Below, one piece after another: positions 1-64,000 of a stretch of DNA of 64,000 bases. The notes beneath the pieces were generated by a model. The model saw only the letters and a program-made list of their open reading frames with translations. It ran no database searches and was not told the DNA's origin. The stretch is taken from positions 19,572-83,571 of the forward strand of contig CAYZVC010000004.1 in assembly GCA_964482035.1 (NCBI GenBank), read 5' to 3'. Numbering within the stretch: position 1 is the first letter of the stretch; each line of letters opens with the position of its first letter. The stretch comes from an uncultured Candidatus Peribacteria bacterium (GTDB lineage: Bacteria; Patescibacteriota; Gracilibacteria; BD1-5; UBA2023). Made by a program: the position numbers and the translations under genes.

Positions 1-115
1 TTTCCACCGGAGTTCGGGAATCGGGGAAATATTTGAGGAACGCGAACGAAACCACCGCGGAGGCGGCAATGGAAAACACGACGGTGGACGCGACGATCGC
101 CTTTACGGGAGACAT
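1..115 (-). CDS. 5' end of a membrane/secreted protein (only the N-terminal signal-anchor is in the window)
   Basis: Complement ATG at 113-115 followed by MSPVKAIVASTVVFSIAASAVVSFAFLKYFPDSRTPVE, a hydrophobic N-terminal helix; open to the window edge. Confidence 0.4.
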   Translation of the reverse strand, partial: MSPVKAIVASTVVFSIAASAVVSFAFLKYFPDSRTPVE

Positions 116-248
116 GCGGAATCGGGTTAAGTACGATGCCGGATTATACGGCTTCGAAAACGCGGAGCAAGGGCAACCTTGAAAATGCCCGTTTCTTGCC
201 TCGCGTACGCGCATGTGGTACCATGTGCGAAACGTATCACACCGATCC

Positions 249-3200
249 ATGGCGGAAATACCGACGTACGAACCTTCCGAAAAACGCGACTCGCGTTCGG
301 CGGCCGACAAACCGGCGGCGGCCGAGTCTTTGCCGAAGGGCGAGGCGAGAGAAAAAACGCGCCAAGTCCCCGAAAGTCTCCGCGAAGCGTTCAAATCCGC
401 GGCGGACGTGGCGATTTCCCGCGTCATGGCGAAAGTGGCCTCGAAAGAAGGCATGCCGACGGACGCGAAAACCTACCGGGCCGAAGTCGTCGCCGTGCTC
501 CGCGAAACGGACGCGAAGCTTCCGGAAGGACACGCCCTCAAAGGAACCACCGACCTCATCGTCGAAAATTTCCTCACCCCGGAAGAAAAAGGCGCCGAAC
601 TCATCCGCACGCTGCTCGAAAAAGGGTATTCCGTCGCGAAAGAAGGGAAAAAACTCAACGCCGGACCGAAAGAATTCGACGCCGGAATGGGCGCCATCCG
701 TTCGACTTTGGGATTTTCGATAGACCTCGCGAAAAAGAAGCCGGAGAAAATCGGCGAATTCATGAACGAAATCAAGAAGGTCCCCGAAGCGGCGAACCTT
801 CTTTCCCGTTTCCCGGACATGGAGACGGTGCTCGTGAAAATCCTCCCGGAAATCGCGAAAAACGTCGACAAGCAGACGTTCCTTGCGGCTTTCGATTCGT
901 TCGCTTCCGAAATCAAGGCCCCCGCGCTTTCGCTTCTGAGCGGAAAGGAGCTGGGCGACAAGGAACGCGGCGAAGTGGCGATGAAAATCGTCCACGAATC
1001 GGCGCGTCTCGTAGGATCGGCGCTCACGAAAGAAACCGTGAAGAGCGGAATCGAAGGCATCTCGACGCTTTCCGCCGTGAAGAACAATCCCGTCGCTTCG
1101 AAACTCGTCGAGCTCGTGAAGCGCCCGGAACTCTCCGACGACGACCGTTTCGCGCTCGTGAAAAAAGCGAACGAAGGCATCGCGGTCTTTACGAAAAATC
1201 CCCCGAACGAAGCCGAGCTGGAAAAATACGCGAATTCGGCGGCGGAACTGGTATCTTCCCTTTCGAACAAGCTCCCCAAAGCGCTCGTGACGGACGTCAT
1301 GGCCTCGATGTTCCGTCCGGAAGACGGCGGCAACGGGAAATGAGTGGAAATCAAAAGCAAAACCGAACTCGTGAAGCTTCTTTTCGACAATAAGTCGAAG
1401 CTTTTCGAAGCGCTCAAAAGGTACGCCCTGGGAGAACTCTCGACCATGAAGGACGTCGTGCGTTTCGTCGTCGAAGAAAGGGTTCTCGAGCAGAACATCG
1501 GCATGGCTAAGGGCGAACTCGTCGAACGCCTGAAAAAGGTCATCGAAATCGATCTCGCCTCGTTCTCGGAAAAACTCAAAGCGAAACTGGCTTCCGAAAT
1601 GGCGAAACCCGAATCGAAGGCCGTGTCGGAGGTTCCGCAGAACGCGGCGTTGGGAGACGCCCTTTCGAACAAGGTGCTCGCCGAAATGGCCGCTACGTTC
1701 TTCTGACCCGACCGCCCCGCGAGGATTACGAAAGAACTTTTGGCCGACCGGGCTTCCAAGGCGGCGGCCGCGGCCATCGATTCGATGCCGGGCAATACGG
1801 TGAAAATCTGAGGCGCGGAAGTTCCGAAACACGCCCTGAAAACCGCAGTAACGGGTATCGAATTCCGCCTCTTCGCGGCCGACGCTTTCGGCAAGCTCGC
1901 CGGAGAAGCCGGAAAAAGCGGCACTTCGATGGAGAAGCTCGCTTCGATCGTCGCGGAAATCATGAAGGATCCGCTCGGGAACAAATACGTGGGCGAACGC
2001 ACCCGCCAATTCGCTATCGACGCGTTTTATGCGATGCCGGCCACCGACATCGCGGAAACCGTATCGAACAACCTCGAGACTTCCGGGCTCGCGAAATACC
2101 TGAAAAAAACCGACGGGACCGTCGCGGTCGACAGACGCGACGTGACGGAAATGGTCAACATCCTCCGCGACGGGGAAATCCTTCCGAAAGAGACGCTCAC
2201 GAAAATCCTTTCCAAAGAAAATCTCACGCCGCCGGTGAACGTATTGAAAATCGTGGGCGACCTCTTGAAATCGCTTTCCAAGGAACAGCTCACGCTCCTT
2301 TTGGACAAGGCTTCCGCAAAGCGTCCCGACGGTTCGCCGAGCCTTCTGGAAAAAGGCCTGTCGATCGAACGCAAAGGCGATGGAAAACCCATGTCGAAAG
2401 AAGACGCGGTAAAAATCGCGGAGCTCGTCATGGAAACGGTCGGAAAAACCGATGCCGATTCGAGAAAACCGCTTTTCGAAGCGATCGGAGCGAACCCGAA
2501 ATCCGCGGAATACGGACTGTCGTTCTTCAAAGCGTTCGGAAAAGAACGCGTACTGAAACTCGTCTCCGAACATTCGGACGTTTTCGGTGAAATTTTTTCC
2601 TGAAAAATCGATCCGAAACGGGATGCGGCGAAACTCCTCCCCGTCGCGGTCGACGTCGCGTACGCTTCGGACTTCGCGTCGGATTCGAAAATGATCGCCG
2701 AAACGAAGGCCGCGTTCCCGGAGATGAAAGGACTCCTCGAAATGGAAGTTTTCTGAGGAACCGCCGTCGACCATCTCGATCGGATCCGCCATGCGGTCCC
2801 CAAAGAAAAAGCGCTCGCGTTCGTAAACGCCCATTCGGCGGAACTCGCTTCCCTCGCGGCGAATTTCGACAAAGCCAAGGCCGCGAAGCTCTGAGCCGAA
2901 TTCCTCCTCTCGGTAGACAAGGACAAGCTCGCGGTACTCGCCGATCCTTCGAAACTTACCGGTGCGGAAAAACTCGCCGCCGAGAAACTTCCGCAGGTGC
3001 GCGACGTTCTCGAATCGTTCAAAAAGGAAAGCGTCACCACTCCCGACGGAAAAACCGTTTCGCGCCTCGACGCGCTCATCGAAGCCGGAACCGCAGCGAC
3101 CGAAGGCAAAATCGACAAGAAGCGCGCGGATTTTCTCGCCGGAGAAGCATTCGAACTCGTTTCGCGCCTCTTGCCCGCTTTGGGCGACTGGAAGATGCCG

Positions 3201-3404
3201 GAAGGCGGAGGCGAAACGCCGGAAGCCGCCAAGAAATTCAAAAAGGAATTCGTTTCCAACAATCTGGGCTTCGTCATCGGACAAGCGCTCCCCTACCTTT
3301 TCGGACGCCCAACGGAAAAAATAGTGGGCGCCTATTTCGCGGACGCCGGAAATAAGGAAGCGTTCATAAAGACGCTTTCGGCGACGCTGGTAGGAAAATC
3401 TTAA
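249..3404 (+). CDS. large (about 1050 aa) Ala/Lys/Glu-rich helical hypothetical protein, no domain recognised
   Basis: ORF-track pieces 213-1343, 1344-1706, 1929-2603 and 2997-3404 share one frame and are joined by in-frame TGA (1341, 1704, 1809, 2601 and two more); ends TAA 3402-3404; start is ATG 249 or 213. Confidence 0.7.
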
Positions 3405-3423
3405 AGCGTTACCGACTTCGGAA

Positions 3424-5082
3424 ATGGTTCGAATCACGAAAAAGGCGAAGGATCTGGGAACCTTCGCAGCAAAGAAGATCACGAAACTCGAATCTTCGGA
3501 AATCAGCGTTTTCTGATGGGTCGCGGCGTTCGCAGCGGTAGTTTGCGTACGAAACTTTTTGGAAACCTGGTCGACGGGAAACTACGGCATGATGGCCTCG
3601 ACCGAACACGTCGTGACGAATTTCGTCTTTTACCACACCTTCCTCTCCTATCTTTTTCCGTTTCTCGGACTCGCGGCGATCGTTCGGATATTCACGGGAG
3701 AAAAGGCTTCGAAAATTCTCAATTTCGTCCTTGTTCTCTCCGCGATGATCTTCGTCGCGCCCACGGTCGACCTCGTCGTTCGGGCCTTATCGGACCATTC
3801 GACCCCCATCGTCTACGACCCCGTCACGGGCATCACGTCCATTAAGGATCTTTTGACGTACTGGCTCGATTTCGCGTTTTTCTGACCGTACGGAATCTTC
3901 TTCGGCGGGGACGTGAACGCCATGCGTTCGGGGCAGAACCTCGGAATCAGGGTGGAAGTGAACCTCATCCTCGCTATCGCGAGTTCGTACGTATTTTGGA
4001 AAACCCGCGACGCGGTAAGAACGATTGCCGCGTTCTTCGTCATGAACGCCGGATTCATGGTCTACGTTTCGTTCCCGATGTTCCTCTGAGTATTGGCATG
4101 AGCGTTTCCCACGTCCGAGAACGCGAGGATGTTTCCGGAAGCCATAGGCACCGGGCTGTGACCGAGCGATTTGGCGTACCTGCTTTCGGTGACCGCGCTT
4201 TCCGCGTATTTGCTCCGTTCGGTAAATTCGAAGAAATTCGACGCGCTTCTTTCGAACCTCAGGGCCGGCAGGGTCGCCAACGTTCTCATTCTCTACGTCT
4301 TCTGACTATTCCTCGGCTTTCAGACGGAAGGCTCGACATTCGGATGGACCGATATTTTCGACCCCATGGCCGTTGCCGTCGTCGCGCTCGCACTCGTGCT
4401 CGAATGGGCGTGCGCCGTCGGGCATAATGATTTGGAAGATGAGGAAGGCGACAAGCTCTCGATGTCGCACCGGCCGCTGCCCTCGGGCATGGTGGGCCGC
4501 GGGGAAATGGCCTCGTACGCGCTGCTCGCCGGCGCGGGAGCCCTGTATGCCGCCAATCTCGCCGGACATGCGGTTTTCGTCGCGGTGGCGTTTAAGATGG
4601 CGCTCCATTACCTCTATTCGGGCCGTCCGTTCCGACTGAAGGCGATTCCTTTGGTTTCCAATTTCGTATTGTCTCTCTCGTACCTTTTGACCGTACTTGC
4701 GGGATACCTTCTGGTATTCCCGAACGGGCTCGCGAATTTTCCGTCGTGAGCCGCCGCGCTCGTTCTCGTCACCTTCACGCTCGCAACGCCGTTCAAAGAC
4801 CTCAAGGACGTCGACGGGGACCGCAAGGTAGGGGTCCGGACGATTCCCACGCTTTTCTGACTCGAAAACGGCAAGCGAATAATAGCCGCCCTCTGATTCG
4901 CAGCGTTCGTTTGGATTCCTTTCGCCATGCCGGAATACGCTTCCCGGATTTGGATTCCTTCAATCGTTTCCGGCTTGGCGTTCGGCTGGGCGGTAACTCG
5001 AAAAAACTACGACGAACGCAAGGTTTTTTGGACCTACTACGCCTATGCCGCGACCTGCGCGCTCATCCTGATCCTGACCTAA
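3424..5082 (+). CDS. UbiA-family prenyltransferase with a long extra N-terminal membrane domain
   Basis: Single frame from ATG 3424 to TAA 5080-5082 through several in-frame TGAs; Asp-rich motifs NDLEDEEGD and KDLKDVDGDRKVGVRTIP; hydrophobic helices throughout. Confidence 0.8.
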
Positions 5083-5196
5083 TGAAACAGATCGATTGGA
5101 ACGCGGTCGCGTTCGGCATCCTCATTCTCGTGCTCATAAAAAACGCCGCGTTGAACGCGGCGAGTTCGAGTTTGTTAGACGTTTGGAAATAGAGTC

Positions 5197-6003
5197 CTAG
5201 TCGCGTATCCGGATCTTCTCTACCGACAAGCATTTCCCATCTTCGATTTCGACCAATACCGCATGCAGCGATCCGGGGCCGTCCGTAAGGGGTTCCGGTT
5301 TTTTAGAGAACATCGAAATGCCCGTGAGCATCGCCGGGAGCCGGCCTTCGAACTCTTGCCCGATGGCGCTGTGGAGCGGACCGGTCATGCCGACGTCGGC
5401 GATCATTCCGGTACCGGATTCGAGAACGTGTTCGTCATTGGTCTGCACGTGGGTATGGGTGCCGTACACGAACGTGGCGCGACCGGAAAGGTATTCGGCC
5501 ATGCAGTAGATTTCGGCGGTGGTTTCGCGGTGGAAATCCACGAGGATCGCGTCGAATTTTTCATTCGCGAACGAAGCGAGGATTTCGTCGGCCTTGAGGA
5601 ACGGGTTGTACACGTCGTCCTTCAAAAAGGTGGATGACATGAGATTGATGACGAGAACCTTTTTGCCGTTCTTTTCGATGACGCGGGTGCCCTTCCCCGG
5701 AATCGGGTATCACGGAACCTCGTAGTAGTTCGCCGGGCGGATCTGGATGGAATCGGGGTTGGCGAGTTCGTCGGCCAAATCCTTCACGTGGGAAAAAACG
5801 TGGTTTCCGCCAGTGAGGCAATCGAAACCGAGGTCCTTCATAAATGCGACGTGTTCGGGAACGGGCCCCTTGCCGCTGGTAATGTTCTCGCTGTTGGCAA
5901 TAACGAAATCCGGCGAAAAATCCTCACGGATTTTCGGAAGGTGCCGGGCGACGAGTTCGCGCCCCATGCGTCAGAAGACGTCTCAGAATATGAGGATTTT
6001 CAT
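5197..6003 (-). CDS. ymdB: YmdB-family metallophosphoesterase (2',3'-cyclic-nucleotide 2'-phosphodiesterase type)
   Basis: Pieces 5197-5640 and 5710-5967 are in frame; N-terminus MKILIF-G-DVF-G-RMGRE has both G encoded by TGA (5983-5985, 5971-5973); GNHVF motif; TAG stop. Confidence 0.85.
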
Positions 6004-6046
6004 GCGGCGATTGTACGGAAACCCGACGAAATGGGAAGAGGGAATT

Positions 6047-6505
6047 CTACGCCTCAATCCCGAGTTCCCTCGCGATCTTCGCCGCGTGTCCGGTGGCTTT
6101 GACGTTGCGCCATTCTTTCACGATTTCGCCCTTGGAATCCACGAGGAACGTCGAGCGGATGACGCCCACGTAGACCTTGCCGTAATTCTTCTTCTCGCCG
6201 ATGACGCCGAGCTCGTCGTGGAGGGTCTTGTCGTCGGAAATGAGGTCGATGCCGAGCGCGCACGAATCCAAGAACTTGGCATGGCTCTTTTCATCGTCGA
6301 GCGAAACGCCCACGATAGCGATTCCCGCATTCGCGAAAGTGGCCTTGGCACGCGTAAAATCCTGCGCTTCGAGCGTACAGCCCGGAGTGTTGTCTTTCGG
6401 GTAGAAGTACAAAAGCGTCCGCGGCGACGCGGCGAGGATTTCGCCAAGTTTCGCGTCGCGCGCCCCGTTTTGGGAAACGACGCGGTAGGTCTTGTTCAGG
6501 TCCAT
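6047..6505 (-). CDS. bcp: thiol peroxidase / peroxiredoxin Bcp
   Basis: Intact 152-aa ORF with YFYPKDNTPGCT active-site motif; TAG stop. Confidence 0.9.
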   Translation of the reverse strand: MDLNKTYRVVSQNGARDAKLGEILAASPRTLLYFYPKDNTPGCTLEAQDFTRAKATFANAGIAIVGVSLDDEKSHAKFLDSCALGIDLISDDKTLHDELGVIGEKKNYGKVYVGVIRSTFLVDSKGEIVKEWRNVKATGHAAKIARELGIEA

Positions 6506-6564
6506 AAGAAAAGGGCGTTATTGGTAACGCCCCATCCTATCCTATCGGTTGGATAATCCAAACC

Positions 6565-7170
6565 TTATCCGCGCTTTTTCGTCTTATGGAAGACGAACCA
6601 AGCGAAGAACGCCACCGTTGCCACGGCCGCCACGATGCTGGCTTCGTGTGAATAGGTCCGTACGGTGGCGATGACGCCTTCGCCGAAGGCGTCACCGAGC
6701 CACACGAGGAACGCGCACCAAATGGTGGCGCCCACGAACGTCAGCGCGGCGAATATCGGGTACGGCATCCTGAATATTCCGGCCGGAATGGAGATGAGGT
6801 GGCGAACTACCGGAATGAAGCGCCCGAGAAAGGTATAGAGCTTGTCGTTCTTATCGAAAAGCGCTTCGGCTTCTTGGTATTTTTCCTTTTTGATGAGGAA
6901 ATACTTGCCGTATTTTTCAATGAACGGCTTGCCCACGTACTTGCCGAGCAGATAGTTGGCGGTGGCGCCGAGAAGGCTTCCTGCGCCTCAGGCGAGAACC
7001 GCGAGGTACGGATTGAGATTTCCCGCAGCGGCCAAGTACCCGGCCGGGATCATGACGAGTTCCGAAGGAACGGGAAACAGGCTCGACTCGAGCGCCATGA
7101 GAAAGAAAATCCCTGCGTACGAAAGTCCGCCGAAGGCGTTGATGACGGATTCTACGAGTTGTGCGAACAT
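6565..7170 (-). CDS. DedA-family membrane protein
   Basis: Pieces 6565-6936 and 6988-7170 are in frame and joined by TGA 6988-6990; motifs [11 protein letters not shown] and [16 protein letters not shown]. Confidence 0.85.
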
Positions 7171-7195
7171 ACGATTCGGAAGTGAAGGGATTTGA

Positions 7196-7810
7196 CTACA
7201 GCTTTACGAACGCGGCGATCGACATGGGAACCGTGAACAGTTTGGAATCGCGGCATTCTTTTCGCGAAAGGTACCGAAGCGCGACGGAAGCGAAGATCGA
7301 GCCGACCGCGAAGCCCACGGCGACGTCGCCCGGATAGTGGATTCAAGCCAGGACCCTTGCGCAGAGCATGGGAATGCCGAACGCCAGAAGCGTGAACGCC
7401 AGGGCCTTGTTTTTGAAAATCCGATACGCCGCGACGAACGAAGCGCCAGCGAAGATGCCGTGTCCGGAAGGAAACGAATTGTCGGGCAAATGGTTGATGA
7501 GCGGCGCGATGGACGAGGCGGTTTCGGGACGCGGACGTGCGGGAAGTCAGAAATTCAACACCCAATAGAGCAGGAATGCGAAAATGACGGCGTAAAAGAA
7601 CGCGAGGGCGTCCTTTTTCAGTTCGGCGTCGTCGTTGCGAAGGAAACGCGCTTTCAGCCACAATCCCACGAGCACGAAGGCGACGAGCACGACTTCGATG
7701 TCGGCGAAAGCGTGCACGAGGCCGGTCTGCCAAGCGGACGAAGGATCGACGAGCGAGCGGAAGGACGCCAATGCGGCGGAGTCGAAGGACTGGAGGGTAT
7801 CGAGAATCAT
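7196..7810 (-). CDS. PAP2-family phosphatase (undecaprenyl-diphosphatase / lipid phosphatase type)
   Basis: Frame continues through two TGAs; PAP2 motifs SFPSGH and HYPGDV; TAG stop 7196-7198; start is ATG 7810, with an alternative TTG at 7858. Confidence 0.8.
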
Positions 7811-7944
7811 GACGGAAAAGTTACCCGTCGAGAATAAGGAGAATCCCCAAAACGCCAAGGCGAGTCGCCTATTTTGAAATAGGGATTGCCGAAACGTTCG
7901 CGGAAGGCTAAAATCCCAGTGAAAAACCGCTAAATCCCAAAAAA

Positions 7945-8350
7945 ATGAAACGTCCGAAAAGCATCCGCCGACTCTCGGGATTCACGCTCGCCGAACTCAT
8001 CGTCGTGATAACGATCCTTGCCATACTCGCCACCATCGGATTCCTCGCCCTTTCCGGGTACTCGGAAGACGCGAAGGAAGCTTCGGTAAAGACCAACGTC
8101 CGATCCGTATATACCGCGATCAATTCGGAAAGCGCGATTACGGGGAATTCCCCTCGGTACTACGTCGTGCACGATACCGGAGCGGCGCTCTCGGGAGCCT
8201 TCATCACCATAGACGGAAATCCGGTGGCGCTTACCGGAGGCGACTGGAACGTTTCGGGAACGAATTATTCCGCCGGAAAACCCGACTTCGTAAAATTGAA
8301 AATGAATCCCGCCAAATTCCGAATATCCGGAGCGGGGACGGAAGGGTTTC
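7945..8350 (+). repeat. pilin N-terminal module, paralogous copy 1 (copy 2 at 28869-29285)
   Basis: By-eye DNA and protein alignment with 28869-29285: GFTLAELIVV.TILAILATIGFLALSGY, KTNVRSVYTAI, SPRYYVVHD, LTGGDWN..GTNYSAG.PD.VKLK.NP.KFRI are shared. Confidence 0.7.
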
Positions 8351-9255
8351 CATTCCTCTCCGTCGCGCATGCCGCGAATTACCAGGAAATGATCGCCGGA
8401 GCGGCCGACGTAATCCGCGGCGGAACTTCAGGAAGGCCCCGTCCATTGGGATTCCTTCAGGTGGCGGGCGTTTCTCCGATAACGAAAATCGCGAGCGTCG
8501 CCGGAAACCTTCCGTCCGATCAGGCGGGAAATCCCATGGGGCTCATCAAAGATCCCAGCGATTCCGCGACGGCGACCGGATTCGTCGTCGACGGGAAAAC
8601 CATCGGCAACGTTACGAAAACCGTTTTTTCGAAAAGCTGTCTGGAAATCAAGAACGCCGGAGCGTGAAGCGCCGACGGAACGTACTCCATCGATCCCGAC
8701 GGCGAAGGATGAAACGCACCCATCCAAGCATATTGCGACATGACTACCGACGGCGGAGGATGGACGCTCACTTTCTACGCACCCTCGATGCCTTCGGACG
8801 GAAGCGCGGACCTTACGGCGAACCAAGTCGTCATCAAGGGATTGCCATTAAAGACCTATACGTCCGATTCGGCAACGTACCCCGTGCTTACCAACGGTAC
8901 GGTAAATTCCTATTCAGAAGTGCTCTTCAAATGAGGCAATTCAAGCTGGGTGGGCCAAAAAGGCGCATGGAGCCGATTCGCGACCTTTCCTTCGGGAACC
9001 ACTGCCATGAGCGTAACGTTCGACGGGGTGCTCAATGCCGACGGAAGTACGGCCCTTTACCATCATTCGAGGGGATGGACGACCGGAACCGTCAACCCCG
9101 CGACCGCGACGTTTTGAATCTGGGACGATGCCGGACAGAGCAACATCTGCTGAGGAAACGGTGTGCCGGGATGAAAGAACTGCCCGTATTTCGTACACAC
9201 CACGTACTCGTACCACTACGAAGTCGCTTCCCAAAGATGGCTCTTCGTTCGATAG
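7945..9255 (+). CDS. type IV pilin-like protein with a C-terminal fibrinogen-related (FReD-like) domain
   Basis: Prepilin signal RRLSG/FTLAELIVVITILAILA with Glu at +5; frame runs through 6 TGAs to TAG 9253-9255; SCLEIKNAGAGSADGTYSIDPDG...QAYCDMTTDGGGWTL matches the fibrinogen C-domain signature. Confidence 0.8.
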
Positions 9256-9265
9256 AACATACTTT

Positions 9266-9293
9266 TTGACAAAATCGTTTCGGTACGTATTTT
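9266..9293 (+). promoter_or_regulatory. sigma-70-like promoter (TTGACA - 16 nt - TATTTT)
   Basis: TTGACA at 9266-9271 and TATTTT at 9288-9293, upstream of an AAGGAG SD at 9317-9322. Confidence 0.35.
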
Positions 9294-9328
9294 ACACCAA
9301 TCAAAACCAATATAGAAAGGAGTCCGCG

Positions 9329-9709
9329 ATGCCGGCACCAAGATTTCCGCAAGAGCACCTCGCTTACGCAGACCTGGCGCTCCTCAGCTGTTGGGGCGTC
9401 AAAAGCCTGGAAAACTACACCCTCTCGGTCCAACTGCTCGAAATAGCCCGGACCTACGTCGAATGCCACTATCCGTGGATTGCCGAAGCGCTCGAAGCCG
9501 AAGACCAAAAAGTCTTCGCCAAAGCCTTCGACAGGCACGTGGAAACCCTCTCCAAGCACGGTTGGGGCGAATACGCGGCATCCGCCCTATACCACGCCCT
9601 CCGCGACTACGGTCCGATGCAAAAAGCCTTGCTGAAGCGTTTCCCCGACGCGAGCAAACATGACGCGAAATCCGTCGTGACGGCGTTCGTCAAGAACTGC
9701 CGCCCCTGA
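9329..9709 (+). CDS. hypothetical protein (126 aa) whose natural end is a TGA
   Basis: Strong SD AAGGAG 6 nt before ATG 9329; ORF closes at TGA 9707-9709, immediately followed by an intrinsic terminator; read as Gly it would run to TAG 9989-9991 across the terminator and antisense to yidD. Confidence 0.5.
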   Translation: MPAPRFPQEHLAYADLALLSCWGVKSLENYTLSVQLLEIARTYVECHYPWIAEALEAEDQKVFAKAFDRHVETLSKHGWGEYAASALYHALRDYGPMQKALLKRFPDASKHDAKSVVTAFVKNCRP

Positions 9710-9721
9710 CTGGCCAAAACG

Positions 9722-9748
9722 AAAGCCCCGCTTACCGCGGGGCTTTTC
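9722..9748 (+). terminator. intrinsic terminator
   Basis: Stem AGCCCCGC / GCGGGGCT with loop TTACC, then a T-run. Confidence 0.7.
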
Positions 9749-9771
9749 ATTGGGCCGGATTTCCGAAGGCC

Positions 9772-10071
9772 TTATTTGTCGGGTCCTTTCTCCACCGGAT
9801 CGTATCCGCCCTTCGTCCAAGGATTGCACCGGAGCACCCGCCACGAGGTCTTAAGAAGCCCGACGATAAAACCCCTCTTCTCGAAGGCTTCGACGCCGTA
9901 TTCGCTACAAGAAGGGATATGTTTGCAGTACGGCGGACGGCCCATCGCCTTCGCCCAGAACGAATGGTCGGGCGAAAGGATTTTCTGGTAGGCACGAATC
10001 AAAAAAACCGCCCCACGTGCGGGAAGTTTCACGATATCCGAGAATATGGAGCCGAATTTCGAACCGGTCAT
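9772..10071 (-). CDS. yidD: membrane protein insertion efficiency factor YidD
   Basis: YQKILSP....CKHIPSCSEYGVEAFEKRG....LLKTSWRVLRCNPW motif; TAA stop; start ATG 10071 is preferred over 10104, which overlaps the rplT terminator. Confidence 0.85.
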   Translation of the reverse strand: MTGSKFGSIFSDIVKLPARGAVFLIRAYQKILSPDHSFWAKAMGRPPYCKHIPSCSEYGVEAFEKRGFIVGLLKTSWRVLRCNPWTKGGYDPVEKGPDK

Positions 10072-10103
10072 AGAAAAACCCCCGCTTTCGCGGGGGTTGG
10101 TCA

Positions 10104-10448
10104 TTACTTTACGGAATCTACGACCTTCGCGAAAATCTGCGGGTGGCTGATTGCGAGGTTCGAGAGGTTCTTGCGGTCGATTTCCATCTTCGCCTTGTAA
10201 GCGAGGTTGATGAAAGCGCTGTAGGTGAGGCCGAGCGGGCGGAGAGCCGAATTCAAGCGGACGATCCAGAGAGCGCGGAAATCGCGCTTCTTGGTGCGGC
10301 GGTGGATGTAGGCGTTGGTTCCTGCCTTGGCGAGGGCGTTCTTTACACGGGAAAAGACGTTTCCGTTCATCAAGCGGTAGCCCTTCGCGCGTGCGATGAG
10401 CTTCTTGTGGCGCTTATGGGTGGCGAGACCACGTTTTACGCGAGTCAT
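10104..10448 (-). CDS. rplT: 50S ribosomal protein L20
   Basis: MTRVKRGLATHKRHKKLIARAKGYR..., intact ORF, TAA stop. Confidence 0.95.
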   Translation of the reverse strand: MTRVKRGLATHKRHKKLIARAKGYRLMNGNVFSRVKNALAKAGTNAYIHRRTKKRDFRALWIVRLNSALRPLGLTYSAFINLAYKAKMEIDRKNLSNLAISHPQIFAKVVDSVK

Positions 10449-10482
10449 AGTACTCTGATATTAGATAGGTAACTCGTTTGGT

Positions 10483-10680
10483 TTAACGACCGAACGGAAG
10501 GCAGCGCTTGAGAGCGGTTGCGTTTGCGGAGGATCCTTCGAAGCCGTACTTGTTGCGGCCCTTGGCCTTCTTCGACTTGTTGGCGAGGAGGTGGCGCTTG
10601 CAGGATTTCGGAAGCATGAACTTTCCGGAACCCGAGATCTTAACGCGCTTCTTGGCGCTGGAATGGGTCTTGCACTTCAT
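10483..10680 (-). CDS. rpmI: 50S ribosomal protein L35
   Basis: MKCKTHSSAKKRVKISGSGKF..., 65 aa, position between infC and rplT. Confidence 0.95.
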   Translation of the reverse strand: MKCKTHSSAKKRVKISGSGKFMLPKSCKRHLLANKSKKAKGRNKYGFEGSSANATALKRCLPFGR

Positions 10681-10706
10681 ATTCTCGATGATTGGGGATT
10701 GGTAAG

Positions 10707-11240
10707 CTACTTTTTCGGGTAGAGGAGGATGGAGAGAGTGTTCCCTGCGCGGGTGATCTTTCCGTCCAACTTGTACACGTCGGCGAGGGAGTTGACGAAT
10801 TCCTTCATCTTGTCCATCGCGTGGGTCTCGTAGTGGTTCTCGCGTCCGCGAAGGCGGAGTTCGATTTTGAGCGGGTGGCTCGCGGCACCGAACTTAAGCG
10901 CCTGCCCTCGACGGATGTCGATATCGTGGTCGCCGATCTTGTAGGTGAGCTTGAGCGTCTTTACGTCGGCCTTCTTCGAATTGCTTCGGGCCAACGCCTG
11001 CGTCTTCTGCTGTTTGAAGAGAAACTTTCCGTAGTCCATGATCTTGGCCATGACTACGTCGTCTTTCATTCCCATCTCTACCAAGTCGAGTTCCTTGGTT
11101 TCGGCCATGGCCAAAGCTTCGGAAAGGGAAAGAATGCCGAGCGGTTCGCCTTCTTCGGAAATGACTTGAAGGCGGCTCGCGATGATGTCGGAGTTGATTC
11201 TCCGCTGTTTCTCTTTAGAAACCGGTTTGGACATCCGCAC
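10707..11240 (-). CDS. infC: translation initiation factor IF-3
   Basis: RINSDIIASRLQVISEEGEPLGI...DLVEM...MDYGKFLF; conserved infC-rpmI-rplT order; start (GTG 11240 or ATG 11234) uncertain. Confidence 0.9.
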   Translation of the reverse strand: MRMSKPVSKEKQRRINSDIIASRLQVISEEGEPLGILSLSEALAMAETKELDLVEMGMKDDVVMAKIMDYGKFLFKQQKTQALARSNSKKADVKTLKLTYKIGDHDIDIRRGQALKFGAASHPLKIELRLRGRENHYETHAMDKMKEFVNSLADVYKLDGKITRAGNTLSILLYPKK

Positions 11241-11242
11241 TG

Positions 11243-11653
11243 TTATTTGGTAGCGGCCTTCTTAGCCGGAGCCTTTTTGGCTGCCGGAGCCTTCTCGGCC
11301 TTGGGAGCGGCTTCTTTCTTCGCTGCCGGAGCCTTCTTGGCTGCCGGAGCCTTCTTTTCAGCCTTCGGCTTCGCAGCAACCGGAGCGTCGGCACCCGGAA
11401 CGGACTTTACGAGCTTAGCGAACGCGGATTTCTTGCGGGAAGCGTTGTTCGCGTGGATGATGTTCTTCTTGGCGAGGGTGTCGATGCGCGAGTAAACTTC
11501 AGAAAGAAGTTCAGCGAAATTACCGGACTTAGCGGCAACGGCGCGTTCGAGTTTCTTAACCGACTCTTTGTAAATTTCGGAGAAGTGGCGGTTGCGGGAG
11601 CGGTTCTTTTCGCTCTGCTTGAGGGCCTTCTTCGCGGATTTCGTCGTAGGCAT
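11243..11653 (-). CDS. rpsT: 30S ribosomal protein S20 with an Ala/Lys/Pro-rich C-terminal tail
   Basis: MPTTKSAKKALKQSEKNRSRNRHF... S20 core, then about 45 aa of AAKPKAEKKAPAAKKAPAAKK-type repeats. Confidence 0.9.
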   Translation of the reverse strand: MPTTKSAKKALKQSEKNRSRNRHFSEIYKESVKKLERAVAAKSGNFAELLSEVYSRIDTLAKKNIIHANNASRKKSAFAKLVKSVPGADAPVAAKPKAEKKAPAAKKAPAAKKEAAPKAEKAPAAKKAPAKKAATK

Positions 11654-11780
11654 TCCGGAACGGATGATAAAAGTACAAATTGAGAAACGCCCGGAATAAT
11701 AGACGCAAAGTCCCGGGGGCGCCTCATAAAAGTACGCGCATTCTATGGAATCCGTCTAGGGTGTCAAATCCGTTTCATCC

Positions 11781-11826
11781 ACAAAAACAAAATCCCCGGC
11801 GCCCTTTCGGGAGACGGGGATTTTTG
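11781..11826 (-). terminator. intrinsic (bidirectional) terminator
   Basis: Stem ATCCCCG / CGGGGAT flanked by an A-run and a T-run, just downstream of the surface-protein gene. Confidence 0.6.
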
Positions 11827-11839
11827 AACTCTTGGGGAA

Positions 11840-13552
11840 TTATCCGCGGAGGCCGAAGCGGCGGCGGGTAATGAAGAACCCGATACCGAGCGCGAGGGAG
11901 AGAAGCGCGAGAACCTGGGCCGGTCCGGTCTGGACCTTGGTGGCTTCGGCGTAGTCGGCGGATTCGGTAGTAGCGTCGGAACAGACGGCCTTGACGGCGA
12001 AGTCTTCGTACTTGACGGCGTCCTTGGCGAGGTGGACGGTGTAGGAGGTGACCTTCACGTTTTCCACGAGGACGTAAGCACCGGTGGAATCCTTCTTATA
12101 GACGTTGTAGCTGAGGGCTTCCGGGATGGCATCCCAGGAGAGGACGCTCTGGTCGTCGGACTTGGCGACCTTGAGGCCGGAGACGTTGGCGATGGAACAG
12201 GTTCCGGCGGAGTTGAGAGCGATGTCTGCGGTGAAGACGTCGGATTCGGTAGCGGTGATCGGGGATCCGGCTACGTCGAGTGCGGCGATCTTGAAGAAGT
12301 ACTTGCCCGGTTCGAGACCGTCGACGTACCACTTATAGGTGGAGCCGGAAGCGGAAGCGCCGGTGCCGGTGAAGGCGATTCTGGACTTTTCGAAGGTGAT
12401 GGATTCCTTGGTGAGGGCGCCGGAGTCGGTGCCGTAGGAGAACTTGAACTTGGAGACGGATTCTACCGGGTTCACGACGTCGAAGGTGAAGGTGACGCGC
12501 TTGTCGCCGGATTCGATCTTCACGTTTTCGTACGCCATCTTCGGAGCTTCGAGGACGGTAATGGTTTCCGCGGCGGTCTTGACGGTCTTCTTTCCGAGGT
12601 CGGACGTGAGGGTCACGTCGATCGGGTAGGAACCGGAAGCGGTAGGAGCGGTGAGGGTGCCTACGTAGACGCCTTCGGAGGTTCCGCCGACGGTTACGTT
12701 ACCGGCGGTGACGCCGGAGGTCTGTTCTTTGAAGACTTCCACGCTGTCGCCGAGGGAAACGGAAACTTCCTTGAGCTTCGGTTCTGCGGTGACGGTGACG
12801 TTGAGGACGGCTCCGGACTTGACGGTCTTGCCTTCCTTCACGGTGATCGACTTGAACGCCGGGCCCTTGTCGGCAGCGGCCTTGAAGGAGATCTTTCCGG
12901 AGGTTCCGGCTTCCTTGTCGGAACCGTCGAGGACCTTGATTTCGAGAACGTTGTTTTCTTCGGTGATGCCCTTGAGCTTGTAGAGGATGGCGCCCTGGTC
13001 GTCGGACTGGCCTTCGCCGGTCTTGGTGCCGTTGAGGTAGACCTGGAACTTGGAGTTCTTCTTGGTGGTACCCACGACGTCGGTTTCGGCGCCCGAGATG
13101 GTGCTGCCGGATTCCGGTGCGGTGACGGTGACGGCTTCCTTGCCGGAAACGCCCGGTCCTACGTCGCCTTCGGTGACGTTGACCTTTGCGGTGCCTTCGA
13201 CCTTGTCGTCGTCGATGTCGATGACGGAGACGGTCATGTTACCAACCTTGGAGAATGCGAGACCCTTCGAGAAGGTCTTGGCGCCCTGGTCTGCGGCAAC
13301 GAAGGTGTAGCCTTCGGCGTACGGGAGGGTGGCCTTGGAGTCGTTGTCGACGGTGACGTAGACGGTGCCGGCGTAGTCGGCGACGTTGCCTCCGTCCTTA
13401 TCGAGGGCCTTGACGGTGAGGTCGAGAGCCTCGCCGACCTTGGCGGACTGGTTTACGGTAAGCGAGAACTTCGCAACCTTTCCTGCAGCGAACACGGCCG
13501 GGTGAGGAAGGAGGAAGGCGAGGGAGAGGAGGGCGGCAAAAAGACGTTTCAT
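11840..13552 (-). CDS. secreted cell-surface protein with Ig-like/FN3-like repeats and a C-terminal anchor signal
   Basis: Signal peptide MKRLFAALLSLAFLLPHPAVFA; beta-rich T/V/G/K repeats; FN3-like LSWDAIPEALSYNVYKK; C-terminus QTGPAQVLALLSLALGIGFFITRRRFGLRG (helix plus Arg cluster); no TGA. Confidence 0.8.
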   Translation of the reverse strand: MKRLFAALLSLAFLLPHPAVFAAGKVAKFSLTVNQSAKVGEALDLTVKALDKDGGNVADYAGTVYVTVDNDSKATLPYAEGYTFVAADQGAKTFSKGLAFSKVGNMTVSVIDIDDDKVEGTAKVNVTEGDVGPGVSGKEAVTVTAPESGSTISGAETDVVGTTKKNSKFQVYLNGTKTGEGQSDDQGAILYKLKGITEENNVLEIKVLDGSDKEAGTSGKISFKAAADKGPAFKSITVKEGKTVKSGAVLNVTVTAEPKLKEVSVSLGDSVEVFKEQTSGVTAGNVTVGGTSEGVYVGTLTAPTASGSYPIDVTLTSDLGKKTVKTAAETITVLEAPKMAYENVKIESGDKRVTFTFDVVNPVESVSKFKFSYGTDSGALTKESITFEKSRIAFTGTGASASGSTYKWYVDGLEPGKYFFKIAALDVAGSPITATESDVFTADIALNSAGTCSIANVSGLKVAKSDDQSVLSWDAIPEALSYNVYKKDSTGAYVLVENVKVTSYTVHLAKDAVKYEDFAVKAVCSDATTESADYAEATKVQTGPAQVLALLSLALGIGFFITRRRFGLRG

Positions 13553-13669
13553 ATGAGTGGTCCCTGGTATAAATAAGGTATTTTCGTCCTATACGTCCCG
13601 ATATTATCGGAAAAACCCGCCTTTGAAAAAGGATTGCCCTTTACAAATGGCAATTGTATTTCGTAAGTA

Positions 13670-14779
13670 TTAATCCGACTCAAACCCTGCCGAATAGGCA
13701 AAGGAAAATCGCCCCATCGAGAATCTATTTACGACCTCATCGGAGACATTTTGTCAAGCAATGATGAAATCTTTGTCGGCAACGCGTTTCAACACAAGAT
13801 CGGAGCGGTGCGGGTCGAGTTCGGAGAAAAGGTCGTCGAACAAGAGCACGAGCGGCTTACCGCCCTTTTCGATGAGAAAATCCGCGGCGATGAGCTTGAG
13901 GGCGTAGAGCAGGGATTTGTTCTCCCCTCTCGACAGGTAGTCTTCCGACCGGATCTCGCCGGAAGGCAGTACGACCGTAAGTCCGAAGTCGTCCAAGTGC
14001 GGGCCGACGTAGGTATGGCCGAGCACCACGTCGCGGTCGCGGTTTTTGGCGAGGTAGGCGGAAATGCTGCCTTCGACATCGGCTTCGTCGGTTTTGGTCT
14101 GGTAAACGAAGCGGACTTCGTATTTGCCGTCGAGGAGCGAGGAGATGTCGGAAGAGCGCGAGCGCACGTATTCGACGAAGCGCATCCTATAGCGGAAATA
14201 TTCGGCGGCTTTGGCGGTGAAAAGCGGATCCCATACGGAAAGATCGCCGGCCTTGGCCTCCCCTTCAGAAATCTTCTTGAGCAGGGCGTTGCGGTTCTTG
14301 AGGGCGGCGGAATAGTCTTTTTTCACTTTGGCGAACTCCGGAAACGCGAGGGAAACCGGCTCGTCTAAAAAGTCGCGGCGGAGCGAAGGGCCGAGATAGA
14401 GCACGTTCATCTCTATGGGCGAAAAGAGCATCGCCCGGACGGGAAGCTTGGAAAGGTAGTTCGCGCGCGAGACGTTTTCGCCCTGGATGGCGAACGAGAC
14501 GGCCTTCTTCTCGGTATCGCAGGAAATGCGGAACTCGTATTCGAGACCGGCGGGGTTTTCGAGCTTGGCGCGTACGAAAAACGCGCCCTCGAAACCGGCG
14601 GCGAGCTCGGTGGCGCGCTTGCCGGGCGGGAGGGCGCCGTTCAAAGCGAAATAGGCGGCTTCGAGAAAATTGGTTTTTCACGAACCGTTGGGACCGCAAA
14701 CGGCGGTCCGCCCGTGGAGGGGAACCGCCGTTTCGGAGTGGTTTTTAAACCGGTAGCAGGCGATCTCTTTGACCCGCAT
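13670..14779 (-). CDS. recF: DNA replication and repair protein RecF
   Basis: MRVKEIACYRFKNH...VCGPNGS-G-KTNFLEA with the Walker A Gly encoded by TGA 14678-14680; second TGA at 13754-13756, then 27 more codons to TAA 13670-13672; ATG overlaps the gatC stop (TAATG). Confidence 0.85.
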
Positions 14780-15075
14780 TACCCCATGATGTTAGGGATG
14801 GCAATCTGGTCGGCCACCACGCGCTGCGGCGAGCGGGAGAGAAGCTCTTTGCGGGTGGGGTCTTTCTTTTCCTTGACCACGTCCTCGCGGAGCGGAAGCA
14901 CCGAAGGGAACGTGGGTTCGATGCCGGCGAGCGATTCGGCGGGCACCGAGGCGAGCACCTCGACGTAGTCGACCACCGAGGAAAGGTTGGTGCGGTACTT
15001 TTCGAGCTCTTCGGCCGACGGCGACAGGCGCGAGAGTCGGGCGATGTGGGCGATTTGTTCTTGCGTGAGGGACAT
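14779..15075 (-). CDS. gatC: Asp/Glu-tRNA amidotransferase subunit C
   Basis: MSLTQEQIAHIARLSRLSPSAEELEKY...PLREDV, 98 aa. Confidence 0.9.
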   Translation of the reverse strand: MSLTQEQIAHIARLSRLSPSAEELEKYRTNLSSVVDYVEVLASVPAESLAGIEPTFPSVLPLREDVVKEKKDPTRKELLSRSPQRVVADQIAIPNIMG

Positions 15076-15083
15076 TTTTCGGT

Positions 15084-15482
15084 ATGCTTCAGGACAATTT
15101 AGAGCCCGAACATCCTATCGGTTCGATGGAAAAAATCAACGCGAACCTCCTCGCCAAAATCCGCACCGCCGCATTTCCGGACGAGCTCTCCGCCGTTGCC
15201 GTGCGCCTTTCCGTCGCGAAAAACGTTTTCATCGTTTCCGCGAGCCTGTATTTTTCGTTCTACCTGTTCGCCGTCGGCGGGTTCGAACCGTCGATCACCG
15301 GCCCCATCGCCTACCTCACCTATCCGGCCTTCCTCTTGGCCACCTACGCGTTCGCTTACGAACTCGTGAACTACGGCGTGAAAGTCTACGCCGAGAACAT
15401 GGGATTCCTCCGCTACATCGCCCTGGGCGTTTGCGGTTCGATGTTCGTCTTTGGTACCGTAGTTCATTTCTGGCCGTCCTAA
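15084..15482 (+). CDS. hypothetical membrane protein
   Basis: Intact 132-aa ORF with 3-4 hydrophobic helices; start uncertain. Confidence 0.55.
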   Translation: MLQDNLEPEHPIGSMEKINANLLAKIRTAAFPDELSAVAVRLSVAKNVFIVSASLYFSFYLFAVGGFEPSITGPIAYLTYPAFLLATYAFAYELVNYGVKVYAENMGFLRYIALGVCGSMFVFGTVVHFWPS

Positions 15483-15493
15483 TCCGCACTCCC

Positions 15494-16066
15494 ATGAAAA
15501 AATCCCGTCTCCTCGCATTGGCCGCCATCGCCGCGGCGCCGTTGTTCTTCGCTTCTTGCGGCAGCACCTCGACCGACACCGCGTCGCTCACCACTTTCAA
15601 GGGCGAAGGGTTCTCCATCGACGTTCCCAAGAGCTGGATCGCCAAGGAATCGAAAGACATCCCCACCCCGAAGAACGGTTCGGTAGCGCTCGCCATGACC
15701 TCGGCGGACATTTCGTCGGGCTTCGCGAACAACATCCTCATTCTCAAAGACACGCTCAATGCCGCCGAAAACGGCGAAAAGATGACCTCGAAGAAGTACT
15801 CGGTAGTCAACCAGGCGCTCACTACCGGAAAGTACGAGGAATATACCAAGATCGACGAGAAGGAAATCACCTACCCCGACGCCGACGTCTCCAACCTCTA
15901 CGTCTTCGAAGCCAAGTACAACCGCGACACCCCCAAGAAGCGTTTCGTGCAGACCGCCAAGATCTGCGACAACAAGGTCTACCTCGTCACCATCGGCATC
16001 GAACTCAACTCGGGTTCGACCTCGAAGTACGAGAACCTCGCCAAGAGCTTCCAGTGCGCTAAGTAG
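15494..16066 (+). CDS. lipoprotein, function unknown
   Basis: MKKSRLLALAAIAAAPLFFAS-C-GS lipobox; hydrophilic mature part; TAG stop. Confidence 0.75.
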   Translation: MKKSRLLALAAIAAAPLFFASCGSTSTDTASLTTFKGEGFSIDVPKSWIAKESKDIPTPKNGSVALAMTSADISSGFANNILILKDTLNAAENGEKMTSKKYSVVNQALTTGKYEEYTKIDEKEITYPDADVSNLYVFEAKYNRDTPKKRFVQTAKICDNKVYLVTIGIELNSGSTSKYENLAKSFQCAK

Positions 16067-16121
16067 CCAAAATCGCTTGATATCCGGGGATTTTCCCTAT
16101 AATGGCCGGGCTAATCCGCCT

Positions 16122-16195
16122 GGCGCCCTGGTAGAGCGGTTATACAGCGGCCTGCAAAGCCGTGGAGAGCGGTTCGACTCCGCTGGGTGCCTCCA
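16122..16195 (+). tRNA. tRNA-Cys (anticodon GCA), CCA encoded
   Basis: Acceptor GGCGCCC/GGGTGCC, anticodon arm GCGGC-CTGCAAA-GCCGT, T arm AGCGG-TTCGACT-CCGCT, discriminator U73 (Cys identity element), then CCA. Confidence 0.85.
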
Positions 16196-16206
16196 AACTG
16201 ATTCTG

Positions 16207-16238
16207 AAAACCTCCTCGTGTAAACGGGGAGGTTTTTC
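16207..16238 (+). terminator. intrinsic terminator after tRNA-Cys
   Basis: AACCTCC...GGAGGTT stem followed by TTTTT. Confidence 0.6.
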
Positions 16239-16583
16239 TGAAGCAGAATTCGGGATTCCCGATGGAGTCGAATAGAGGGTCGAGCGAGCCATGGATAGGC
16301 TTCTTGCGTACTGGGAATGGGTTGGCGAGCGAAGAGGGCGTGCCTAGTATGGCACGCCCGACCCGGCCCGTCTCCCGGAGCGGAGCCGGCAGGTGGAGCG
16401 TGAGGGAACGATGACTGGAGCCCATGTCGGATATACGAAAGAAAATCTAAGAAATACTCATGAAAAACAATTTTGATGCGAGCTCGGATAAGGTATACTC
16501 CGTCCGCTTTGCATAAAGGAGAAAGGCTATTCCCGCTTCGTATGAAATCTGGGAATGTCCTGTCGCAATTCTTTCAAATTTCC

Positions 16584-18926
16584 ATGGACAAAAGAAATCT
16601 CTCGGAATCCGACATTTGCTCAAAATTCATCACGCCGGCCCTTCATGAAGCCTCTTGGCAAGAATCCCAGATTCGCCGGGAGGTTTCTTTTACGAAAGGG
16701 CGGATTAAAGTGAAATGAAAAACCGTTTCTCGCGGGGAGACAAAGCGCGCGGATTACATCCTGCACCATGCGAACCATCTCCCGATAGCCATCGTAGAAG
16801 CCAAAGACAACTGCCATTCCATCGGGGACGGTATGCAACAGGCTCTCGGTTATGCAGAAACGCTCGACATTCCGTTCGTGTATTCATCAAACGGCGACGG
16901 CTTCCTTGAGCACGATAGGACGAAAAAAACCTGAACGGTCGAACGGGAACTTCGCATGGACGAATTCCCCACTCCCGACGAGCTGTACCGCCGTTACCGG
17001 GTCGCCAAGGGGTTCGATGAAGAAATCGAAAAAACGGTAATGGAGCCGTATTACGAGGACGTTAGCGGAAAGGGTCCGCGCTATTATCAGCAAATCGCCA
17101 TCAACAGAACAATCGAAGCAGTCGCGAAAGAACAGGATCGTATCCTCCTCGTCATGGCGACCGGTACTGGAAAAACGTACACCGCTTTCCAAATCATCTG
17201 GCGTCTCTAGAAAGCGCGCAAGAAAAAACGAATCCTCTTCCTTGCGGACAGGAACATCCTCGTCGACCAGACGATTACGAACGATTTTAAACCGTTCGGC
17301 GATAAAATGGCTAAGATCGAGAACCGCAAAGTAGATACTTCGTACGAAATCTACCTCGCCCTCTACCAAGGCCTCACCGGCGGTGAAGAGGACAAGAACG
17401 TCTTCAAACAGTTCTCGCCGGGCTTTTTCGACCTCATCGTCATCGACGAGTGCCACAGGGGCAGCGCGAGGGAAAACAGCGAATGGCGGGCCATTCTCGA
17501 CTATTTCAAAGGCGCTACACAAATCGGTCTTACCGCGACCCCGAAAGAGACTGAAGACGTATCGACGCATACGTATTTTGGAGACCCTATTTATACATAT
17601 TCGCTCAAACAGGGCATAGAAGACGGTTTTCTTGCACCGTACAAAGTGGTTCGCGTCTGAATGGATGTGGACGAAGGCTGGAGACCTTACAAAGGGCAGC
17701 TCGATTATTACGGCGCCGAGATTCCGGACAAAGTATACGAGCTTGGGGATTTCGACCGGAACATCGTCATCCGGGAGCGTACCGAAGCCGTTGCCAAGAA
17801 AATCAGCGAGTATCTCAAAGCGACAGACCGATATTCAAAAACCATCGTCTTTTGCGTGGATATCGACCATGCCGAACGTATGCGCCAAGCCCTCGTGAAC
17901 GAAAACGCGGACGAGGTCGCGAAGAATCCGAAATACGTAATGCGCATCACGGGCGATAACGAAGAAGGCAAAATGGAGCTCGACAATTTCATCGATCCGA
18001 AAGAACGATACCCCGTCATCGCCACGACCTCGAAACTCCTCACCACCTGAGTGGACGCGCAGACGTGCCGGGTTATCGCCCTCGATGCCATCATCAACTC
18101 GATGACGGAATTCAAGCAGATCATCGGTCGCGGAACCCGCATCAACGAAACCTACGGCAAATACTACTTCACCATCCTCGACTTCCGTAAGGCGACGAAC
18201 AAGTTCGCGGATCCAGATTTCGACGGCGAACCCGTCGTAATCTACAAACCCAAACCCGACGAACCGGTCGACGGCGGCGATGTCTGAACCGTTTGAGACG
18301 AAGACGATGGAAACGGCGGATGAACCGTAATCATCGGGGACGGTACGGGAGGATGAGCCGGTGGAGGACAGAAGAAGATCATGGTCCGCTGAGTGCCCGT
18401 GAGTGTTTCCCAGGAACGGGTCCAATACATCGGACCGGACGGCAAACTCATTACCGAGAGTCTCAAGGACTACTCGAAAAAGAACATCCTCTCGGCATAT
18501 GCGAGCCTAGACGATTTCCTGAACGAATGGAACCACGTCGAACAGAAGCTCGCCGTAGTATCCGCATTGGAAGAAAAGGGCGTATTCTTCGAGGACATGC
18601 AAAAGGAAGTCGGACAAGATTACGATCCGTTCGACATGGTGTGCCACCTGGCGTACGACCGTCCGCCGCTCACTCGCAAACAACGGGCGGACAAAGCGAA
18701 AAAATCCGACTATTTCTCCAAATACGGGGAACAGGCGAAAGAAGTGTTGAACATGCTTCTCGAAACATATGCGGACCGTTGAATCGGTGCGATAGAAGAC
18801 ATGGGCATTCTCACCGTCAGTCCGCTCTCGCGCCTTGGAAAACCCGTAGAAATCGTCACGCTTTTCGGAGGAAAGGCCCAATACAAGGCAGCACTTAGAG
18901 AGCTCGAAGCCGCTATTTACCAATAA
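16584..18926 (+). CDS. hsdR: type I restriction enzyme R subunit (HsdR), carrying one in-frame TAG (possible pseudogene)
   Basis: Pieces 16473-16718, 16956-17210, 17307-17660, 17661-18050, 18051-18287 and 18393-18782 are all in one frame; PD-(D/E)x[29 protein letters not shown] (TGA), EcoEI-R-like C-terminus; about 10 TGA=Gly; TAG at 17208-17210 in [20 protein letters not shown]. Confidence 0.85.
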
Positions 18927-18943
18927 GAAATCCTAAAGGAACC

Positions 18944-20371
18944 ATGTCTAATATTTCCGCGATCGTAAAATCCATTCAAGACACTATGCGCAAGGATGCC
19001 GGGGTCGACGGCGACGCCCAGCGCATCGGCCAAGTATCTTGGATGCTCTTTTTGAAAATTCTCGACGATCAAGATCGTAACCTCGAAGTCATTCTCGACG
19101 ACTACGTTTCCCCCGTGCCCGAGGATTGCCGTTGGGGCAATTGGGCAGCCAACAAAGAAGGGATGACGGGTGACGAGCTCGTGGAATTCGTTAACGAAAC
19201 CCTCTTCAAGAAACTCCGCAGCCTCCCTTATGACGCGAATCGTCCGATGACCGGGATTATCCGCGGCGTTTTTGAGGACTCGTTCAATTATATGAAATCG
19301 GGAACGCTCCTTAGGCAGGTAATCAATAAGATCGGCGAAATCGACTTCAGCAAGAAAACCGAACTCCACGTCTTCAACGACATCTACGAAAAAATCCTGA
19401 GCGATCTCCAATCCGCGGGGAACGCCGGGGAATACTACACCCCCCGTTCGGTTACTCAGTTTTTAGTAGACATGGCGGATCCGAAACTCGGCGAGACCGT
19501 TCTTGACCCTTCCTGCGGCACGGGCGGCTTTCTTACTTGCGCCATCGAGCATATCCGCAAGAACGGCGTACATGAACGCAAGGACGAAGAAACTCTTCAA
19601 AAATCCATCCGCGGAATAGAACTCAAACAGCTTCCGCACCTTCTCGCAACGACCAATCTCATTCTCCACGGTATCGAATGCCCCTCGGGACTCCGTCACG
19701 ACGACACACTTTCGCGTCCGCTCAAAGACTACGGCCCCGAAGATGCGGTAGACGTAATCGTCACGAATCCGCCCTTTGGCGGACAGGTAAAACCCGGCAT
19801 CATTCACAACTTTCCAAGTCAGTTCCAGACTGCGGAAACGTCGTTTTTATTCATGGTGCTCATCATCAATCTGCTTAAATCCGGAGGACGTGCCGGTGTG
19901 GTATTGCCGGATGGCTTCCTCTTCGGCGAAGGCGTGGCCACCCGCATCAAGGAAAAACTCCTTTCCGACTGCAACCTCCATACCGTCGTCCGCTTGCCGA
20001 ACGGGGTATTCAACCCGTATACCGGCATCACGACCAACCTCCTCTTCTTCACGAAAGGCGAACCGACGAAGGAAGTCTGGTATTTCGACCACCCGCTTCC
20101 GGCGGGTATCAAGAATTACAGCCGATCGAACCCGCTCCGTATCGAGGAATTCGATTTGGAAAAATCCTGGTGGAACGACCGGAAGGAAACCGGAAACGCC
20201 TGGAAGGTCGGCATCGACGAAATCAAGGCGAGAGATTACAATCTCGACATTAAGAACCCGAATCGGAAGGAAGAGAAAGAAATCTTGGATACGAAAGAAC
20301 TCATCGACGCTATCGAGGCGAATTTCAAGGAAGCGGCGGCAATTTTGGAGAAAATTAAGACGAGCGTGTAA
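18944..20371 (+). CDS. hsdM: type I R-M N6-adenine DNA methyltransferase subunit M
   Basis: Intact 475-aa ORF; GEYYTPR, DPSCGTGGFL, NPPFGG motifs; no TGA. Confidence 0.95.
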   Translation: MSNISAIVKSIQDTMRKDAGVDGDAQRIGQVSWMLFLKILDDQDRNLEVILDDYVSPVPEDCRWGNWAANKEGMTGDELVEFVNETLFKKLRSLPYDANRPMTGIIRGVFEDSFNYMKSGTLLRQVINKIGEIDFSKKTELHVFNDIYEKILSDLQSAGNAGEYYTPRSVTQFLVDMADPKLGETVLDPSCGTGGFLTCAIEHIRKNGVHERKDEETLQKSIRGIELKQLPHLLATTNLILHGIECPSGLRHDDTLSRPLKDYGPEDAVDVIVTNPPFGGQVKPGIIHNFPSQFQTAETSFLFMVLIINLLKSGGRAGVVLPDGFLFGEGVATRIKEKLLSDCNLHTVVRLPNGVFNPYTGITTNLLFFTKGEPTKEVWYFDHPLPAGIKNYSRSNPLRIEEFDLEKSWWNDRKETGNAWKVGIDEIKARDYNLDIKNPNRKEEKEILDTKELIDAIEANFKEAAAILEKIKTSV

Positions 20372-20372
20372 T

Positions 20373-21695
20373 ATGGAAATGCAAACGGTAAAGATAGGCG
20401 ATCTGCTCAAAAGGCGAAAAACGCCAGTACCCATTCTTGACGATAGCCTTTACAGGCGCGTGACCATTCGGATGAATAAACAAGGGGCTGTAAAGAGGGA
20501 TGAGGTTCTTGGAAAGGACATCTGAACAAAACAACAATTCCTCGTCAAGGAAGGCGACTTCCTGATATCCAAAATCGATGCGAGAAATGGGGCTTTCTGA
20601 CTGGCCTCAAAAGATCTCGACGGCTCAATTATTACGTGAAGCTTTCTCGCATTTGAGATTAATACGGGGATCGTCGACCGGGAATATTTCATTTCTTTTG
20701 TCAATTCCTGAGAGTTTCAGGACATATGCAGAAGAAACAGTTCGGGCACGACGAACAGAAAAAATGTCGATGAGACGAAATTTTTAGATGCCGAAATCAC
20801 GGTTCCCGTTTCGATCGAAGATCAGAAAAGGATCGCGAACAAAGTGGGCCACTTGAACGGAATGATGGTTGCCGCAAGGAGCGAGCTGGAGGCTGCGGGC
20901 GAATGAATCAAAAACCTCCGCTCCTCCATCCTCCAAGACGCCATCCAAGGAAAACTCGTGCCGCAAAACCCTTCCGACGAACCGGCCAGCGTACTTTTGG
21001 AGCGGATACGGAAAGAGAAGGAAACGCTCGCGAAAACCGGAAAGATCAAGAAGCAAAAGAACCTCCCGCCGATTTCGCCGGAAGAGGTGCCTTTCGAGTT
21101 ACCGAAGGGGTGGGCATGGGTGAGGCTATGAGAAATACTCACCTACGTTCAACGTTGACCATCCGCTATTTACGCAGAACTGAGTGAAGTTGAGATAATT
21201 AATCAAAAATGCATCCAATGGAGTGGATTGGATTTACACGTAACGAAATACTACAAGACGGATCTAATATCAAAGTTGGATGAATGTCGTTTTATTAGAA
21301 GTAACGACATACTTTTAAACTCAACCGGAACATGAACTATTTGAAGGTGCCTTTTGGTGAATCAAATAAAAGAAAGAACATATATTGCCGACAGTCACGT
21401 AACCATACTAAGATCGTACATTTCAAACAGTTACATCAATCTATTCCTACGAACCCCGAGGATCCAAGGTCTCATAAACGGGGTTGGCTGATCCACGAAT
21501 CAAATAGAATTGAGCAAGGCCATGATTGAATCCCTCCCGATCCCCGTACCACCCATGTCGGAACAGATTCGTATTATCGCAAAAGTTAGTGAACTAATAT
21601 CCGATTGCGACAAGTTGGGAAAAACAGCCGAACGATCATTAAAAAACAGCGAAAAATTACTGGAAAGCAGTTTGGTCAAAGTCTTTAAAAACTAA
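20373..21695 (+). CDS. hsdS: type I R-M specificity subunit S
   Basis: Starts 1 nt after the hsdM stop; 10 in-frame TGAs fall on G in SSGTTNRK-type, VRL-G-EI, NSTGT-G-TI-G-R and G-STNQIELS contexts; two TRDs plus the conserved central and C-terminal helices. Confidence 0.9.
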
Positions 21696-21701
21696 TGCCA
21701 T

Positions 21702-23690
21702 GTGCCCGTGTCAACCAATTTCGTTCTTTGAACTTCCGACGAATTCATAAAGCGCAAGTACTGCAAGGATATTGGGAAAGCCATATCTGAACTGGTTTGG
21801 AATTCGCTAGATGCCAATGCGACTAAGGTAAAGATCTCTTTTGGAAAGGGGTGATTGTTTTGAGAGGGCGAATATTCAGTAATTCGAGACGTCATCATCG
21901 AGGACAACGGTGATGGGATTGACCTGATTGACGTCAATGGTGCATTCACGCACTTATGAAAATCATCGAAAGTTAAATGAATGAAGAATAGGAGCGGTCG
22001 TTTCGTGCACTGAAAGAACGGCGAATGACGGGCCTATACGATAGGACTTTGAGGAAAAACGACCTGGGAAAGCCGGTATTTAGATAAGATTCAGGATAAA
22101 GCCTTCTCGTTTTCGATCTCAAATTCCAGCTCATTAAGAAATTTTTCCGTATCGGATCAAATCGAAACCTCGAACAAAGAGACCTGAGTTACGGTGAAAG
22201 TTACCGAAATAAACGATGAGATCGCGAAACAAATCGACCTTAGAAAACTGAAACAGGTGCTTCTGCTTGAATTCGCACATTATCTCAAGACTTATGAGAA
22301 GGATGGCATCGAAATCGAGGTAGATGGCGAAATTCTCAATATCTCTGACGCACTGGCTTCCTCACCAAAAGAAGTCGATTTTTCCGCAAGAAATCCAACT
22401 GACAATAACTCATATCAGTTCAAGCTCGCCATATACCATTGGAAAGATAAATGAGTCCATGCCCGTTATTTCGTAAATTCGGATTTTTCAATCATACACG
22501 AAGACGGCAATACCTGAGTCACTAGAAAGGACTTCTGACATTCCATCTACATTTCCGGAGCCGTGATCGAGGAAAAGGCGAACGTTTTTCAACTTTTCAC
22601 CTCCGAACCTTTCTTCGCCCATATCAGCGATGCTGCGAAGGAAAAAATAGAAGGGTATTATCGCGAGTATTTCAAAAAGGAGATCGCCCCGACGATAGAA
22701 GCCTTCAAAAAGGCTGGAGTGTACCCTTATAAGGACACGCCTGATACGCCGGTGGAGAAGGACGAACGCATGGTCTTCGACGCATGCTTATTTGCGATAT
22801 CCTCCAATTCCGAAAAATTCCACAAGGATAGCGCCGAGTCTAAAAAAATAATGCTCAACCTACTGAAGGAGGCCATAGAGAAGGATGCCACTTCTATCAT
22901 TCCAATCTTCCAGAGCGTCCTGAATCTTCCACAAGACGAGATAAATGATTTGATCGAGCTCATAGATGAATACTCTTTATCCTACGTTATCAAACTGTCG
23001 AGAATCATTACCGACAAGCTCTCTTTGATCGAGGAATTGGGTCTTCTTATTCAAGATCCCGAATTTAAAGGCAAAACCCTTGAAAGGAAACATCTCCATA
23101 GGATACTCGAACGAGAGCTGTGGATTTTCTGAGATGGGTATACCGAATGAACGAGCGACAGAACGATGAAGGACGTACTGAAGACGCATATAAGGTTACT
23201 CGGAAGAGAAGACCTGATCGACGAAGCAGCACTATCCTCCGTTTCCAACGATAGGCCAGATCTTTTTATTTACAGGCAGTACCCGCAAACAAGGGAAAGC
23301 CACTTTGAACACCTTGTGGTCGAACTTAAAAGACCGTCGTTGAAACTTACGACAAATGAGCTTTCACAAATCGAAGACTATGCCGATCAGGTGTCTGAAG
23401 ATGCAAGGTTCGACAAGGAATCAGTCAAGTGGAAATTCATCCTAATCGGAGATGACATGGATTCCCAAGTCAGACGGAGAATCAATCAAAAAGGTTTTCC
23501 CGAAGGATGTTCAATGTTACAGGATAACTATGAAGTCTGGGTATATAGTTGGGCGAAACTCTTGCAAAATCTTCGCTGGAAATACCAATTCCTCAAACAG
23601 AAACTGGATAGCGAATCTTCGCAGAATCCGAGGGATTTCAAATACTTGAAGAGAACGTTTCCCGAGATTGTGGATGCGGTAAATCCTTAA
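21702..23690 (+). CDS. GHKL-type ATPase fused to a Shedu/DUF4263-like PD-(D/E)xK nuclease domain (candidate defence protein)
   Basis: One frame (GTG 21702 to TAA 23688-23690) with about 14 TGA=Gly; Bergerat motifs AISELVWNSLDANA and EDNGDGID, then G-KSSKVK-G...GRFVH-G-KNGE-G-R; C-terminus LHRILERELWIF-G-DGY...RPDLFIYR...HLVVELKRP...QIEDYADQV. Confidence 0.7.
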
Positions 23691-23712
23691 TTCATCAATA
23701 ACCGCTTATCAA

Positions 23713-24036
23713 ATGGCAACAAAAAAGGAAATGGTGGACAAGGCACTATCCCATGTAAAGAATTTCGAATCGATCAAAGGACTTGTAACCATCGTGGAAC
23801 TGAAGGATGGAAAAACTGTAGTCAACCAGCGCGCCATGTATCGATGATCGAAATACACTAAAAGGGATTGGTGTTTCAGAACAGTCAGTGCAGTTATCAG
23901 AAATAATCCGTTCGACGAGACTCGTCCGAGCGTTTTCCAGATGAATCTGGACATTTCTAATATCAAAAGTCTAAGGGTGATTGCTAGCGATCAAGAGATT
24001 CGAGGCAATTCAACCGGCATCTCTGAGCGTAAGTAA
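23713..24036 (+). CDS. small hypothetical protein (107 aa)
   Basis: ATG 23713 to TAA 24034-24036 with one in-frame TGA (23845-23847); missed by the ORF track because it is split; competes with antisense ORF 23709-23966. Confidence 0.4.
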
Positions 24037-24054
24037 GACATATGCGACAACTCA

Positions 24055-24088
24055 AAAACCCCCTTTTCTTTTCGAGAAGGGGGTTTCA
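24055..24088. terminator. bidirectional intrinsic terminator
   Basis: AACCCCCTT / AAGGGGGTT stem flanked by an A-run and a T-run, between convergent genes. Confidence 0.65.
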
Positions 24089-24107
24089 GTAATGAGGGCT
24101 CGCTATT

Positions 24108-24641
24108 TTACACCGGAATGCTCATGGAACCATTACCAGATTCCCGAACAAATCTAACCATTTCTGTTTTAGTCTCGTTAAACTCGATATACAGGCCAAA
24201 TTTATACCCGAGTTGAACGGTGTACTCCGTTATCTTTCGTTTATCAAAATCCCGATAGGTCTCGCCTGATTTACGAGTGGCATCAGCATATTTTTTCTTC
24301 TTAACCTCTATAATAAGCAAATTTTTTTGATTCCCAGTCCTGTCATGCACTATTATGTCTGGAAATACTGTCGTTCACTTTTCATCGGTAGAATCGGTAT
24401 CTTCGACATCCAAATTAAGGCGCTTGGCCATAAAATGGCCATCTTCATCAACCTGGTACATTTTGTTGTATTCGCAATCGATGTCATACCCAGGGAAAAG
24501 ATCGACTATAAATTCCGCTAATTTATGGGTAATCGACCTTTCGTTCACATCCTGGCATAACAAAAATTTCTCTTTCACGGTAAATTGCCGAACACGGTCT
24601 TCTACGTCTTCCCAAGTAAATTCCACATCTTGTGATGTCAT
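24108..24641 (-). CDS. PD-(D/E)xK nuclease-fold protein (177 aa)
   Basis: Pieces 24108-24350 and 24375-24641 are in frame and joined by TGA; ERSITHKLAEF...VFPDIIVHDRTGNQKNLLIIEVKKK (D...ExK pattern). Confidence 0.6.
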
Positions 24642-24714
24642 GCGTTGATGTTCAATAGAGATAGAGCGAACACAATCCAGCTAACGATTAATCAATCCAG
24701 GATACTGGCAGCCA

Positions 24715-25591
24715 CTATTTTGGATTGATTATAACTTTGACGGCCTTTCACGGTTTTGATTGCCCCTCCAAATCTTGGATAAGTCACTTTTTATTCCGAA
24801 CGTAATCCCCTTTGTCGTAAATAAAGACCAAAAGGGTGCGATAACTCGGGTGCTGGTTGTACCTGACTATGTCAATGGCGATTTGTTCACCCAACTCTTT
24901 ATCTTTCAATTTCTCAGAAGCCATTTTCGTCTCAATGATGATCCCCTCTTCGGGCAAGACCATATCTATTCTCGAATTTCATCATGCGCTACTTGGCGAA
25001 TAGTCCTCCGCTCTCACATCTCAATAAAACATTTTCAATACAGATCTCAGTAAATCCTGAACATCATATTCGTCACTTATGGACAAGGTCTCCCTATTTG
25101 CATGCCTATATCTCAGCTCTTGAGCGCATTTGTGAAATCATTCGCATAAACTAGCAATATGCGCAAGGGCGTCCTTTTCCTCATTCTCGTAAACTTCTTC
25201 GTTAATAGGGATAAGATCGGCCTTGTTTAGCAAGATTTCCAATATGTATCTTCTTCTTTATGTCGTCCTTAAGGTCTTTGATCTTCTCGGATAGGTAGAT
25301 TTCGCGGTATCATCATACAAACACCATTCAAATCGATTCGTATTCCTCAAGATACGGATTCTCTTGATAGCTGTAACTCACCTTAAGAAATTCCCTGTTC
25401 CAATGGTCCCATTTTGAGTATTTTTGTTTCAATTCTTCAAGCTCCTCCTCTCGACGAATCTCTTCGTCGTATAAATCACGTCAGGAGTTGATTCGATCTT
25501 TGATAGTCTGCTTGAATTTCTCCTTTGGGATTATAAGTCTTGCGGGTCAATACATCTCAGAAACCGTCGGTGCCGTCCTCACTTTAGCCAT
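24715..25591 (-). pseudogene. coiled-coil plus PD-(D/E)xK nuclease gene split over two overlapping frames (frameshifted, or two genes)
   Basis: Frame A 25591-25202 (MAKVRT...KKKIHIGNLAKQGRSYPY*) overlaps frame B 25242-24715 (LEILLNKADLIP...DEYDVQDLLRSVL...SRIDMVLPEEGIIIETK...LLVFIYD); skipping one base near 25243 would give ...KKKIHIEILLNKADL... Confidence 0.45.
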
Positions 25592-25874
25592 ATGATTTCG
25601 CTTTAGTCATGTAATTAGGACCAATGTGATTCATTTTTACCGGTCGCATTTAGGTAAACACACTTTACCTAAAAAATCTGAAATAACACACGGTACTGAA
25701 TCAGCGCTATAAAGCCTTCTTGGAATTCTCCACGAAAGTTCGAAGATTACGACCCTTTAAGACCTCCAAGAACAATCAAAATCCCCCTGTCCGCAAGGAT
25801 GGGGGGATTTTCGTGCCAAAGCGCCATAATCGAGTAAAATCCATAGTAGGAATACGATTCCCTCTCTTCCGAAC

Positions 25875-26447
25875 ATGCCATTTTCCAAAGCATTCCCCGA
25901 TACATGGAACGAAGCTGTTGCCGAATTGTCTGCCTCGATGCGTTTCTCCGATTTTCCCTACAATCGAAATATTTCGTTTTTCAAAGCTTTCGTAAATGGA
26001 CGGGAATTTGAAATCCCTCAAAGGATCACGTTCGATCAGTTGGACGATACGCCCTTGGATAAGGAAAGCGCTACGATTTACGCTTGCATGCTCTCTCGAC
26101 ACGTCGACGGACACCTGAGGGGAGAATGAGCGAAACTCCTTGCTCTCCACGAAGAGGACTGGATCATGCCATACGTTTTGCGCTTAATCGGAGAATACGT
26201 ACCGGGAATATCGGCCGTACTTCTCCAAGGCATTGGAAGATTCAATCCGAAAGAATTGAACTCCTTCCTGAAAGCCAACCCCGAGCTCTACGAACTCGTC
26301 CAAAGGCAGGCAATAAGCTATCACAACGAATACTACCGAGAAATTCCACTGACGGAATATCCGCCATTTTTAGCATTGAAACGCATTTCCGAGGTTGGAA
26401 AAATACCGCTTTCCCGAAAAGTTTTCTCAGTAAACAACATCAATTAA
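25875..26447 (+). CDS. hypothetical protein (190 aa)
   Basis: Pieces 25875-26129 and 26166-26447 are in frame and joined by TGA 26127-26129; TAA stop. Confidence 0.55.
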
Positions 26448-26466
26448 GACCCCCCTCATTTCCCAT

Positions 26467-26496
26467 TTGACTTAAAGCACTTTAAGTTATTAGACT
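26467..26496 (+). promoter_or_regulatory. MerR-type promoter/operator (TTGACT, dyad, TAGACT)
   Basis: TTGACT 26467-26472 and TAGACT 26491-26496 with an 18-nt spacer containing the dyad ACTTAAAG-CA-CTTTAAGT (26470-26487), just upstream of the merR-family gene. Confidence 0.5.
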
Positions 26497-26522
26497 GTGC
26501 GCAGGTATTTCCGAAACCTCCC

Positions 26523-26963
26523 ATGCGCCGATATTCCATCAAAGAAACCGCCGAGCTCAGCGGACTCCCCGAAAGCACCCTCCGCTACTACGAAACCATG
26601 GGTCTCATCGGCCCCATAGAGCGCGACGGGAGCAGCAAGCACCGCACGTACGGCGAAGACGACGTGAACCTCATCGTGGGGATCGCGTGTTTGAGCGCGA
26701 CCGGGATGTCGATCGCGGACATGCGGAAATACCTGGACAACTTCCGATCCGGAAAGGACGCCGCCAAAGAACAGAAGTCGCTTTTGGAAACGCAGAAGAA
26801 ACTCCTTGCGAAAGAAGCCGAATCCGTCGTGCTCCGGCAAAAATACGTAGACGTGAAAATCGCCTACTGGAGCGCCGTGGAAGCCGGAGACGAAGCCGCG
26901 AAGAACGCCGCGTCCGAAAAGGCGTGGCAACTGGCGGCGAAGCTGAAGAATTCGAAAAAATAA
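26523..26963 (+). CDS. MerR-family transcriptional regulator (AdhR/NmlR-like)
   Basis: [32 protein letters not shown]; conserved Cys in [12 protein letters not shown]; coiled-coil C-terminus. Confidence 0.9.
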
Positions 26964-26974
26964 TCCCCCACCCC

Positions 26975-28012
26975 ATGATTCAGACAAAATCCCGCGCCGT
27001 TTTCGGCGCTACCGAAGCCTTCGTACCCTACGCGCTCGAACGCCGCGAAGTCGGAGAAAAAGACGTGCTCATCGAAATCAAATACGCCGGCATCTGCCAC
27101 AGCGACATCCATAACGCCCGCGGCGAATGGGGGCGTTCTAAGTACCCGATGGTTCCCGGCCACGAAATCGCCGGAATCGTTACGGCCGTAGGTTCTGAAG
27201 TCACGAAACACTCCGTGGGCGACCGCGTGGGCGTTGGCTGCATGGTGGATTCGTGCCGCGAATGCGGCCACTGCCACGACGGCGAAGAACAGTTCTGCAA
27301 GGCCTGCGTATACACCTACGGGGGCGTCGGAAAAGACGGAACCCCCACCCAAGGCGGATATTCGAGCCATATCGTAGTGACGGAGGATTTCGTAGTGCGC
27401 ATCCCCGATTCTATTCCGCTCGACAAAGCCGCTCCGCTCCTTTGCGCGGGCATTACCACGTACTCCCCGCTAAACCGCTGGAACGCCGGCGTCGGAAGGA
27501 AAGTGGCCGTCGTGGGCATGGGCGGACTCGGGCACATGGCCGTAAAGATCGCGAGCGCCATGGGCGCCGAAGTCACCGTCCTCTCGCAGTCGCTCAGCAA
27601 AAAGGAAGACGGCATTCGCTTCGGGGCGAAAGACTACCGCTCCACGAAAGACCCGTCGACCTTCGCCGAACTGAAGGGAAAATTCGACCTCATCCTCAAT
27701 ACCGTCAGCGCCAAAATCGACGTGGACGCCTACCTTTCGCTTCTCGCGGTGGACGGCTCGCTCGTCAACGTGGGAGCTCCGGCGGAAGCCCTCTCCGTCA
27801 ATGTTTTCTCGCTCATCATGCAGCGCAAATCGTTCTCGGGGTCGCTTATCGGCGGAATCCGCGAAACGCAGAAAATGCTCGATTTCTGCGCGGAACACGG
27901 CATCGCTCCGGAAATCGAAACCATCTCTGCCGACCAAATCGACGCCGCCTACGAACGGATGCTGAAATCCGACGTGAAATACCGCTTCGTCATCGATACG
28001 GCGACGTTGTAG
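26975..28012 (+). CDS. Zn-dependent NAD(P) alcohol dehydrogenase (YahK/AdhA cinnamyl-ADH type)
   Basis: [40 protein letters not shown] motifs; 345 aa, no TGA; TAG stop. Confidence 0.9.
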
Positions 28013-28042
28013 GGATTATTCAAGAATCCCTACCGCTCCATA

Positions 28043-28624
28043 TTACCGCAAGAAAAACGCTTCCCGGGAGTCGCCGGTAAGGGCGTCCACGTAGTCGTAT
28101 TTGCGCGCGCGGTCTCAGAACTTCGACAGCACCGCCTTTGACCGCAAGTTGTCTTCGTTGCAACAAGCCGAAAGCCCGGACAATCCCCAAACTCTCTGAA
28201 CGTGCCTCAGCCATTGCGCGATCAGCGCCGTTCAGAGCCCCTGGTCGCAGTAGGCGTCGAAAAGCTCGATGCCGAGATTTCAAAGTCGGCGCTCGTCCGA
28301 CCTGTTGCGGAACTGGCGGTGGGTCAACGTCCCGATCCACTCGCCTTCGCGGGTCACACAATATTCGTCGCTCTCCCGTATGCCGTATTCCTCGGTGACC
28401 TTCCTTCGCAATTCTTCCTGCGCGGTTTCGGAACAGAGATATCAAACGTAGTACTCCACGTTTTCTTTGACGAGATCGACGGTTACGCCGGCTTTTTTCC
28501 AATTCGAAAATATGTCGTTCACGGCCAGGGATCCGGCAATCCTTTCTGCATTCTCGGGCGCGAATCGAATGAGGGAGAAGTCTCCGCTGAGACGCATACG
28601 GCTTTCGTTCATCCTGTTTGCCAA
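28043..28624 (-). CDS. GNAT-family N-acetyltransferase
   Basis: Frame continues through 4 TGAs below ORF 28442-28624; motif A GIELFDAYCDQGL-G-TALIAQWL with the G encoded by TGA; TAA 28043-28045. Confidence 0.75.
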
Positions 28625-28868
28625 AGTGGGTATTGAACTTACTTATAATAATCGAGACACGTTTGTCAAAACGTGCGCGCCATTGGACTGTCGAGCGAAC
28701 TCGTGTACTATGGACGCGATATCCGTAAATATCCCCCGCATGGGGCTCGCGCTCCAGAATCAGCCGAAGGAGCCATCGAACTTTCCACTCCGGTCGGAAA
28801 TCGAATTTGCCAAGAGCGTATCGGGAAAAGTCCAACGGATCGTCGGATAACGTAACCTTTTTCGGAAC

Positions 28869-29285
28869 ATGCCGCCCGCAAAAACCCCCCATACGAAGCC
28901 CGCGGTTAAGAAAACCCTGAGTTTCCGCGGCTTCACCCTCGCCGAACTCATCGTCGTCGTCACCATCCTCGCCATTTTGGCGACGATAGGTTTTTTGGCG
29001 CTCTCCGGCTATACGCAGGACGCCAAGGACGCCGGCGTGAAAACCAACGTCCGTTCGGTCTATACCGCAATCACCGCGGAAAGCGCGGTATCCGGAAATT
29101 CGCCCCGGTACTACGTCGTCCACGATCCGGACGCGGCCCTTTCGGGCGGAATCGTCTTCGTCAGCGGAAACCCGAACGTCCTTACCGGAGGCGACTGGAA
29201 TACGCCCGGAACGAACTATTCGGCGGGCAATCCCGATTACGTGAAGCTGAAGCTGAATCCTGAAAAATTCCGCATCGCTTCGGCG
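28869..29285 (+). repeat. pilin N-terminal module, paralogous copy 2
   Basis: See 7945-8350; similarity stops where the C-terminal domains begin. Confidence 0.7.
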
Positions 29286-30203
29286 TTCTGATTCTTCGAC
29301 TCGGCACAAGCGTTCGATACCAAACAGCCGGTCATTGGCGCGGCGGACATGACGGAAGGATCCTCGGGCGCAAGGTTGACCCGTTCGGTCGGCTACGTTC
29401 AAGTCGTCTGAGCGCAGCCTTCCGGTTCGTACGTGGTCGTGGGGAATTACCCGACGACGGTTTCGGGTTCGGTCTCGGGACTCGTGAAAGATCCTTCGTC
29501 AAATAGCCTTACGGGCGCGGTGGTCGAGGGCGGTACTGCCGGCTCCTCTTCGACGAGCGGCCCGGTGACGGTAACGGTTTCGTCGAATTCGTACGACTAC
29601 GACATGTTCGTTGCCGCAGGATCCCCCTCCGGACCGGTTTCCGTTACGGTAACGCTCGCTCCGGGGACGGTGCTCTGAGCTTCAACGACCTCGAAGTACG
29701 CCTTCGATACGGGAACGGGATGGGCTGCGGGCTCGACGCTCAAGCTCGTCGTCTGAACCGGCGCGTACGTCAGCGGACGCGGCGGAAACGGCGGCGGTGC
29801 CGGGCGTTCGTACGCCGGAGACGCTGGAGGTCCTGCGTTCCGTGCGCAATACCCCATCTCGGTCACGAATTTTTGAACCATCCAATGAGGCGGAGGAGGA
29901 GGCTGATCGAGGCCGGACCTCTCTTGGTGAGGCGGCGGCGGTTGAGCCGGCGCGGACGGATGAGTGGGATGAGTGGGCGGAGGATACGACGACGGCCAAT
30001 GACCCAACGGCCGCGTAGGAACGCTTACGGCATGAGGAATCTGAGGATTCTACTACGGAGGAGGCGGGGGAGGACCCGGTGCGGCAGGAGCGGCATCGGC
30101 CACCATCGGACCCCAGCCCGGCTGAGCCGGCGGAGCGGCGGTAACCGGAAATGCGAAAGTCACTTGGACGGCAGCGGGAACGAGATTGGGGGCGGTGAAT
30201 TAA
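28869..30203 (+). CDS. type IV pilin-like protein, paralogue of 7945-9255, with a different Gly-rich C-terminal domain
   Basis: SFRG/FTLAELIVVVTILAILA prepilin motif; pieces 28869-29291, 29433-29678 and onward share one frame to TAA 30201-30203; 15 in-frame TGAs by my count, 13 of them in the GGGGG-type tail. Confidence 0.8.
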
Positions 30204-30276
30204 TCCGCGGTTCCGCGATTATGCGAACCGGGATTTTTCGCTATACTTTCCCTATCGTTTTTAAAATCGAACCACC

Positions 30277-30849
30277 ATGGACCAGAAAAAATCCGTCATT
30301 GCCGCGAAGGCCGCGCTAGCCCTCGCGTTTCTCGCCATCCCCGCGAAATCGTTCGCGTTCGTTCCGCTCGTATGCGACCTCTGTACCGTAGGCGTCGTGG
30401 CCGGATTGGCCGTTTCCCGCTATCTCGGCGTGGACGACTCGGTCGTCGGCGTTTGGATCGGCGCGGTCGTAGTGGCGCTCATCGCCATGACCAACGCGTA
30501 CCTCGAAAACAAGAACGTCCGCTTCAAGTTCCGCGATACCTTGATCGCCCTCTCCTACGTGGGATTCACCGGCGCGTCGCTGTATGTCGCGGGCGTCATC
30601 GGATTGCCGCGTAACGTGTTTTTCAAAATCTCCCAGAATTTTGCGGAATTCGTTCCGTCGATCGTGGCCGACAAGATCTTGCTCAGTTCCGTAGCGGGCG
30701 CGATCGTGCTCGTCGCCGCTTCGAAGTTCTACCAGTTCCTCAAAGCGAAGAACGGCGGAAAGGCCCACTTCCCTTTCGAAAAGGTGTTCATCCCGCTCGC
30801 AAGCCTCGCCGCCACCAGCGCCGTCTTCTACTTCGTCACCCTCAAATAG
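30277..30849 (+). CDS. hypothetical multi-pass membrane protein
   Basis: Intact 190-aa ORF with a signal-like N-terminus and 4-5 hydrophobic helices; TAG stop. Confidence 0.65.
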   Translation: MDQKKSVIAAKAALALAFLAIPAKSFAFVPLVCDLCTVGVVAGLAVSRYLGVDDSVVGVWIGAVVVALIAMTNAYLENKNVRFKFRDTLIALSYVGFTGASLYVAGVIGLPRNVFFKISQNFAEFVPSIVADKILLSSVAGAIVLVAASKFYQFLKAKNGGKAHFPFEKVFIPLASLAATSAVFYFVTLK

Positions 30850-30852
30850 GCC

Positions 30853-31476
30853 ATGTCCGCAAAGGAATCCAAGAAGTTCGAAGACATTAACGCGCTCATC
30901 GAACGCTACGACGCGATGAAGAAACAGGAAAAAATGGACCTCTCGAGCGACCAGGACCTGACCATCGCGATCATGAACCTCATTTCCATTGAGGAACACC
31001 TGATCTTTTCGGGCGCGAAGACCGGCAAGACCCATTTCTACGACCTCGTCGCCGAAGTGCGCGAAATGCGCAAGAACCTGCTCAAGACCGTCATCAAGGA
31101 ATACGAAGGCGAAGTATGGTGCATTTCCAAACACCTCCTCTCCGCCTCGATGCGGCTTTTGGAAGTGGGAACCAAAGCCCAAAGCATGGGGAAAACCCAA
31201 GATGCCTACGACTATTTTGGCAAGTCCTACGACCTCTACTCGCTCTTCTGGGGACTCCAGATGAACGTCATCGGCCCGGGCAGCGTCGAAGCCGTGGCGA
31301 GCGAAGTGTCGGGAGAAAAAATCCCCGCGCCGGAAGTCGTTCGCGTAAGCGGGACGAAGACGGAAGTTTCCGTCGAGACCGCGTCCACCGGAACCTCCGA
31401 ACAACTCCCCCGCCCGGGATTCATGGGAAAACTCGGCCAACTCGTACGCAAGGCCGTGGACTGCTGCATCGAATAA
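30853..31476 (+). CDS. hypothetical protein (207 aa)
   Basis: Intact ORF starting 1 nt after the previous stop; TAA stop followed by a terminator. Confidence 0.65.
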   Translation: MSAKESKKFEDINALIERYDAMKKQEKMDLSSDQDLTIAIMNLISIEEHLIFSGAKTGKTHFYDLVAEVREMRKNLLKTVIKEYEGEVWCISKHLLSASMRLLEVGTKAQSMGKTQDAYDYFGKSYDLYSLFWGLQMNVIGPGSVEAVASEVSGEKIPAPEVVRVSGTKTEVSVETASTGTSEQLPRPGFMGKLGQLVRKAVDCCIE

Positions 31477-31484
31477 ACGCGTAC

Positions 31485-31519
31485 AAAAAAGAAGGCCTTC
31501 GGGCCTTCTTTTCGTTTTT
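31485..31519 (+). terminator. intrinsic terminator
   Basis: GAAGGCC-TTCG-GGCCTTC followed by a T-run. Confidence 0.75.
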
Positions 31520-31534
31520 CACCCCCTCCCGAGA

Positions 31535-31618
31535 TCATTTCTGACGCGGGGGAACGTTTTTGTTTTTGGGATCGAAGCCGAACGGGGTGTCCGGATTTTC
31601 GCAACGGTTGGTCTTCAT
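31535..31618 (-). CDS. possible 27-codon micro-ORF ending at TGA
   Basis: GGAG 6 nt upstream of ATG 31618; MKTNRCENPDTPFGFDPKNKNVPPRQK then TGA 31535-31537; very short, with no homology recalled. Confidence 0.2.
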   Translation of the reverse strand: MKTNRCENPDTPFGFDPKNKNVPPRQK

Positions 31619-31637
31619 TTTTCACTCCTTCTCGAAC

Positions 31638-31664
31638 AAAAGAAAAACCCCCGGAAAACGGGGG
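31638..31664 (-). terminator. intrinsic terminator (leader/attenuator-like position)
   Basis: CCCCCG-TTTTC-CGGGGG then TTTTTCTTTT on the minus strand, immediately upstream of the micro-ORF SD. Confidence 0.5.
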
Positions 31665-31695
31665 CATCGGTTTTTTCTGAAAGCTCGGCGCTACG

Positions 31696-31719
31696 AAAAA
31701 ATCCCCCGAATTCCGGAGG
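31696..31719 (-). terminator. intrinsic terminator-like hairpin
   Basis: CCTCCG-GAATT-CGGGGG then ATTTTTT on the minus strand. Confidence 0.4.
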
Positions 31720-31777
31720 TCATGCAACAGGTGTTTTTGAAAATCTTTCGCATGTTTTCGCGTTAGGCGCTGGAAGA

Positions 31778-31805
31778 AATCTATCGACCGGCTGGGAATT
31801 GTCAA
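31778..31805 (-). promoter_or_regulatory. sigma-70-like promoter (TTGACA - 16 nt - TAGATT)
   Basis: Complement of 31800-31805 is TTGACA and complement of 31778-31783 is TAGATT. Confidence 0.35.
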
Positions 31806-31911
31806 TTTCCATGGCGGAGTTCATGCCTTCGGTCTTGGGAAATCACGCGTTTTCCATATACTCCCAAGCGTTATCCGCCGGCAACGAGCCGGTTACGAAC
31901 CCTTTGCGAAC

Positions 31912-32322
31912 GTGCTGAAATACCGACTGAGCTTCGACGATTTAGGAAGGAAATCGATCAATTCGAGAGCCAAATTCTCTGGAAAATACAAAGACGAGCT
32001 CGCCAAACTCTACGACGTTCTCGATGAGAACTTCGAAAACGAGACCGATTGGGGGCATTTCAATATGGATTCGATCGCTACGGCGGGAAACAACATCCGC
32101 TTCCGCGTGAGCGACCCGGAATACGGCGGACAGCTTCTGGTGAACTGCGTCTTCTGGTACCACCATTCCGACGAAAAGTACGGCTATATCAACGTCGACC
32201 TCGTCACTACGGGGCTCTCCCGCAAAGCCGAGACCAAATTCGTGGGAAAATTCTCGATTCTCGACGTCGAAGCGATTGAGACGGCCATCCGCGAAGGCCT
32301 CAAAGCCTGCGTGAAGTTCTAA
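31912..32322 (+). CDS. hypothetical protein (136 aa)
   Basis: Intact ORF (GTG start as listed in the track), TAA stop, hairpins downstream. Confidence 0.6.
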   Translation: MLKYRLSFDDLGRKSINSRAKFSGKYKDELAKLYDVLDENFENETDWGHFNMDSIATAGNNIRFRVSDPEYGGQLLVNCVFWYHHSDEKYGYINVDLVTTGLSRKAETKFVGKFSILDVEAIETAIREGLKACVKF

Positions 32323-32394
32323 GAAGCCTGATTAAAAAATGCCAGCGCCGCCCCAGGAATCAGGAGCTCTGGCGTTTTTTCGAATTCGGACATA

Positions 32395-34323
32395 ATGGAA
32401 ACGTTTGGCCGACCTTTTCGACCGACCGTTACCCCATCGCATATGCGAAACCCCTTTTCTTCCGAATCCCTCGAGAATTTTAAAAAATCCTCTTCCGAGG
32501 CGGTGCGGCGCTTCCCTATCGCCACTCTCGCGTTGGCGTTCGGCGCGTGCCTCGCGTTCTCGGGAGTTCACGAAGCGATTCCGGACGGATACGAAAACGT
32601 GTTCGCGCGGCTCTGAATGGCTATGGCCGCCGCGTATTTCGCAAGCGTCGCCATCGCGCTTTTCTGCGAATGAGCGAAGGCTTCGAAAACCCGAACCCTT
32701 GCCGCGCAACTTGGCGCCGTAGCCGTAGCCGGGGGATTCTTTTGGGTCTTCGATTTCGAAGGAGGCTTCAAAAACGCGCTTATTTTCGCGCTCACGTTCG
32801 CCGTTCTCGTAGGCTTCACGTTCTTCGCTCCGTACGCGAAGAACCCGTTCTCCAAGAAACCGGGACAAGACGCCTACTACGCGTATTTCCGACGAATCGC
32901 CACGGTGTTCGTCTTCTCCGCTATCCTCTGAGGAGCGCTTACCGCGTTGGGCAATATCGCCATCTTCGCGACCGGCACGCTTTTCGACATCCCGCACGCC
33001 GTTACCGGAAAAATGGTAGGCGACTGGATGGTTCTCGCGCTCGTGCTTTCGACCCCGTTCTTCGCCCTTACGTCGGTTCCGGCGAAATCCACTTTCGACG
33101 CTTCGAAATACGTGGAAACGACGTTCTTCTCGTTTCTCGTGAAGTACGTCGCGATTCCTTTCGTAACGATCTACTTCCTCATCCTCTACGCGTACAGCGC
33201 GAAGGTTTTGGCGAATTTCTCCGAGTGGCCGAAGGGCGAAGTCGCGTGGATGGTCATCGGTTTCTCGTTTTTCGGATACCTCGCCTACGCGTTCTCCTAC
33301 GGGCTCGAAAAGGACGTGGCGTTCGTAAGGAAATTCCGTAAGGCGCTCCCCTTCGCCATCATGCCGCAAACGGTCATGCTCGCGTACGCCATCTATCTCC
33401 GCCTCGCGCAGTACGACCTGACGGCCAACCGCTATTTCGTAGTGGTTTTCGGGGCCATGCTGCTCGCGCTCTCGGCGTATTTCGCCTTCTCCAAGGATAA
33501 GCGCCTCGTGGCGATTCCGGTGGCGGTGGTCGCCTTCGCGGCGGCGGTATCGGTGGGTCCGTGGTCGGTTTTCTCGCTTCCGTCGGCAAGGCAGGAAGCC
33601 CGGCTCGTCCATACTCTCGAAATCGCCGGAATGTTGAAGGACGGAAAGGTTTCGGCACCCGTAACCCCGCTTTCGAAAGAACTCTCGGTGGAAATCTACG
33701 AAGGCGCCGATTACCTCGTCGATTATGCGGGAACGGCGGCCTTGAAAGACGTCTTCCCCGAGCAGTACTCCAAGGCGTACGCAGAAGGAAAATCCGATTT
33801 CGACAAGAACCTCTCGTCTTTCGGACATTCCGGAACGAGGCGCGGCGCCAAGGGCGAATACCGATGACCGGACCGTTACCGGCTTTTCGAAATCCTCGAA
33901 AACGAACTCGGCATCAAGTCGAAATATTCGTGGGGGGATTTCAGCGAAAACGGCATCCTTACCTACCGTGCCATGGATACCGAGGCCGCGATGAACGTGG
34001 CGGGATATTCCGAAATGCGGAAATTGTCGGTCGGATCCTACGATACGGACGCGAAGGGAACCCGCTACGACATCGATTCGATGAAACTCTCCCTCGTCAC
34101 GGCGGGCGGAGGCGAAGAAATCGATCTCGCGCCGTTCGTGGAAAAGCTCGCGAAATCCCAAGAAGGAAACTCGCAGCGCGAAATTCCCAATTCGTACCTC
34201 GTCTTCGAAACCGGAAAGCACAAGTTCGTCTTCGAATCGTTCGCGATGAAGAATCCGAAAATCCAAGATCCGGACAAGCGTTCGCGGTACTGGTCGATCA
34301 GCGGATACGTGCTGACGAAATAA
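32395..34323 (+). CDS. large multi-pass membrane protein with a C-terminal soluble domain (DUF4153-like by recollection)
   Basis: Pieces 32395-32616, 32947-33867 and 33973-34323 share one frame and are joined by TGAs; about 10 hydrophobic helices; start is ATG 32395 or 32443. Confidence 0.65.
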
Positions 34324-34330
34324 CTGGTTC

Positions 34331-34368
34331 AAAAAAATCCCTTCCCGAGACGCGGGGAGGGATTTTTC
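34331..34368. terminator. bidirectional intrinsic terminator
   Basis: ATCCCTTCCC / GGGGAGGGAT stem flanked by an A-run and a T-run, between convergent genes. Confidence 0.7.
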
Positions 34369-34372
34369 AAGA

Positions 34373-37300
34373 TTAGGCGGATTTCTTCTTGGGTTTCACG
34401 TCTTCGCGGTAGAGCACCTTGAGTGCGCAAGGAATAAAGACGAGCGTGATGGTGGTGCCTACGATGAGTCCGCCGGCGAAAGCCAACGCGAACGGCCTCC
34501 ACATTTCGTCGGAAGCGGCGAGGACGAAGAGCCCGAGCGCCGTGATGGCCGTAGTGAGGAATACCGGTTCGAGACGCGATTTGACCGATTCGACGATGAT
34601 CGCGTCGAGGTCGCCCTTCCCTCCGGAACTCTCGAAGAGTTCGTTGAAACGGTTGACCAGATAGATGATGTGCGCCAACCCTACGCCGATGAGCCCGAAG
34701 AACCCGAGGTCGACCATGAAGCTCATGGTGAGTCCGCTCAGAAGGAGGAACGCGAGCGCGCCGGTAAGGAAGAGCGGCATGGTGGCGACGAGGATTCCCG
34801 GCTGCCGGAAATTGCCGAAGTTGAGCACGAGGATGGCGAACATCAGCACGAAGCCCACGAGAAACGCCATTCCGAGGTCTTTTCCGGACTGTTCCATGTC
34901 TTTGACGTCGGCACCGTAGGCCATCTGGACGGCCGGATATTTCGCTACGATGGCGTTGATCTTGGCGGTCGCCTCAGAGAGCGTGAGGTCGTTCCTTTTA
35001 TTGGCTTCTACGCGCACGACGAGGTTTCCGTCGAGGTGCTGGAAGCTCTTGAGCTGGGGCTGGAGACGCGTTTCTTTCAGTACTTCGGAAAGGTAGGCGT
35101 TGGTACCGGGGATGACGAGGTTCTTGAAGTCGACGCTCGCGCCCGAGCCGGACTGGTACGCCACGTATCCGCGGACAGGAATCACGTCTTTGCCGAAGTC
35201 GCCGAGGCTGGTAATCGAAATGCCGTTGCCCTTGTATTCGGTGAGGGCGTTGGATTGCCCCTTCTGATGAATGGAATACACGAACGCGTCGAGTTCGGCG
35301 GGGGCGATGCCGAGCTGGGCCAAACGGTCGAGGTCGTAGACCATTTCGACCTTTCCGTTGGTGTGTTGCAGACTGCTGGTCCAACCGTAGGTTCCGTCGA
35401 TGGCCTTGAGTTCGCCGAGCATCTTTTCGTATTCTCCGGCGAGCTTTTCGATTCCCCCTTCCGAACCGGAAAGCGAGAGGTTGAAGGTAACGTCCTTTCC
35501 TTCGCTCGGACCGGACTTTTGGATCATGACCGTCACGTCAGAAACGCGTTTCGAAAGTTCGGGGTCGGCGGCGATCTTTTCGCCGAGGAACTCGTGGAGT
35601 TCGGAATACATGTGGACCGCGTTGTCTTTTTCTTCGCGGCTGTCGGTATCGGTAAGAACGACGTTGAACTTGGTGAGGTCGGGATTGAAGCTGGAGCGGT
35701 AGACGGTGTTGTCGAGCGCGGACTGGGAGAAGTTTTCGCCAAGGCTGATTTCGAGGTTCTTTACGACCCCCGGGTGCTTTTCGCTGAAGAATTCTTCGAT
35801 AAGGTCCGAGAGTTTCGCCGTGGCCGCCTGGTTGGCTTCCATGCCCGTATCTTTGGAATAGGAAACGTTGACGTAGATGTTGTCCTTGTCGGTGAGCGGC
35901 ATGAAGTCGGCCGCGCCGAATTTGGCGAAGGCGATGATGACGAACACGAAGAGCGCGTAGAACGCCGTGATGAAGAATTTGGGCGTTTTGAGGATGCGTT
36001 CGTACATTCGGTCAAACGGCTTTTCGAAGCGCGAGAAGAATTTTTCGAGTTTTCCATGTCCGTCGCCCTTGCGGACTTTGAGATCCATGTACGAAAGCAC
36101 GAGCGGCAAGAACACGAACGCCACCACGATGGAGAACGCGAGGGTGAGGTTGACCGTGACTGGCAAAAACTTCATGAATTCGCCCATCTTTCCGCTGAGC
36201 ACGAATCCGATGGGAAGGAACATGGATATCGTGACGAGGTTTCCGATGAGGAGCGGTTTCCAGTAGATGGACAACGAGTGCTGGATGGCGCGGAACTTCG
36301 AGTAGCCCTTGCGCATGCCGTCTTCGGCGCCCTGCGCCATGACGATGAGGTTGTCCACCATGATTCCGAGCGACAGATTGAGCGCGACGGAAACGATGCT
36401 GTTGAACGTGTAGCCCATCTGCTTGAGCGCGATGAACGACAACAGGTAGACGAACGGGAACGTGATGGCGACCGCGAACGATCCGCGGAGACCGAGGAAG
36501 ATGGTGGCGATGATGACGATGAGCACCGAAGTGTCGCGGAAGCCGTCCAAAAACGCGTTGAACGTCTGCTTGATGGATATCTCCTGCGAGAACATTTCCT
36601 GCTCCTTGATGCTGTCCTTCGCGAATTCCGCGGACTTGCCGGCGAGGTAGTCTTTGACGCCGCCGATGACCTTGAGGATGTCGGAACCCGGAGACTTATA
36701 GACCATGAACGTCACCGCGTTTTCGCCGTTGACGTAGGAAAGGCGCTGGTAGAACGGGTGCGTTACGGAGACCTTCGCCAAATCTTTGAGGCGGAGCACG
36801 TTGCCGTTCTGGTTGACGAGCGGCACGTTTTCGAGGAAGTCGCGGAACTTCGAAAGCCGTTCGTCGACGTCGCCGGAGGTGCGCCCGTAGGTGCGAACCT
36901 CGAAACCGTAGAGGTTGCCTTCGAGTTTCTTCTTGTCGACCGGCTTCTGTTCGATGCTCGACGAAAGCATCTGCACGAGCACGGGAAGGCGGAGGTTGTA
37001 CCCGCGGAGCTTGTCGTAATCGAATTCGACTTCCACTTGCGAAACGTATTTCCCCACTACCGCGACCTTGTCGACCCCGGGAATCTTTTTCAATTCGTCT
37101 TCCATTCCTCCGACCTTGTCGAAAAGGACCGACGGATAGTACGGCCCCATGACCGAGAACGAATAGACCGGCATGTCTTTGGGGTCGGTCTTCGTCACCG
37201 CGATGTCGGAAACGCCCGTCGGGAGCGAGGCGCGCACTTCGTCGACGGCGGATTTGAGATCGGCGTACGCCGTACCCTTGTCGACGCCGCGCTGGAATTC

Positions 37301-37576
37301 GAGGTTGATGACCCCGACGTTGTTGGTGCTGACGGATTTGAACGTCGAAATGCCCTTTACCGACGGCAGCTTGTCCTCAATCTTCGAAATGACCTGCTGT
37401 TCGATGGTTTCGGCGTCGGCGCCCGGGTAGACGGCGGTGACGTTGAAGAACGGAAGGTTCACTTCCGGAATGGATTCCTTCGACATCGTCGTAAAACTGA
37501 CGTAGCCGATGGCCGCGAGCAATATCATGACGATGAGGAGGAACGGCCTAAAGGCCAAAAAGCGTTTTTCGAACAT
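34373..37576 (-). CDS. RND-family efflux transporter permease (AcrB/HAE type)
   Basis: Intact 1067-aa ORF with 12-TM / two-large-loop architecture and typical N-terminus FLAFRPFLLIVMILLAAIGYVSF; no TGA. Confidence 0.9.
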   Translation of the reverse strand: MFEKRFLAFRPFLLIVMILLAAIGYVSFTTMSKESIPEVNLPFFNVTAVYPGADAETIEQQVISKIEDKLPSVKGISTFKSVSTNNVGVINLEFQRGVDKGTAYADLKSAVDEVRASLPTGVSDIAVTKTDPKDMPVYSFSVMGPYYPSVLFDKVGGMEDELKKIPGVDKVAVVGKYVSQVEVEFDYDKLRGYNLRLPVLVQMLSSSIEQKPVDKKKLEGNLYGFEVRTYGRTSGDVDERLSKFRDFLENVPLVNQNGNVLRLKDLAKVSVTHPFYQRLSYVNGENAVTFMVYKSPGSDILKVIGGVKDYLAGKSAEFAKDSIKEQEMFSQEISIKQTFNAFLDGFRDTSVLIVIIATIFLGLRGSFAVAITFPFVYLLSFIALKQMGYTFNSIVSVALNLSLGIMVDNLIVMAQGAEDGMRKGYSKFRAIQHSLSIYWKPLLIGNLVTISMFLPIGFVLSGKMGEFMKFLPVTVNLTLAFSIVVAFVFLPLVLSYMDLKVRKGDGHGKLEKFFSRFEKPFDRMYERILKTPKFFITAFYALFVFVIIAFAKFGAADFMPLTDKDNIYVNVSYSKDTGMEANQAATAKLSDLIEEFFSEKHPGVVKNLEISLGENFSQSALDNTVYRSSFNPDLTKFNVVLTDTDSREEKDNAVHMYSELHEFLGEKIAADPELSKRVSDVTVMIQKSGPSEGKDVTFNLSLSGSEGGIEKLAGEYEKMLGELKAIDGTYGWTSSLQHTNGKVEMVYDLDRLAQLGIAPAELDAFVYSIHQKGQSNALTEYKGNGISITSLGDFGKDVIPVRGYVAYQSGSGASVDFKNLVIPGTNAYLSEVLKETRLQPQLKSFQHLDGNLVVRVEANKRNDLTLSEATAKINAIVAKYPAVQMAYGADVKDMEQSGKDLGMAFLVGFVLMFAILVLNFGNFRQPGILVATMPLFLTGALAFLLLSGLTMSFMVDLGFFGLIGVGLAHIIYLVNRFNELFESSGGKGDLDAIIVESVKSRLEPVFLTTAITALGLFVLAASDEMWRPFALAFAGGLIVGTTITLVFIPCALKVLYREDVKPKKKSA

Positions 37577-37597
37577 GGAAGGAATCGGATACGGGCT

Positions 37598-39484
37598 TTA
37601 GCGGCAGAGGACGTCGCCGGAAGAAAGCCCCGAACGGACTTCTACGCGGTCGGAATCGAGGTCGCCCAAGACGACGGTCTTTTCGGTGACGGAACCGTCG
37701 GCCGATTTGGCCTTCACGCGGAACCCGCCGATGGTGTTGGTAATGAAATTCACCGGAACGGAAATCTTCGCCGAAGAAAGCGCCGAGCCGGATGCCGTAG
37801 CCGAAACGTCAATGACGCGCCCTTCGGAAACGACCGAGGAAAGTCCGACGGTTTTGCCGTCCTGAACCGCGGACGACGAGGTTTCGTAGATGGAGTTCTG
37901 CGTTACCGGATCCTGATAGCTGAGCTTGGCCTTGAGTTCGGAAGAATACTTCTTGCCGTCGATTTCGAACGAAACCGGAAGCGGCAACGGGAGGTCGTCG
38001 GGGGAATACGCCTGGATTTTCAAGCCCGATTCGTCCGGAACGATCTGGCAGACGGTGGCCCCTGCGGCGACCTTGTTGCCTTCGCTCGCGGATTTTTCCT
38101 TTACGGTACCCGCGATGTCGGAGACGACCGACTGGGTCACGAGGGCGTTGGCGACATTGGTCAGGCCGTTTTCCAGCTGGGCGATCTGGTTGTTCAACTG
38201 GTTGATCTGGATTTCTTTCTGCGACTGGAGCGATTCGATCTGCGAATTCACGCCGCTCAGGTTGGTTTTGAGCGTAGCGAGCGACGAGACCGACTGGTTT
38301 TTCTGGAGGTCGAGCGACGAAACGTAGCTGCCGAGCTTGTTCGACTTCACGTTGTCGATATTGGCCAATACGCTCTTCTTGCTGTTCTCAGCGCCGTTGA
38401 TCTGGGTGCTGAGCGAAAGGATCTGGGTGTCGTAGGTGTTACGGACGGTGTCGAAACTCTTGCCGACGGCGTCGAAACTTCCCTTGGCGGTAAGGATGCC
38501 GTTTTCGAATTGGACGAGCGTGCCGAAAAGCGAGTCGATGGTGGATTGCGAAAAGTTGGTGGAAACGACCGATCCCTTCACCGATTCCTTCGCTTTGCCC
38601 AAGAGGTCGGCGACGGAACCGAGGAACGCGGACTGCGCGTCGGCGTCCATCGAATCGAACTTCATGAACGCGGCATTGGCAGCGGACCATCCGGAAACTA
38701 CCGAGTTTTTCAACGAGGAATCCTTGGCGCCCAAGTAGGTGTCGTAGGCGTCGTTCTTTTCGCGGTTCTTATCGGAAATTCCGTAGGTTTCGTCCAAAAC
38801 GGTGAGCGCGTTGGCTACGAGCGCCTTGGATTGGTTTCGGGCATTGGCGAGGTTGGAATCGAGCTTGGCCAAATCGGCCTTTTGGGAATCCTGAAGCTTG
38901 GCTTTGGAAGCGGTGAGGTCGGCGATTTGGGTGTCGAGCGTGGAGAGCTGGATGTTCAGAAGGTCGAGCTGCTTGTCGATGTCGGAAACGCCGAATCCGC
39001 GCTGCTCCTCGATCTTGGAAAGCGTGTCTTCGAGAATGGAAATCTGGTTTTCGAGATTGGATTTCTGCGTCTGGAGCGAACCGAGCTGGGTGGCGAAGTT
39101 CGAATTGGTAGAAGCGAGGATTTCGCGGGTATTGGAAAGCTGCGAAGAGAGCGATTCCTTTTGGGAAATCTGGTTCTTTACGGAAACGTCCGAAAAATCG
39201 GGAACGATCTTGGCGACCACGTCACCCGCGCGGACCTTCTTCCCCTTTTCGCACGAGAGGGATTCCACCGTGCCGCCGTTACCGGCGGAAAGGTTGCGGA
39301 CGTTGTCGGAAAGGACCTTCGCTTTGAGCGTGAGGGAACGGTCGCCGGAAGAACCGACCTGGAAGGTTTCGGCGCACGTCGCACCGGAACTCGAGGCGGA
39401 GGGAGTGGCGGCTTCTTGGGTTTTTCCGCAGGAAGCGAGAAGCGCCGCGCAAAAAACGGCGGCGATGACGGGAGATTTTCGCAT
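37598..39484 (-). CDS. efflux adaptor (HlyD/membrane-fusion family) lipoprotein with an unusually long coiled coil
   Basis: Lipobox AALLAS-C-G; biotinyl/lipoyl-like GDVVAKIVP and GATVCQIVP halves separated by about 400 aa of heptad-like Q/S/L/N repeats; C-terminal beta domain; directly upstream of the RND gene. Confidence 0.8.
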   Translation of the reverse strand: MRKSPVIAAVFCAALLASCGKTQEAATPSASSSGATCAETFQVGSSGDRSLTLKAKVLSDNVRNLSAGNGGTVESLSCEKGKKVRAGDVVAKIVPDFSDVSVKNQISQKESLSSQLSNTREILASTNSNFATQLGSLQTQKSNLENQISILEDTLSKIEEQRGFGVSDIDKQLDLLNIQLSTLDTQIADLTASKAKLQDSQKADLAKLDSNLANARNQSKALVANALTVLDETYGISDKNREKNDAYDTYLGAKDSSLKNSVVSGWSAANAAFMKFDSMDADAQSAFLGSVADLLGKAKESVKGSVVSTNFSQSTIDSLFGTLVQFENGILTAKGSFDAVGKSFDTVRNTYDTQILSLSTQINGAENSKKSVLANIDNVKSNKLGSYVSSLDLQKNQSVSSLATLKTNLSGVNSQIESLQSQKEIQINQLNNQIAQLENGLTNVANALVTQSVVSDIAGTVKEKSASEGNKVAAGATVCQIVPDESGLKIQAYSPDDLPLPLPVSFEIDGKKYSSELKAKLSYQDPVTQNSIYETSSSAVQDGKTVGLSSVVSEGRVIDVSATASGSALSSAKISVPVNFITNTIGGFRVKAKSADGSVTEKTVVLGDLDSDRVEVRSGLSSGDVLCR

Positions 39485-39496
39485 GCTGGATTTGGA

Positions 39497-39697
39497 TTAT
39501 TCGAGGGTGACGCCTTCGGCGCGGGCGTATTCGATAAGGCTGAGCAGGTCGTCGTTGCGGATGAGGGCTACTGCGCGTTCGTCCTTTACGACGATGGTGA
39601 CGCCGGTACCCGGCTGAAGGCCGAGTTTGTCGCGGACGTCCTTGGGAATGACGATTTGCCCCTTGGTTCCGACGATGACGGTACCGCAAAGGCGCAT
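39497..39697 (-). CDS. AbrB/MazE/SpoVT-family DNA-binding protein
   Basis: GTKGQIVIPKDVRDKLGLQPGTGVTIVV swapped-hairpin motif; GGAGG SD; first gene of the adaptor-RND operon. Confidence 0.85.
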   Translation of the reverse strand: MRLCGTVIVGTKGQIVIPKDVRDKLGLQPGTGVTIVVKDERAVALIRNDDLLSLIEYARAEGVTLE

Positions 39698-39885
39698 TTT
39701 TCCTCCGGAAGGGGAAAGCTTGTTTCAATTTTTTCCTTCGGACATCTTACGTTTCTTTATGAAGTATGACTAAACATACTTGTATGATATTTCATATTTT
39801 TGAGATTTCAAATGCAAAGATGGGAAGAGTGTTATTTGGATTTCGCGCCGTTTCGCTATAATCCGTCAGTTCCAAACCCGAAATC

Positions 39886-41370
39886 ATGAAAACCTTCTAC
39901 GTCACCACCCCCATCTACTATTCCAACGGCATCCCGCATATCGGGCACGCCTACGCTTCGTTCATCGCGGACGTTTTGGCAAAGCACCGCCGCAACCTCG
40001 GATACGAGGTGAAATTTTCGACGGGCGTTGACGAAAACAGCCAGAAGGTGGTCGAAAAGGCCGCCGAAGCGGGCATGGGCATCATGGAATACTGCGATTC
40101 CATGGCTGGCAAACACCAGGCCATCTGGGATGGGCTCGGCATCACCTACACCGATTTCGTACGCACCACCACCGATCAGCACAAAGCCTTCGTACAAGGC
40201 GTTTTGCAGAAATCGTTCGACAACGGCGACATCTACCTGGGCGAATACGAAGGCCTCTACTGCGTGGGTTGCGAAGCGTTCAAGAAGGCTTCCGACCTCA
40301 CCGAAGACGGCCTCTGCCCCGACCACAAGAAGAAGCCCGACGTCATCAAGGAGAAGAACTACTTCTTCCGCCTTTCCAAGTACGAAGCGGCGCTTAAGGA
40401 GCTCTTCGTAAAAAATCCCGATTTCATCGTTCCCCGCTCCCGCGGAAACGAAGTCGTACAGTTCATCGAAGAAGGGCTCGAAGACTTCTCGATCTCCCGC
40501 GAAGGCAGCACCTTCGGCATTCCGCTCCCGTTCGACAACAGCCACGTGACCTACGTCTGGTACGACGCGCTTTTCAACTACGTCAGCGCCTGCGAGGGCG
40601 GCGACGAGAAATTCTGGCCGGCGGACGTGCACGTCGTAGGTAAGGACATCATCCGTTTCCATGCCATTTTCTGGCCGGCGATGCTCATGTCGGCAGGATA
40701 CGCTTTGCCGAAAAACATCCTCGCTACCGGGCACTTCACCATCGACGGACAGAAGATCTCCAAGAGCCTCGGCAACGCCATCGATCCGGTGGAATTCTGC
40801 CAGCAGTACCCTAAAGAGCTTCTCCTCCTCTACCTCCTCACGTCCTTCCCCATCGGTCAGGACGGCGACTTCTCGGTAACGCAGGCGGTCAACGCGTTCA
40901 ACGCCAAGCTCGCCAACAACTTGGGCAACCTCCTCAACCGCTTCCTCGTGCTTTCGCTCAAGCAGGGCGGTAAAATCGACGGAACCATGGACGGCGAAGT
41001 CGAAACCAAGAAGCTCGAATTCGTGGCTGCGTTCGAAAAGGCGATGGAATGCTTCGACCTCCGCGCGGCGCTCGAATCGGCATTCGAATTCGGCGACGTT
41101 CTCAACAAGTTCGTCGACACGAAGAAACCCTGGGACAAAGAAGCCACCGGCGTCGTCGATACGCTCCACACCGTGGGCGAAGGACTCCGCGCCATGGCGA
41201 TTTGCCTCATGCCGTTCTTCCCCGAGAAGATGTCCGAACTTCTCGACCGCATGGGTCTCGCCTCGCAGCGCGAACGCCTGCTTGCCGGAAAATATAGCGA
41301 AGTCGTATCGGAAAAAACCGCGTTCTCCGTCGCCGAAAAGGGCGAACCGCTCTTCCAGCGCATCGCGTAA
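39886..41370 (+). CDS. metG: methionyl-tRNA synthetase
   Basis: TPIYYSNGIPHIGHAY (HIGH), KISKSLGN (KMSKS), CxxC knuckle CVGCEAF...CPDH; intact 494 aa, no TGA. Confidence 0.95.
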   Translation: MKTFYVTTPIYYSNGIPHIGHAYASFIADVLAKHRRNLGYEVKFSTGVDENSQKVVEKAAEAGMGIMEYCDSMAGKHQAIWDGLGITYTDFVRTTTDQHKAFVQGVLQKSFDNGDIYLGEYEGLYCVGCEAFKKASDLTEDGLCPDHKKKPDVIKEKNYFFRLSKYEAALKELFVKNPDFIVPRSRGNEVVQFIEEGLEDFSISREGSTFGIPLPFDNSHVTYVWYDALFNYVSACEGGDEKFWPADVHVVGKDIIRFHAIFWPAMLMSAGYALPKNILATGHFTIDGQKISKSLGNAIDPVEFCQQYPKELLLLYLLTSFPIGQDGDFSVTQAVNAFNAKLANNLGNLLNRFLVLSLKQGGKIDGTMDGEVETKKLEFVAAFEKAMECFDLRAALESAFEFGDVLNKFVDTKKPWDKEATGVVDTLHTVGEGLRAMAICLMPFFPEKMSELLDRMGLASQRERLLAGKYSEVVSEKTAFSVAEKGEPLFQRIA

Positions 41371-41391
41371 GCCATTATTGCCAAACGACCG

Positions 41392-41419
41392 AAATCCCCC
41401 CGATCGAACGGGGGGATTT
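41392..41419. terminator. bidirectional intrinsic terminator
   Basis: AAATCCCCCC-GATCGAAC-GGGGGGATTT. Confidence 0.7.
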
Positions 41420-41434
41420 CTTATCTATGGCAAA

Positions 41435-41950
41435 CTATCCGGCTTCCCCGCAAGCTTCCGATATCCTCGTAGCGATCGAGCGCGCAAGAATTGCCGACGG
41501 AGACATATCCCCTTTTGGGGATCGTTCCCACGAGAGCACCAAGCGCGCGAATTTCGCCAGATTCGCGGGGCGATCGGAATCGAAATCGGATTCTTGCCGG
41601 ATTTCAGAGGATACGTACCCGTATAAAAGCGCTTCCGAATACCCCTTTCCAAGATTTCCGCCAGTAGATTTGGAGAGCGCGTCCCGGTAGTTGGCAATGA
41701 GTTCCAATATTTCCTTTTGCGTTGAAAAAAGTTCCTCCTTCGAATTCGACCATATGGTAGGAAAACGCGTTGGCTCGTATTTCTTCAAATTCGCGAGGAT
41801 GCCTGCGAAGGCCGCCGCTTTGCATGCCTTCGCCTGAATGAGCAATTCGAGCGTAACGACGGAATCCATGACGACTTGCGCCTTTTGGAGGACTTCCCGG
41901 GAATCGGAGTTTTCTCCGACGGTTTCTGAGGGCTTGAGATTGGAGTTCAT
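41435..41950 (-). CDS. hypothetical helical protein (171 aa)
   Basis: ATG 41950 (MNSNLKPSE...) inside ORF 41435-42058; TAG stop. Confidence 0.5.
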   Translation of the reverse strand: MNSNLKPSETVGENSDSREVLQKAQVVMDSVVTLELLIQAKACKAAAFAGILANLKKYEPTRFPTIWSNSKEELFSTQKEILELIANYRDALSKSTGGNLGKGYSEALLYGYVSSEIRQESDFDSDRPANLAKFARLVLSWERSPKGDMSPSAILARSIATRISEACGEAG

Positions 41951-41973
41951 AAATCGGTTGGTAACGGGGCGGA

Positions 41974-42498
41974 TTATTGCAGAATAGCGCTGGCGGCATT
42001 GACGGTTTTTCCAGCCGTCGCCGAAGGGGCGACGTTTCAGGTGGCGTAGTATTCCCACGAAGGCATGACGTATTCCAAAAGCAGGGCCTTACGGGTTTTT
42101 TCAGAATCGAAGTCGGCTTCTTCACGCATGTCCGCGCCGGTGAGCGCGTCACGGAGTTGGGCTAGGGCGCCTAAGGAATCCCTGCTTGCCCGATTTTCCA
42201 TGGAAAGCTTCTCAAGTTGTCCCAAGGTACTTTCGATCTGATCGTAAAACAACGCCACCTTTCCGTCGTATTTTCCAAAAACTTCGGAGAACATGGCCTC
42301 GCTCGCGTCTTTCATATTCAAAAGCATCCCTACGGTGTGCGAGTATCGCTTAATGAGATCGGACAGCTTGGATTCCAGCTGGGCACAAACTTCGGATTCC
42401 GGACACCGTTCGTCATCTTGGAAATCGAGTGCTGCGTTCATAACGGAATAAGTGAATGGTAGAAGGTCGTACGGATTGCCGGCGACCGAAAGCACCAT
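41974..42498 (-). CDS. hypothetical helical protein (174 aa)
   Basis: ORF 42037-42498 continues through TGA 42037-42039 for 20 codons to TAA 41974-41976. Confidence 0.5.
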
Positions 42499-42557
42499 GA
42501 AAATACCCGAGGCGAAAAAGAAAAAATCGGAAGAAAAAAGAAAAGCGGGTCACCCCG

Positions 42558-42836
42558 CTATTCTTGAATTTCGAAATGGCTTCTGAACACGTGGTAGATA
42601 TGAAAGAAATCACCGGCGTTTTCCAGGTACGAAAAATCGGTGGCGGCATACATTCCGGTTTCTTTTCCATTCGATAAGAAACCCACTCTCAACGCGTCTT
42701 TCGGAAAATCGAGCTCGAAATCCACGGGGCTGTCACCGATGACGGCCTTGCGGAGTTCGGCTTCGTTTCCGCGGTGCGCGGCGGATTCGTCGGCGACGAC
42801 GCCGACTTCTTCTCAGAATTGGGAGATGGCTTTCAT
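42558..42836 (-). CDS. small hypothetical protein (92 aa)
   Basis: ATG 42836 overlaps the stop of the upstream hydrolase gene (TAATG); one in-frame TGA; TAG 42558-42560. Confidence 0.45.
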
Positions 42837-43696
42837 TACGGAGTCCTGTTCGTTACCGGACCTTTGAGAAAATTCTCGGTCGCTTGCGCGATTATACCAT
42901 TGTTTTCGAAATGTCCGCCATTATGGAAGCCGGTAATTTCCAGAAAGGTTTTGGGGGCCGGAATCGCCGCATACAGGGCTTTTCATTGCTCGAAAGGAAT
43001 GAGGTCGTCGTCTTTCGAATGGATGACGAGCGTGGGTACGGAAATCTTGGGAGCGTCGTCGACGGAACGGAAATGGAACCGGTTGAGAAGGCGGACGGGG
43101 AGGTACGGGTATTGGTTTTCGGCCATGTCGTCCATCGAGGTGAACGATGATTCGACTATCAGTCCCGCAACCTTCCGCGAGGCCGCGACTTTTATTGACG
43201 CCGTTCCTCCGAGCGACCTTCCCCATACGACGATCTTTCGCGGCGGAACTCACCGGGCGACCAGTCGGTCGTATGCCGACAACGCGTCGGCATAGAGGTC
43301 GCCTTCCTTTTCGATACGCCCGGAGCTCATCCCGTACCCCCGGTAATCGACCGCGTAAAAATCCGCACCCGCGGAAACGATGGTGGAAAGCTCGTCGTAC
43401 GCCCGTTCGAGGTTCCCGCCGTTCCCATGGAAATACAAAACGGTGAACGGCGCGCCGGAATCCTTTCCGAAAGCCGACAGCGCCTGTCCGTCGGAATTGT
43501 AGAACGTCTCGGAGAAATATCCGCTACCGGTGGGAAAATCGATAGTTTGGCGCAACGGGAAAAAGACGAGGTCTTTCTGTATGAAAAAGACTGCGGCGCA
43601 AACGGCCGCGTACCCGGCAAGCACGAAAAGGGCGGCGGAAACGATTTGCGAAGGACGGAATTTCCAAAAATTTCTCATAGCGGGATGATACGGCAT
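42836..43696 (-). CDS. alpha/beta hydrolase (serine hydrolase, membrane-anchored)
   Basis: N-terminal TM helix; HGNGGN oxyanion motif; W-G-RSLGG nucleophile elbow; frame joined through TGA 43250-43252 and one more. Confidence 0.8.
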
Positions 43697-43714
43697 CCGG
43701 GATTTCGAATCAAT

Positions 43715-43740
43715 GGAAAAACCCCCGTTCGAACGGGGGT
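43715..43740 (-). terminator. intrinsic terminator
   Basis: CCCCCGTTC/GAACGGGGG palindrome followed (minus strand) by TTTTT. Confidence 0.7.
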
Positions 43741-43750
43741 CGATTTCACT

Positions 43751-44848
43751 TTAGGAAATTCCGTAATCCTTGCGTAATTTCTCAATAACCGATTTCGCCA
43801 TGAGGTACTTGTGCGAAGTTTTCCAACTGCCGTCGGTCTTGCCTCAGAACGTTTCCGGTTCGTTTTCGAGCATTTCGAGCATTTTCGACGAGGGTACGAG
43901 TTCGACCGCGTCGATTTCGCGACGGTCGAAACCGGTAACCTCGCCGCGGAATTCGAACGCGTACACGTCGACGCGTTCGTTGTTGTCCTCGACGATTTCG
44001 CGTCCTTCTTTGTTCTTTTTCGTGACGGAAGCGTACGGGGCGTTGAATTCTACGAGTTTCAAAGCCGGGACCTCGGGAAGGAGGGAATCGAAATCGATGA
44101 CGCCCGAAGCCGAAACCGTGGGAATGCGTTCAGTCCGTTCGAGACGGATGCCGGTCTCCTCTTCGATTTCACGGAGCACCGAGGTGAACGAAACGTATTT
44201 CCTGAGCCCCGGATTCACCGAGCCGTCGGCCGGGTACGCATTGGAACCGTTTCCTGGCGCGGCGGGGATTTCGGAAACCGCGTACCCCACGTGCCCGCCT
44301 CAAAGCCTTTGCCAATGCGCTTTGCCGGTGGCCGATTTCTCAGCGGAACGCTTGCCCATGTAGATGCCGATGTCGCCGATGTCGCGGTACGCGTCGGGAT
44401 TTACGGCCCAATAGTGGGTGGAAATATGGCCTATCCCTTCTTCGTGGGCGACTTTTCGGTCGACGAGGCGAGAAGTGAGTCGGCCCTTGGAATCGATTTC
44501 CGGGAGGTACTCGACCCTTTTTTCCGCGAGGGCATTCAAAACCCCGTCCAAAACCGCGGTTCGGACCGATTGGAGGTCGGGAGATTTACGAAACGCCTCG
44601 AAAAGGGCGCGATCGCTGAAAGAAAGCGTTTTTACGGGCTTCCCGTCTTGCGAGAACACGACGTTCGAAGTTCCGTCCACATAACCGCCGAGCACGGTAT
44701 AGAAAGGGAAATTTTTGACCGTTCCGTCCTCGAAGCGCGCTTGGACGCCATGGAAATTCGGACCTCATCAAAATCCCTCGCCGATGCCGATGCGGCAGTC
44801 GGTGGATTCGGTGACGAGAATATGGGAATCGGTCGCGTTATGGCTCAT
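43751..44848 (-). CDS. NUDIX-family hydrolase with an N-terminal extension
   Basis: Pieces 43844-44290 and 44300-44695, plus upstream, share one frame via TGAs (including a tandem TGA-TGA in GEGF-GG-GPN); Nudix box ...LREIEEETGI. Confidence 0.7.
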
Positions 44849-44878
44849 GGGTACGATTTTACGATATAGTTGGAAAAT

Positions 44879-45718
44879 TTAAAAGAAACGGCGTTCGGTG
44901 AGTTCGAGAAACCCTTCGACGCCCACCAAATCCCGGTCGTTCGCGAAGAGCACGTAACCGTCGGTCTTGGCGAAAACCTCCTTTCCGGAATCGCGGGCGA
45001 TGAGTTGTCCCTTCTTTACGGGCTCGAAATCGGCGAATTCCTTCACCACCCTGAATTCCGAAGTTTTCGTGAAATACGCGCGGGAAAGCTTCATCGTGCG
45101 CTGCGCGTATTCCCGTACCGGCGCGTCGACCATGCCGAGCTGCGCGAGGAAGGCGGTGGCGATTTCGCGGGCGTTGGAAAAAGTCTTCGGTTCGGAATGC
45201 TGGCCGCATTCGACCCCTACCGCGACGATGCCGTTCTTCGTCGCCCATTCTTCCGTTCCGCCCGGCATGGCGGTTTCGAATCCGACGCAGCGGATTTCGA
45301 TCGGCAATTTCGAAACGAGGGGAAACGCCGCTTCGGAACACACTGCCACCGTCGGACTTCCGGGCGTCGGGCTCGAATGGAGATCGAGACAGTAATCGCA
45401 CCCGGCCATGACCTTCATCATCTCGCGGGAACGGACGTATTCGTAGGCGGATTTGGCCGTTTCGTCCAATTCGCGGTCATCACGGAACATGCGGTTGAGA
45501 TTGGCATCGGTTTGGCGGATTCCACGTTCTATGGCACGCAGGTTTCCATAGAGAAGCTTGACGGAACCGCGTTTCAAAAAGAGGTGTTCGCGGAAATAAT
45601 GGAGGAGTTCGACTCCGCATTTTTCACTTCCGTGGACTCCGCCGATGATACAGACGGTCGGCCCAGGAACTCCCGAGGATACGGTGACCGCGTCAGAGGT
45701 AGGACGGTATTTGCACAT
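44879..45718 (-). CDS. succinylglutamate desuccinylase / aspartoacylase-family zinc hydrolase
   Basis: C-terminal 279 codons of ORF 44879-46282 from ATG 45718; IIGGVHGSEKCG and LDLHS motifs. Confidence 0.75.
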   Translation of the reverse strand: MCKYRPTSDAVTVSSGVPGPTVCIIGGVHGSEKCGVELLHYFREHLFLKRGSVKLLYGNLRAIERGIRQTDANLNRMFRDDRELDETAKSAYEYVRSREMMKVMAGCDYCLDLHSSPTPGSPTVAVCSEAAFPLVSKLPIEIRCVGFETAMPGGTEEWATKNGIVAVGVECGQHSEPKTFSNAREIATAFLAQLGMVDAPVREYAQRTMKLSRAYFTKTSEFRVVKEFADFEPVKKGQLIARDSGKEVFAKTDGYVLFANDRDLVGVEGFLELTERRFF

Positions 45719-45852
45719 ATGGGATGGGGTTACGGCACCGGTATAATCCGATTTCCGGGGAAGGAATCGGAAAAAAAAAGAAAACGGTGGCGAGACTGGC
45801 TGGCAAGACGTTAAAAATTCCGTATCATCAGGCGAGTAATCCCGCATCGAAC

Positions 45853-47568
45853 ATGGAAAGCAACCTTTCGAACCTCGACGAAGTGCGCGCGTCCCACGCG
45901 AACGCCTACCGCGAATTCTTCGCGAAATACGACCTCGTAACCAGCGCCAATTACTGCGTGAGCTGGAGTCCGAGCGGATTCGACGGCGGAACCGAGCGGG
46001 TACTCCTTCGCACCAAGACTCCGCTCGAATGCTTGGTCGGCATCCGTTCGGCGAAAAACGGAAAATCGTCTTTCGCCAAGGTAACGAACTACGACGTTCG
46101 AAAGGACGCGTTCGAAACCGTAGAATTCGAAAAACTCTCGGACCAATCGGCCCGCGTACTCGAAATCGTGGACGAGTTCCTCGAATCCGCCGATTTGCCC
46201 CCGGTAGAAATCGGCATCCTTTCCGAAACCGCGCGCGGACACGGGTTCGGATTCTCATGAACGATGGCCGCGGCGCTTTCATGAGCGCTCTTCAAACTTG
46301 CCGGAGAAGTCTCGGCAGAAGAACTCTCGCCTGCGGATTCTTCACGCCCTCCCCTCTTTGCCGACGAATTCGCGCTCGCGTTCAGGATCATGAGCGTCAT
46401 GCGGTACGACGGAACGGCCGGATCCAACGCGGCTGCGGCGCTCTTGCCGTGACAAGTGTTCATCGCGCAGGTATCGAATTCCGTTTCCGAAGAATCCGAC
46501 GCGTCCGACAACTTTTCCGTCGGCACGGAAAATCCCCCGTATCTCGATTACGGAATCGTGTTTTCCGGCCTCAGAACGGACACGAAGGCCGTAGAAAACC
46601 AGAAAAAAACCGACGAAGGGAAGCTCGAACGTTTTTCGACGTACCTTCGGGAGACGCTCGGGGTGAAGAAATCCGAATCTGGACTCGGCAGGCTTTCCGA
46701 ACCCGGACAGGTCCATCAGGCGTTTGCCGATTCGGTTTCGGCGACGTCGGTGAAAATGGCTTATTATCTTCGGAAGTTGGTCGCCGAAGGGTACGAAGAA
46801 CATCTCGCGGAAGAAATCATCGACGCGGCGAACAATTACCGGCAAGCCGTAGCCATGCTCTCGAAACCCGAACGGTTTCCCGACCGCTTGCGAACGGCCT
46901 TTCTTTCCAGCGTCGGGCATCCGGACGCGGATTTCGGAATCTTTCCGATATACGGCGGGAAAATGGGCGGCGGATACCTCTTCGTCATGAAGCCGCAAAC
47001 CGGCCGCGAAGCGTTGTTGAAAGCCGTTGACGAAATTCGGTCGCAATATCCGAACGCCAAGATCGAGTACGCGAATTACGCCCAAAGCGGATCGCAAACG
47101 GCCGTGGTCGTACGTCAGGATTTGGAAAACGGATTCGTAGCGAAAGAGCTTGAGGAAGGCGGCGGATTCATTTACAGCGACAATGCCGGACAGTTCAAGA
47201 TCGGCGAACTCTCCGACCTTCTCGAGTACGCGTCCGACGGGATCGCGTTCTGCGAGGCCGTCGGAGAAATCCACATCCTCGGCAAGGCGGCGAATTCGAC
47301 GCAACTCAAATCCCAGAACGCGACCATCGAACTCTTCGGAGCGCTGCTTTCGAAATGAACGGTGAAGAACGACGAACTCCCGGCTTCGAGCTACTCGAAA
47401 AACCGCAGCGAAATGCAGTCGAAAATCCTCTGACCGGTAGGAAAAGTCTTCGAAGAGGCTTTTGGGAAGAAAATCCCCCTCACCTGTTCCGGGACGGTAT
47501 CGGAATTCGTCATGGAACTTGGAAAAACGAACGTGAAAATCGGATACGTAAAAAAAATCGGGGCATAG
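45853..47568 (+). CDS. GHMP-kinase-like protein with a long C-terminal extension (571 aa)
   Basis: Pieces 45724-46260, 46456-47358 and the tail share one frame via TGAs; GHGFGFS-G-TMAAALSGAL resembles GHMP motif II; TAG 47566-47568. Confidence 0.55.
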
Positions 47569-47630
47569 GTCCCGGTTTTTTGTTTTTCGCGGGGTTTTCG
47601 GGCAAAATGGAAGGGTAACCGAACATTGCA

Positions 47631-50600
47631 ATGCGCGACGGAAAGAACGGGAATGACCGAATCGAAACCGAATGAAAAAACGGAACTCCGGAATGGGGTT
47701 CCGACGTTTTGTCGACGAACGTATCGCGACACGTCACATGAACCCTCGAATTGGAAAAGGGCGCCGTTTCGGCGATTTTCGAATCGGCGCTCGACCGTGT
47801 GGCCGAAACCTGAGGCAAGTACCGCCGCATCTGGCTGGTCCGCCATTTCGACTACGAAGACTCGGAAGAAGCGCGGGAATACGTGAAACGATCCAAAGAA
47901 GACAAGAGCAAGATGTCGAAGGAAAAGATCGACGAACTCAACGAACTCAGCAAAAAAGTGCGTGCGAACGTGAACGATCCGTTCATCCAGAAGATCCTCT
48001 TATGATCCCTCAGGGGACGGCCGGACAAAACGAAAACGTCGGTGTATCTGGATATCGAAGCAAGCATCGCGACCCGAAACAAGATGACCTACGAGTGGGT
48101 AGCGAACTCGGGAGAACTTAAGGATTGGCTCGTTACCAAAAGATTCAAGATCACGACGGAAAAGGTCGACGACAATGGGGAAAAGAACTTTCGGGCATTT
48201 TCGGAAATCAAGAACATACTGGACGATTGGACGAGCGACAAAGACGGAGGCGACGGCGTGATTTTTGGCAACAGGACGCCTTCTCACGCGTTCTGAATTC
48301 GCGTCTGACGGCCGTGTTACAGCGAAAAGGACCATACCGACCAAATGGAGCGTCTCGGTTACGATTTTTTGGACATTGAAAAAGCGACGGGGAAACCCGT
48401 TCTCATCCAAAATGGAAAAACGCTCAGGGTCACGTTGGAAAACCTTGACGGAATCGAAAAAGCCATTCTTGACACCGGTGACGATACCGGGAGGAAAGCG
48501 AAGATTTCGAAAGCTTTTTCGGAATTTCCGCTCATCATGCTTCAGGAAGCCATCAACGAAGTGATTGCGGAACTGGAGAAGACGGATCGTGCGCAATACT
48601 TGGCCGTCTTGCGCTCGCTTTGCGAATGGAAAGACGCCAAAGGGAAACACGATCCCGAACTGCAAGCGTACGTTTTCGAACGGCTCATCGAAAACTGATT
48701 TCCATGGGAAACCCTGCTGCAATGGGAATGGTCGACGGGCGCGCTCGAATGGATGGCGACCAAAGGGTACCGCGAAATGGTCATCCGGTATTTTTGAGAT
48801 TCCGAAGAAGGGCCGACGGGCGATCTCGGACCTTTTGCCAAATCGATCAACGTCAAGGGAATGAAGGAACTCTTCGCGGACGCGTACGAATACTGGAAGA
48901 TTCGACAAAAGCAGAAGCGGTCGGTAGATCCGGCCATCCGCGCAGGCAAGAAGGGAGCTATCGCCGAAAGGTACGCGCATACCGCACGGTGAGACGGGAC
49001 CGAACGTCGGGAATACCTTAACTTCGAAGGGATCGCGAAACTCTCGACCGTACGTAACGTCGTGGTCCTCGGTACGATCGGGGAAGGAAAAAGCCTTTGG
49101 CTCTGCGAATTCGCCAAGTCCGCGATTGTCAAAGGCCAAAAAATCCGCTTTTACGAAGCACGGGACCTTTTGCCCAAATCTTTCCAGCGAGGAGGAAATA
49201 TTTTCGAAGAATTCGAAAATTTTCCGGAAGCGCTTTTCTGCGTAGACGGGATGGATGAAATCCGCGATCCGAAAACGCGCGACGAAATCAAATCGGCAAT
49301 CGATTCTCTCGGAAAACGTTTCATCATAGGATCGAGGCCCTCGGAATACTCCGAACACTCCGAAAAACATGCCACCGTCCGTCTCGCGGGAATGGAGCTC
49401 GACGATTTTCTCGAAGAGCGGTTCGACGATGAACGGGATAGGGAAAAAGTACGGATCCTCATTAGGGGCATGCGGTTTTCGGAAAGCGCACAATCATCGC
49501 AAACGGAAGCTGACCCGCTTCTGTTGGCTTTCGCTTGCATGCTTGCCGAGAACGGCGACCGCGCGGATTCTCCCGATTTCCGAAATAGGGCGGATTTGTA
49601 CGAAAACGCGGCGAAATACGTCCTTTCGAAACATTCCAAGGATTCCAAAGGACAACAGGATTACGATCCGTCCAGAGACGTGGACGGATGGATGAAAGAA
49701 TTGGGCAAGCGCGCTTACGAGAAATTTTCGGGAACCGAAAAAATCGGGGCGGACCGATATTCCGATACGCATTTAGGACTTCTCTACCGAAAAGAAGGGA
49801 CCGAAAAATACGAATTCGCGCACCACTCGTTTTACGAGTATTTCCTCGCGAGGCATTTTGCGGAAAATCCGGAATCATTCGAACGGGGAGGCCGTGAAGG
49901 ATTGCCGAACGGCTTAACCTCGGAACGGAACTCGCTTATCTACCTTGCCGAAATCCTTGCGAATTCCGGAAAAATCGAAGAGCTTGCCGAATTTCTTAAA
50001 AAGCTGCGTCGGTTTCCGGTAGAAAAAAAGCGAAAAGGTACGGATTCGGTTTCGGTCGGACGGACGCCGTTCATTACCTGACTGGAAATTCTGCACGCCC
50101 TTCCGAATGAGTTCTTAGGACTCCCCGAGATTCGTAAGATTCGGAAAAAGTACGAAAATGACGTATCCGAAATCGACGCGACTTGGATCGGAGAAAACTA
50201 CCAGGAAATATTGGAGTTCGCCAAGAGGACTGACCGTGCGGATTCGCCTCTTATCCTAAGGACGATCGACGTCTTCAAATCAGCCATCGAACCCCGAATA
50301 GCGAGCGAGGTGGGCGCCGACGATCCCATGTCCGGAATCACCGAATTGTGCAAGGCCCTCGCATCAATGGGAACCCCGTTGTCCGTATCGACGGCCGATA
50401 AGATCGAGAACGTGGTCCGAAAACTCAGACTGTCGCTTTTCATGCCGATTCCCGATTCCGAGGAAGATTTCCTGGCTCTTGAGGCGGATCTCAGAAGAGA
50501 AGACGTCCAAGGGGTATTTTGAAAATTCCACAAAGGGAAGAAGGATTTCGAATTCCATTTGGCAGCAATCGGCACCCAGTCATCCATGAGCGCGATCGAA

Positions 50601-50993
50601 TCACGCATAAAATACATGTCGGTTGACGACATGGCAAGAATGTACGAAACGATCGCCGGAGGACCGGTTTCGCGATTGTCCTTGGAAATCGCGGAAAAGG
50701 GCGCTCAAAAGATGATGGAAGGCGGGCATTACACGCCGGCACGCTGGATTTACCGCTCCATATTCGAAATGGGGACGAGAAAAGCCAAATTGATTGCCTT
50801 GAAATGAGCCAGAAGCCTGGAAGGAAAATGCAGGGATCCTTGGAAAATCTGGGCCAATTCCACTTTGTTCGACTACCGCGCCCCACGAAGGCTCCCTCCG
50901 GTCACGGACCTCTCGAAACTTCTCGTTTTGGAGGATCGTTGGAGCACAACGATCCGACGCATTTCGAAAATGAAAAAGCGCTTCTTGTGATAA
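47631..50993 (+). CDS. NACHT-type STAND NTPase (1120 aa), Avs/bNACHT-like candidate defence protein
   Basis: Pieces 48042-48296, 48345-48698, 49062-50081, 50211-50522 and 50559-50807 share one frame, joined by about 13 TGAs; Walker A VVLGTIGEGKS, Walker B LFCVDGMDE, FAHHSFYEYFLARH; ends ...RFL-G-TAA (50991-50993). Confidence 0.8.
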
Positions 50994-51012
50994 TCTTCGG
51001 ATCAAGTTCTCA

Positions 51013-51050
51013 GAAAAAGAACCGCCATCGCGGTTCTTTTTCTTTTTTCT
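51013..51050 (+). terminator. intrinsic terminator
   Basis: GAACCG-CCATCG-CGGTTC followed by a long T-run. Confidence 0.75.
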
Positions 51051-51131
51051 TCCGGTTTTTTCTTTTCGAGCCGAAGTACAAATGCCGTGCAAGTCGCTCA
51101 TTAACGTCAACGCTCTCGAAAGGAGAACACC

Positions 51132-51248
51132 ATGATTGCCAACGCACTGCTCATCGGGCTGGGCCTCGTCATCGGCTTCATCATCTGCGCCGTTTGGCTG
51201 GCCAAGAAGGTTTTTCGCGGCCTCGGTAAATTGAAAGACAAGTTCTGA
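51132..51248 (+). CDS. 38-aa single-TM micro-protein, apparent TGA stop
   Basis: AAAGGAG 6 nt before the ATG; MIANALLIGLGLVIGFIICAVWLAKKVFRGLGKLKDKF; TGA 51246-51248 sits just before the next SD. Confidence 0.5.
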   Translation: MIANALLIGLGLVIGFIICAVWLAKKVFRGLGKLKDKF

Positions 51249-51262
51249 AAGGAGAACCGGAC

Positions 51263-51790
51263 ATGAGAATCATTACCTACACGGTCATCAGTTTTATTGC
51301 GGCCTTGAGCGCGTGGGGATTCCTCACGTCCTGGTTCTTTGCCGCAGTAATCACGACGACCTTCGCGTACCCGTACTTTTTCGATACGCTGGTTTCGACC
51401 GGCATCGACCCTTGGACGGCAAGGACGCTCTCCGCGCTCTTCGCCCTCGGAACGCTCTTCGCGCTCCGGGAATGGGGACGAGGATCGAAAGCGAGGGCCG
51501 CCGTAATCGGCACCTTGCTGTTCGTCGCGATATTCGGCATAGCGAGATTCCAAACCGACGGATTCAACTTCGATCCGAAAACCGGAAAGAATCTCGTGAA
51601 CGTCGTACGTACTCCGGATGGTGGAAAAACGGTTCCCAAGCATTGGGCATACGATCCCGCCTCCGGAAACAAAACCGAAGCCGCCACGCCTGAAAACGTA
51701 CGGCACATCGGAAAACCCAACGGTTCCGAATCCGGAGACGGACAAGAACTTCGTCAATTGCAACGAATCCTGCGTTCGCAAAACCCCTGA
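51263..51790 (+). CDS. 175-aa membrane protein (about 4 TM plus a soluble tail), apparent TGA stop
   Basis: AAGGAG 8 nt before the ATG; intact in the ORF track; TGA 51788-51790 lies 10 nt before the next SD. Confidence 0.55.
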   Translation: MRIITYTVISFIAALSAWGFLTSWFFAAVITTTFAYPYFFDTLVSTGIDPWTARTLSALFALGTLFALREWGRGSKARAAVIGTLLFVAIFGIARFQTDGFNFDPKTGKNLVNVVRTPDGGKTVPKHWAYDPASGNKTEAATPENVRHIGKPNGSESGDGQELRQLQRILRSQNP

Positions 51791-51809
51791 ACTTCCATCG
51801 GAGGCAATC

Positions 51810-51959
51810 ATGCAATACCAAACCAATACCAAAAAGAAGGCGGCCATTCTGGTCATCTTCGGCCTTATGCTTACCGCATTCGGCATCCTGCTGGGAAAGA
51901 AACCCGAAGCGATCGACGCCATCAAGGCAAAAATCGCGGAACGTTTTCCTTCCAAGTAA
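51810..51959 (+). CDS. 49-aa single-TM micro-protein
   Basis: GGAGG 5 nt before the ATG; MQYQTNTKKKAAILVIFGLMLTAFGILLGKK...; TAA stop. Confidence 0.5.
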   Translation: MQYQTNTKKKAAILVIFGLMLTAFGILLGKKPEAIDAIKAKIAERFPSK

Positions 51960-52019
51960 TCCCCAATGGGCGGACGCCATCCATAACCGTCCGCCCGCTT
52001 TCCGTAAGAGGAGGCCGCC

Positions 52020-52127
52020 ATGCGGAAAACTCTCAAAGAAATCGCCCTCGAAGCTTTTATCGGAGGGATTACCAACGCCATTTACACCGGACTCCGGAGA
52101 TGGCTCATCAAATACGTAAAAGATTGA
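52020..52127 (+). CDS. 35-aa micro-protein, apparent TGA stop (or the N-terminus of the next gene if TGA=Gly)
   Basis: GGAGG 5 nt before the ATG; TGA 52125-52127 is in frame with ATG 52140. Confidence 0.4.
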   Translation: MRKTLKEIALEAFIGGITNAIYTGLRRWLIKYVKD

Positions 52128-52139
52128 AAGGAGTACGAA

Positions 52140-52661
52140 ATGTGGGGAAAAATCAAACCCGAATTGGCGGTTGCCATCATAATCATGGCCGTTGTCTTGG
52201 TGGGCTCCATGGTCGCCCGGAACGAGCCGCTCGTTCTCGCCGAATATTTCCCGCATTTCGCTCCGGAATCGGCAAAAACTCGACTGAAGCTCAAGAAGCT
52301 GGAAGAACTCGGAAATCAGATGCTGAAAGAATACGGCGATCTTGAAAAGGACCTCGAAATCCAGACGACGAAGCTTCAGTACCTTTTGGACGAAGTCGAA
52401 AGAAGGAATTCCGACAAAAGGAAAAAATCGGAAGTCGAGGAGGCGCGGGACTTCTACGAAAAACGCGCGATTGAGTCCTACAGGAAAACAATCCGAGAAA
52501 TACGGAAACGGATAGTCGCATTGAAATTGGCAAGCGCCGAGAAAGCGTTCATGGTGCGCGAACTCGAAGCCGAATTGAAAATGCAGACGATTCGAGAACG
52601 TAACGAAATCCTCGTACGGAAAATCGACGAAGCCGTTCCCAATACGGCTGCGAAAAAGTAG
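52140..52661 (+). CDS. 173-aa N-terminally anchored coiled-coil protein
   Basis: AAGGAG 6 nt before the ATG; TM helix ELAVAIIIMAVVLVGSMV, then K/E-rich heptads; TAG stop. Confidence 0.6.
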   Translation: MWGKIKPELAVAIIIMAVVLVGSMVARNEPLVLAEYFPHFAPESAKTRLKLKKLEELGNQMLKEYGDLEKDLEIQTTKLQYLLDEVERRNSDKRKKSEVEEARDFYEKRAIESYRKTIREIRKRIVALKLASAEKAFMVRELEAELKMQTIRERNEILVRKIDEAVPNTAAKK

Positions 52662-52728
52662 TAACGGCGACGGACTCGACGTGACGCGACCGGAAAATCC
52701 GGTTCACGACACGCGGACTCGACATACG

Positions 52729-52758
52729 AAATCCCCCCGGAATTCCGGGGGGATTTTT
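52729..52758. terminator. bidirectional intrinsic terminator
   Basis: Perfect palindrome ATCCCCCCGGAATTCCGGGGGGAT flanked by an A-run and a T-run. Confidence 0.75.
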
Positions 52759-52776
52759 AATGCGGGGTTTCTAATA

Positions 52777-53466
52777 CTAAGTTCCGCACTTCCCTACGAA
52801 CGCCCGGAAAATCGGCGCGTGAGATTCGAGACACTCCGGATGCCATTGAACCCCGTACACGGGAAGTTCGCGGTGTTGGATGGCTTCGACCGCGCCGTCT
52901 TCGGCGCTTTTGGCTATGATTTCCAACTCATCGCCCAATACGTCGATCGCCTGGTGGTGGATGGAATTGACCGGAATCCGGGATTCGTCGAAAGCTACCG
53001 AAAGGAATCCTCCGTCCCCGCAAATCACCACTTCGTGAATCTTTTCGTGCCGTTCGTCCGGGCGGAAATGGAACTCGCTATTGGAAAGGTTCTGGATGAG
53101 CGAACCCCCGAAATACACGTTGATGAGCTGCATGCCCTTGCAAATTCAGAGCACGGGCTTTTCGGCGGCGATGACGGCTTTCATGAACCGGAAAAGGAAC
53201 CCGTCATGTTTGGGAACGAACTCCACCGCTCCGCAAAGCTCGGCTCCGTAGAGCGCGGGGTAGATATCGGCCCCGCCGGGAAATACGAAACCGTCGAGAT
53301 CCTCGACGTACGTCGAAACCGCTTCGGCATTGCAGGGCACGATATAGGCGACTCATCCGGCCTTTTCGATGGCGGTAACGTACCGGAACGTTACGCGATT
53401 GGTTTCCCCATGGGTTTCCTGCCGGTAATCCGATAGGATTCCGACGCGCACTCTCTTTCTTTCCAT
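52777..53466 (-). CDS. class I glutamine amidotransferase / gamma-glutamyl-GABA hydrolase (PuuD, peptidase C26) family
   Basis: Pieces 52777-53133 and 53146-53340, plus upstream, are in frame; catalytic G-ICKGMQLINV with the G encoded by TGA 53146-53148; HHQAI and VQWHPE motifs. Confidence 0.85.
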
Positions 53467-53470
53467 TTCC

Positions 53471-54274
53471 CTACGGCTTCAGGATGCTATTGGTCTTCGA
53501 GTCGAGATATCCCGTTATCGTCGTCAGGTTCGCATTGGCGAAGAGGAGGTCGAACCCATGGACGTTCGCGTACGACTTTACCGTTTTCGCCCAAGACGCG
53601 TACGTGAAGGGGTTGCCGTAACTGAGGGCATAGAGCTTTTTTCCGAAATTCTTTTTCAGATCGGCGTATTCGGCCATCTGCGCGACGTACCACTGTCCGT
53701 CGGAACTCGACGCTACGGTGCCACGATTCCAAAAATTCTCGAACATGAAGGCGTCGACGTCGTCCATTATCCGGTATTTGATGTCGTGGGCGTTGTTCAC
53801 GACGATGAACGCCGTCTTCCAATTCGACCGCAACGTCTTCATGAGCGCCACTGCCTGGTTTTCGTACCCGCTTTGCCAAACGGTATCGAGAAACAGTCCG
53901 GTGCAGCCTTTGGATTTGAGGGAAGCCTCCTGTTTTACGAGATATCCGGTCCACGAAGCGGCGCCCATGTCCATCACGTAGCTGTTCCAATCGGGATTGA
54001 ACCCCACCACTGCGCCGGAAAGGCCGAGCGAACCGAGTTCCGCGGATGAACCGTCGAACTCGCCTACCGAAAGGTAACAGATTTTCGGACCCGAATATTT
54101 GGCGTAGAGCGGCAAGTTGTACGGCTGGACGATGACCGGGGAAAGCTTGAAGGTCTTGTTCGCGTACGTTTGGCTGGTACCGTAATAAATGCCGTAGTCG
54201 GCATACGCGGGCGACGCGGCGATAAGCGCGAAGAACGCCGCGAAGACAAAAAATATGCGATTGGAGGATTTCAT
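53471..54274 (-). CDS. secreted TIM-barrel putative glycoside hydrolase (GH114 / TM1410-like by recollection)
   Basis: Signal peptide; ICYLSVGEFDG...GLFLDTVW pattern. Confidence 0.55.
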   Translation of the reverse strand: MKSSNRIFFVFAAFFALIAASPAYADYGIYYGTSQTYANKTFKLSPVIVQPYNLPLYAKYSGPKICYLSVGEFDGSSAELGSLGLSGAVVGFNPDWNSYVMDMGAASWTGYLVKQEASLKSKGCTGLFLDTVWQSGYENQAVALMKTLRSNWKTAFIVVNNAHDIKYRIMDDVDAFMFENFWNRGTVASSSDGQWYVAQMAEYADLKKNFGKKLYALSYGNPFTYASWAKTVKSYANVHGFDLLFANANLTTITGYLDSKTNSILKP

Positions 54275-54346
54275 GGCGGGCCGTTACGGAAACGGTGGGG
54301 ATGGTACGCGTATTCCGTCGGTCTTCAAATGAATTCCCTTTAAAAA

Positions 54347-54370
54347 AATCCCCCGAAAACCGGGGGATTT
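54347..54370. terminator. bidirectional intrinsic terminator
   Basis: AAATCCCCCG-AAAAC-CGGGGGATTT. Confidence 0.7.
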
Positions 54371-55513
54371 TTAAGCGGACCAATCGGATTCCAGAATGGA
54401 ATCGACCACCGACGGTTCGCCGGTTTTCCTGTGGCGCTTTTTCGGACGGTAAACTCCACGGCGCGCGGCTTCGATTTCTTCTTGCCGCTCGATGTCGCTG
54501 AAATCGAATTCCTTTTCGATGCGGCGGATTTTCCGAAGCAGCACGCTGCCTTTGATCTTGGTGAGTTCGGCTTGGATTCGACGGTTTTCGAGAAACACGT
54601 CTTTCCAGAGGGCGAAACCCGCTTCCAGACATTTTTCCGCCGTGCGGCCGTACGGTTTGGTAGAGAAATCGGTTCGGAACGCGGTAACAGATTTGCCTCC
54701 GTTCCTCCGCATGAGGCCGGAGAATTTCTGACGCCACCGGTCGTAATCCCGGTCGAACGAAGCCTTCGCGGAGCGGAGGATTTCAGGATCTTCCGAATCC
54801 CTATGCTCGTCCGAAGGAGTGAGAAGTCGAATGGCCTTGAGCCGGAACTTCGTCTTGGGAGAGCGTACCGCGGAGGAAACGTAGGAATGCTTGTGGTCGT
54901 TCCATTGCCCTTCCCGGTCGAAAAATACGCCGAGGGTTTCCGAAAGGTAAAGAAGGAAAGTTCCGATGTCGGCAAGTTCCGATTCCGGAGTGCCTACCGA
55001 AATCCTGCCCGATAGGTCGAGTATCGTCTTCACGTGGTACGCGGGAAAATCCGCGTCTTCCGAGAGGATTCCGAAAATTTCGGATTTAAGGGCGTCGAAC
55101 TGAGCGCGACGGACGGTATCGACGGCGGATCGGATCTTTGGCGGTTCTTCGGCTTCGGGCGGAAGTTCGGAAGGAACGCCGAGCTCCGTGACGGTTTCCC
55201 TATCGGACGGAGCCGGAAGGACGTGCGAACTTTGGGGAACGGACGTATCCACCGATTCTCCGAAAGGCACCGCGATAATCCGGTCGACTTCGTCGGATAC
55301 GGCATCGGAGAGGACGTCCGGAACGGCGGAAGATTCCCTTTCGGCCCTAGCCGCGTCCATGGCCGCCTGGATTTCTTCGAGTTCCGCGCGCACTTCCGGC
55401 AAAAGCTCCGGAAATTCGGGAATATGGGAAAACCTCGTGACCACCGGGGATTCTTCCCGGTGATCGGACATGATGCCGTCGAGACCGGAAAAATCCGAGA
55501 CTGCGGAAATCAT
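54371..55513 (-). CDS. hypothetical protein (380 aa; possibly 30 codons longer, from ATG 55603)
   Basis: Intact ORF; acidic N-terminal half and basic C-terminal half; the upstream in-frame extension contains 2 TGAs. Confidence 0.6.
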   Translation of the reverse strand: MISAVSDFSGLDGIMSDHREESPVVTRFSHIPEFPELLPEVRAELEEIQAAMDAARAERESSAVPDVLSDAVSDEVDRIIAVPFGESVDTSVPQSSHVLPAPSDRETVTELGVPSELPPEAEEPPKIRSAVDTVRRAQFDALKSEIFGILSEDADFPAYHVKTILDLSGRISVGTPESELADIGTFLLYLSETLGVFFDREGQWNDHKHSYVSSAVRSPKTKFRLKAIRLLTPSDEHRDSEDPEILRSAKASFDRDYDRWRQKFSGLMRRNGGKSVTAFRTDFSTKPYGRTAEKCLEAGFALWKDVFLENRRIQAELTKIKGSVLLRKIRRIEKEFDFSDIERQEEIEAARRGVYRPKKRHRKTGEPSVVDSILESDWSA

Positions 55514-55736
55514 GAGTTCGTCGAGCCCAGAAGCGTCGTTTCAGTCCCCCGTTTCTTCTTTACGGGGAGCGGAGTACGGTCATGTCGGAAGATTCGTCGT
55601 CATAAGGGTCGCGCGGAGTTTCGAACTTGGCAATCCTAATGCGATTGCGAAAAAGTCAATTCCCTTCCATTTTATCACGTTTTCGAGTTCCGCGCATCTT
55701 TTCGCTTGCCGGATTTCGAAATTCGGCTAGGCTTTG

Positions 55737-55860
55737 CCGCACATCAAGAGATGACGCGAGGGAAACAGGCCCGTTCGAGCGTCGCAGCAACCAACTACAA
55801 GTCCGAAAGGATTGGAAAACCGGTGCTACTTCCTGCCCCTTCGAGGGGAGAGATGCGATA
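55737..55860 (+). promoter_or_regulatory. SAM-I (S-box) riboswitch
   Basis: ATCAAGAGATGACGCGAGGGAAACAGGCCCGTTCGAGCGTCGCAGCAACC...GGTGCTACTTCCTGC...GAGAGATG matches the S-box core (AGAG..GAGGGA..GGCCC..GCAACC..GGUGCUA..UCC.GC..AGAUG); directly upstream of metK. Confidence 0.8.
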
Positions 55861-55885
55861 GATGCCCCTTTCAGGTAACGATCCC

Positions 55886-55920
55886 AAACCCTCTTCTCGC
55901 AAGGAAGAGGGTTTTATTTC
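55886..55920 (+). terminator. riboswitch expression-platform terminator
   Basis: CCCTCTTC-TCGCAAG-GAAGAGGG followed by TTTTATTT. Confidence 0.75.
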
Positions 55921-55955
55921 GCCGCGCCACCGGGGCGCGACCACCTATCCACACC

Positions 55956-57110
55956 ATGTCCAAAGAATTCCTTTTCACCTCCGAATCCGTTTCCGAAGGC
56001 CACCCCGACAAGGTCGCCGACCAGGTTTCGGACGCCATTCTCGACGCCATCCTCACCCAAGACCCGTACGCCCGCGTAGGCGCCGAAACCCTCGTCAACA
56101 CGGGGCTTTGCGTCCTCGCCGGAGAGATTACCACCACCGCGAACGTCGACTACATCCAAATCGCCCGTAAGAAGATCGTGGAAATCGGCTACGATTCCTC
56201 CGAACTCTGCTACGACGGCAATACCCTCGCCGTCATGGTCTGCTACGACAAACAGTCCCCCGACATCGCCCAGGGCGTCAACGAAGGCCAGGGCATCGAC
56301 CTCGACCAGGGCGCCGGGGACCAGGGCCTCATGTTCGGGTTCGCCTGCGACGAAACCCCCGACCTCATGCCCGCGCCCATCTGGTACTCGCACCGTCTCG
56401 TAGAGCGCCAGTCGCAAGTGCGCAAAGACAAGACCCTTCCGTGGCTCCGTCCCGACGCCAAATCGCAGGTCACGTTCAAATACGTGGACGGCGTGCCGAC
56501 CGAAATCGACACCGTCGTGCTTTCCACCCAGCACCACCCGGACGTCAGCCACAAGCAAATCGAGGAAGCGATTATCGAAACCGTCATCAAGCCCGTAATC
56601 CCGGAAAACCTCCGCAAAAACGCCAAATACCTCGTCAATCCTACCGGACGCTTCGTCATCGGCGGCCCTATGGGCGACGCCGGACTTACCGGACGCAAAA
56701 TCATCGTCGACAGCTACGGCGGATCCGCTCCGCACGGAGGCGGTGCGTATTCCGGAAAAGACCCGTCCAAGGTCGACCGTTCCGCTGCTTACGCGGGCCG
56801 CTACGTCGCGAAAAACATCGTCGCGGCGGGTCTCGCGAAACGCTGCACCATCCAAGTCGCCTACGCCATCGGCGTAGCGAAACCGGTTTCGGTCTCCGTC
56901 GACACCGCCGGCACGGGAATCATCCCGGATTCGGCAATCGAAAAGCTCGTTCTCGAACATTTCGACCTGCGTCCGAAAGGGATCGTCCAAATGCTCGACC
57001 TTTTGAAGCCCCGATACGCGAAAACCGCCGCATACGGCCATTTCGGTCGCAACGACGCCCTGTTCACATGGGAGAAAACGGACAAGGCGGACGTTTTGAA
57101 AAACCGCTAA
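55956..57110 (+). CDS. metK: S-adenosylmethionine synthetase
   Basis: [31 protein letters not shown]..., [24 protein letters not shown]; ATG 55956 inside ORF 55812-57110. Confidence 0.95.
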
Positions 57111-57124
57111 TCCGAAACGTATCG

Positions 57125-57168
57125 AAAACGGGGTCCCGGCATTTCCGGAGGCCCCGTTTCGTTTTTTC
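57125..57168 (+). terminator. intrinsic terminator
   Basis: AAACGGGG...CCCCGTTT stem followed by a T-run. Confidence 0.7.
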
Positions 57169-57254
57169 CACCCTGTCCCCAAGCCTTACGCTTGACTTCC
57201 CCGCTCTCGCAAGTAGTAAAGACAGCGTATTTACGATTTTGAAAGAATCCCGCC

Positions 57255-59411
57255 ATGTCCCAATTTTTTCTCGCTACCCTTTCGTTCGTCAGCCTCCTCG
57301 TCATCGCGGCGGGGGTTTCGTACTGGGCCAAGCGCGTGAAAATTCCGGCTACGGTCGCCCTCGTCGCCGTGGGAATGCTCATCGCGATCGCGGCGAAGTT
57401 CGGATTCGCGGAGTTCTTAGACGATTTCGAACTCACTCCCGACATCCTCTTTTACGTATTCCTCCCCATCCTCCTTTTCGAATCGGCGTACAACGTCCGA
57501 TATAAGGAACTGCTTCGGAATATCCGCTCGGTCACGCTCCTTTCGGTCGTCTCGCTCGTCATTTCGGCGTTTTTCGTAGGCTTCGCGCTCCGGTACGGCC
57601 TCCTTCTTTTCGGCATCGACGTCCCGTTCGAGGTTACGCTCCTCTTCGGCGCGCTCATCTCTTCCACCGACACTGCCGCGGTCCTCGCGGTATTCAAAGA
57701 ACTCGGGGTTCCGCGCCGGCTCAACCTCATCTTCGAAGGCGAAAGCCTCTTTAACGACGGCACGGCCATCGCGCTCTTCCTCATCGTTCTCGGCGTGGTG
57801 GAATCGCATGCCTCTTCAGGCGTTCCGAAAGCCGAACACCTCAGCCTTTTTGAAAAATTCTTCGACCGCATAGGCGGACATTTCTGAAATTTCCAAGTGG
57901 TCGCCGAAGGGCTCGCGACGTTCGGATCGATGATCGGGTTCGGCATCCTTTTGGGCGCCATCGTCGGAACGGGATTTTCGAAAGTCATCCAGAAAATCCG
58001 CAACGAGAAACATCTCGAAATCACCCTTTCGCTCGCTCTCGCACACGCCACGTTCCTTCTCGCGGAAGCGGTCAACCACTACGTATTGCCGGTATCCGGC
58101 ATCGTCGCCACGGTCGCGGCGGCAATGGTGCTCGGCAACTACGGGCGCTATAAAATCAGCCCGAAGGTCGAAGAAGTCATGGAAAAATACTGGAGCTTCT
58201 TCGCGTTCGTCACCAACGGCCTCGTATTCGTGCTCGTCGGCATGATGCTCGTGAACCTCAATGCCGACTGGAAGCCCCTGCTCCTCCCCATCCTGCTCGC
58301 CGTCCCGACGGTCATCCTCGCCCGCGCGACGAGCGTGTACCCGATGTTTTTCGTACTGAACTTCTCGAGAACCGAGGAACGGGTGCCGAAATCGTGGCAG
58401 CACGTCCTCTCGTGGGGAGCGCTCCGCGGGGGTTTGGCCGTCATGATGGTACTGCTCGTGCCCGAGAGCCTCACTCTCCCCCATTGGTCGGTCGAAGGGG
58501 TTTCGGTACGCGATTTCCTCCTTTCGCTCACGCTCGGCTGCGTAGTGTTCAGCGTCTTCGTAAAAACGCTCACCATCGGTCCGCTCATCCGCCGGTTCAA
58601 GATTGACAAGCTCCATGAAATCGAAGAATTCGAATACGCCGAAGGCCGCATCCTCATGGCTTCCGCCGCACTCGAAAAGATTAAGAAGGTCCGAAAGGAC
58701 GGATACGTCGACTCGGTAGAAGAACGCCTGCTTACCGCGAAATATTCCAAAATCCTCGAAGAAGCGCGGCAAGACGCCCGCAACCTCATGGAGAGGAAAG
58801 GCGACGAATTCGGCAACCTGGTTCGCCGGGTCGCGGCGCTCCACGCGCTCGGAATCGAAAAATACTGGCTCAAACACCTCTACAAGTACAACGAAATCCC
58901 GGAACCGGTCTTCAAGAAGATCATGAAGAGGGTCGCGCTCCAGATCCGCCGCGTCGAAAAGGGCGAATCGCAAATCGATCGCGTACGCTTGAAAAAACCG
59001 AAAACCGACGTCTTCGAACGTATTTCGGAATACTTCGTCGACCGTCTCGAACCCAAAATCGACCCGGTAAAAGAAAAATACCTCGAGCTCCGCACTATCC
59101 ATATCGTCATCGAAAAAGCGTTGGAGGGGCTCGTGGAACTCGGGAAAGTGGACTTCGTGGGCAATCGTGAGGAATTCCGCGAGGTCGTGGAACTCTACGA
59201 AGGGTTCCGTTCGAACGCGGAAAAAATCCGGAGGGCCCTGTTCAAGGAGCATAAGGACGAACTCCGCCGACTCAGCGCGAAACTCACTGAAAAATCGCTC
59301 ATCCAAGTAGAAGAGGAAATTCTCGAAGACCTTTCCGCGAAAGAAATCGTCTCCCCCAAGCTCGCGCTGCGGTTCGAAAAGGAACTCTCCCGGCGCCTGC
59401 ACGGAAAATAA
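57255..59411 (+). CDS. Na+/H+ (cation:proton) antiporter, CPA1/NhaP type, with a long cytoplasmic C-terminal domain
   Basis: Pieces 57255-57887 and 57897-59411 are in frame and joined by TGA 57885-57887; FLPILLFESA and GESLFNDGTAIALF motifs. Confidence 0.9.
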
Positions 59412-59422
59412 CCTGAGGGATG

Positions 59423-59460
59423 AAGCCCCGGCCCGAAAGAACGCCGGGGCTTTACTTTTT
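59423..59460 (+). terminator. intrinsic terminator
   Basis: AAGCCCCGGC / GCCGGGGCTT stem followed by a T-run. Confidence 0.7.
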
Positions 59461-59512
59461 CCCATTCGTCATTACGGTACGTCCGTCAAAAACACAAACG
59501 AAAGGGGATGGA

Positions 59513-60406
59513 ATGTCCTACTCAACCAAAAAATGGCTTTTCGCCGCGCTCGTCGCGATTGTCATGACCGCATTCGACGCGAAGGCCGACTATAAGGAAC
59601 TCTGGTCCCTCGGGGCGATCGATCCCGATTACGTCGCCGCGAAAAAATGCGGACCCGACGCCTTCGTGGTCATATCGTGGAACGTCGCGAATTTCGGCGG
59701 GAACGAACCGGCGGAACGGATCGAATCGTTGGCGAAAATCCTCCGATATTCCGAACTCGCGTTCGTACTCGAAGTCTCCGGAAGCTTCCAAGGTCCCAAG
59801 GCCGCGGCCATGCTCCAAGAAGAACTCATGCGCAAAGGGGCGAGATGGCGTATCGCCGTTTCCGATGCGACGACTGCGGAACCCGCCGGAAAAAACACTT
59901 CCGAACGGATGGTCGCGTATTGGAAGCAGCACGCCGTTTCCATGGGCGCGCTGAATTCGGGGCTCGTATCCGAACTCGCTCCCACGGTAGCGCGCGAACC
60001 CTACCGTATCGAAGCTACTACTTCTAAGCTCGGCAAGGTCGAATTCTATTCGTTCCACGCCAGGCCGGAAGGCTCCGGAGCGACGGAAGAAGCGGCCTTG
60101 GTCGCGGCCCATCTCGGCTCGAAGCGCGCTTCTTCCGAAATCGGGACCGTCGTACTGGGTGACTTCAACCTCTCCAAAACCCAACTCGACAAAGCCTTCG
60201 TTCCGCGCGGTTTCCAAGCGGGCGTATCTGGCGCGACGAGCCTGCGCAAAAACGGCGACGGCGTTTCCCGGAAACGCGACAACGCGTATTTCCGCAACGT
60301 TTCGGTCTGCGAAGCCGGACGAATCCGTACCGACAAAATCTTCGGCACGAATTCCGTCAACGTCAGCGACCACGTTCCCATCTATCTCGCCATCCAGGCG
60401 AACTGA
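59513..60406 (+). CDS. secreted endonuclease/exonuclease/phosphatase (DNase I-like) family protein, apparent TGA stop
   Basis: Signal peptide; ISWNVANFG and GDFN motifs, and SDHVPIYLAIQAN at the very C-terminus; TGA 60404-60406 followed by a terminator. Confidence 0.75.
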   Translation: MSYSTKKWLFAALVAIVMTAFDAKADYKELWSLGAIDPDYVAAKKCGPDAFVVISWNVANFGGNEPAERIESLAKILRYSELAFVLEVSGSFQGPKAAAMLQEELMRKGARWRIAVSDATTAEPAGKNTSERMVAYWKQHAVSMGALNSGLVSELAPTVAREPYRIEATTSKLGKVEFYSFHARPEGSGATEEAALVAAHLGSKRASSEIGTVVLGDFNLSKTQLDKAFVPRGFQAGVSGATSLRKNGDGVSRKRDNAYFRNVSVCEAGRIRTDKIFGTNSVNVSDHVPIYLAIQAN

Positions 60407-60410
60407 CCCA

Positions 60411-60438
60411 CGCCCCCGCTTCGAGCGGGGGTTTTCTT
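60411..60438 (+). terminator. intrinsic terminator
   Basis: CCCCCGC-TTCGA-GCGGGGG followed by TTTTCTT. Confidence 0.8.
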
Positions 60439-60485
60439 ATGGCGGAAAACGGATATCATACCGCCTTCCGTTACCCATTTTCCAA

Positions 60486-61106
60486 ATGTCATTCCTTTCC
60501 CAACTGAACTGGCGCTACGCTACCAAGAAATTCGACGCCAAGAAACGCGTGTCCGAAAACGATCTCGACGCGGTGCTCGAAGCCGTCCGCATGACTCCCA
60601 CTTCGTTCGGTCTCGAATCGTACAAGGTCGTCGTCGTTTCCGACCAGAAGACCAAGGACGCCCTCCGCGAAGCCTCTTTCGGCCAAGAATCGGTTTCTAC
60701 CGCCTCCCACGTCATCGTGCTTTGCGCCCGCAAAGACCTCTTTCGGGTGAAGAACGAAAAATTCGCTCGGTTGTCCGGAGGCGACGCCGAAAAACGGAAG
60801 GCCCTTTCGAAATTCGAATCGCTCGTGCGCATGGTGCTCGTTTTGAAGAACCTCACGTGCTCGGCGACTTCCTGGTCGGCCAAGCAGACCTACATCCACC
60901 TCGGCTTCGCGATGGCGGCTTGCGCGGAGCTTGGCATCGACTCATGCCCTCTCGAAGGGTTCCGTCCGGGAAAATATAAGAAAATCCTGTGACTCCCGGG
61001 CAATCTCCTCCCGACGCTCGTCCTCCCCATCGGCTACCGCGCCGCAGACGACGTCCAGCGTCCGAAAAGCCGGTCCCCGATGAAAGAAATCCTCATCCGC
61101 AAGTAA
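60486..61106 (+). CDS. NAD(P)H nitroreductase-family oxidoreductase
   Basis: LNWRYATKKFD, RMTPTSFGLESYKVVVV; continues through TGA 60990-60992 to ...LVLPIGYRA...TAA 61104-61106. Confidence 0.85.
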
Positions 61107-61196
61107 TGCCGCCAAACGAGCGCCCGAATTCCGGGCGCTTGTTTTCGCAAAAAAGCGTGCGACAATACGTGCGGTAATATCCTAACCTCCGTTACC

Positions 61197-62336
61197 ATGC
61201 AGAAGAAAAACGCAAGCCTCATCCTCGCCGGAACCCTCGCGGCCTCGGCTCTCGGAGCCCACGCGTTCGCGAACTCCGAAATGGAATCCTCTTCGGATTC
61301 TTCGTCTTCCTACGAACGGTCGCAATCAAGCGACTATTGGGAAGCGAAAAAAGCGGAAATGCAGAAAAGGTCTTCCGAAATGCGTGCGAAGAAGGTGGCG
61401 GAACTTAAAGAAAAGGGGCTCGACGTTTCGTCGATCACCCCGGATCTCCTCGACGCGACCAAAACGGACGAGGGAAAATTCTGGGACGCGGTCAAAAAGA
61501 TTATGAACGCCCACGAAATCGAAGCCCGTCGCGCCTTCCTCGAAAAACTCAAAGCCCAGGGCGTAGACGTTTCGTCCATTACCGAAGACGTCATCGCCGA
61601 CGGTTCGAAATTCTGGGAGGCAGTGAAGAAACTCCAGAAAACGGGTTCGGGATCGACGTCCGGAAACGGCGCTCCCCTTGGGGGCGAGCTCAAAGAATAT
61701 CTCCGCGCCGACATTACGTCCGAAGAGATGAAGGCGCTCATGGCGACCATGGAAGAGCTCGGAAAATCCACGAAGTACGTATTGGACAATAAAACCCTGT
61801 CCGTCGAAGAAAAGGTTTCGAAAATCGTGGAACTCCATAAGGCGAACATGGAAACCCTCATCGCGAAATACGTCGATCCGGCCAAGGCGGACGCGTTCCG
61901 TGTGAAATCCGAAAAAATGCTCACCGAAGTCGCCGCCTATGTCAAGAAAGCACTCGAAAACGGAAAAAACCTTCCGCCCAAGTACGACGACCGCAAACCC
62001 CAGGAACAGGAAAGGAAGAAGAACGTTCCGAAAGAACGCGAAGACAAGAAGCCGCCGGTAATCATGCAGAAGGCCAATCCTCTTTCTCCGAAACTCCGCA
62101 AATCGCTCGAAACCAAGCTCCGTGCGATTCCGGATGAGAAGAAGGACGAATTCTACCAGCGTGCGAAAACCGTAATCGGCGCGCAGATCGAAAAAGCGAA
62201 AACCGCCGGCAATGCCAAGCTCGTCGCGAAACTCGAAGCCGTCATGGCTATCGTCGAAGACGTGCTCGGACCCGTCGACGGCGAAGATTCGGCAATCATC
62301 GACGCGATCTTCAACTCCGGTTCTACCACTCAGTAA
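61197..62336 (+). CDS. secreted helical hypothetical protein (379 aa)
   Basis: Signal peptide MQKKNASLILAGTLAASALGAHA; internal duplicated K(G)xDVSSIT.D....(S)KFW.AVKK segment; TAA stop. Confidence 0.65.
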   Translation: MQKKNASLILAGTLAASALGAHAFANSEMESSSDSSSSYERSQSSDYWEAKKAEMQKRSSEMRAKKVAELKEKGLDVSSITPDLLDATKTDEGKFWDAVKKIMNAHEIEARRAFLEKLKAQGVDVSSITEDVIADGSKFWEAVKKLQKTGSGSTSGNGAPLGGELKEYLRADITSEEMKALMATMEELGKSTKYVLDNKTLSVEEKVSKIVELHKANMETLIAKYVDPAKADAFRVKSEKMLTEVAAYVKKALENGKNLPPKYDDRKPQEQERKKNVPKEREDKKPPVIMQKANPLSPKLRKSLETKLRAIPDEKKDEFYQRAKTVIGAQIEKAKTAGNAKLVAKLEAVMAIVEDVLGPVDGEDSAIIDAIFNSGSTTQ

Positions 62337-62351
62337 AAACGTCGAATTTCG

Positions 62352-62381
62352 AAAATCCCCGGGACGTCCCGGGGATTTTTC
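62352..62381 (+). terminator. intrinsic terminator
   Basis: AATCCCCGGG-ACGT-CCCGGGGATT followed by TTT. Confidence 0.75.
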
Positions 62382-62451
62382 TGACTTTTTCGTCACGTTC
62401 GGTACAATCTTTCCGTCATACCGGGTGCGACCGCACGAATTATTCAAAAAC

Positions 62452-63021
62452 ATGACCGACACCGCCAAGATCGAGGAAGCGGCGAAATCATTCAACTCTG
62501 GCGACCGACGCTCGTTCGGTACCGTTTTCGACGCGCTTTCCGAAGATATTTTCCGATACGTCGGATACCGCGTGGAAGATCCGCTCGAACGTGAAGAAAT
62601 CGTCTCCGACGTCTTCTTCAAAATCCTCAAGAGTGGAAAACTCCCCGAAGAATGGGAATCCGTCCGCCGTTTCGCCTACGCCGTCGCGAAAAACGCCGTC
62701 ATCGACCGCTACCGTTCGAAAAAGTTCACCGACGATCTCGACGACGCCGATTCGATGGGAAAGATCAGCCACAGCGAAAACCATTCGGCCAATATCGACG
62801 ACCGCGCGACCGTCGAAAAAATCCTCGGCTACCTCGACACCGTGAATCCCGAATACAAAGAAATCCTCATTCTCAGGATTTGGGACGACCTCGCCTACGA
62901 AGACATCTCGCAGATTACCGGAAAATCCGTCGACAACTGCAAAAAGATCGTCTCGCGGATGCTCGAAAACGTACGTTCCAACGTGGCGTACCTGTTTTTC
63001 TTCGCGCTCCTCATCCGATAA
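62452..63021 (+). CDS. ECF-type sigma-70 family RNA polymerase sigma factor
   Basis: Region 2 (IVSDVFFKILK...FAYAVAKNAVIDRYR) and region 4 HTH (YKEILILRIWDDLAYEDISQITGKSVDNCKKIVSR). Confidence 0.85.
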   Translation: MTDTAKIEEAAKSFNSGDRRSFGTVFDALSEDIFRYVGYRVEDPLEREEIVSDVFFKILKSGKLPEEWESVRRFAYAVAKNAVIDRYRSKKFTDDLDDADSMGKISHSENHSANIDDRATVEKILGYLDTVNPEYKEILILRIWDDLAYEDISQITGKSVDNCKKIVSRMLENVRSNVAYLFFFALLIR

Positions 63022-63031
63022 ATTTCCGAAC

Positions 63032-64000
63032 ATGAAAATCCACGACGCTCGGAAAATCCTCTCCGAATTGAAAGACGTCCACGGCTTCGTTTCCGCCGAC
63101 GATGAAAAGACCCTCGACCTCATTTTCAAAATGGTCGCGGGCAAACCGAAGGTCGAAGCCGATCCGCGGTTTTTGGAAAATCTCAGGAGCCGGCTGCTTC
63201 TCGAAGCCTCGGCACCGGCGGCTTCGCCATGGTGGAAAACCTGGCAGTCCTTCGCGAAGTTCCTTTCGGTTCCGGTAGCGCTTGCGGGAATCGCGGCCAT
63301 CGCCGGCACGCTCGGGTTCTTGGACATCGGAAAACAACCGGAACGAACCCGGGAACCTTCCGTTCCGGTAACGGCCGTATCCACCGATAGCGACAAGGCC
63401 GCACCGGTTGCCGTCGCTCCGGATAACGAAACGCCGTCGGGCGAAACCGCACGGGCTCCGGCCGGAGCCACCGCCCCGAAGACGAACCCCCTCCCGTCCC
63501 TCAGGGGCACGGAAACCGTGAAAACCGACGCGGGTACGAAACCGGTGAATCCGTCGAAAAGCGAAGCGGCCGACCGTACGCTCGAAAGCGTCGATTCGGG
63601 AATCTCCAACATCGTCGGAGACGCTGCCGAAAGCACGACCACTGCCATTCCGATGGCGGATTCGGCGGACTTTTCCGCCCCGATGGCCATGACTTCGCCC
63701 GCCGGCGGAAGCGCCCTGAAAATGGCCAACCCCTCGAACGTCGCGGTTACCGAATACCGCTATTCCTTCGCGGGCGAACTTCCGAAAATCTCGACGGCGC
63801 TCCCGACGTACGAGCGCGTTCCGAAATCCCCGCTCCCGGCTTTCTCCAAGGCCGCCTGAATGGGGATGACGGTTTCCCAAGACGCGGAAAACGGATATTC
63901 GACCGTCATGCGCGATTACGAGAAATGGCCGGAAACGCCGTGCCAAGGCGATTCGTGCGGAAAGGTCTTGAAAGAAAGCGACGTTCCCGCGGACTCCGTC
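63032..64000 (+). CDS. single-pass membrane protein downstream of the ECF sigma (putative anti-sigma factor), runs off the window
   Basis: Short cytoplasmic N-terminus, TM helix FLSVPVALAGIAAIAGTLGFL, Pro/Ala/Thr-rich linker; continues through TGA 63857-63859 to the window end. Confidence 0.55.

What the first reader, a model, noticed from the sequence alone, without database searches (positions are those of the whole stretch)
21702..23690. GHKL ATPase fused to a Shedu-like (DUF4263-type) nuclease: candidate single-gene defence system
The 662-aa protein opens with Bergerat-fold motifs (ELVWNSLDANA, DNGDGI and Gly-rich lid loops built from TGA codons). It has a helical middle of about 300 aa. 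It ends with LHRILERELWIF-G-DGY ... RPDLFIYR ... HLVVELKRP ... QIEDYADQV, which I recognise as the PD-(D/E)xK core and its preceding helix from Shedu/DUF4263 nucleases. Shedu nucleases are known to carry variable N-terminal sensor domains. I am not aware that a MORC-like GHKL clamp as that sensor, immediately downstream of a type I R-M system, has been characterised.
Basis: partly seen in the sequence, partly recalled or inferred. Interest (0 to 1): 0.65.

Follow-up and report, generated by a model that had tools for sequence, protein, structure and literature searches.

The report
GHKL ATPase–nuclease defence gene (paraMORC3)
This gene encodes one protein that joins a MutL/MORC-type ATPase to a DNA-cutting domain, a kind of anti-phage enzyme that was predicted in 2008 and shown to work in Vibrio cholerae in 2025, so this is a new copy of a known system, found here in a bacterium that reads TGA as glycine.

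Summary
Bases 21702-23690 (+) form one 662-codon frame with 14 in-frame TGA codons and no TAA or TAG. Those TGA codons align with glycines in standard-code homologues, five of them at (near-)invariant Gly and none at Trp, so the code is 25.

The protein has four parts: a GHKL ATPase (Pfam HATPase_c_3, 4.4e-13), an S5/transducer-like domain, a helical linker of about 190 aa, and a C-terminal PD-(D/E)xK nuclease with invariant E461, D520, E541-x-K543 and Q556-xxx-Y560.

It belongs to a large, full-length-conserved family:
- at least 1,390 cluster representatives at E ≤ 1e-30;
- at least 577 loci in species-representative genomes across many phyla;
- 49 plasmids.

The architecture is published as paraMORC3 (2008) and as type 1D Shedu (2023). 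One protein of this architecture, VcSduA, was shown in 2025 to need both its ATPase and its nuclease for defence.

The specific "DUF4263" label is only weakly supported here. HSDR_N_2 is the best Pfam match, SduA models hit a minority of family members, and the nearest solved folds are NucS/EndoMS and MspJI rather than SduA.

Family genes recurrently abut or sit inside type I hsd operons (9 of 80 genome loci), including a 75%-identical Gracilibacteria orthologue. Verdict: new member of a known kind, low-to-moderate interest.

The parts
21702..23690 (+). Whole gene: a 662-aa GHKL ATPase-nuclease of the paraMORC3 / VcSduA-like architecture, read with genetic code 25. The start is GTG 21702 (GTG 21708 is the alternative) and the stop is TAA 23688-23690.
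   Evidence: frame, 14 TGA codons, no TAA/TAG; full-length homologues; TGA = Gly.
21702..22211 (+). GHKL (Bergerat-fold) ATPase domain, aa ~1-170. Motif I is E30-xxx-N34-xx-D37 (21789-21812). Motif II is D68-x-G70-x-G72 (21903-21917). The ATP lid is G104-xx-G107-x-G109-R110 (22011-22031). Motif IV is T-G162-V (about 22182-22190).
   Evidence: Pfam HATPase_c_3 4.4e-13 over aa 26-140; MutL 1.1e-4 and family-profile hits to MutL, MORC2 and Topo VI-B; invariant residues; model and residue mapping.
22239..22556 (+). S5/transducer-like alpha/beta middle domain, aa ~180-285. It is probably what Gu et al. call 'N24'; that equation is an inference.
   Evidence: AlphaFold model of homologue P0001, strands 202-281, mapped to the window protein. 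Foldseek alignments of 313-385 columns to the MutL 40-kDa N-terminal fragment and to MORC3/4 ATPase cassettes, which span GHKL plus transducer. Invariant W247.
22560..23132 (+). Helical linker/clamp region, aa ~287-477. It contains the invariant Y341-P342 and E461 and ends with the LHRILERELWIFG helix.
   Evidence: Helices 283-474 in the model; conservation; mapping.
23142..23669 (+). C-terminal PD-(D/E)xK (RecB-like, E-D-ExK-QxxxY) nuclease domain, aa ~481-656. Catalytic residues are D520 (23259-23261), E541 (23322-23324) and K543 (23328-23330), with Q556 and Y560 (23367-23381). E461 (23082-23084) on the preceding helix is also invariant.
   Evidence: Invariant columns in 20- and 74-sequence alignments. 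C-terminal model with pLDDT 84.7. Foldseek hits to NucS/EndoMS 7.7e-4, MspJI, FokI, HamA, Cap4 and LmuA. Pfam HSDR_N_2 in 41 of 52 C-terminal domains. PADLOC SduA in 4 of 52.
16584..18926 (+). Context: hsdR (type I restriction subunit) of the operon that the gene terminates. It is interrupted by an in-frame TAG at 17208-17210.
   Evidence: Pfam ResIII 2.1e-45, EcoEI_R_C 1e-29 and HSDR_N_2. The TAG replaces a Trp that is present in the homologues aligned.
18944..20371 (+). Context: hsdM (type I N6-adenine methyltransferase).
   Evidence: Pfam N6_Mtase 1.5e-74 and HsdM_N 7.1e-15.
20373..21695 (+). Context: hsdS (specificity subunit). Its TAA stop lies 6 nt before the start of the GHKL-nuclease gene.
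   Evidence: Pfam Methylase_S 1.8e-19, two stretches; coordinates.

Best explanation
The gene encodes a single-polypeptide, ATP-gated defence nuclease with the paraMORC3 architecture, the class the literature now calls GHKL-type (type 1D / I-D) Shedu, whose tested example is V. cholerae VcSduA.

Shown here:
- An intact GHKL ATPase with all nucleotide-binding motifs.
- An S5/transducer-like domain and a helical linker.
- An intact PD-(D/E)xK nuclease.
- Conservation of all of these across a very large family that sits in defence islands.

Inferred from how MutL, MORC and topoisomerase ATPases work, and from published VcSduA mutants:
- ATP binding dimerises the GHKL domains.
- Together with the middle domains they form a clamp around a DNA (or protein) ligand.
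- The ATP-hydrolysis cycle licenses the C-terminal nuclease to cut invading DNA.
- Protection is direct rather than abortive.

In this genome the gene is probably co-transcribed as the last gene of a type I hsdR-hsdM-hsdS operon. It is written in code 25, with 14 of its 38 Gly codons being TGA. It was probably acquired from a lower-GC code-25 relative.
For: - Frame and code.
- GHKL domain.
- Nuclease motifs and fold.
- Family size and full-length conservation: 1,390 representatives at E <= 1e-30, with the best 150 all 638-828 aa and matched end to end; at least 577 loci in species-representative genomes; 49 plasmids.
- Defence context: next to Gabija-like OLD-TOPRIM + UvrD genes, inside a type I operon beside an SLFN_AlbA_2 gene, and next to NB-ARC/TPR genes. 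A complete hsdM+S+R set lies within 8 kb in 9 of the 80 genome loci, plus L082 which was fetched separately.
- Window neighbours include a REase_DpnII-MboI domain protein (1.5e-44).
- Literature: paraMORC3 is GHKL + S5 + a C-terminal RE-fold nuclease with E-D-ExK motifs (PMC2292703). HATPase_c_3 + N24 + DUF4263 is type 1D Shedu (bioRxiv 2023.08.10.552793). VcSduA protects against T1-like phages at all MOIs tested, and both E27A and K557A abolish protection (PMC12137116).
- Acquisition: a 75%-identical orthologue with 20 TGA codons lies in a 33%-GC Gracilibacteria MAG. The gene is about 43% GC in a 56%-GC window.
Against: - No experiment exists on this protein or on any code-25 member.
- I could not obtain the VcSduA sequence, so direct homology of this family to VcSduA is inferred from architecture only. 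The Glu-to-Lys spacing in VcSduA (27 to 557, i.e. 530) lies just outside the 471-521 range of 278 sampled family members.
- SduA/DUF4263 models match only a minority of family members and not the window protein.
- Solved SduA structures are not the nearest fold.
- Co-transcription with hsd rests only on the 6-nt gap. The promoter and terminator scans were uninformative, with counts equal to shuffles.
Confidence: 0.8

Rival explanations
1. The protein is not autonomous. It is an accessory or alternative restriction subunit of the adjacent type I R-M system. It would use the methylation state set by HsdMS, or contact with HsdMS, to decide what to cut. In this genome it could stand in for the truncated HsdR.
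For: - The gene starts 6 nt after hsdS.
- Family genes lie on the same strand directly abutting or inside type I hsd operons in L001, L008, L015, L017, L023, L032, L045, L079 and L082.
- Two Gracilibacteria carry orthologues behind unrelated hsd operons: HsdM is only 29% identical and the gene order differs.
- hsdR here carries an in-frame TAG.
- Iyer et al. proposed that paraMORCs work within R-M systems.
Against: - About 88% of sampled genome loci have no type I genes within 8 kb.
- Iyer et al. note that paraMORC3 proteins with the nuclease domain are mostly stand-alone genes.
- VcSduA protects on its own when moved into E. coli.
- hsdR is full-length in L001 (937-aa ORF) and matches full-length in L015, L057 and L079, so replacing HsdR cannot be the general role.
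- Type I operons are well-known docking sites for unrelated defence genes, for example the SLFN_AlbA_2 gene in L082.
Confidence: 0.1
2. It is a housekeeping DNA-repair enzyme: a MutL-like ATPase fused to a NucS/EndoMS-like mismatch endonuclease, rather than a defence protein.
For: The best sequence and fold matches of the N-terminus are MutL. The best fold matches of the C-terminus are EndoMS/NucS (5gke 7.7e-4, 2vld 1.2e-3). Some database records name family members 'DNA mismatch repair protein'.
Against: - The distribution is patchy across phyla, on plasmids and in low-GC islands, not universal within lineages.
- Neighbours are R-M, Gabija-like and NB-ARC genes.
- There is no MutS partner in the contexts inspected.
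- The published protein of this architecture acts against phage.
- The NucS match covers only the generic PD-(D/E)xK core, 131-154 columns at TM 0.35-0.37.
Confidence: 0.03
3. The frame is a dead gene or an artefact: a standard-code organism with a pseudogene riddled with TGA stops.
For: Under table 11 the frame has 14 stops.
Against: - All 14 interruptions are TGA and none is TAA or TAG.
- They fall on Gly positions of homologues, five of them (near-)invariant.
- Every catalytic residue is intact.
- TGA-sense reading lengthens ORFs across the whole window.
- The orthologue in a Gracilibacteria MAG has 20 in-frame TGA codons in an equally intact 662-codon frame.
Confidence: 0.01

Closest known systems
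paraMORC3 family (Iyer, Abhiman & Aravind 2008, Biol Direct 3:8; PMC2292703)
   Same: It has an N-terminal GHKL ATPase with intact motifs, an S5-type middle domain, and an extra conserved C-terminal restriction-endonuclease-fold domain with E-D-ExK motifs and RecB-like affinities (here E461, D520, E541-x-K543 plus Q556xxxY560). Its distribution is sporadic and laterally mobile, and it is prominent in Bacteroidota and Pseudomonadota. It is linked to R-M loci in some genomes and stand-alone in others.
   Different: This copy is in a candidate-phylum (Gracilibacteria-like) genome and is written in code 25. Iyer et al. stressed SF2-helicase and methylase neighbourhoods and stand-alone genes. The recurrent placement at the end of, or inside, type I hsd operons seen here is not spelled out in the passages I read.
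VcSduA, the GHKL-type type I-D Shedu of Vibrio cholerae WASA VSP-II (Adams et al. 2025, Nat Microbiol; PMC12137116)
   Same: It is a single protein with an N-terminal GHKL ATPase carrying motifs I-IV, a clamp-like middle domain and a C-terminal PD-(D/E)xK nuclease. It is of comparable size. The catalytic Glu of motif I sits at about position 27-30, and many family members have it at exactly 27. It lies in a defence island. The authors themselves equate this architecture with paraMORC3.
   Different: I could not obtain its sequence, so homology is untested. The motif I Glu to ExK Lys spacing is 530 residues in VcSduA against 513 here and 471-521 in sampled family members. VcSduA is reported to carry a recognisable DUF4263 domain, whereas the window protein gives no SduA or DUF4263 hit. 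VcSduA sits beside GrwAB, not beside a type I R-M system.
Canonical Shedu SduA (B. cereus type 1A, E. coli SduA; Pfam PF14082 SduA_C/DUF4263)
   Same: It is a single-gene defence nuclease with a C-terminal PD-(D/E)xK domain regulated by a variable N-terminal module. There is a weak sequence signal: PADLOC SduA hits 9 of 74 members (best 3.5e-5) and Pfam SduA_C hits 3 of 52 C-terminal domains (best 0.004).
   Different: Canonical SduA has no ATPase, is a tetramer or octamer, and senses DNA ends or single-stranded nucleic acid. Here the nuclease domain is closer to HSDR_N_2 by HMM (41 of 52). The solved E. coli SduA structure is only the 47th fold hit (E = 0.94). Adams et al. report that a VcSduA tetramer was not supported by modelling.
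MutL / MORC / Topo VI-B GHKL+transducer ATPases
   Same: The Bergerat fold, the ATP lid and the transducer-like second domain are shared. The expected mechanism, ATP-driven N-terminal dimerisation acting as a molecular clamp, is also shared.
   Different: The C-terminal module differs: a PD-(D/E)xK nuclease rather than the MutL endonuclease/dimerisation domain. There is no MutS partner nearby, and the gene lies in a mobile island.

Membership tests
GHKL ATPase superfamily (Pfam HATPase_c_3 branch: MutL/MORC-like) | A Bergerat-fold profile match above the curated threshold. | tested here: met
   HATPase_c_3 scores 49.9 bits against a cut-off of 25, E = 4.4e-13, over aa 26-140. All 74 family members sampled match it.
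GHKL ATPase superfamily (Pfam HATPase_c_3 branch: MutL/MORC-like) | Motif I (ExxxNxxD), motif II (DxGxG), the Gly-rich ATP lid (GxxGxG) and motif IV are all intact. | tested here: met
   E30, N34, D37, D68, G70, G104, G107, G109 and R110 are invariant in alignment A1 (20 sequences). G72 is present in at least 90% and G162 in 15 of the 19 homologues.
paraMORC3 (Iyer et al. 2008) | A GHKL domain followed by an S5-type (transducer) domain. | tested here: met
   The homologue model has a beta-rich domain at aa 178-281. Foldseek aligns 313-385 columns to the MutL 40-kDa fragment and to the MORC3/4 ATPase cassettes. This was tested on the 41%-identical homologue P0001, not on the window protein itself.
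paraMORC3 (Iyer et al. 2008) | [quoted passage not shown] | tested here: met
   E461, D520, E541 and K543 are invariant. The C-terminal model matches PD-(D/E)xK nucleases. PADLOC Cas4 and Pfam HSDR_N_2 hits are consistent with RecB-like affinity.
paraMORC3 (Iyer et al. 2008) | Sequence membership, meaning clustering with the original paraMORC3 seed sequences. | not tested
   The seed accessions are in an additional file that is not held, so there was no direct comparison. Assignment rests on the two architectural features above.
Shedu (SduA; DefenseFinder/PADLOC definition) | A match of the protein to the DUF4263 / SduA_C profile (Pfam PF14082 or the PADLOC SduA HMMs). | tested here: not met
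   The window protein has no SduA or SduA_C hit, either full-length or as the C-terminal domain, even at E <= 10. Across the family, Pfam SduA_C hits 1 of 74 full-length members (0.024) and 3 of 52 C-terminal domains (0.004). PADLOC SduA hits 9 of 74 (3.5e-5) and 4 of 52 (0.0023). HSDR_N_2 hits far more members.
Shedu (SduA; DefenseFinder/PADLOC definition) | The nuclease domain is structurally closest to solved SduA nuclease domains. | tested here: not met
   Foldseek of the C-terminal model against the PDB puts 8ps5_A (E. coli SduA) at rank 47, E = 0.94, TM 0.28. The best hits are 5gke and 2vld (NucS/EndoMS) and 4f0q (MspJI). The model is of homologue P0001.
Shedu (SduA; DefenseFinder/PADLOC definition) | Remote homology to DUF4263 by profile-profile comparison, the criterion used by Gu et al. 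('deep sequence search') to include GHKL-fused proteins. | not testable with these tools
A family profile searched against PDB sequences found no SduA.
VcSduA-like type I-D Shedu (Adams et al. 2025) | Sequence homology to V. cholerae A1552VC_00276. | not testable with these tools
   The sequence is not held: Supplementary Table 7 was truncated when stored. No V. cholerae member appeared among the best 120 hits of a gammaproteobacterial family member. The Glu-to-Lys spacing of 530 lies just outside the family range of 471-521.
VcSduA-like type I-D Shedu (Adams et al. 2025) | Anti-phage activity that requires both the ATPase Glu and the nuclease Lys. | not testable with these tools
   This needs an experiment. 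The equivalent residues E30 and K543 are present and invariant.

The most novel reading that the evidence does not exclude
The repeated placement of this nuclease at the end of, or inside, type I hsd operons may reflect a functional partnership rather than island clustering. It was seen in 9 of 80 genome loci, and in two Gracilibacteria behind unrelated hsd operons. Under this reading the GHKL clamp-nuclease would read the methylation or translocation state created by HsdMS(R) and act as a second, ATP-gated cutter. Here it could even back up an hsdR that carries a premature TAG.
Probability: 0.1. Interest if true: 0.6.

Novelty: new member of a known kind. Interest (0 to 1): 0.25.

Why it matters
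As a defence system it adds little. The architecture was predicted in 2008, catalogued within Shedu in 2023 and validated in V. cholerae in 2025.

Three modest points of value remain:
- It is a clean, internally controlled demonstration that this genome decodes TGA as glycine, with TGA at invariant catalytic-lid glycines. It also shows that a horizontally moving defence gene circulates among code-25 bacteria already recoded, which limits exchange with standard-code hosts and phages.
- The family called GHKL-type Shedu is much larger than the 278 type 1D instances listed by Gu et al. (at least 1,390 clusters at 50% identity, at least 577 species genomes). Standard SduA/DUF4263 models mostly miss it, so PADLOC-style annotation using those models will under-count it.
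- Its recurrent insertion in type I R-M operons gives a concrete, testable hypothesis about coupling between the two systems.

Tried and rejected
- **Structure of the window protein itself.** I modelled the 41%-identical homologue P0001 instead, both full-length and as the C-terminal domain.
- **Full-length Foldseek.** It was dominated by GHKL hits and said nothing about the nuclease, so a C-terminal model was needed.
- **PDB sequence search for SduA.** Profiles of the C-terminal domain with 17 and 52 sequences returned only a spurious TPR-repeat hit.
- **Transitive search for DUF4263 relatives.** A search with the C-terminal profile listed only truncated members of the same family, none annotated PF14082.
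- **Getting the VcSduA sequence.** Supplementary Table 7 of PMC12137116 is truncated in the held copy. The Gu et al. preprint has no held supplements. The PD-T4-8 supplement gives only accession numbers. A search seeded with a Salmonella family member found several Vibrio species but no V. cholerae in the listed top 120. A scan for proteins with E27 and K557 found none.
- **Promoter and terminator scan of 16.0-26.6 kb.** Counts equalled the shuffled expectation, so it was uninformative.
- **att-like direct repeats flanking the island at tRNA-Cys.** Only a 15-nt imperfect pair turned up, probably by chance.
- **Downstream genes as partners.** The ORF at 23713-24036 and the minus-strand genes beyond it have no counterpart near any of the 80 family loci, so I rejected them as partners.
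- **Rejected readings.** A TGA-riddled pseudogene and TGA = Trp (code 4) are both excluded.
Full report
**1. What is in the sequence**

The stretch 21702-23690 on the + strand is a single 663-codon frame ending in TAA. Under the standard bacterial code it is broken 14 times, and every interruption is TGA, never TAA or TAG. Reading TGA as sense also lengthens ORFs across the whole 64-kb window.

I aligned the TGA=Gly translation with 19 full-length homologues from standard-code organisms (653-694 aa, 25-41% identity).
- The TGA codons at residues 86, 104, 109 and 117 fall on invariant glycines.
- Residue 477 falls on a glycine present in 18 of 19 homologues.
- Over all 14 TGA positions the homologues have Gly in 52% of cells against a 5.5% background, and Trp in none.

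The genome therefore uses code 25. The closest related locus found is in a Candidatus Gracilibacteria MAG.

No in-frame ATG is available at the 5' end. The start is GTG 21702 or GTG 21708, 6 nt after the TAA of the upstream hsdS.

**2. Anatomy of the protein**

*N-terminus.* Pfam HATPase_c_3 matches residues 26-140 at 4.4e-13, well above its cut-off. NCBIfam and PDB sequence searches give MutL, PMS1, MORC2 and Topo VI-B. The GHKL motifs are intact and conserved in the family:
- E30-xxx-N34-xx-D37;
- D68-x-G70-x-G72;
- the lid G104-xx-G107-x-G109-R110;
- T-G162-V.

Residue numbers below are P0001's; the window protein's are 2-5 higher up to ~575 and 0-1 higher beyond. The model shows:
- a GHKL domain (1-165);
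- a beta-rich second domain (178-281);
- a run of long helices (283-475);
- an alpha/beta C-terminal domain (479-655).

Foldseek against the PDB aligned 313-385 columns to the MutL 40-kDa N-terminal fragment, to TRAP1/Hsp90 and to the MORC3/MORC4 ATPase cassettes. That span covers the GHKL domain plus its transducer/S5 domain.

*C-terminus.* The invariant residues are E461, D520, E541-x-K543, P545, Q556 and Y560. This is an E-D-ExK-QxxxY pattern, typical of RecB-like PD-(D/E)xK nucleases. That attribution is from my own knowledge, and it agrees with Iyer et al.. A separate model of the C-terminal 223 residues (pLDDT 84.7) matched PD-(D/E)xK nucleases. The best hits were EndoMS/NucS (7.7e-4 and 1.2e-3) and MspJI. 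FokI, Hachiman HamA, Can2, Cap4 and LmuA followed with weaker scores.

**3. Is the nuclease 'Shedu/DUF4263'?**

I tested this in several ways. The support is weak.
- The window protein hits no SduA model in Pfam or PADLOC, full-length or as the isolated domain. Its only C-terminal Pfam hit is HSDR_N_2 (0.013-0.053).
- Among 52 C-terminal domains of family members, HSDR_N_2 hits 41 (best 4.6e-6). SduA_C hits 3 (best 0.004), PDDEXK_9 hits 4 and VRR_NUC hits 4.
- PADLOC SduA hits 9 of 74 full-length members (best 3.5e-5) and 4 of 52 isolated domains. It is the most frequent PADLOC match for the isolated C-terminal domain, just ahead of Cas4.
- Family profiles searched against all PDB sequences do not find the solved SduA proteins.
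- By fold, E. coli SduA (8ps5) is only rank 47 (E = 0.94).

The honest statement is that this is a PD-(D/E)xK nuclease of the RecB/HsdR-N-like part of the clan, with a faint and minority sequence signal towards DUF4263. A profile-profile test against DUF4263 could not be run here.

**4. The family and its contexts**

A profile of the 19 homologues found 13,458 cluster representatives at E <= 0.001 and 1,390 at E <= 1e-30. The best 150 are all 638-828 aa and are matched from about residue 5 to about residue 655.

They came from Bacteroidota, Planctomycetota, Bacillota, Pseudomonadota, Actinomycetota, Cyanobacteria, Paceibacterota and two Gracilibacteria MAGs. Forty-nine plasmids carry a member, always annotated just 'ATP-binding protein'.

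Neighbourhoods are defence-like:
- a Gabija-like OLD-TOPRIM + UvrD pair next to P0001;
- NB-ARC/TPR and helicase genes next to the Streptomyces member;
- most strikingly, type I R-M genes.

An iterative HMM search of the 84 fetched loci found complete hsdM+hsdS+hsdR sets within 8 kb in 9 of the 80 genome loci, plus L082, which was fetched separately. In most of them the family gene is on the same strand and directly abuts the operon:
- after hsdS in L015, as in the window;
- after hsdR in L001, L032 and L079;
- before hsdM in L008 and L017;
- between hsdR and hsdS in L023, L045 and L082.

L001, the Gracilibacteria orthologue, is 75% identical in protein and 69% in DNA over the gene only. It has 662 codons and 20 TGA codons. 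It sits behind an unrelated type I operon with a different gene order.

In the window, GC falls from about 56% (host) through about 52% (hsdR, hsdM) to about 42% from 20.5 to 26.5 kb. This segment contains hsdS, the GHKL-nuclease gene and several minus-strand genes, one of which has a REase_DpnII-MboI domain (1.5e-44). The whole block lies beside tRNA-Cys.

**5. Comparison with what is known**

[quoted passage not shown] They described E-D-ExK motifs and RecB-like hits, a sporadic distribution, prevalence in proteobacteria and bacteroidetes, and frequent occurrence as a stand-alone gene. The window protein meets every architectural criterion.

Gu et al. (2023) listed HATPase_c_3 + 'N24' (a GHKL-associated middle domain) + DUF4263 proteins among type 1D Shedu.

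Adams et al. (2025) characterised VcSduA, a V. cholerae protein with this architecture.
- It protects E. coli against T1-like Drexlerviridae, and V. cholerae against phage X29.
- Protection holds at all MOIs tested, so it is direct rather than abortive.
- Protection is lost in the E27A (ATPase) and K557A (nuclease) mutants.
- The protein models as an entwined dimer with a clamp-like middle domain, not as a tetramer.
- The authors explicitly equate the architecture with paraMORC3.

I could not obtain the VcSduA sequence. Many family members do have the motif I Glu at exactly residue 27. However, the Glu-to-Lys spacing of VcSduA (530) is slightly beyond the 471-521 range seen in 278 family members. 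Identity of the two families is therefore likely but not proven.

**6. Mechanism**

What is shown: both enzymatic centres are intact and under family-wide constraint, and the gene lives in defence islands.

What is inferred from MutL/MORC/topoisomerase biochemistry and the VcSduA mutants: ATP-driven dimerisation of the GHKL domains closes a clamp formed with the S5-like and helical domains around DNA. The hydrolysis cycle then gates the PD-(D/E)xK nuclease so that foreign DNA is cut. How self is spared is unknown.

The main rival, functional coupling to the adjacent type I system, is kept alive by the recurrent operon embedding. Three things argue against it as the general role:
- about 88% of sampled genome loci lack hsd genes nearby;
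- HsdR is full-length in the other embedded loci I checked (L001, L015, L057, L079);
- VcSduA is autonomous when moved into E. coli.

I put this rival at about 0.1. A housekeeping repair role and a pseudogene reading are rejected.

**7. Verdict**

This is a new, code-25 member of a known kind, paraMORC3 / GHKL-type Shedu. Interest is low to moderate (0.25).

The useful by-products are a clean demonstration of TGA=Gly, evidence that current SduA models miss most of this large family, and the type I operon association as a testable lead.

Noticed in passing
window 17208-17210 (within hsdR 16584-18926, +): hsdR is interrupted by a single in-frame TAG exactly where homologous HsdR proteins have a Trp (IIWRL*K here, IIWRLWK in L057 and CWRLWN in L015). 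This is a TGG-to-TAG change. The restriction subunit may be a pseudogene, a population variant or an assembly error, while hsdM and hsdS look intact.
   Followed up: partly
window 1-64000: The whole window decodes TGA as sense. With TGA read as sense, ORFs of 100 codons or more rise from 289 to 374 and the longest from 1,817 to 2,248 codons. At about 56% GC this is GC-rich compared with the related Gracilibacteria MAG locus L001 (33% GC). No suppressor or Gly-tRNA(UCA) lies among the three tRNAs found (Cys 16122-16195, Phe 43715-43783, Ala 55863-55936).
   Followed up: partly
window 18944-21695: TGA usage is uneven within one operon. hsdM has 0 TGA among 36 Gly codons. hsdS has 10 of 30, the second hsdR ORF (17307-18926) 8 of 50, and the GHKL-nuclease gene 14 of 38. 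Together with the GC drop at about 20.5 kb, this suggests a mosaic operon, with hsdM possibly acquired more recently from a standard-code donor. The closest HsdM and HsdR found (58-60% identity) are in a Deltaproteobacteria MAG, L057.
   Followed up: partly
window 24715-25242 (-) and 25202-25624 (-): A 175-aa ORF matches the whole REase_DpnII-MboI domain (PF18742, 1.5e-44). It overlaps by 41 nt an upstream 140-aa ORF with no Pfam match. This may be one two-domain defence gene split by a frameshift, or two genes.
   Followed up: no
window 24108-24641 (-): A 177-aa ORF with a weak TnsA-like PD-(D/E)xK endonuclease match (PF08722, E = 0.0013, below threshold). It is another candidate small nuclease in the low-GC island.
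   Followed up: no
window 23713-24036 (+): A 107-aa ORF starts 22 nt after the GHKL-nuclease stop. It has no Pfam match and no counterpart near any of the 80 related loci, so it may not be a real gene.
   Followed up: partly
window 16122-26500: The defence block (type I R-M, GHKL-nuclease, REase-like genes) lies between tRNA-Cys and a MerR-family regulator gene (26523-26963). No integrase was seen. Only a 15-nt imperfect direct repeat (16089-16103 and 25950-25964) brackets it.
   Followed up: partly
L082 6112-7512; L023, L045 and L082 generally: In several Bacteroidota-type loci the family gene sits between hsdR and hsdS. In L082 it sits there together with an SLFN_AlbA_2/HATPase_c_4 gene. These type I operons seem to act as docking sites for several unrelated ATPase defence genes.
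   Followed up: no
family-wide: Public annotation of this large family is uninformative or misleading: 'ATP-binding protein', 'DNA mismatch repair protein', 'histidine kinase', or 'type I restriction enzyme HsdR N-terminal domain-containing protein' for fragments. None is labelled Shedu.
   Followed up: yes

Follow-up and report, generated by a model that had tools for sequence, protein, structure and literature searches.

Within the 64-kb stretch of DNA analysed here as a whole, and hereafter called the window, gene B occupies 28869..30203 of the + strand as a single frame that runs from an ATG at 28869 to a TAA at 30201-30203, and it has an orthologue in a related strain on contig JASDUA010000181. 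Under genetic code 25 its product, a modular type IV pilin-like protein, has 444 aa. Fifteen TGA codons are in frame and are read as Gly, no other type of stop is internal, and because of those 15 the ORF is intact only under that code; by the standard code it ends at 29291 after 140 aa, the first in-frame TGA being codon 141. How secure is the reading of TGA as Gly? Independent backing comes from the Walker A motif of RecF, GPNGSxKT, encoded in the same window, and also from TTxVD in an HsdR-like gene and PVLxICKGMQ in an amidotransferase gene there. In the C-terminal part of gene B, here termed the tip, all 13 TGA codons align with Gly that is conserved among 36 homologues. Of the gene's 15, 11 are in the Gly-rich part of the tip. 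TGA accounts for 13 of the 65 tip Gly codons, as against 8% in other genes of the window, a richness that points to long residence in a code-25 lineage. For annotation there is a warning in this, as the standard code cuts such genes at their first TGA, with the tips being lost or called separate proteins. Simple scans around gene B found no promoter or terminator.

Gene B has one paralogue in the window, gene A (7945..9255, + strand, 436 aa with six TGA read as Gly), 21 kb away. These are the only two copies there of the conserved N-terminal module, termed the handle, and both are whole genes, neither lacking a start codon or a signal peptide of its own. An earlier sequence-only reading took about the first 140 codons of gene B to be paralogous to gene A, and nothing to be shared after the residues KFRI. 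The paralogy itself is borne out (blastp E 2e-82; blastn 74% identity over 348 nt, E 3e-59), and, at 78% identity over gene B aa 21-137, the likeness goes well beyond the generic 25-aa pilin helix. Its extent, however, had been underestimated. Gene B aa 138-236 are homologous to gene A aa 129-225 (39% identity, E 2e-15), with homology to about aa 232, and the border between handle and tip that had been placed at about 140 codons, which coincides with the first in-frame TGA, is off by some 95 residues. The junction lies near aa 232-236 of gene B, at about 29565-29577, and in gene A the handle comprises aa 1-225 (7945..8619, + strand). That the C-terminal payloads are unrelated was, on the other hand, correctly seen: the last ~210 aa of the two proteins have no detectable similarity to each other, homology stops short of full length, and the Pfam families of the tips differ, being GP38 for gene B and Fibrinogen_C for gene A. 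The fibrinogen-type tip proposed for gene A (8620..9252, + strand) does have its Pfam match, though this covers the first ~50 tip residues only.

The handle of gene B starts with a class III (prepilin) leader, aa 1-21, MPPAKTPHTKPAVKKTLSFRG (28869..28931, + strand), whose motif was read from the sequence. It is basic, has Gly at its end and is followed by FTLAELIVVV, and the N_methyl family of Pfam matches with 24.0 bits, the cut-off being 21.2. Cleavage by prepilin peptidase is predicted at G21|F22, which would give the mature protein a Glu at +5 (F22-T-L-A-E26). The N-terminal half of the pilin domain, aa 22-137 (28932..29279, + strand), holds the alpha-1 helix, which is long and hydrophobic/amphipathic, and the first beta strands; it is the half with the 78% identity to gene A. 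Its less similar C-terminal half, aa 138-236 (29280..29576, + strand), is kept across the handle family, in most handle-bearing database homologues, and in short stand-alone pilins too. With the latter (199-235 aa) the handle has end-to-end homology over ~200 aa, E 1e-24 to 2e-34. In related genomes, at L079 and L080, these short pilins adjoin T2SSE/T2SSF/T2SSE genes of PilB/PilC/PilT type, and the alpha-1 of the handle differs very little from the one in the short pilin, which is the presumptive major pilin. Judged by homology, the ~210-220-aa handle, aa 1-236 of gene B, is an entire type IV pilin domain.

A sequence search of PDB with full-length gene B returned pilin matches to alpha-1 only, among geopilin, PilE1 and PilA, and no gp38. 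The fold of the handle was modelled with AF2 on a proxy, the TGA-free aa 1-240 of gene A, with a mean pLDDT of 82.5; the model has a helix at 15-66, then strands at 74-113 and again at 150-187, the latter with pLDDT >90. Pilin heads are very diverse, and in a Foldseek comparison with PDB the globular part of this model resembled none of the solved pilins significantly (best E 0.67).

What, then, is the tip? An N-terminal beta-strand part, aa 237-302 (29577..29774, + strand), which would form a beta-helix, precedes a Gly-rich part, aa 303-444 (29775..30200, + strand), predicted to form a polyglycine-II sandwich. The link to gp38 came from Pfam, PHROGs and fold comparison. Pfam PF05268 matches aa 237-442 with E 8.5e-10 and 39.3 bits (cut-off 25), over positions 7-216 of the 218 in the profile, and phrog_2056 (tail fibre / host specificity) matches with E 7e-12. 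There are seven Gly-rich runs (aa 303-313, 340-347, 354-362, 364-373, 389-394, 397-405 and 418-423), which fall on columns where Gly is invariant, or nearly so, among the 36 homologues, with variable segments between them, and C-terminal strands close the tip. Identity is 61-65%, by the alignment used, to a homologue here called P0015, and 53-61% to phage proteins, in both cases gap-free through the Gly-rich motifs, and this identity to homologues (53-65%) extends to the non-Gly segments. P0015 served as proxy for the fold. Its AF2 model, which has strands in the part that corresponds to aa 237-302, reaches pLDDT >90 over the gp38-like domain, and the only significant matches to it in PDB are gp38 of PP01 (9v85, E 1e-11, TM 0.77) and of S16 (6f45_D, E 2e-9); against a viral structure library it matched tail-fibre and Gp38 proteins. 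The tip is predicted, from this model, to be a monomeric Gp38-type receptor-binding domain composed of a beta-helix and a polyglycine-II sandwich, and the earlier surmise of a fold like that of tail fibres for the Gly-rich tail came near the mark.

The tip has its closest relatives among the tail-fibre proteins of standard-code phages. Their contigs encode capsid, SU10 adaptor, Peptidase_S74 and Hydrolase_2 proteins and use TGA as stop. An N-terminal stretch of 60-85 aa, which in the phage homologues lies ahead of the receptor-binding domain, is absent from gene B, which has the pilin in its place, and because of that absence and of its chromosomal context the gene B protein, while it holds a Gp38-type binding domain, is not itself a Gp38 tail-fibre protein. 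The environmental branch of gp38-like proteins to which the tip relates has 8,748 cluster representatives, and a pilin N-terminus is found in none of the best 150 of the gp38-like representatives. N_methyl and GP38 do occur together in two related proteins, P0018, which has the handle, and P0064, in which the pilin match is only ~80 aa. In a cultured-phage collection the one match is weak, to Sphaerotilus phage vB_SnaP-R1 (42.5% identity over 101 aa, E 4e-4), too weak for Sphaerotilus to be accepted as a host clue. To our knowledge, Gp38 receptors are known for enterobacterial phages only.

The sequence-only reading had pictured a conserved handle with swappable tips. When 64 complete members of the family were rebuilt from five related MAGs, the ~220-aa handle was found to be kept while the tips fell into 31 strict sequence clusters; handle-encoding loci reach 27-32 per genome among related MAGs. 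Among the tip families are GP38, Fibrinogen_C, Fib_succ_major, Laminin_G_3, FGE-sulfatase, Gly_rich_2, TSP1, SPRY and RCC1, with several more lacking a Pfam match, so that the cataloguing of homologues which that reading had proposed yields one handle with >10 unrelated tip folds. Several of the folds are ones usually met in phage fibres or in the adhesion proteins of eukaryotes. Pairs of handles that are 71-85% identical bear unrelated tips, and at some loci members are in tandem arrays. Exchange of tips on a conserved handle over evolutionary time is supported by these comparisons, for which trees were built by neighbour-joining without support values and on Gly-rich sequence; as an evolutionary description the earlier picture stands, and as a programmed cassette system it is unsupported.

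It is probable, though some way from assured, that gene B specifies a modular type IV pilin whose Gp38-type tip is displayed on a pilus for binding to a partner cell. Prepilin peptidase would cut the product after G21, and its alpha-1, being near-identical to the alpha-1 of the presumptive major pilin, would then admit the subunit into a type IV pilus. With an appendage as bulky as its ~210 aa, the protein would probably be a minor pilin placed at the tip of the pilus. There, loops between the Gly-rich motifs may bind a surface structure of another bacterium, for instance a loop of an outer-membrane protein or a glycan, and retraction of the pilus would draw the small, probably host-dependent, cell onto its partner. 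The handle family would thereby give the cell a repertoire of adhesins and not a switchable cassette. As pilus machinery, a prepilin peptidase and a major pilin were all looked for and not found within the 64-kb window, the link of gene B to pili is drawn from the related MAGs and from literature.

Incorporation of the gene B protein into a filament is, accordingly, a deduction, and this leaves some room for a different sort of surface display in which the pilin signal and pilin domain anchor the protein in a short pseudopilus, a bindosome-like structure or the membrane, and the tips bind nutrients, polymers or abiotic surfaces. Many tips in the family resemble lectins or enzymes (Laminin_G_3, FGE-sulfatase, Fib_succ_major), and such proteins of Gracilibacteria are annotated as type II secretion pseudopilins (GspG). 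However, the pilin domain is full, and the short pilins with which it shares a near-identical alpha-1 have next to them genes for ATPases of both PilB type and PilT type, the latter for retraction. Further, the gp38 fold has no known role other than binding cell-surface receptors (PMC12032242), and ultrasmall relatives, according to cited work, attach to their hosts by type IV pili. Display of this other sort is considered unlikely.

Much less likely is programmed variation, antigenic or otherwise, in which, as in Neisseria pilE/pilS or shufflons, frequent gene conversion or recombination at specific sites would carry tips from one handle copy to another inside a cell lineage. The conserved 5′ and variable 3′ regions of the family, the closely similar handles with unrelated tips and the tandem arrays in related MAGs speak for such a system. 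Yet the two copies in the window are complete, with their own start codons and leaders and 21 kb between them, and their handle DNA is only 74% identical, exact matches being 20 nt at the longest. Around gene B the inverted and direct repeats are short matches only and probably due to chance; no recombinase or reverse transcriptase is near it, and within the 64-kb window there are no silent or promoterless partial copies of tips. The related strain is instructive here: the orthologue of gene B has the same 15 TGA codons and differs in eight codons, six synonymously and two not, so by two amino acids, and is thus almost unchanged, whereas the adh-like neighbour gene in that strain is only 77-90% identical.

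That gene B is the tail-fibre gene of an integrated phage, with a pilin-like N-terminus that is incidental, has very little to commend it apart from the phage tail-fibre proteins being the closest homologues of the tip. Its flanking genes are of chromosomal housekeeping types (a Zn-dependent alcohol dehydrogenase, a GNAT acetyltransferase, membrane proteins) and include no phage genes; its handle belongs to a chromosomal multigene family; its tip is enriched in TGA-encoded Gly, yet the phage relatives stop at TGA; and there is the lack of any pilin N-terminus among the 150 best gp38-like representatives. Least tenable of all is a decayed, stop-riddled pseudogene with a spurious Pfam match due to low complexity, for, though there are 15 in-frame stops by the standard code and Gly-rich sequence is prone to compositional matches, it is effectively refuted by internal stops that are all TGA and in the tip all on conserved Gly columns, by the proof of code 25 from housekeeping genes in the window, by a gap-free tip alignment at 53-65% identity that includes non-Gly segments, and by a second strain that keeps the ORF with mostly synonymous differences.

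From where might a modular pilin of the kind favoured here have obtained such a tip? Proteins of standard-code phages and bacteria share 53-63% identity with the tip of gene B, and other pilin-borne gp38 tips at most 37%. In the gp38 tree (neighbour-joining, no support values, Gly-rich sequence) the pilin-borne gp38-like tips are at several separate places. Together the identities and the separate places hint that host-dependent Gracilibacteria-like cells repeatedly took receptor-binding domains from phages of their own host or prey and set them on pilus tips, a suggestion that is offered tentatively and is at present more speculation than expectation. If it were true, one and the same receptor code would govern both the host range of a phage and the range of partners open to an epibiont, and the dozens of handle-tip paralogues per genome would be a list of recognisable partners. 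How ultrasmall host-dependent bacteria of the candidate phyla recognise their partners is an open question for which type IV pili are the main suspects, and a phage-type receptor-binding domain on a pilin is a concrete and testable recognition molecule. The tip of gene B could be expressed alone, as gp38 of PP01 was, to fish for the partner cell and the receptor, and its phage relatives are an independent path to prediction of the host.

In comparing gene B with known systems, IPR002181 is taken to be the fibrinogen entry and IPR007932 the Gp38 entry. That modular pilins act as pilus adhesins was established by experiment for Streptococcus sanguinis PilB (Raynaud et al. 2021, PMC8179133), which is a pilin with a vWA domain, PilC of the same species being a pilin with a lectin. 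The same work catalogued >1,200 modular pilins in 264 architectures, many from candidate-phyla bacteria, and its Dataset S1 has N_methyl with IPR002181 eight times and with IPR007932 once (PMC8179133). Gene B shares with these an N-terminal pilin module followed by a C-terminal domain not specific to pilus biology, and they are predicted to be minor pilins located at the tip. It differs in the large size of its pilin module, ~210 aa, which in related MAGs has dozens of paralogues in each genome, and in the added module, predicted to be a phage receptor-binding domain. Gene B is, then, a modular pilin, a known kind of protein, in a variant that is new; no description of a pilin with gp38, or of pili in these bacteria that bear phage receptor-binding domains, was found in the literature. 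The family shows the reach of the modular-pilin strategy, with one pilin domain present in ~30 copies per genome in the related MAGs and bearing >10 tip folds.

The Gp38 long-tail-fibre adhesins of T2/T6-like phages, S16 and PP01 (PF05268; 6f45, 9v85) have the same alternation of Gly-rich motifs with variable segments, a beta-helix and polyglycine-II sandwich that the P0015 proxy model matches with TM 0.64-0.77, and a binding module made of a single, monomeric, chain. However, gene B has a pilin instead of their N-terminal domain for attachment to gp37, its tip is in a large environmental branch and not in the clade of enterobacterial Straboviridae, it has seven Gly-rich runs whereas canonical Gp38 has five GRM and four HVS, and it is encoded in a genome where TGA specifies Gly.

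Closer in lineage is the closed Gracilibacterium genome with its 15 large GspG-like pseudopilins of mean length 528 aa (Sieber et al. 2019, PMC6851277), Gracilibacteria being described there as carrying PilB/C/D/T and many large GspG-like proteins. By description, the type of lineage, the genetic code and the many oversized pilin-like proteins per genome are alike. That study counted pseudopilins only; it described neither a shared handle that is a complete pilin, nor how varied the tip folds are, nor a tip of phage type. Neisseria pilE/pilS also combines a conserved 5′ pilin region with variable 3′ regions, but there it is the pilin head that is varied, by gene conversion from promoterless silent copies. 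The copies in the present window are all full genes, with neither conversion machinery nor silent copies in it, and in contrast to Neisseria the gene B family puts whole foreign domains after a complete pilin.

Gene B (28869-30203, forward strand, 444 aa) is a single frame from ATG 28869 to TAA 30201-30203, and its internal stops are 15 TGA codons, with none of any other kind; its comparison paralogue, gene A (7945-9255, forward strand, 436 aa), has six in-frame TGA codons. How are these read? Genetic code 25 applies in the window, and TGA specifies glycine: a TGA codon occupies position x in the Walker A motif GPNGSxKT of a RecF-like gene (13670-14779, reverse strand), in TTxVD of an HsdR-like gene (17307-18926, forward strand) and in PVLxICKGMQ of an amidotransferase gene (52777-53466, reverse strand). 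In the tip of gene B, i.e., its C-terminal part, all 13 TGA codons fall, on alignment, in columns where homologues have conserved glycine, and they make up 13 of the 65 glycine codons there versus 8% in the other genes of the window; the tip fully fits a code-25 genome despite its phage-side relatives. Standard-code reading fragments many genes of the window. With it the gene B frame would stop at 29291, after 140 aa, which is probably why the sequence-only reading set the boundary between handle and tip at about 140 codons.

That reading had the two genes as paralogous at both DNA and protein level, and this holds (348 nt at 74% identity, blastn E 3e-59; blastp E 2e-82). It also had them sharing nothing after KFRI, which is wrong, since gene B aa 138-236 are still homologous to gene A, at 39% identity with E 2e-15 for that segment alone. 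Identity is 20% in the leader (aa 1-20) and 78% across aa 21-137, and beyond aa 236 there is no significant local similarity between the genes. The paralogy extends to a junction near gene B aa 232-236, where the common N-terminal domain, the handle, meets the unrelated part; its second, weaker segment is kept in most handle-bearing database homologues at 30-51% identity.

What is the handle? The N-terminus of gene B is a class III signal peptide: a basic leader of 21 aa, its last residue Gly, precedes FTLAE, whose Glu is at +5. This N-terminus passes the Pfam N_methyl cut-off, sequence matches liken its helix to alpha-1 of solved pilins, and the prepilin leader would be cleaved. Related MAGs encode stand-alone short pilins of 199-235 aa that are homologous to the entire handle (36-38% identity across about 200 aa, the alpha-1 N-terminus being nearly identical). 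At two loci (L079, 52-6591; L080, 34-7527) genes for a PilB-type T2SSE ATPase, a SpoIIE phosphatase, a PilC-type T2SSF platform protein and a PilT-type T2SSE ATPase adjoin them, likely the major pilin and its pilus machinery; none of these genes, short pilin included, is in the 64-kb window. Given the homology of short pilins beside pilus genes to the whole handle, the handle is a full pilin domain, with the presumptive major pilin as its paralogue, and this explains the two levels of conservation, helix and core being conserved and the exposed C-terminal half more variable. Gene A aa 1-240, free of TGA and standing in for gene B, was modelled with AlphaFold2 (mean pLDDT 82.5). The model places a helix at 15-66, with beta strands following at 74-113 and 150-187, and no solved structure significantly matches its head. 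The gene B product would presumably be assembled into a pilus and be placed at the pilus tip.

The further suggestion that the Gly-rich tail has a tail-fibre-like fold is largely borne out. Gene B aa 237-442 match the near-full profile of PF05268, phage tail fibre adhesin Gp38 (39.3 bits, cut-off 25), for which we take IPR007932 to be the entry, and PHROG 2056 (tail fibre / host specificity; E 7e-12). Alignment is gapless across the Gly-rich motifs with the database homologue P0015 (61-65% identity depending on alignment) and with proteins of about 271-275 aa (53-61%), the non-glycine segments also being alignable with both. The fold was read from a model of P0015 as proxy, with pLDDT > 90 over the domain, of which about 90 residues are without helix or strand (DSSP) yet confidently predicted, which is what polyglycine-II helices should give. 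In the PDB this model matches the gp38 receptor-binding domain of phage PP01 (9v85; E 1e-11, TM 0.77) and gp38 of phage S16 (6f45_D; E 2e-9) and beyond them nothing significant (next match E > 3); in a viral structure library its matches are tail-fibre and Gp38 proteins. By sequence, and via the proxy by predicted fold, the tip belongs to the Gp38 family. As a monomeric adhesin, Gp38 joins an attachment domain to a beta-helix and a polyglycine-II sandwich, and the loops between its motifs bind porins or LPS (PMC12032242). The gene B tip may bind another cell's surface. Phage homologues begin with a 60-85-aa N-terminal segment which gene B lacks, the pilin being in its place; the protein carries a Gp38-type domain without being a Gp38 tail-fibre protein.

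The closest tip homologues are located in phage contigs. Neighbours of P0034 are Hydrolase_2, Peptidase_S74 and two further GP38 genes, and those of P0051 a capsid gene, an SU10-type adaptor and Peptidase_S74; P0015 has a signal peptide and is encoded on a contig of 63% GC with TonB and riboflavin genes, and in all three contigs TGA is a stop. Out of 1.84 billion cluster representatives, a profile of the tip's branch matches 8,748, and in the best 150 of these gp38-like 8,748 there is no pilin N-terminus, while at least 76 have the phage-type start ISLSxIxxEFG. The phage context is observed; the direction of transfer, phage versus bacterium, we infer. Other pilin-borne gp38-like tips (P0018, P0064, L017_4118, L025_1036, L021_5983) have at most 37% identity to that of gene B and are placed apart from it in a distance tree, so that several independent pilin-gp38 fusions are suggested, though only suggested as the tree is without support values. 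Among cultured phages, only Sphaerotilus phage vB_SnaP-R1 has a match to the tip, in a hypothetical protein (MN844877.1, 36630-36947; 42.5% identity, 101 aa, E 4e-4), a weak hint that relatives may occur in phages of freshwater Betaproteobacteria.

Scanning a single genome for each species shows handle relatives in five MAGs only: three "Patescibacteria group" MAGs with 32, 27 and 8 loci, a Gracilibacteria MAG with 8 and a Peribacteria MAG with 3. Re-translated under code 25, the loci yield 64 complete members, genes A and B included, with handles ending at aa 205-304 (mostly 215-260) and tips of 122-1,106 aa in 31 strict clusters. Representative tips match GP38, Fibrinogen_C, Fib_succ_major, Laminin_G_3, FGE-sulfatase, Gly_rich_2, TSP1, SPRY and RCC1, and several have no match. 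Handles 82% identical over 300 aa (L029/L036) carry FGE-sulfatase versus Laminin_G tips, others 85% identical over 236 aa (L016_2649/L034) Gly_rich_2 versus fibrinogen-like, and a third pair, 71% identical over 221 aa (L021_5983/L021_4420), gp38-like versus fibrinogen-like. Such similar handles with unrelated tips, and the scatter of tip classes on the handle tree, support the view that tips have been exchanged at the junction in the course of evolution.

In related MAGs, family members often come two or three to a locus, with tips all different (L005, L010, L011, L016, L019, L021). The gene A tip (8620-9252) matches the Fibrinogen_C profile in its first ~50 residues only. This same short 'YCDM.TDGGGWT' sub-domain, in some cases after a Cys-rich linker, is present in at least 19 of the 64 tips (related loci L005-L059) and what follows it is mutually unrelated, which looks like a second level of modularity within tips. 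A second Gly-rich type, Gly_rich_2, is on the same handle in L010_4848, L018_5920 and L016_2649, with L035_4994 clustering loosely with these, and Gly_rich_2 and GP38 are in one chain in database proteins P0100 and P0102.

Of the proposed conserved handle with swappable tips, evolutionary exchange stands, but a switching cassette system does not: the 64-kb window has no additional handle or tip copies, no meaningful repeats flank gene B, and genes A and B share no exact DNA stretch longer than 20 nt. The neighbours of gene B encode a GNAT acetyltransferase, a zinc-dependent alcohol dehydrogenase and membrane proteins. In the orthologous region of a related MAG (L012, JASDUA010000181.1; 95.5% identity over 3.7 kb) the counterpart of gene B differs in eight codons, two being amino-acid changes. 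Similarity to that region across 26400-30700 is mosaic, with 27830-30380, including gene B, 99-100% identical, 26930-27800 (the alcohol dehydrogenase gene) only 77-90%, and an indel of ~300 nt at 26630-26930, which suggests recombination between strains. Elsewhere in the window a low-GC island (~20000-26000; 41-45% versus 55-58% GC), neighboured by type I restriction-modification genes (17307-20371) and a 662-aa HATPase_c_3 protein with 14 TGA codons (21702-23690), is probably an acquired defence island. A further candidate surface protein has 570 aa (11840-13552, reverse strand), with a signal peptide and a C-terminal membrane anchor; its gene lacks in-frame TGA codons, and it matches no Pfam family.

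How does gene B relate to what is known? We found no description in the literature of phage-type receptor-binding domains on pili of these bacteria. In a closed Gracilibacterium genome, 15 oversized GspG-like proteins were counted, their C-termini not being analysed (Sieber et al., PMC6851277). Modular pilins are an established concept, and gene B is a member of the class: more than 1,200 such proteins in 264 architectures, many from candidate-phyla bacteria, have been catalogued, N_methyl with IPR007932 being listed once, without comment, in Dataset S1, and one modular pilin, PilB of S. sanguinis, is a proven adhesin (PMC8179133).

Follow-up and report, generated by a model that had tools for sequence, protein, structure and literature searches.

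The window (the whole stretch of DNA that was analysed, 64 kb) holds at positions 47631-50993 of its forward strand a long open reading frame, here called gene B, which raises two questions. One is whether it is a single functional gene, and the other is what kind of protein it may encode, in particular in its N-terminal ~470 amino acids, where an initial annotation had recognized no effector domain.

Reading frame and genetic code

The frame comprises 1,121 codons (translation of 47631-50993, + strand), i.e. 1,120 sense codons and a TAA stop at 50991-50993, and has in-frame TGA at codons 15, 37, 61, 125, 222, 226, 356, 389, 454, 817, 964, 1059 and 1120. It contains no internal TAA or TAG, and the closest in-frame TAA on its 5′ side lies at 47616. 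From ~47560 to 50700 this frame outscores the other five for coding. The TAA/TAG-free stretch at the locus (1,125 codons) is longer than in each of 100 Markov-simulated 64-kb windows (longest stretch 520 codons on average and 820 at most), a modest margin given the 55% GC of the DNA.

Recoding extends throughout the window. TGA must be read as sense in HsdR, UbiA and further genes (motif V of HsdR, for instance, reads TT[TGA]VD), and all 39 of the roughly called genes terminate in TAA or TAG, a pattern that indicates the use of genetic code 25 (TGA = Gly). A tRNA-Gly(UCA) was not found within the 64 kb. In public gene calls, members of this family appear as fragments, or with tryptophan in place of glycine.

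That gene B is anything other than one functional gene (a pseudogene, a pair of genes, or a frame that exists only because TGA stops are read through) is very improbable. Its codon-usage score lies below that of the neighbouring genes (50 over 1,121 codons), nine of the 13 TGA codons fall within the first 454 codons, and high GC content makes long TAA/TAG-free frames fairly common, all of which would suit such an explanation. The decisive evidence that gene B is a real gene, however, is comparative. A syntenic ortholog is collinear with it from start to stop, the last 60 residues included; over amino acids 416-1120 the two proteins are ~85% identical with a dN/dS of 0.13-0.22; and TGA and GGN codons replace each other at aligned glycines 15, 207, 213, 356, 389 and 803, among them the invariant glycine of the GNR motif of the family. 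In addition, ~30 homologs share the same contiguous layout, which argues against the N-terminal ~470 amino acids belonging to a separate gene. The initial annotation, which had proposed one reading frame with 13 TGA=Gly readings and an N-terminal region of its own, is thus borne out on both points.

Domain architecture of gene B

The predicted 1,120-aa protein can be divided into a PGAM-like domain, a helical domain, a NACHT module and a helical C-terminal region. The NACHT module (NBD-HD1-WHD) spans amino acids ~470-760 (49038-49910, + strand) and carries the three motifs on which it had been annotated: Walker A GTIGEGKS at amino acids 481-488 (49071-49094) with K487, Walker B LFCVDGMDE at 535-543 (49233-49259) with D539, D542 and E543, and FAHHSFYEYFLARH at 729-742 (49815-49856) with the winged-helix H731. 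The lysine, both aspartates and the glutamate of the Walker motifs are invariant across the family, as in NACHT proteins, and so are two further NACHT hallmarks, the sensor-1 R569 (IIGSRP) and H731, the latter lining up with the NLRP3 motif FIHMTFQEFFAA. A PLLL motif is present at 629-632.

Profile libraries do not recover this module at their usual thresholds. Pfam NACHT (PF05729) scores 12.2 bits (E=0.17) against gene B and 16.8 bits against the NACHT segment alone, both below the cut-off of 26.7, and it matches 6 of 15 family members weakly; PADLOC returned DrmD only (E=0.0036), with no match to any Avs model. The NACHT assignment is nevertheless retained because three other approaches agree on it. 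The TGA-free segment (amino acids 455-816) was used as the query of an exhaustive phmmer search, in which 62 proteins matched among 1.84 billion, and the more distant of these (E 1e-7 to 1e-3) carry Pfam NACHT above threshold in 10 of 10 cases tested. A family profile searched against the PDB matches NLRP3/NLRC4 best (~7e-4), from Walker B through the winged-helix histidine. Finally, an AlphaFold2 (AF2) model of the same segment (pLDDT 76, pTM 0.72) has NLRC4 as its top fold match (E=1.3e-7, TM 0.54-0.56), followed by NLRP2, Avs4 and Apaf-1. Homology and the predicted fold therefore identify the central module as a NACHT-clade STAND NTPase, so that the original assignment stands by these three routes and fails by Pfam gathering score and PADLOC. 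Other searches contributed little: gene B gave nothing useful against a phage collection or, as a full protein, against the PDB by sequence and NCBIfam, and scans of genome and metagenome contigs for close relatives with a single-protein query gave no match. Three word-indexed protein searches (with gene B, with the N-terminal alignment A3 and with the gene A alignment A5) returned at most one match each, a count that has no bearing on rarity, as low-complexity words appear to swamp the 8,000 candidates that such a search considers.

The remainder of the protein (amino acids 761-1120; 49911-50990, + strand) is helical, as had been proposed, and is presumed to be the sensor. It matches no Pfam family, and its relatives bear HEAT-like or ~40-aa helical repeats. 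Its identity to the ortholog (85.5%, dN 0.082, dS 0.641) indicates purifying selection as far as the stop codon.

The N-terminal region, previously regarded as lacking any recognizable effector domain, does contain a recognizable fold. Amino acids ~57-276 (47799-48458, + strand) are predicted to form a divergent domain of the histidine-phosphatase (PGAM-like) type. An HMM of the family from which gene B had been left out matches it at amino acids 33-328 with 66.7 bits. Pfam His_Phos_1 matches 4 of 18 family members (best E=1.4e-4) and does not match gene B itself, while the N-terminal family profile has its best PDB match (E=0.001) in the putative phosphoglycerate mutase 3eoz, to which the RH motif and the second arginine align. 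The fold was modelled on homolog P0004, ~17% identical to gene B in alignment A3, and not on gene B; in this AF2 model (pLDDT 72.8) all of the top 50 Foldseek matches in the PDB are histidine phosphatases, with probability 1.00, a TM of 0.4-0.5 on the target side and modest E-values (from 4e-4).

The residues expected of such a domain are partly retained and partly lost. The domain contains R66 and R71-H72 (47823-47846), R149 (48066-48098) and G213-N214-R215 (48258-48293). The histidine of R71-H72 is invariant in the family and the arginine is conserved in at least 90% of members; together they match the RHG of 3eoz, the glycine of which is a phenylalanine in gene B. R149 is likewise invariant and pairs with the arginine of ‘IRAKET’ in 3eoz. 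The second catalytic histidine (‘sHG’ motif), by contrast, is replaced in gene B by the asparagine of G213-N214-R215, as it is in most members; G-H-K occurs at this position only in a subgroup (P0010, P0013, P0016, P0021, L007 and L018). The equivalence of N214 to the second histidine is deduced from the alignment pattern. Because of this substitution, any phosphatase activity of gene B may be weak, altered or absent. The earlier suggestion of a new effector type is plausible, and such a type is apparently undescribed, but the missing histidine leaves catalysis putative.

Between the PGAM-like domain and the NACHT module lies a conserved helical linker domain (amino acids ~277-455; 48459-48995, + strand), with Q305/N309 and S431-x-D433/R447 conserved in alignments A3 and A4. 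The equivalent region of the AF2 model is helical (pLDDT 80-93), and no Pfam family matches this part of gene B.

The upstream partner and block-wise recombination

The initial annotation had pointed to a downstream cluster of micro-genes as a possible companion of gene B. This cluster is not conserved with gene B. On the ortholog contig L001 the interval 3′ of the gene measures ~330 bp as against 1.67 kb in the window, and a terminator-like hairpin (a stem of 14 pairs and then a T-run; 51012-51043, + strand) lies 19 nt 3′ of the gene B stop. The short interval and the hairpin rule the cluster out as part of the system. The conserved partner is found instead on the upstream side, in gene A (45724-47568, + strand; 614 aa, five in-frame TGA), which is on the same strand and separated from gene B by 62 nt. 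In 11 other loci a gene A homolog stands directly 5′ of a member of the gene B family (tblastn E 1e-64 to 0), a recurrence that marks the two as a conserved pair, and some family loci are without it. Specifically, members of the GNR type have gene A directly 5′, whereas the two GHK-type loci that were checked (L007 and L018) do not. The immediate neighbours of the pair are housekeeping-like (alpha/beta hydrolase, peptidase C26 and GH114).

Gene A is weakly GHMP-kinase-like. It contains the motifs SETARGHGFGFSG and GGKMGGGY and a conserved C-terminal domain of ~150 aa; Pfam GHMP_kinases_N matches 2 of 12 family members (best 9.4e-6) and reaches E=0.0046 (17.6 bits, under the cut-off of 22.3) with the copy in the window, which also matches the NCBIfam mevalonate kinase model TIGR00549 at E=0.014. 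A profile search of the PDB and a PADLOC search with gene A gave no match, and hhalign comparisons with E. coli ThrB and the C-terminus of PhoB were uninformative; a reading of the C-terminal domain of gene A as an OmpR-like winged helix was dropped.

The N-terminal module and gene A were detected only in Gracilibacteria-type loci, set against ~85 NACHT-related loci from other bacteria and viral contigs, and this distribution indicates that the pair is restricted to TGA-recoded Gracilibacteria-type genomes. The NACHT relatives on viral contigs are all distant and generic and lack both gene A and the N-terminal module, which rules out a phage-borne family. Several paralogs of the gene B family occur together on one contig.

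Both blastn and protein alignments place a mosaic boundary at amino acids ~415-420 of gene B (48891-48941). Protein identity to ortholog L001 is ~31% on the 5′ side of nucleotide ~48891 and ~85% on the 3′ side. For gene A and the N-terminal module, identity is higher to another locus, L003 (70% and 48-63%), than to L001 (44.5% and ~31%), and the NACHT and C-terminal block displays the opposite pattern (~85% to L001, 17-40% to L003). Judged from these identities, recombination moves gene A together with the N-terminal module as a single block, separately from the NACHT and C-terminal block, a pattern that agrees with reports of effector swapping among bacterial NACHT proteins (bioRxiv 10.1101/2022.07.19.500537). 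Such block-wise swapping of alleles, together with paralog expansion, is more typical of conflict genes.

Proposed function and known systems

Gene B would most likely act as an NLR-like conflict sensor whose output is of the phosphatase type. In the fuller version of this proposal, which we hold with middling confidence, gene B would be the sensor-switch of a two-gene, Gracilibacteria-type module, with an output activated by oligomerization and linked to gene A. The C-terminal helical region would bind a trigger, upon which the NACHT module would exchange nucleotide and oligomerize. The N-terminal module, which keeps the phospho-acceptor His72 and the phosphate-binding R71 and R149, would be the output, and oligomerization may turn it on (compare the multimerization of PGAM5), so that it could dephosphorylate a metabolite or protein or transfer the phosphate. 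This substrate may be tied to the co-inherited gene A, the product of which could be its maker, an antagonist or a binding partner. An anti-phage role is suggested by analogy. Tentatively, one may go further and picture a so far undescribed immune mechanism of candidate-phyla (Gracilibacteria-type) bacteria, in which a triggered NACHT sensor would activate a fused histidine-phosphatase-fold effector acting on a GHMP-kinase-linked phospho-metabolite or protein, i.e. phosphate-based abortive infection or signalling, with kinase and effector forming a cassette that is exchanged by recombination independently of the sensor.

The same observations can be read differently. The PGAM-like domain might be a non-catalytic sensor of a phospho-ligand, such that gene A, as a GHMP-type small-molecule kinase, would phosphorylate a metabolite that binds the degenerate pocket (RH, R and NR for H) and thereby gates the NACHT module; gene B would then be a metabolic or host-interaction regulator of reduced-genome symbionts and not an immune effector. 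The loss of the second catalytic histidine in favour of a conserved Asn-Arg in most members fits this idea, as do the presence of gene A beside GNR-type members and its absence upstream of the GHK-type genes at L007 and L018, its inheritance as a block with the N-terminal module, and the housekeeping-like neighbourhood. However, the invariant nucleophile histidine and both arginines would serve catalysis no less than binding, known NLR-like proteins sense through their C-terminal part (bioRxiv 10.1101/2022.07.19.500537), Pfam finds no DNA-binding or other output domain in gene B, and paralog expansion with block-wise allele swapping looks more conflict-like; on balance we consider a sensor of this kind unlikely. 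Fainter still is the prospect of a kinase/phosphatase toxin-antidote pair, in which gene A itself would act as effector or toxin under the NLR-like control of gene B, whose PGAM-like domain would reverse or restrain the phosphorylation product of gene A. The 62-nt gap on one strand would be expected of such a pair, and so would the way in which gene A varies together with the N-terminal module, but a terminator-like hairpin overlaps the 3′ end of gene A, its identity as a kinase is weak, and it is missing from some family loci.

If the reading of gene B as an NLR-like sensor with a phosphatase-type output is true, its phosphatase fold and dedicated kinase-like partner would represent a biochemical logic new to bacterial NLR-like proteins, which are ancestors or analogues of the innate immune receptors of animals and plants and which, as far as their outputs are known, act mostly through nucleases, proteases, NADases and pore-formers. 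The lineage concerned, TGA=Gly Patescibacteria, has a defence repertoire that is almost unknown and that standard-code annotation misses. The clean block-wise recombination, moreover, offers a natural experiment on which parts of NLR-like proteins must co-evolve.

Among known systems, gene B resembles the bNACHT proteins (Kibby et al.) in its three parts (an enzyme-like module at the N-terminus, a central NACHT and a helical C-terminus), in its NACHT motifs (GxGKS, hhhhDGxDE, SRP and FxHxSFxEYFLA), in having NLRC4 as its closest structure and in the exchange of N-terminal modules among related strains. It differs from them in escaping Pfam NACHT and PADLOC, in its histidine-phosphatase fold, in the obligate-looking upstream partner, in its confinement to TGA=Gly Gracilibacteria-type genomes and in a defence role that is putative. 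The word ‘phosphatase’ is absent from the text of the bNACHT paper (bioRxiv 10.1101/2022.07.19.500537) and from that of a 2026 STAND survey, and a histidine-phosphatase-fold N-terminus on a bacterial NLR-like protein is apparently an undescribed architecture. Avs/AVAST proteins are likewise STAND NTPases with an N-terminal effector (putative in gene B) and a C-terminal helical sensor (presumed in gene B), and Avs4 is among the fold matches; their STAND clades, however, are others than that of gene B, and their effectors are of nuclease, protease or SIR2 type.

With branch 1 of the histidine phosphatase superfamily (dPGM, PGAM5, CobC and RosC; Pfam His_Phos_1) the N-terminal module shares the predicted fold, the RH motif with the nucleophile histidine after strand 1 and, aligned to 3eoz, the second phosphate-binding arginine at the start of an ‘R-x-x-x-T’ helix, and one subgroup of the family retains the full RHG ... 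R ... GH(K) set. Gene B and most members, in contrast, have RHF, RHY or RHL for RHG and GNR[ST] for the second histidine, strand 1 is separated from helix 1 by a long insertion, and the domain is fused to a NACHT ATPase. PGAM5 (3mxo), a Ser/Thr/His phosphatase of human mitochondria and the top structural neighbour of the N-terminal model of P0004, is a histidine-phosphatase-fold enzyme with multimerization-dependent activity that acts in cell-death pathways. It possesses the complete catalytic set and no NTPase fusion, and a sequence relationship to gene B is undetected beyond the superfamily.

Reading frame and genetic code of the NACHT gene

The NACHT gene (47631-50993, forward strand) translates as 1,121 codons, with 13 in-frame TGA codons, no internal TAA or TAG and a terminal TAA, while the nearest in-frame stop on its 5′ side is the TAA at 47616; the three motifs quoted in the initial annotation were located at residues 481-488, 535-543 and 729-742. 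Between about 47560 and 50700 its frame outscores the other five in codon usage (the score being trained on other genes of the window). Length alone is weak evidence, because long frames free of TAA and TAG are not rare at 55% GC (in simulated 64-kb windows the longest averaged 520 codons and reached 820 at most), and the case is carried by comparative data. An ortholog was found on two public contigs, L001 (Logan SRR22388268) and L002 (Logan SRR22388134), and its L001 copy aligns collinearly from start to stop, with dN/dS of ~0.22 for residues 416-816 and ~0.13 for residues 817-1120, odd-looking Arg/Trp-rich tail included. An exhaustive protein search and genome scan yielded ~30 proteins, 840-1,760 aa long, whose parts follow one another as in the target, nearly all with Walker A at residues 440-500. 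The earlier view of a single ORF with 13 TGA readings is therefore upheld, and the alternative that the N-terminal 470 aa form a separate gene is rejected by the collinear ortholog and the layout shared with these relatives; pseudogene and two-gene readings are excluded by the present evidence.

The window is cellular DNA, with genes for MetRS, a Na+/H+ exchanger, UbiA and a type I restriction-modification system. Many of its genes require TGA as a sense codon (as in helicase motif V of HsdR, TT[TGA]VD, where Gly is expected at the TGA), TAA or TAG terminates each of the 39 genes in a rough gene call, and about 7% of glycine codons are TGA. Between the NACHT gene and its ortholog TGA and GGN are swapped at aligned residues 15, 207, 213, 356, 389 and 803, in agreement with the initial assignment of TGA to Gly, and four more TGA codons are common to both. 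The genetic code is code 25 (TGA=Gly), like that of Gracilibacteria and Absconditabacteria. All close relatives found come from metagenome-assembled genomes that carry the label Gracilibacteria, ‘Peribacteria’ or Patescibacteria, and their homologous genes have 12-77 TGA codons in frame.

At 55%, the GC content of the window stands out as high among TGA=Gly organisms; the family relatives recovered are from genomes of 19-41% GC, except the near relatives L001 to L004 (L003, 52% GC). Because GC is high, long antisense frames stay open, such as 33665-40411(+) opposite RND/MFP genes and 144-3581(-) opposite 3-3404(+). The 64-kb window contains no tRNA-Gly(UCA); ARAGORN listed tRNA-Phe (anticodon AAA) and tRNA-Ala(TGC) at 43715-43783(-) and 55863-55936(-), in that order, and tRNA-Cys at 16122 was the only tRNA confirmed by an Rfam scan at gathering thresholds.

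Domains of the protein

The N-terminal ~470 residues had been described as an unknown domain with no effector motif, a description that has to be replaced by a divergent PGAM-like domain, as predicted from sequence and models, followed by a helical linker. Conserved features of the first ~280 residues in the family alignment are R-x4-R-H (R66, R71, H72) in strand 1, an invariant Arg that opens a helix (R149), h-h-h-G-N-R-[ST] (G213, N214, R215) and ITPxNY; a subgroup (proteins P0010, P0013, P0016 and P0021) instead carries hhVRHG...LLGHK[ST], which is the signature of classical histidine phosphatases. A histidine-phosphatase fold is indicated consistently by four independent tests. Pfam His_Phos_1 matches 4 of 18 family members (best E=1.4e-4), and a family profile searched against the PDB places 3eoz, a putative phosphoglycerate mutase, on top (E=0.001), pairing RH with RHG and R149 with the second catalytic Arg (CobC is among the further matches, E=0.16). 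For the homolog P0004, the AlphaFold2 model of the first 443 aa (pLDDT 72.8, pTM 0.68) shows a beta-alpha-beta core, and its top 50 Foldseek matches in the PDB are histidine phosphatases throughout (E from 4e-4, probability 1.00), including PGAM5, PGAM1, RosC, HFP and GpgP. Finally, a family HMM built without the target scores 66.7 bits on its residues 33-328, with all motifs in register. Residues ~277-455 are confidently predicted as an all-helical domain, with conserved positions Q305, N309, S431, D433 and R447 and no match to a known family.

The central module is placed in the NACHT clade, as a divergent member that failed the curated-threshold test. Pfam NACHT reaches 12.2 bits, under the 26.7 cut-off, nSTAND3, nSTAND5 and IstB match weakly, and the PADLOC defence models do not match; on these two resources the initial NACHT call fails, but it stands by four other lines of evidence. 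A phmmer search of 1.84 billion representative proteins with the TGA-free residues 455-816 gave 62 matches (E≤1e-3), and the ten distant ones tested all carry Pfam NACHT well over threshold (Pfam E-values down to 3.7e-23), several with NCH2 or EAD7 domains as well. A profile of 15 family sequences finds NLRP3 and NLRC4 on top in the PDB (E about 7e-4), the alignment spanning Walker B to FxHxSFxEYFLA, which pairs with FIHMTFQEFFAA of NLRP3. The AlphaFold2 model of the protein's own central segment (pLDDT 76.4, pTM 0.72) is closest to NLRC4 (E=1.3e-7, TM 0.54-0.56 over ~355-370 columns), followed by NLRP2, Avs4, Apaf-1 and CED-4, and the columns that do not vary in the family are those of the residues typical of NACHT, namely K487, D539, D542, E543, R569 and H731.

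The upstream partner, module exchange and surroundings

Gene A (45724-47568, same strand, 614 aa) lies 62 nt upstream of the NACHT gene, and 11 of the other family loci examined have a homolog immediately 5′ of the family gene (L001 to L004, L006, L008 to L011, L015, L016, L021 and L026, with L001/L002 and L003/L004 each counted once; tblastn E 1e-64 to 0, identity 25-70%). Loci with a GNR-type N-terminal region have this partner, while the two GHK-type loci examined (L007, L018) are without it directly upstream. Its motifs SETxRGHGFGFSG and GGKxGGGY are similar to GHMP-kinase motifs II and III, 2 of 12 orthologs match Pfam GHMP_kinases_N (best 9.4e-6; gene A itself 17.6 bits, under the 22.3 cut-off), NCBIfam mevalonate kinase gives E=0.014, and a PDB profile search and PADLOC gave no match; gene A may, with low confidence, be called GHMP-kinase-like. 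A terminator-like hairpin (47552-47581) overlaps its TAG stop within the intergenic gap and may act as an attenuator or partial terminator between the two genes. Close to the 5′ end of the L003 homolog (NCBI GCA_964388475.1) the frame is interrupted by a TAA or TAG (7791-7793), the ORF restarting at 7794.

Gene A is 44.5% identical to L001 and 70% to L003, residues 1-415 of the NACHT protein ~31% (dS saturated) and 35-63%, and residues 416-1120 ~85% and 17-40%, respectively; the DNA just 5′ of gene A is 91% identical in L001. There are therefore two linkage blocks, gene A with the N-terminal module and the NACHT with the C-terminal region, with a breakpoint near nt 48891 (residue ~415-420). 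Such a mosaic indicates that alleles or modules were exchanged, and not that the sequence evolved fast locally, and the exchange of gene A and the N-terminal module as one block argues that they work together. Elsewhere, three paralogs occur within 45 kb on one Gracilibacteria-type contig; neither the N-terminal module nor gene A was found in about 85 NACHT-related loci of other bacteria and viral contigs, and a search of the phage collection yielded no match.

Downstream, a terminator-like hairpin with a 14-bp stem follows the stop codon, and the next segment measures 1.67 kb (51155-52829) in the window vs about 330 bp in L001. Its small ORFs for membrane-type proteins (51132-51350; 51263 to ~51700; 52020-52661, with a TM segment and coiled coil) are the micro-gene cluster whose co-occurrence with the NACHT gene had been put forward as a check; the cluster is absent from L001 and is not linked to the NACHT gene, the conserved partner being gene A.

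Farther away, a type I restriction R-subunit gene (16539-18926(+)) is split by an in-frame TAG (17208-17210; ‘QIIWRL*KARKKK’) that falls between helicase motifs I and Ia and may reflect a pseudogene, an assembly error or read-through; next come HsdM (18944-20371) and an HsdS-like ORF. GC falls to 41-45% at ~20000-26000 (vs ~56% elsewhere). This stretch, at a distance of ~22 kb from the NACHT gene, probably represents an acquired islet of defence-type genes, namely a GHKL-ATPase-like ORF (21696-23690), a gene for a PD-Lambda-3_A-like protein (24108-24680(-), E=1.7e-24) and one with a restriction-endonuclease domain of the kind attached to prokaryotic Argonaute partners (24715-25257(-), E=2.4e-28). 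The L003 contig is collinear with 11861-16198 and 43760-47610 and lacks the 27.5 kb between (16198-43760), which start right after tRNA-Cys (16122-16195) and hold the restriction-modification genes, the islet, RND efflux genes and MetRS; either island insertion or rearrangement would account for this. Two paralogous pilin-like genes (7945-9255 and 28869-30203, (+)) are nearly identical in their prepilin N-terminus (GFTLAELIVVxTILAILATIGFLALSGY), the second having a Gly-rich tail and 15 TGA codons.

Proposed mechanism and known systems

The best-supported reading is an NLR-like switch, in which the C-terminal helical region would sense, the NACHT module would oligomerise, the PGAM-like module would be the output and gene A would provide, counteract or bind the phospho-compound concerned. 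The closest structural match of the P0004 model, PGAM5, is activated by multimerisation, so that an oligomerisation-gated activity of the PGAM-like module is plausible by analogy. Of four core catalytic residues three are retained, and Asn, followed by a conserved Arg, stands in place of the second His; the sequence is compatible with catalysis as well as with binding alone, and does not decide between them. The main rival is that a degenerate pocket merely senses a phospho-ligand made by gene A, the module then being regulatory and not immune.

The family occurs only in a lineage whose genes are read wrongly by standard-code pipelines, and its public predictions are fragments (P0001, P0025, P0063) or have Trp in place of Gly (Walker A, for example, given as ‘HVWQWKS’). 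The word ‘phosphatase’ is absent from the text of the bNACHT survey and of a 2026 STAND survey, and the full texts of a limited literature set contained nothing relevant on NACHT or STAND with a histidine phosphatase or a GHMP kinase. Unlike the subgroup with the classical RHG...GHK signature, the target is of the GNR type found in most of the family, and the fusion of NACHT to a PGAM-like domain, with gene A as partner, is an apparently new architecture within the known kind of NLR-like proteins.

Follow-up and report, generated by a model that had tools for sequence, protein, structure and literature searches.

Reassignment of a stop codon is usually seen as complete: once UGA has come to mean glycine and RF2 has been lost, UGA cannot end genes. 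Stops that depend on context are known from ciliates and trypanosomatids (Condylostoma and Blastocrithidia), in which they involve the eukaryotic eRF1 and nearness to the 3′ end or poly(A); to our knowledge, no case has been described in bacteria. The GC contents published for bacteria using translation table 25 range from 0.21 to 0.53, and in the BD1-5 genomes examined prfB went undetected (PMC6851277). Phages compatible with code 11 have been predicted for table-25 Gracilibacteria and Absconditabacteria hosts (Liu et al., 2023, mBio, PMC10746230).

Here we analyzed a window (the whole stretch of DNA, 64 kb in length) of a TGA = Gly genome in which five small genes, g1–g5, are each led by a strong Shine–Dalgarno (SD) sequence and three end on TGA. 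Like the code-11-compatible phages, these genes have no in-frame TGA and place TGA at gene ends in a TGA = Gly host, so that both display the syntax of the standard code within a TGA = Gly setting. However, the TGA stops of the phages are closely backed up by further stops (PMC10746230), whereas here the next stops lie 33–271 codons off or past a terminator, and unlike the phages the genes are chromosomal, syntenic with a relative and accompanied by no phage genes. The layout also resembles that of coupled operons of the standard code, with TGA-AAGGAG-N6-8-ATG at the g1/g2 and g4/g5 junctions and ATGA at the g2 start, although translational coupling under the standard code needs a recognized stop and this codon otherwise means Gly. 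As in Condylostoma and Blastocrithidia, one codon stands both as sense inside genes and at true gene ends, but the mechanism there is eukaryotic and termination itself is here a candidate only. TGA falls at conserved Gly as it does in table-25 bacteria (GTDB class JAEDAM01, with BD1-5 and Absconditabacterales); unlike the published members, this genome has a GC content of ~55%, at or above their range, and it differs further in that its native genes are SD-less and half of those in the window have no TGA at all. The row of tiny single-TM proteins with one TM-plus-coiled-coil protein recalls phage lysis cassettes and small membrane toxins, but the holin, antiholin and spanin of a lysis cassette find no counterpart here in family match, endolysin or phage context.

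A TGA = Gly genome here retains, under purifying selection, SD-led genes with UGA at their true ends. If these UGAs are read through, they show how a recoded genome lives with the gene syntax of the standard code, with fusion proteins, junk tails and non-stop messages among the costs, and gene flow across the code boundary would not be blocked. If they terminate, this would be the first bacterial codon set as stop or sense by context, which would bear on codon reassignment through ambiguous intermediates. For annotation, table 11 shatters the native genes and table 25 fuses or extends the SD-led class, so that neither is correct.

Genetic code and layout of the five-gene unit

The reading of TGA as Gly, proposed in a preliminary description of this DNA, was borne out by alignments to solved homologues in which in-frame TGAs of the window coincide with conserved Gly: positions 33 and 102 of the Peptidase_C26 protein match Gly in 3fij/7d4r, and LLTTxVDA of HsdR matches LLTTGVDAP of 3h1t. 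The 16,292 native codons contain 94 sense TGAs (7.3% of Gly codons), with at most 13–15 in any one gene, and the Gly-rich tails of pilin-like proteins are packed with them. The genome is of a GC-rich Patescibacteria type, and P0048, a 97% identical strain variant of one window protein, carries the NCBI label Patescibacteria. Neither prfB nor tRNA-Gly(UCA) was found in the 64-kb window, where the only tRNAs found were tRNA-Cys, tRNA-Ala and a doubtful tRNA-Phe. Long opposite-strand TGA-free ORFs misled the first self-training of our gene finder, which therefore caught shadow ORFs; we retrained it on a gene set confirmed by homology and visual inspection, and set aside as shadows the long ORFs without TGA in other parts of the window. 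HsdR is interrupted by an in-frame TAG, so the genome tolerates defects, and MetK is 70–75% identical to Burkholderiales MetK, so foreign genes have demonstrably been taken up. Codon usage did not split native from foreign genes here; both the Burkholderiales-like MetK and genes of a probable standard-code relative (L094) scored as native.

The coordinates of the five ORFs, of 38, 175, 49, 35 and 173 codons, were all as first described (Table 1), and the look of a standard-code operon stood up in each of its elements: SD cores (AAGGAG, GGAGG or AGGAGG) lie 5–8 nt upstream of every ATG, AAGGAG directly follows the TGA in both g1 and g4, the TGA of g2 sits 9 nt upstream of the GGAGG of g3, and none of the 470 codons of g1–g5 is an internal TGA. 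Among the Gly codons of g1–g5 and the gene at 9329, TGA accounts for 0 of 35, which is not significant at the native rate (P = 0.07). Of the proposed small membrane products, g1, g2, g3 and g5 are indeed membrane-anchored, but g4 is without a TM segment. The ATGA overlap at 51263–51266, where g2 starts, contains the second in-frame TGA of an extended g1, and the same start/stop overlap marks the g1–g2 junction in L094. With TGA as Gly, g1 extends across the g2 start to the TAA at 51346–51348 (71 residues, a gain of 33), g2 extends to the TAA at 52601–52603 (446 codons), and g4 and g5 form a single in-frame ORF of 213 aa (52020–52661), exactly the run-on ends and fusion that had been predicted.

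Table 1. Features of the five-gene unit and of two further SD-led genes in the window
Feature	Position	Strand	Description
Left-boundary intrinsic terminator	51012..51043	+	14-bp stem then T-run; closes upstream NACHT/STAND-like gene
Conserved upstream element, putative promoter/leader	51044..51092	+	TTTTTTCTTTT...AGTACAAAT.CCGTG
SD of g1	51118..51125	+	GAAAGGAG; ATG 6 nt downstream; duplex -8.7 kcal/mol
g1	51132..51248	+	38 aa; TGA 51246-51248; single-TM peptide
SD of g2	51249..51254	+	AAGGAG; abuts g1 TGA; ATG 8 nt on; duplex -8.7 kcal/mol
g2	51263..51790	+	175 aa; TGA 51788-51790; three-TM membrane protein, uncharacterized family
SD of g3	51800..51804	+	GGAGG; ATG 5 nt on; duplex -9.5 kcal/mol
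g3	51810..51959	+	49 aa; TAA stop; single-TM protein, conserved partner of g2
g3-g4 hairpin	51968..51996	+	Internal terminator/attenuator-like; -20.6 kcal/mol, z = -3.3
SD of g4	52009..52014	+	AGGAGG; ATG 5 nt on; duplex -12.0 kcal/mol
g4	52020..52127	+	35 aa; TGA 52125-52127; amphipathic peptide without TM segment, in frame with g5
SD of g5	52128..52133	+	AAGGAG; abuts g4 TGA; ATG 6 nt on; duplex -8.2 kcal/mol
g5	52140..52661	+	173 aa; TAG then TAA; N-terminal TM, then long charged helical region
Right-boundary intrinsic terminator	52731..52754	.	Bidirectional; common to unit and convergent Peptidase_C26 gene
SD-led class member outside cluster	9266..9747	+	Promoter-like site, SD, 126-codon ORF, terminator hairpin
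Promoter-like site of 9329 gene	9266-9293	+	TTGACA-N16-TATTTT; sequence motif
SD of 9329 gene	9317-9322	+	AAGGAG; upstream of 126-codon ORF
126-codon ORF (9329 gene)	9329-9709	+	TGA end; terminator hairpin 9721-9747 just downstream
DNase I-like (Exo_endo_phos) gene	59513..60432	+	Signal peptide; SD-like AAAGGGGA; member outside cluster

The element between the left terminator and g1 is kept between the window and a TGA = Gly relative, L090, despite flanking proteins that are only 51–82% identical, which is consistent with a putative promoter; scanning for sigma-70 promoters gave no candidate ahead of g1, the element included. A terminator homologous to the one at the left boundary precedes the cluster in L090 as well. 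The hairpin between g3 and g4 likewise has an L090 counterpart at the equivalent site, with a different sequence (-24.7), and in L094 a full terminator follows the g3 counterpart. Searches of the locus against Rfam returned sub-threshold noise only.

Conservation of the proteins and descent of the operon

All five ORFs are under purifying selection in their own frames. Synonymous substitutions were in excess in g2 (17 of 31, p = 0.001) and in g3–g5 (p = 0.0045), and the SDs, starts and frames were intact in all six strains, the sole coding indel being an in-frame 3-nt deletion in g5 of strain L002. The TGAs are invariant in all strains, although g2 varies at about 13% of its synonymous sites. 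The read-through frames, in which a conserved coding signal had been sought, have none: their codon scores are negative (-0.87 and -0.43 per codon), synonymous substitutions are not in excess (7 of 29, p = 0.71), and the run-on tail of g2 varies from 271 to 65 codons between strains through a 1-nt indel.

The g2 protein belongs to a family with 15 homologues at E <= 1e-3 and no Pfam entry, and has the hallmarks of that family: N-terminal TM helices, the motifs FPYF, NFDPxTG and VPxxWxYDP, a C-terminal ELxxLxxxL helix and a g3-like single-TM gene after it. Because its homologues P0031 (176 aa) and P0032 (178 aa) have the ELxxLxxxL motif at their C termini and the L094 orthologue has TAA at the equivalent end position, the TGA of g2 marks the natural C terminus of the family. 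An AF2 model (pLDDT 80) shows a small beta-sheet and a C-terminal helix in addition to three TM helices, and a fold search against the PDB returned nothing at E <= 0.001. The finding named beforehand as one that would count against the initial reading, TAA at these ends in table-25 relatives, was made for g1, whose L090 orthologue (38 aa, 53% identical) has TAA at the equivalent codon, and less exactly for g4, whose 42-aa orthologue reaches TAA a few codons further on; an alignment of the g4 TGA to a GGA Gly codon of L090 was too short and was dropped. Orthologues of g3 end on TAA in both L090 (67% identity) and L094 (37%). The matches to g5 among 5.8 billion proteins were only strain variants, at 94–98% identity, and the same collection held no g4-g5 or g2 homologues beyond strain variants. 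None of g1–g5 matched Pfam, PHROGs, NCBIfam or PADLOC and no endolysin is adjacent, and the holin or toxin roles initially suggested gained no support; the products probably form a small membrane complex around the conserved g2–g3 pair.

In L090, g1, g3 and g4 occupy the equivalent locus, SD-led and with TAA ends, while g2 and g5 are missing. Synteny between the two genomes runs from the upstream gene ('up') through the terminator, the conserved element, g1..g4 and a second terminator to GH114, and the divergence of the cluster (g1 53%, g3 67% identity) is like that of its neighbours ('up' 51%, GH114 82%); the operon is therefore old in this lineage. L094, which comes from the same sample series and has TGA at five of eight gene ends, FabI among them, carries a fragment of 'up' together with g1, g2 and g3; divergence from the window is the same for its g2, its g3 and its 'up' fragment (37–40%). 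Pairs of g2 and g3 with SDs extend to distant bacteria (L097, in which a g3-like gene follows the g2-family gene), and the two are coupled by TAAGGAG in L094 and by TAA-tt-AAGGAGG in L097. The g2–g3 pair is an old SD-coupled module. We had considered that g2 and g5 were inserted as TGA-flanked cassettes, but dropped the idea for g2 given the age of the pair and a g2 divergence from L094 like that of g3 and 'up'.

The neighbours of the cluster are a STAND-like NTPase, the Peptidase_C26 gene and a gene for a GH114-like protein. For the upstream gene, first called NACHT, the terminator was confirmed, but STAND NTPase models match it only weakly. Its proposed linkage to the cluster holds within the species, where NTPase alleles are 60–66% identical beside flanks of 91–96%, but not in L090, which has the cluster without the NTPase; a strong terminator separates the two. 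The tail of this gene has too few substitutions for a selection call, and PADLOC found no defence system at the locus.

SD-led genes that end on TGA

The cluster is part of a wider minority class of genes with a strong SD, no internal TGA, a TGA end and often a terminator behind it. Duplex energies with the anti-SD ran from -8.2 to -12.0 kcal/mol for g1–g5, against a mean of -1.2 for 47 native genes, not one of which (0/47) reached -8, and an average of -2.8 at random positions. The early remark that these SDs are unlike those of native genes was thereby confirmed, the 47 compared in the window being essentially SD-less. Outside the cluster, the 126-aa protein encoded at 9329 is known in six variants (94–98% identity), all of which keep 126 aa; the next in-frame TAA/TAG of the window copy lies at 9989–9991, past the terminator. 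The DNase-like ORF (59513–60406) has its TGA at 60404–60406, 5 nt ahead of a terminator at 60412–60432, and its C-terminal SDHVPIYLAI corresponds to the last residues of DNase gamma 7kiu. In these two genes TGA stands 5–14 nt upstream of an intrinsic terminator, as ordinary stops do.

TGA occupies the natural end of five of seven SD-class genes and of at most 2 of 47 native genes (Fisher p = 1.3e-4). The next in-frame stops lie 33 codons off for g1, 65–271 for g2, 178 for g4 (the fusion), 94 for the 9329 gene and 192 for the DNase-like gene. No local context distinguished terminal from sense TGAs, and the base after TGA was unremarkable; sense TGAs occur most often as TTC-TGA (15 of 94), the context in g1.

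Reading of the terminal UGAs

From the code, gene ends, SD class, orthology and selection on the ORF frames established above, we infer how ribosomes behave at the UGAs and where the TGAs came from. The explanation that we favour, at a little under an even chance, is a resident SD-driven operon with standard-code-style ends whose UGAs are read as Gly in a TGA = Gly host. The tightly packed operon would specify five small proteins, four of them membrane-anchored, and the three terminal TGAs at natural C termini would most likely be decoded as Gly, like the 94 native TGAs. Ribosomes starting at g4 would continue in frame into g5 to give the 213-aa fusion, with g5 alone made from its own SD; the g1 product would gain a 33-residue tail overlapping the g2 start; and the g2 product would gain an unconserved junk tail of 65 or 271 codons depending on the strain, or else its ribosome would run to the 3′ terminus of an mRNA that is cut at the g3–g4 hairpin. 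The TGAs would be unrepaired stops of the standard-code type, derived either from gene flow with standard-code relatives carrying the operon or from TAA-to-TGA transitions, and tolerance of the run-on products may have let them survive in accessory genes. This reading draws on the Gly meaning of TGA in native genes, the likeness in context of terminal and sense TGAs, the failure to detect prfB in BD1-5 genomes (PMC6851277), the natural ends fixed by orthologues, the age of the operon, selection on the ORF frames but not on the read-through frames, the further class members outside the cluster, the TGA gene ends of L094, and the foreign MetK and defective HsdR of this genome. Several observations count against read-through. 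Because g1, g2 and g4 appear to have descended vertically within the TGA = Gly clade, it is unlikely that one operon would carry three natural-end TGAs either as relics or as independent neutral stop losses. Not one G-to-A repair is seen in six strains despite selection on g2 and g5, nearby back-up stops are absent (33, 65–271, 94 and 192 codons), and no close standard-code donor was found. Run-on in the 9329 and DNase-like genes would moreover cross a terminator and yield non-stop mRNAs, which are hard to square with six conserved 126-aa variants.

In a rival reading the UGA truly terminates, being Gly in SD-less native genes and a stop at SD-led gene ends, which we consider unlikely though worth serious weight. 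It would account for the concentration of TGA at natural C termini of the SD class, five of seven against at most 2 of 47 in native genes; for its invariance across strains; for the contrast between constrained ORFs and run-on frames free even to accept a frameshifting indel; for the two TGAs 5–14 nt from intrinsic terminators; for the ATGA overlap shared with L094 at the g1–g2 junction; and for the lack of back-up stops. The release could come from a retained or alternative release activity, or from rescue-type release at a slowly decoded UGA, which could act where a terminator hairpin or an occupied initiation site follows the UGA closely. Against termination, native genes with up to 13–15 in-frame TGAs would pay heavily for a release activity of a general kind, and we know of no factor in table-25 bacteria that recognizes UGA as a stop. 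Terminal and sense TGAs are moreover alike in sequence context, L090, itself a TGA = Gly genome, uses TAA for the equivalent genes, the cases number about five in a single 64-kb window, and prfB is reported absent from table-25 bacteria (PMC6851277). The broader proposition that UGA has retained a second meaning, that of a working stop, at the ends of a distinct SD-led gene set in this GC-rich lineage with TGA = Gly is doubtful; such a dual meaning would perhaps depend on how translation is initiated, on a terminator or start site close downstream, or on retained release activity.

The origin first proposed for the module, recent import as a whole from a standard-code phage, plasmid or host with its expression scrambled by the code difference, now seems improbable. 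The SDs, the TGA stops overlapping them and the lack of internal TGA in 470 codons would all suit it, as would the uptake of foreign genes such as MetK and the description of code-11-compatible phages for table-25 hosts (PMC10746230). But SD-led g1, g3 and g4 stand at the equivalent locus of L090 with neighbour-like divergence, the equal distances of g2, g3 and the 'up' fragment from L094 (37–40%) fit vertical descent, and the lack of internal TGA falls short of significance (P = 0.07). Phage or mobility genes are absent beside the cluster, and donor searches were negative: tblastn of g2 and the 126-aa protein against PLSDB and INPHARED found nothing, IMG/VR held no true match to g2, g3, g5 or the 126-aa protein (the L087 match there, to a small terminase subunit, was rejected as a pattern hit due to chance), and the GTDB species representatives held no g5 relative. 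JGI metagenome scans with the g2 and GH114 families also found nothing, in a collection that lacks the window's own source contig. There is similarly little likelihood that the operon is decaying and its TGAs are stop-loss mutations in dispensable genes: the in-frame TAG of HsdR, what may be a junk tail on the NACHT-like gene and the lack of g2 and g5 in L090 point that way, but the synonymous excess in g2 (p = 0.001) and g3–g5 (p = 0.0045) and the six strains with intact SDs, starts and frames, in which the only coding indel is in frame, speak against it. Most improbable of all would be recoding at UGA. For instance, ribosomes might slip by +1 at CCC-UGA, a sequence known to promote frameshifting in E. 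coli, which would fuse g2 to g3 through the open frame 51789–51809 (junction ..SQNPELPSEAIMQYQ..). Of the five genes with a terminal TGA, g2 and the 9329 gene do end in CCC-TGA, and no stop interrupts the +1 frame between the g2 TGA and g3; however, an open frame of seven codons is expected by chance, g1 and g4 are without a CCC-TGA-type site, and both L094 and L097 close g2 with TAA and make g3 separately.

Coding status and natural ends of the five genes

The five SD-led ORFs of the cluster (g1–g5), their SD sites and stop codons, and the three outcomes of reading their TGAs as glycine all matched the preliminary description exactly. Under our codon model every ORF scored positively (0.33, 0.07, 0.28, 0.21 and 0.16 per codon for g1 to g5, compared with a native-gene mean of 0.24, sd 0.10), and the read-through extensions of g1 and g2 scored strongly negatively (−0.87 and −0.43). 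Six related contigs of 97–99% nucleotide identity retained all five ORFs, every SD and the three TGAs. Among these strains, the 97–99% identity of which sets the range of all our selection evidence, the reading frame of g2 (17 of 31, p = 0.001) and that of g3–g5 (15 of 31, p = 0.0045) had more synonymous substitutions than expected, and the frame entered by g2 read-through did not (7 of 29, p = 0.71). In two strains, a 1-nt indel in the g3–g4 spacer gives g2 a run-on of 65 codons rather than 271. The ORFs g1–g5 are thus genuine genes, in contrast to the noncoding read-through frames; selection on the ORF frames likewise contradicts simple decay of the operon.

The strong SD sites noted in the preliminary description set the cluster apart from its surroundings. 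Predicted anti-SD duplexes ranged from −8.2 to −12.0 kcal/mol for g1–g5, whereas the 47 confident native genes averaged −1.2 kcal/mol (weaker than the −2.8 of random positions), with none reaching −8. Native starts instead tended to have a TAA-like, G-poor motif ~13–15 nt upstream, with TAA at positions −15 to −13 of such a leader in about one third. Together with the weak anti-SD pairing, this suggests that native genes use a non-SD mode of initiation.

Comparison with homologues places the TGAs of g1, g2 and g4 at natural C-termini, as judged from aligned sequences. The g2 family consists of uncharacterized membrane proteins (15 homologues at E <= 1e-3, with no Pfam model) that share an ELxxLxxxL terminal helix just ahead of the C-terminus, and two homologues of 176 and 178 aa (P0031 and P0032) end where g2 has its TGA. 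In an AF2 model (pLDDT 80), g2 folds into three TM helices and a small sheet besides the terminal helix; a fold search of it against the PDB returned no match at E <= 0.001. In L090, a related contig, the g1 orthologue is also 38 aa long and has TAA in place of the TGA codon, an arrangement in a TGA=Gly relative that had been named beforehand as counting against the preliminary reading, and the g4 orthologue is a few codons longer and ends in TAA.

The products had been described as mostly single-TM or TM-plus-coiled-coil proteins, and hydropathy bore out TM segments in all but g4. The suggested holin, toxin or membrane-effector roles gained no support, as no family, defence-system or phage-lysis assignment was possible for g1–g5. 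Their anatomy, with a conserved g2–g3 pair, single-pass peptides, a membrane-anchored coiled coil, and a hairpin that splits two sub-operons, would fit a small membrane-embedded assembly built around g2–g3.

Features of the cluster and of the surrounding window (window coordinates unless a related contig is named; TM segments from a simple hydropathy scan)
Feature	Coordinates	Strand	Remarks
Type IV pilin-like paralogues	7945-9255; 28869-30203		N-terminal FTLAELIVV motif
Single-gene cassette	9266-9747		TTGACA-N16-TATTTT promoter-like site, AAGGAG SD, 126-codon ORF, TGA 9707-9709
HsdR (type I restriction)	16710-18926		~60% identity to Vibrio enzyme 3h1t; 8 sense TGAs
NACHT/STAND-like gene	47631-50993; L002 5197-7650; L003 1917-4145, 5271-7523		hypervariable between strains
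Intrinsic terminator, left flank	51012-51043
g1	51132-51248	+	38 aa; TGA end; one TM segment
g2	51263-51790	+	175 aa; TGA end; several TM segments
g3	51810-51959	+	49 aa; TAA end; one TM segment
Stable hairpin between g3 and g4	51968-51996
g4	52020-52127	+	35 aa; TGA end; no TM segment
g5	52140-52661	+	173 aa; TAG then TAA; one TM segment
Intrinsic terminator, right flank	52731-52754
S-adenosylmethionine synthetase (MetK)	55956-57110		no TGA, no SD, TAA end
Secreted DNase I-like (Exo_endo_phos) gene	59513-60432		AAAGGGGA SD-like site, −7.8 kcal/mol

TGA as glycine in the window

That TGA encodes glycine here, as the preliminary description assumed, was confirmed by in-frame TGAs that align with conserved glycines of solved homologues. 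In the neighbouring Peptidase_C26 gene TGA lies opposite a conserved Gly at two positions (alignment with 3fij and 7d4r), in HsdR the motif LLTTxVDA aligns with LLTTGVDAP of 3h1t with TGA at the Gly, and two pilin-like genes have Gly-rich tails packed with TGA, one of them holding 15 in its C-terminal region, more densely than anywhere else in the window. HsdR is also broken by an in-frame TAG (17208-17210), due either to nonsense mutation or to some further peculiarity of decoding. We mapped about 50 genes with an ad-hoc codon model retrained on verified genes, and rejected the long TGA-free ORFs as shadow ORFs, the protein-like frames being those that hold in-frame TGA and no TAA or TAG. Across the 47 native genes TGA supplied 94 of 1,296 Gly codons (7.3%) and the stops were TAA (33) and TAG (13). 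TGA use was strongly bimodal, with 24 of the 47 lacking it. In 34373-41370, an RND efflux pump of 1067 codons, an adjoining 628-aa gene and a 494-aa aminoacyl-tRNA-synthetase-like gene (Pfam tRNA-synt_1) contain none.

The window comes from JGI contig 3300028826 Ga0310076_1043036. Its GC content (~55%) lies at or above the 0.21–0.53 published for table-25 clades (PMC8629427). A low-GC island at ~20000-26500 (41–46% GC versus 55%), with HsdS and a HATPase-like gene that both contain many TGA=Gly codons, has a foreign composition, although its genes are already written in the code of the host. One window protein has a 97%-identical strain variant (P0048) labelled 'Patescibacteria group bacterium' by NCBI. 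ARAGORN called a 69-nt tRNA-Phe (anticodon AAA) at 43715-43783 on the minus strand, overlapping a terminator hairpin (43720-43741); this call is probably false.

Relatives of the locus

The neighbouring GH114-like gene has a graded series of relatives, one of which is on L090/L091. L090 also reads TGA as Gly, with TGA opposite Gly in its homologue of 'up', another neighbour of the cluster, and one sense TGA within GH114. The order there, on the same strand and in the same place, is 'up' – terminator – conserved 45-nt element – g1 – g3 – hairpin – g4 – terminator; g1, g3 and g4 are each SD-led and each end in TAA, and g2, g5, the NACHT-like gene and Peptidase_C26 are absent from the locus. Identities to the window were 53% for g1, 67% for g3, 38% for g4, 51% for 'up' and 82% for GH114, such that the divergence of the small genes resembles that of their neighbours.

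A second relative, the GC-rich contig L094 (span 1-4211, from the same run series), has an inverted 'up' fragment, a 5′-truncated g1, counterparts of both g2 and g3 (g2′ and g3′), as well as several small genes led by SDs, with 37–40% identity to the window throughout the shared part. Its g1 ends in an ATGA overlap, the TAA of g2′ overlaps the SD (TAAGGAG), and g3′ ends in TAA. No sense TGA occurs in ~1,000 codons and TGA stands at five of eight gene ends, so a standard-code relative is the simplest reading. One of these ends belongs to FabI, where homology to solved structures ceases 19 residues ahead of the TGA and the tail is junk. On the 4.2 kb from which its code is judged, L094 probably belongs to a standard-code relative with the same locus. 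On L097, a distant low-GC contig, a g2-family gene and a g3-like gene are coupled through TAA-tt-AAGGAGG, which indicates that g2–g3 is an old SD-coupled module.

Simple recent import of the module from a phage, a plasmid or the host bacterium, the sources that had been proposed, is contradicted by the residency of SD-led g1, g3 and g4 at the L090 locus and by their neighbour-like divergence. Our searches also found no homologue of g2 or of the 126-aa cassette protein in plasmid and phage collections, of g2, g3, g5 or the 126-aa protein in IMG/VR, or of g5 among GTDB representatives. Linkage of the cluster to the NACHT-like gene held within the species but not in L090. The NACHT-like alleles are 60–66% identical, compared with 91–96% in their flanks, and the last 61 codons beyond the TGA at 50805 are junk-like in composition. 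A second paralogue is present in both L003 and L004, and the interval from 'up' to the cluster behaves as a hotspot for defence genes would.

TGA at the ends of SD-led genes

Two single-gene cassettes share the pattern of the cluster. The first has a very stable terminator (−32 kcal/mol) 12 nt past its TGA, and the next TAA or TAG lies 94 codons downstream, past the terminator, such that reading TGA as Gly would leave an mRNA without a stop; its 126-aa product has six variants (94–98% identity, one being NCBI MFZ3232743.1 from a Patescibacteria group bacterium), all exactly 126 aa long. The DNase I-like gene ends in ...SDHVPIYLAIQAN-TGA with a terminator 5 nt on, in alignment its SDH motif falls on the final residues of DNase gamma, placing the TGA at the natural C-terminus, and its run-on would span 192 codons, through the next gene. 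With native ends judged by codon-score tails plus a small number of alignments, TGA marks the natural end of five of the seven SD-class genes (g1–g5 and the two cassette genes) and of at most two of the 47 SD-less genes (Fisher p = 1.3e-4). Related TGA=Gly loci have TAA or TAG before every recognizable terminator.

How are these TGAs read? Relic stops that predate recoding could not have outlasted the divergence among the window, L090 and L094, and it is improbable that one operon under selection fixed neutral TAA-to-TGA changes three times independently. We rank first, at slightly less than even confidence, the reading that UGA is Gly at these gene ends as it is elsewhere; prfB went undetected in the BD1-5 genomes examined (PMC6851277). 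The gene ends would then be defective but tolerated: g1 would gain 33 residues, g2 would acquire a variable tail, g4 would be fused to g5, and both cassettes would yield non-stop messages. Ranked second, and in our view rather unlikely, is that UGA does terminate translation in these contexts, as had also been suggested. Termination would account for the link between these TGAs and SDs, for their conservation, for the placement of TGA ahead of a terminator and for the missing back-up stops, but it has no known machinery and would be costly for native genes with 13–15 TGAs.

If UGA is glycine throughout, the standard-code-like alleles may derive from genetic exchange with relatives that use the standard code, for instance organisms of the L094 type. 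That foreign genes are taken up is shown by MetK, whose 70–75% identity to the Burkholderiales enzyme points to a gene gained horizontally from Betaproteobacteria, possibly the host itself. [quoted passage not shown]
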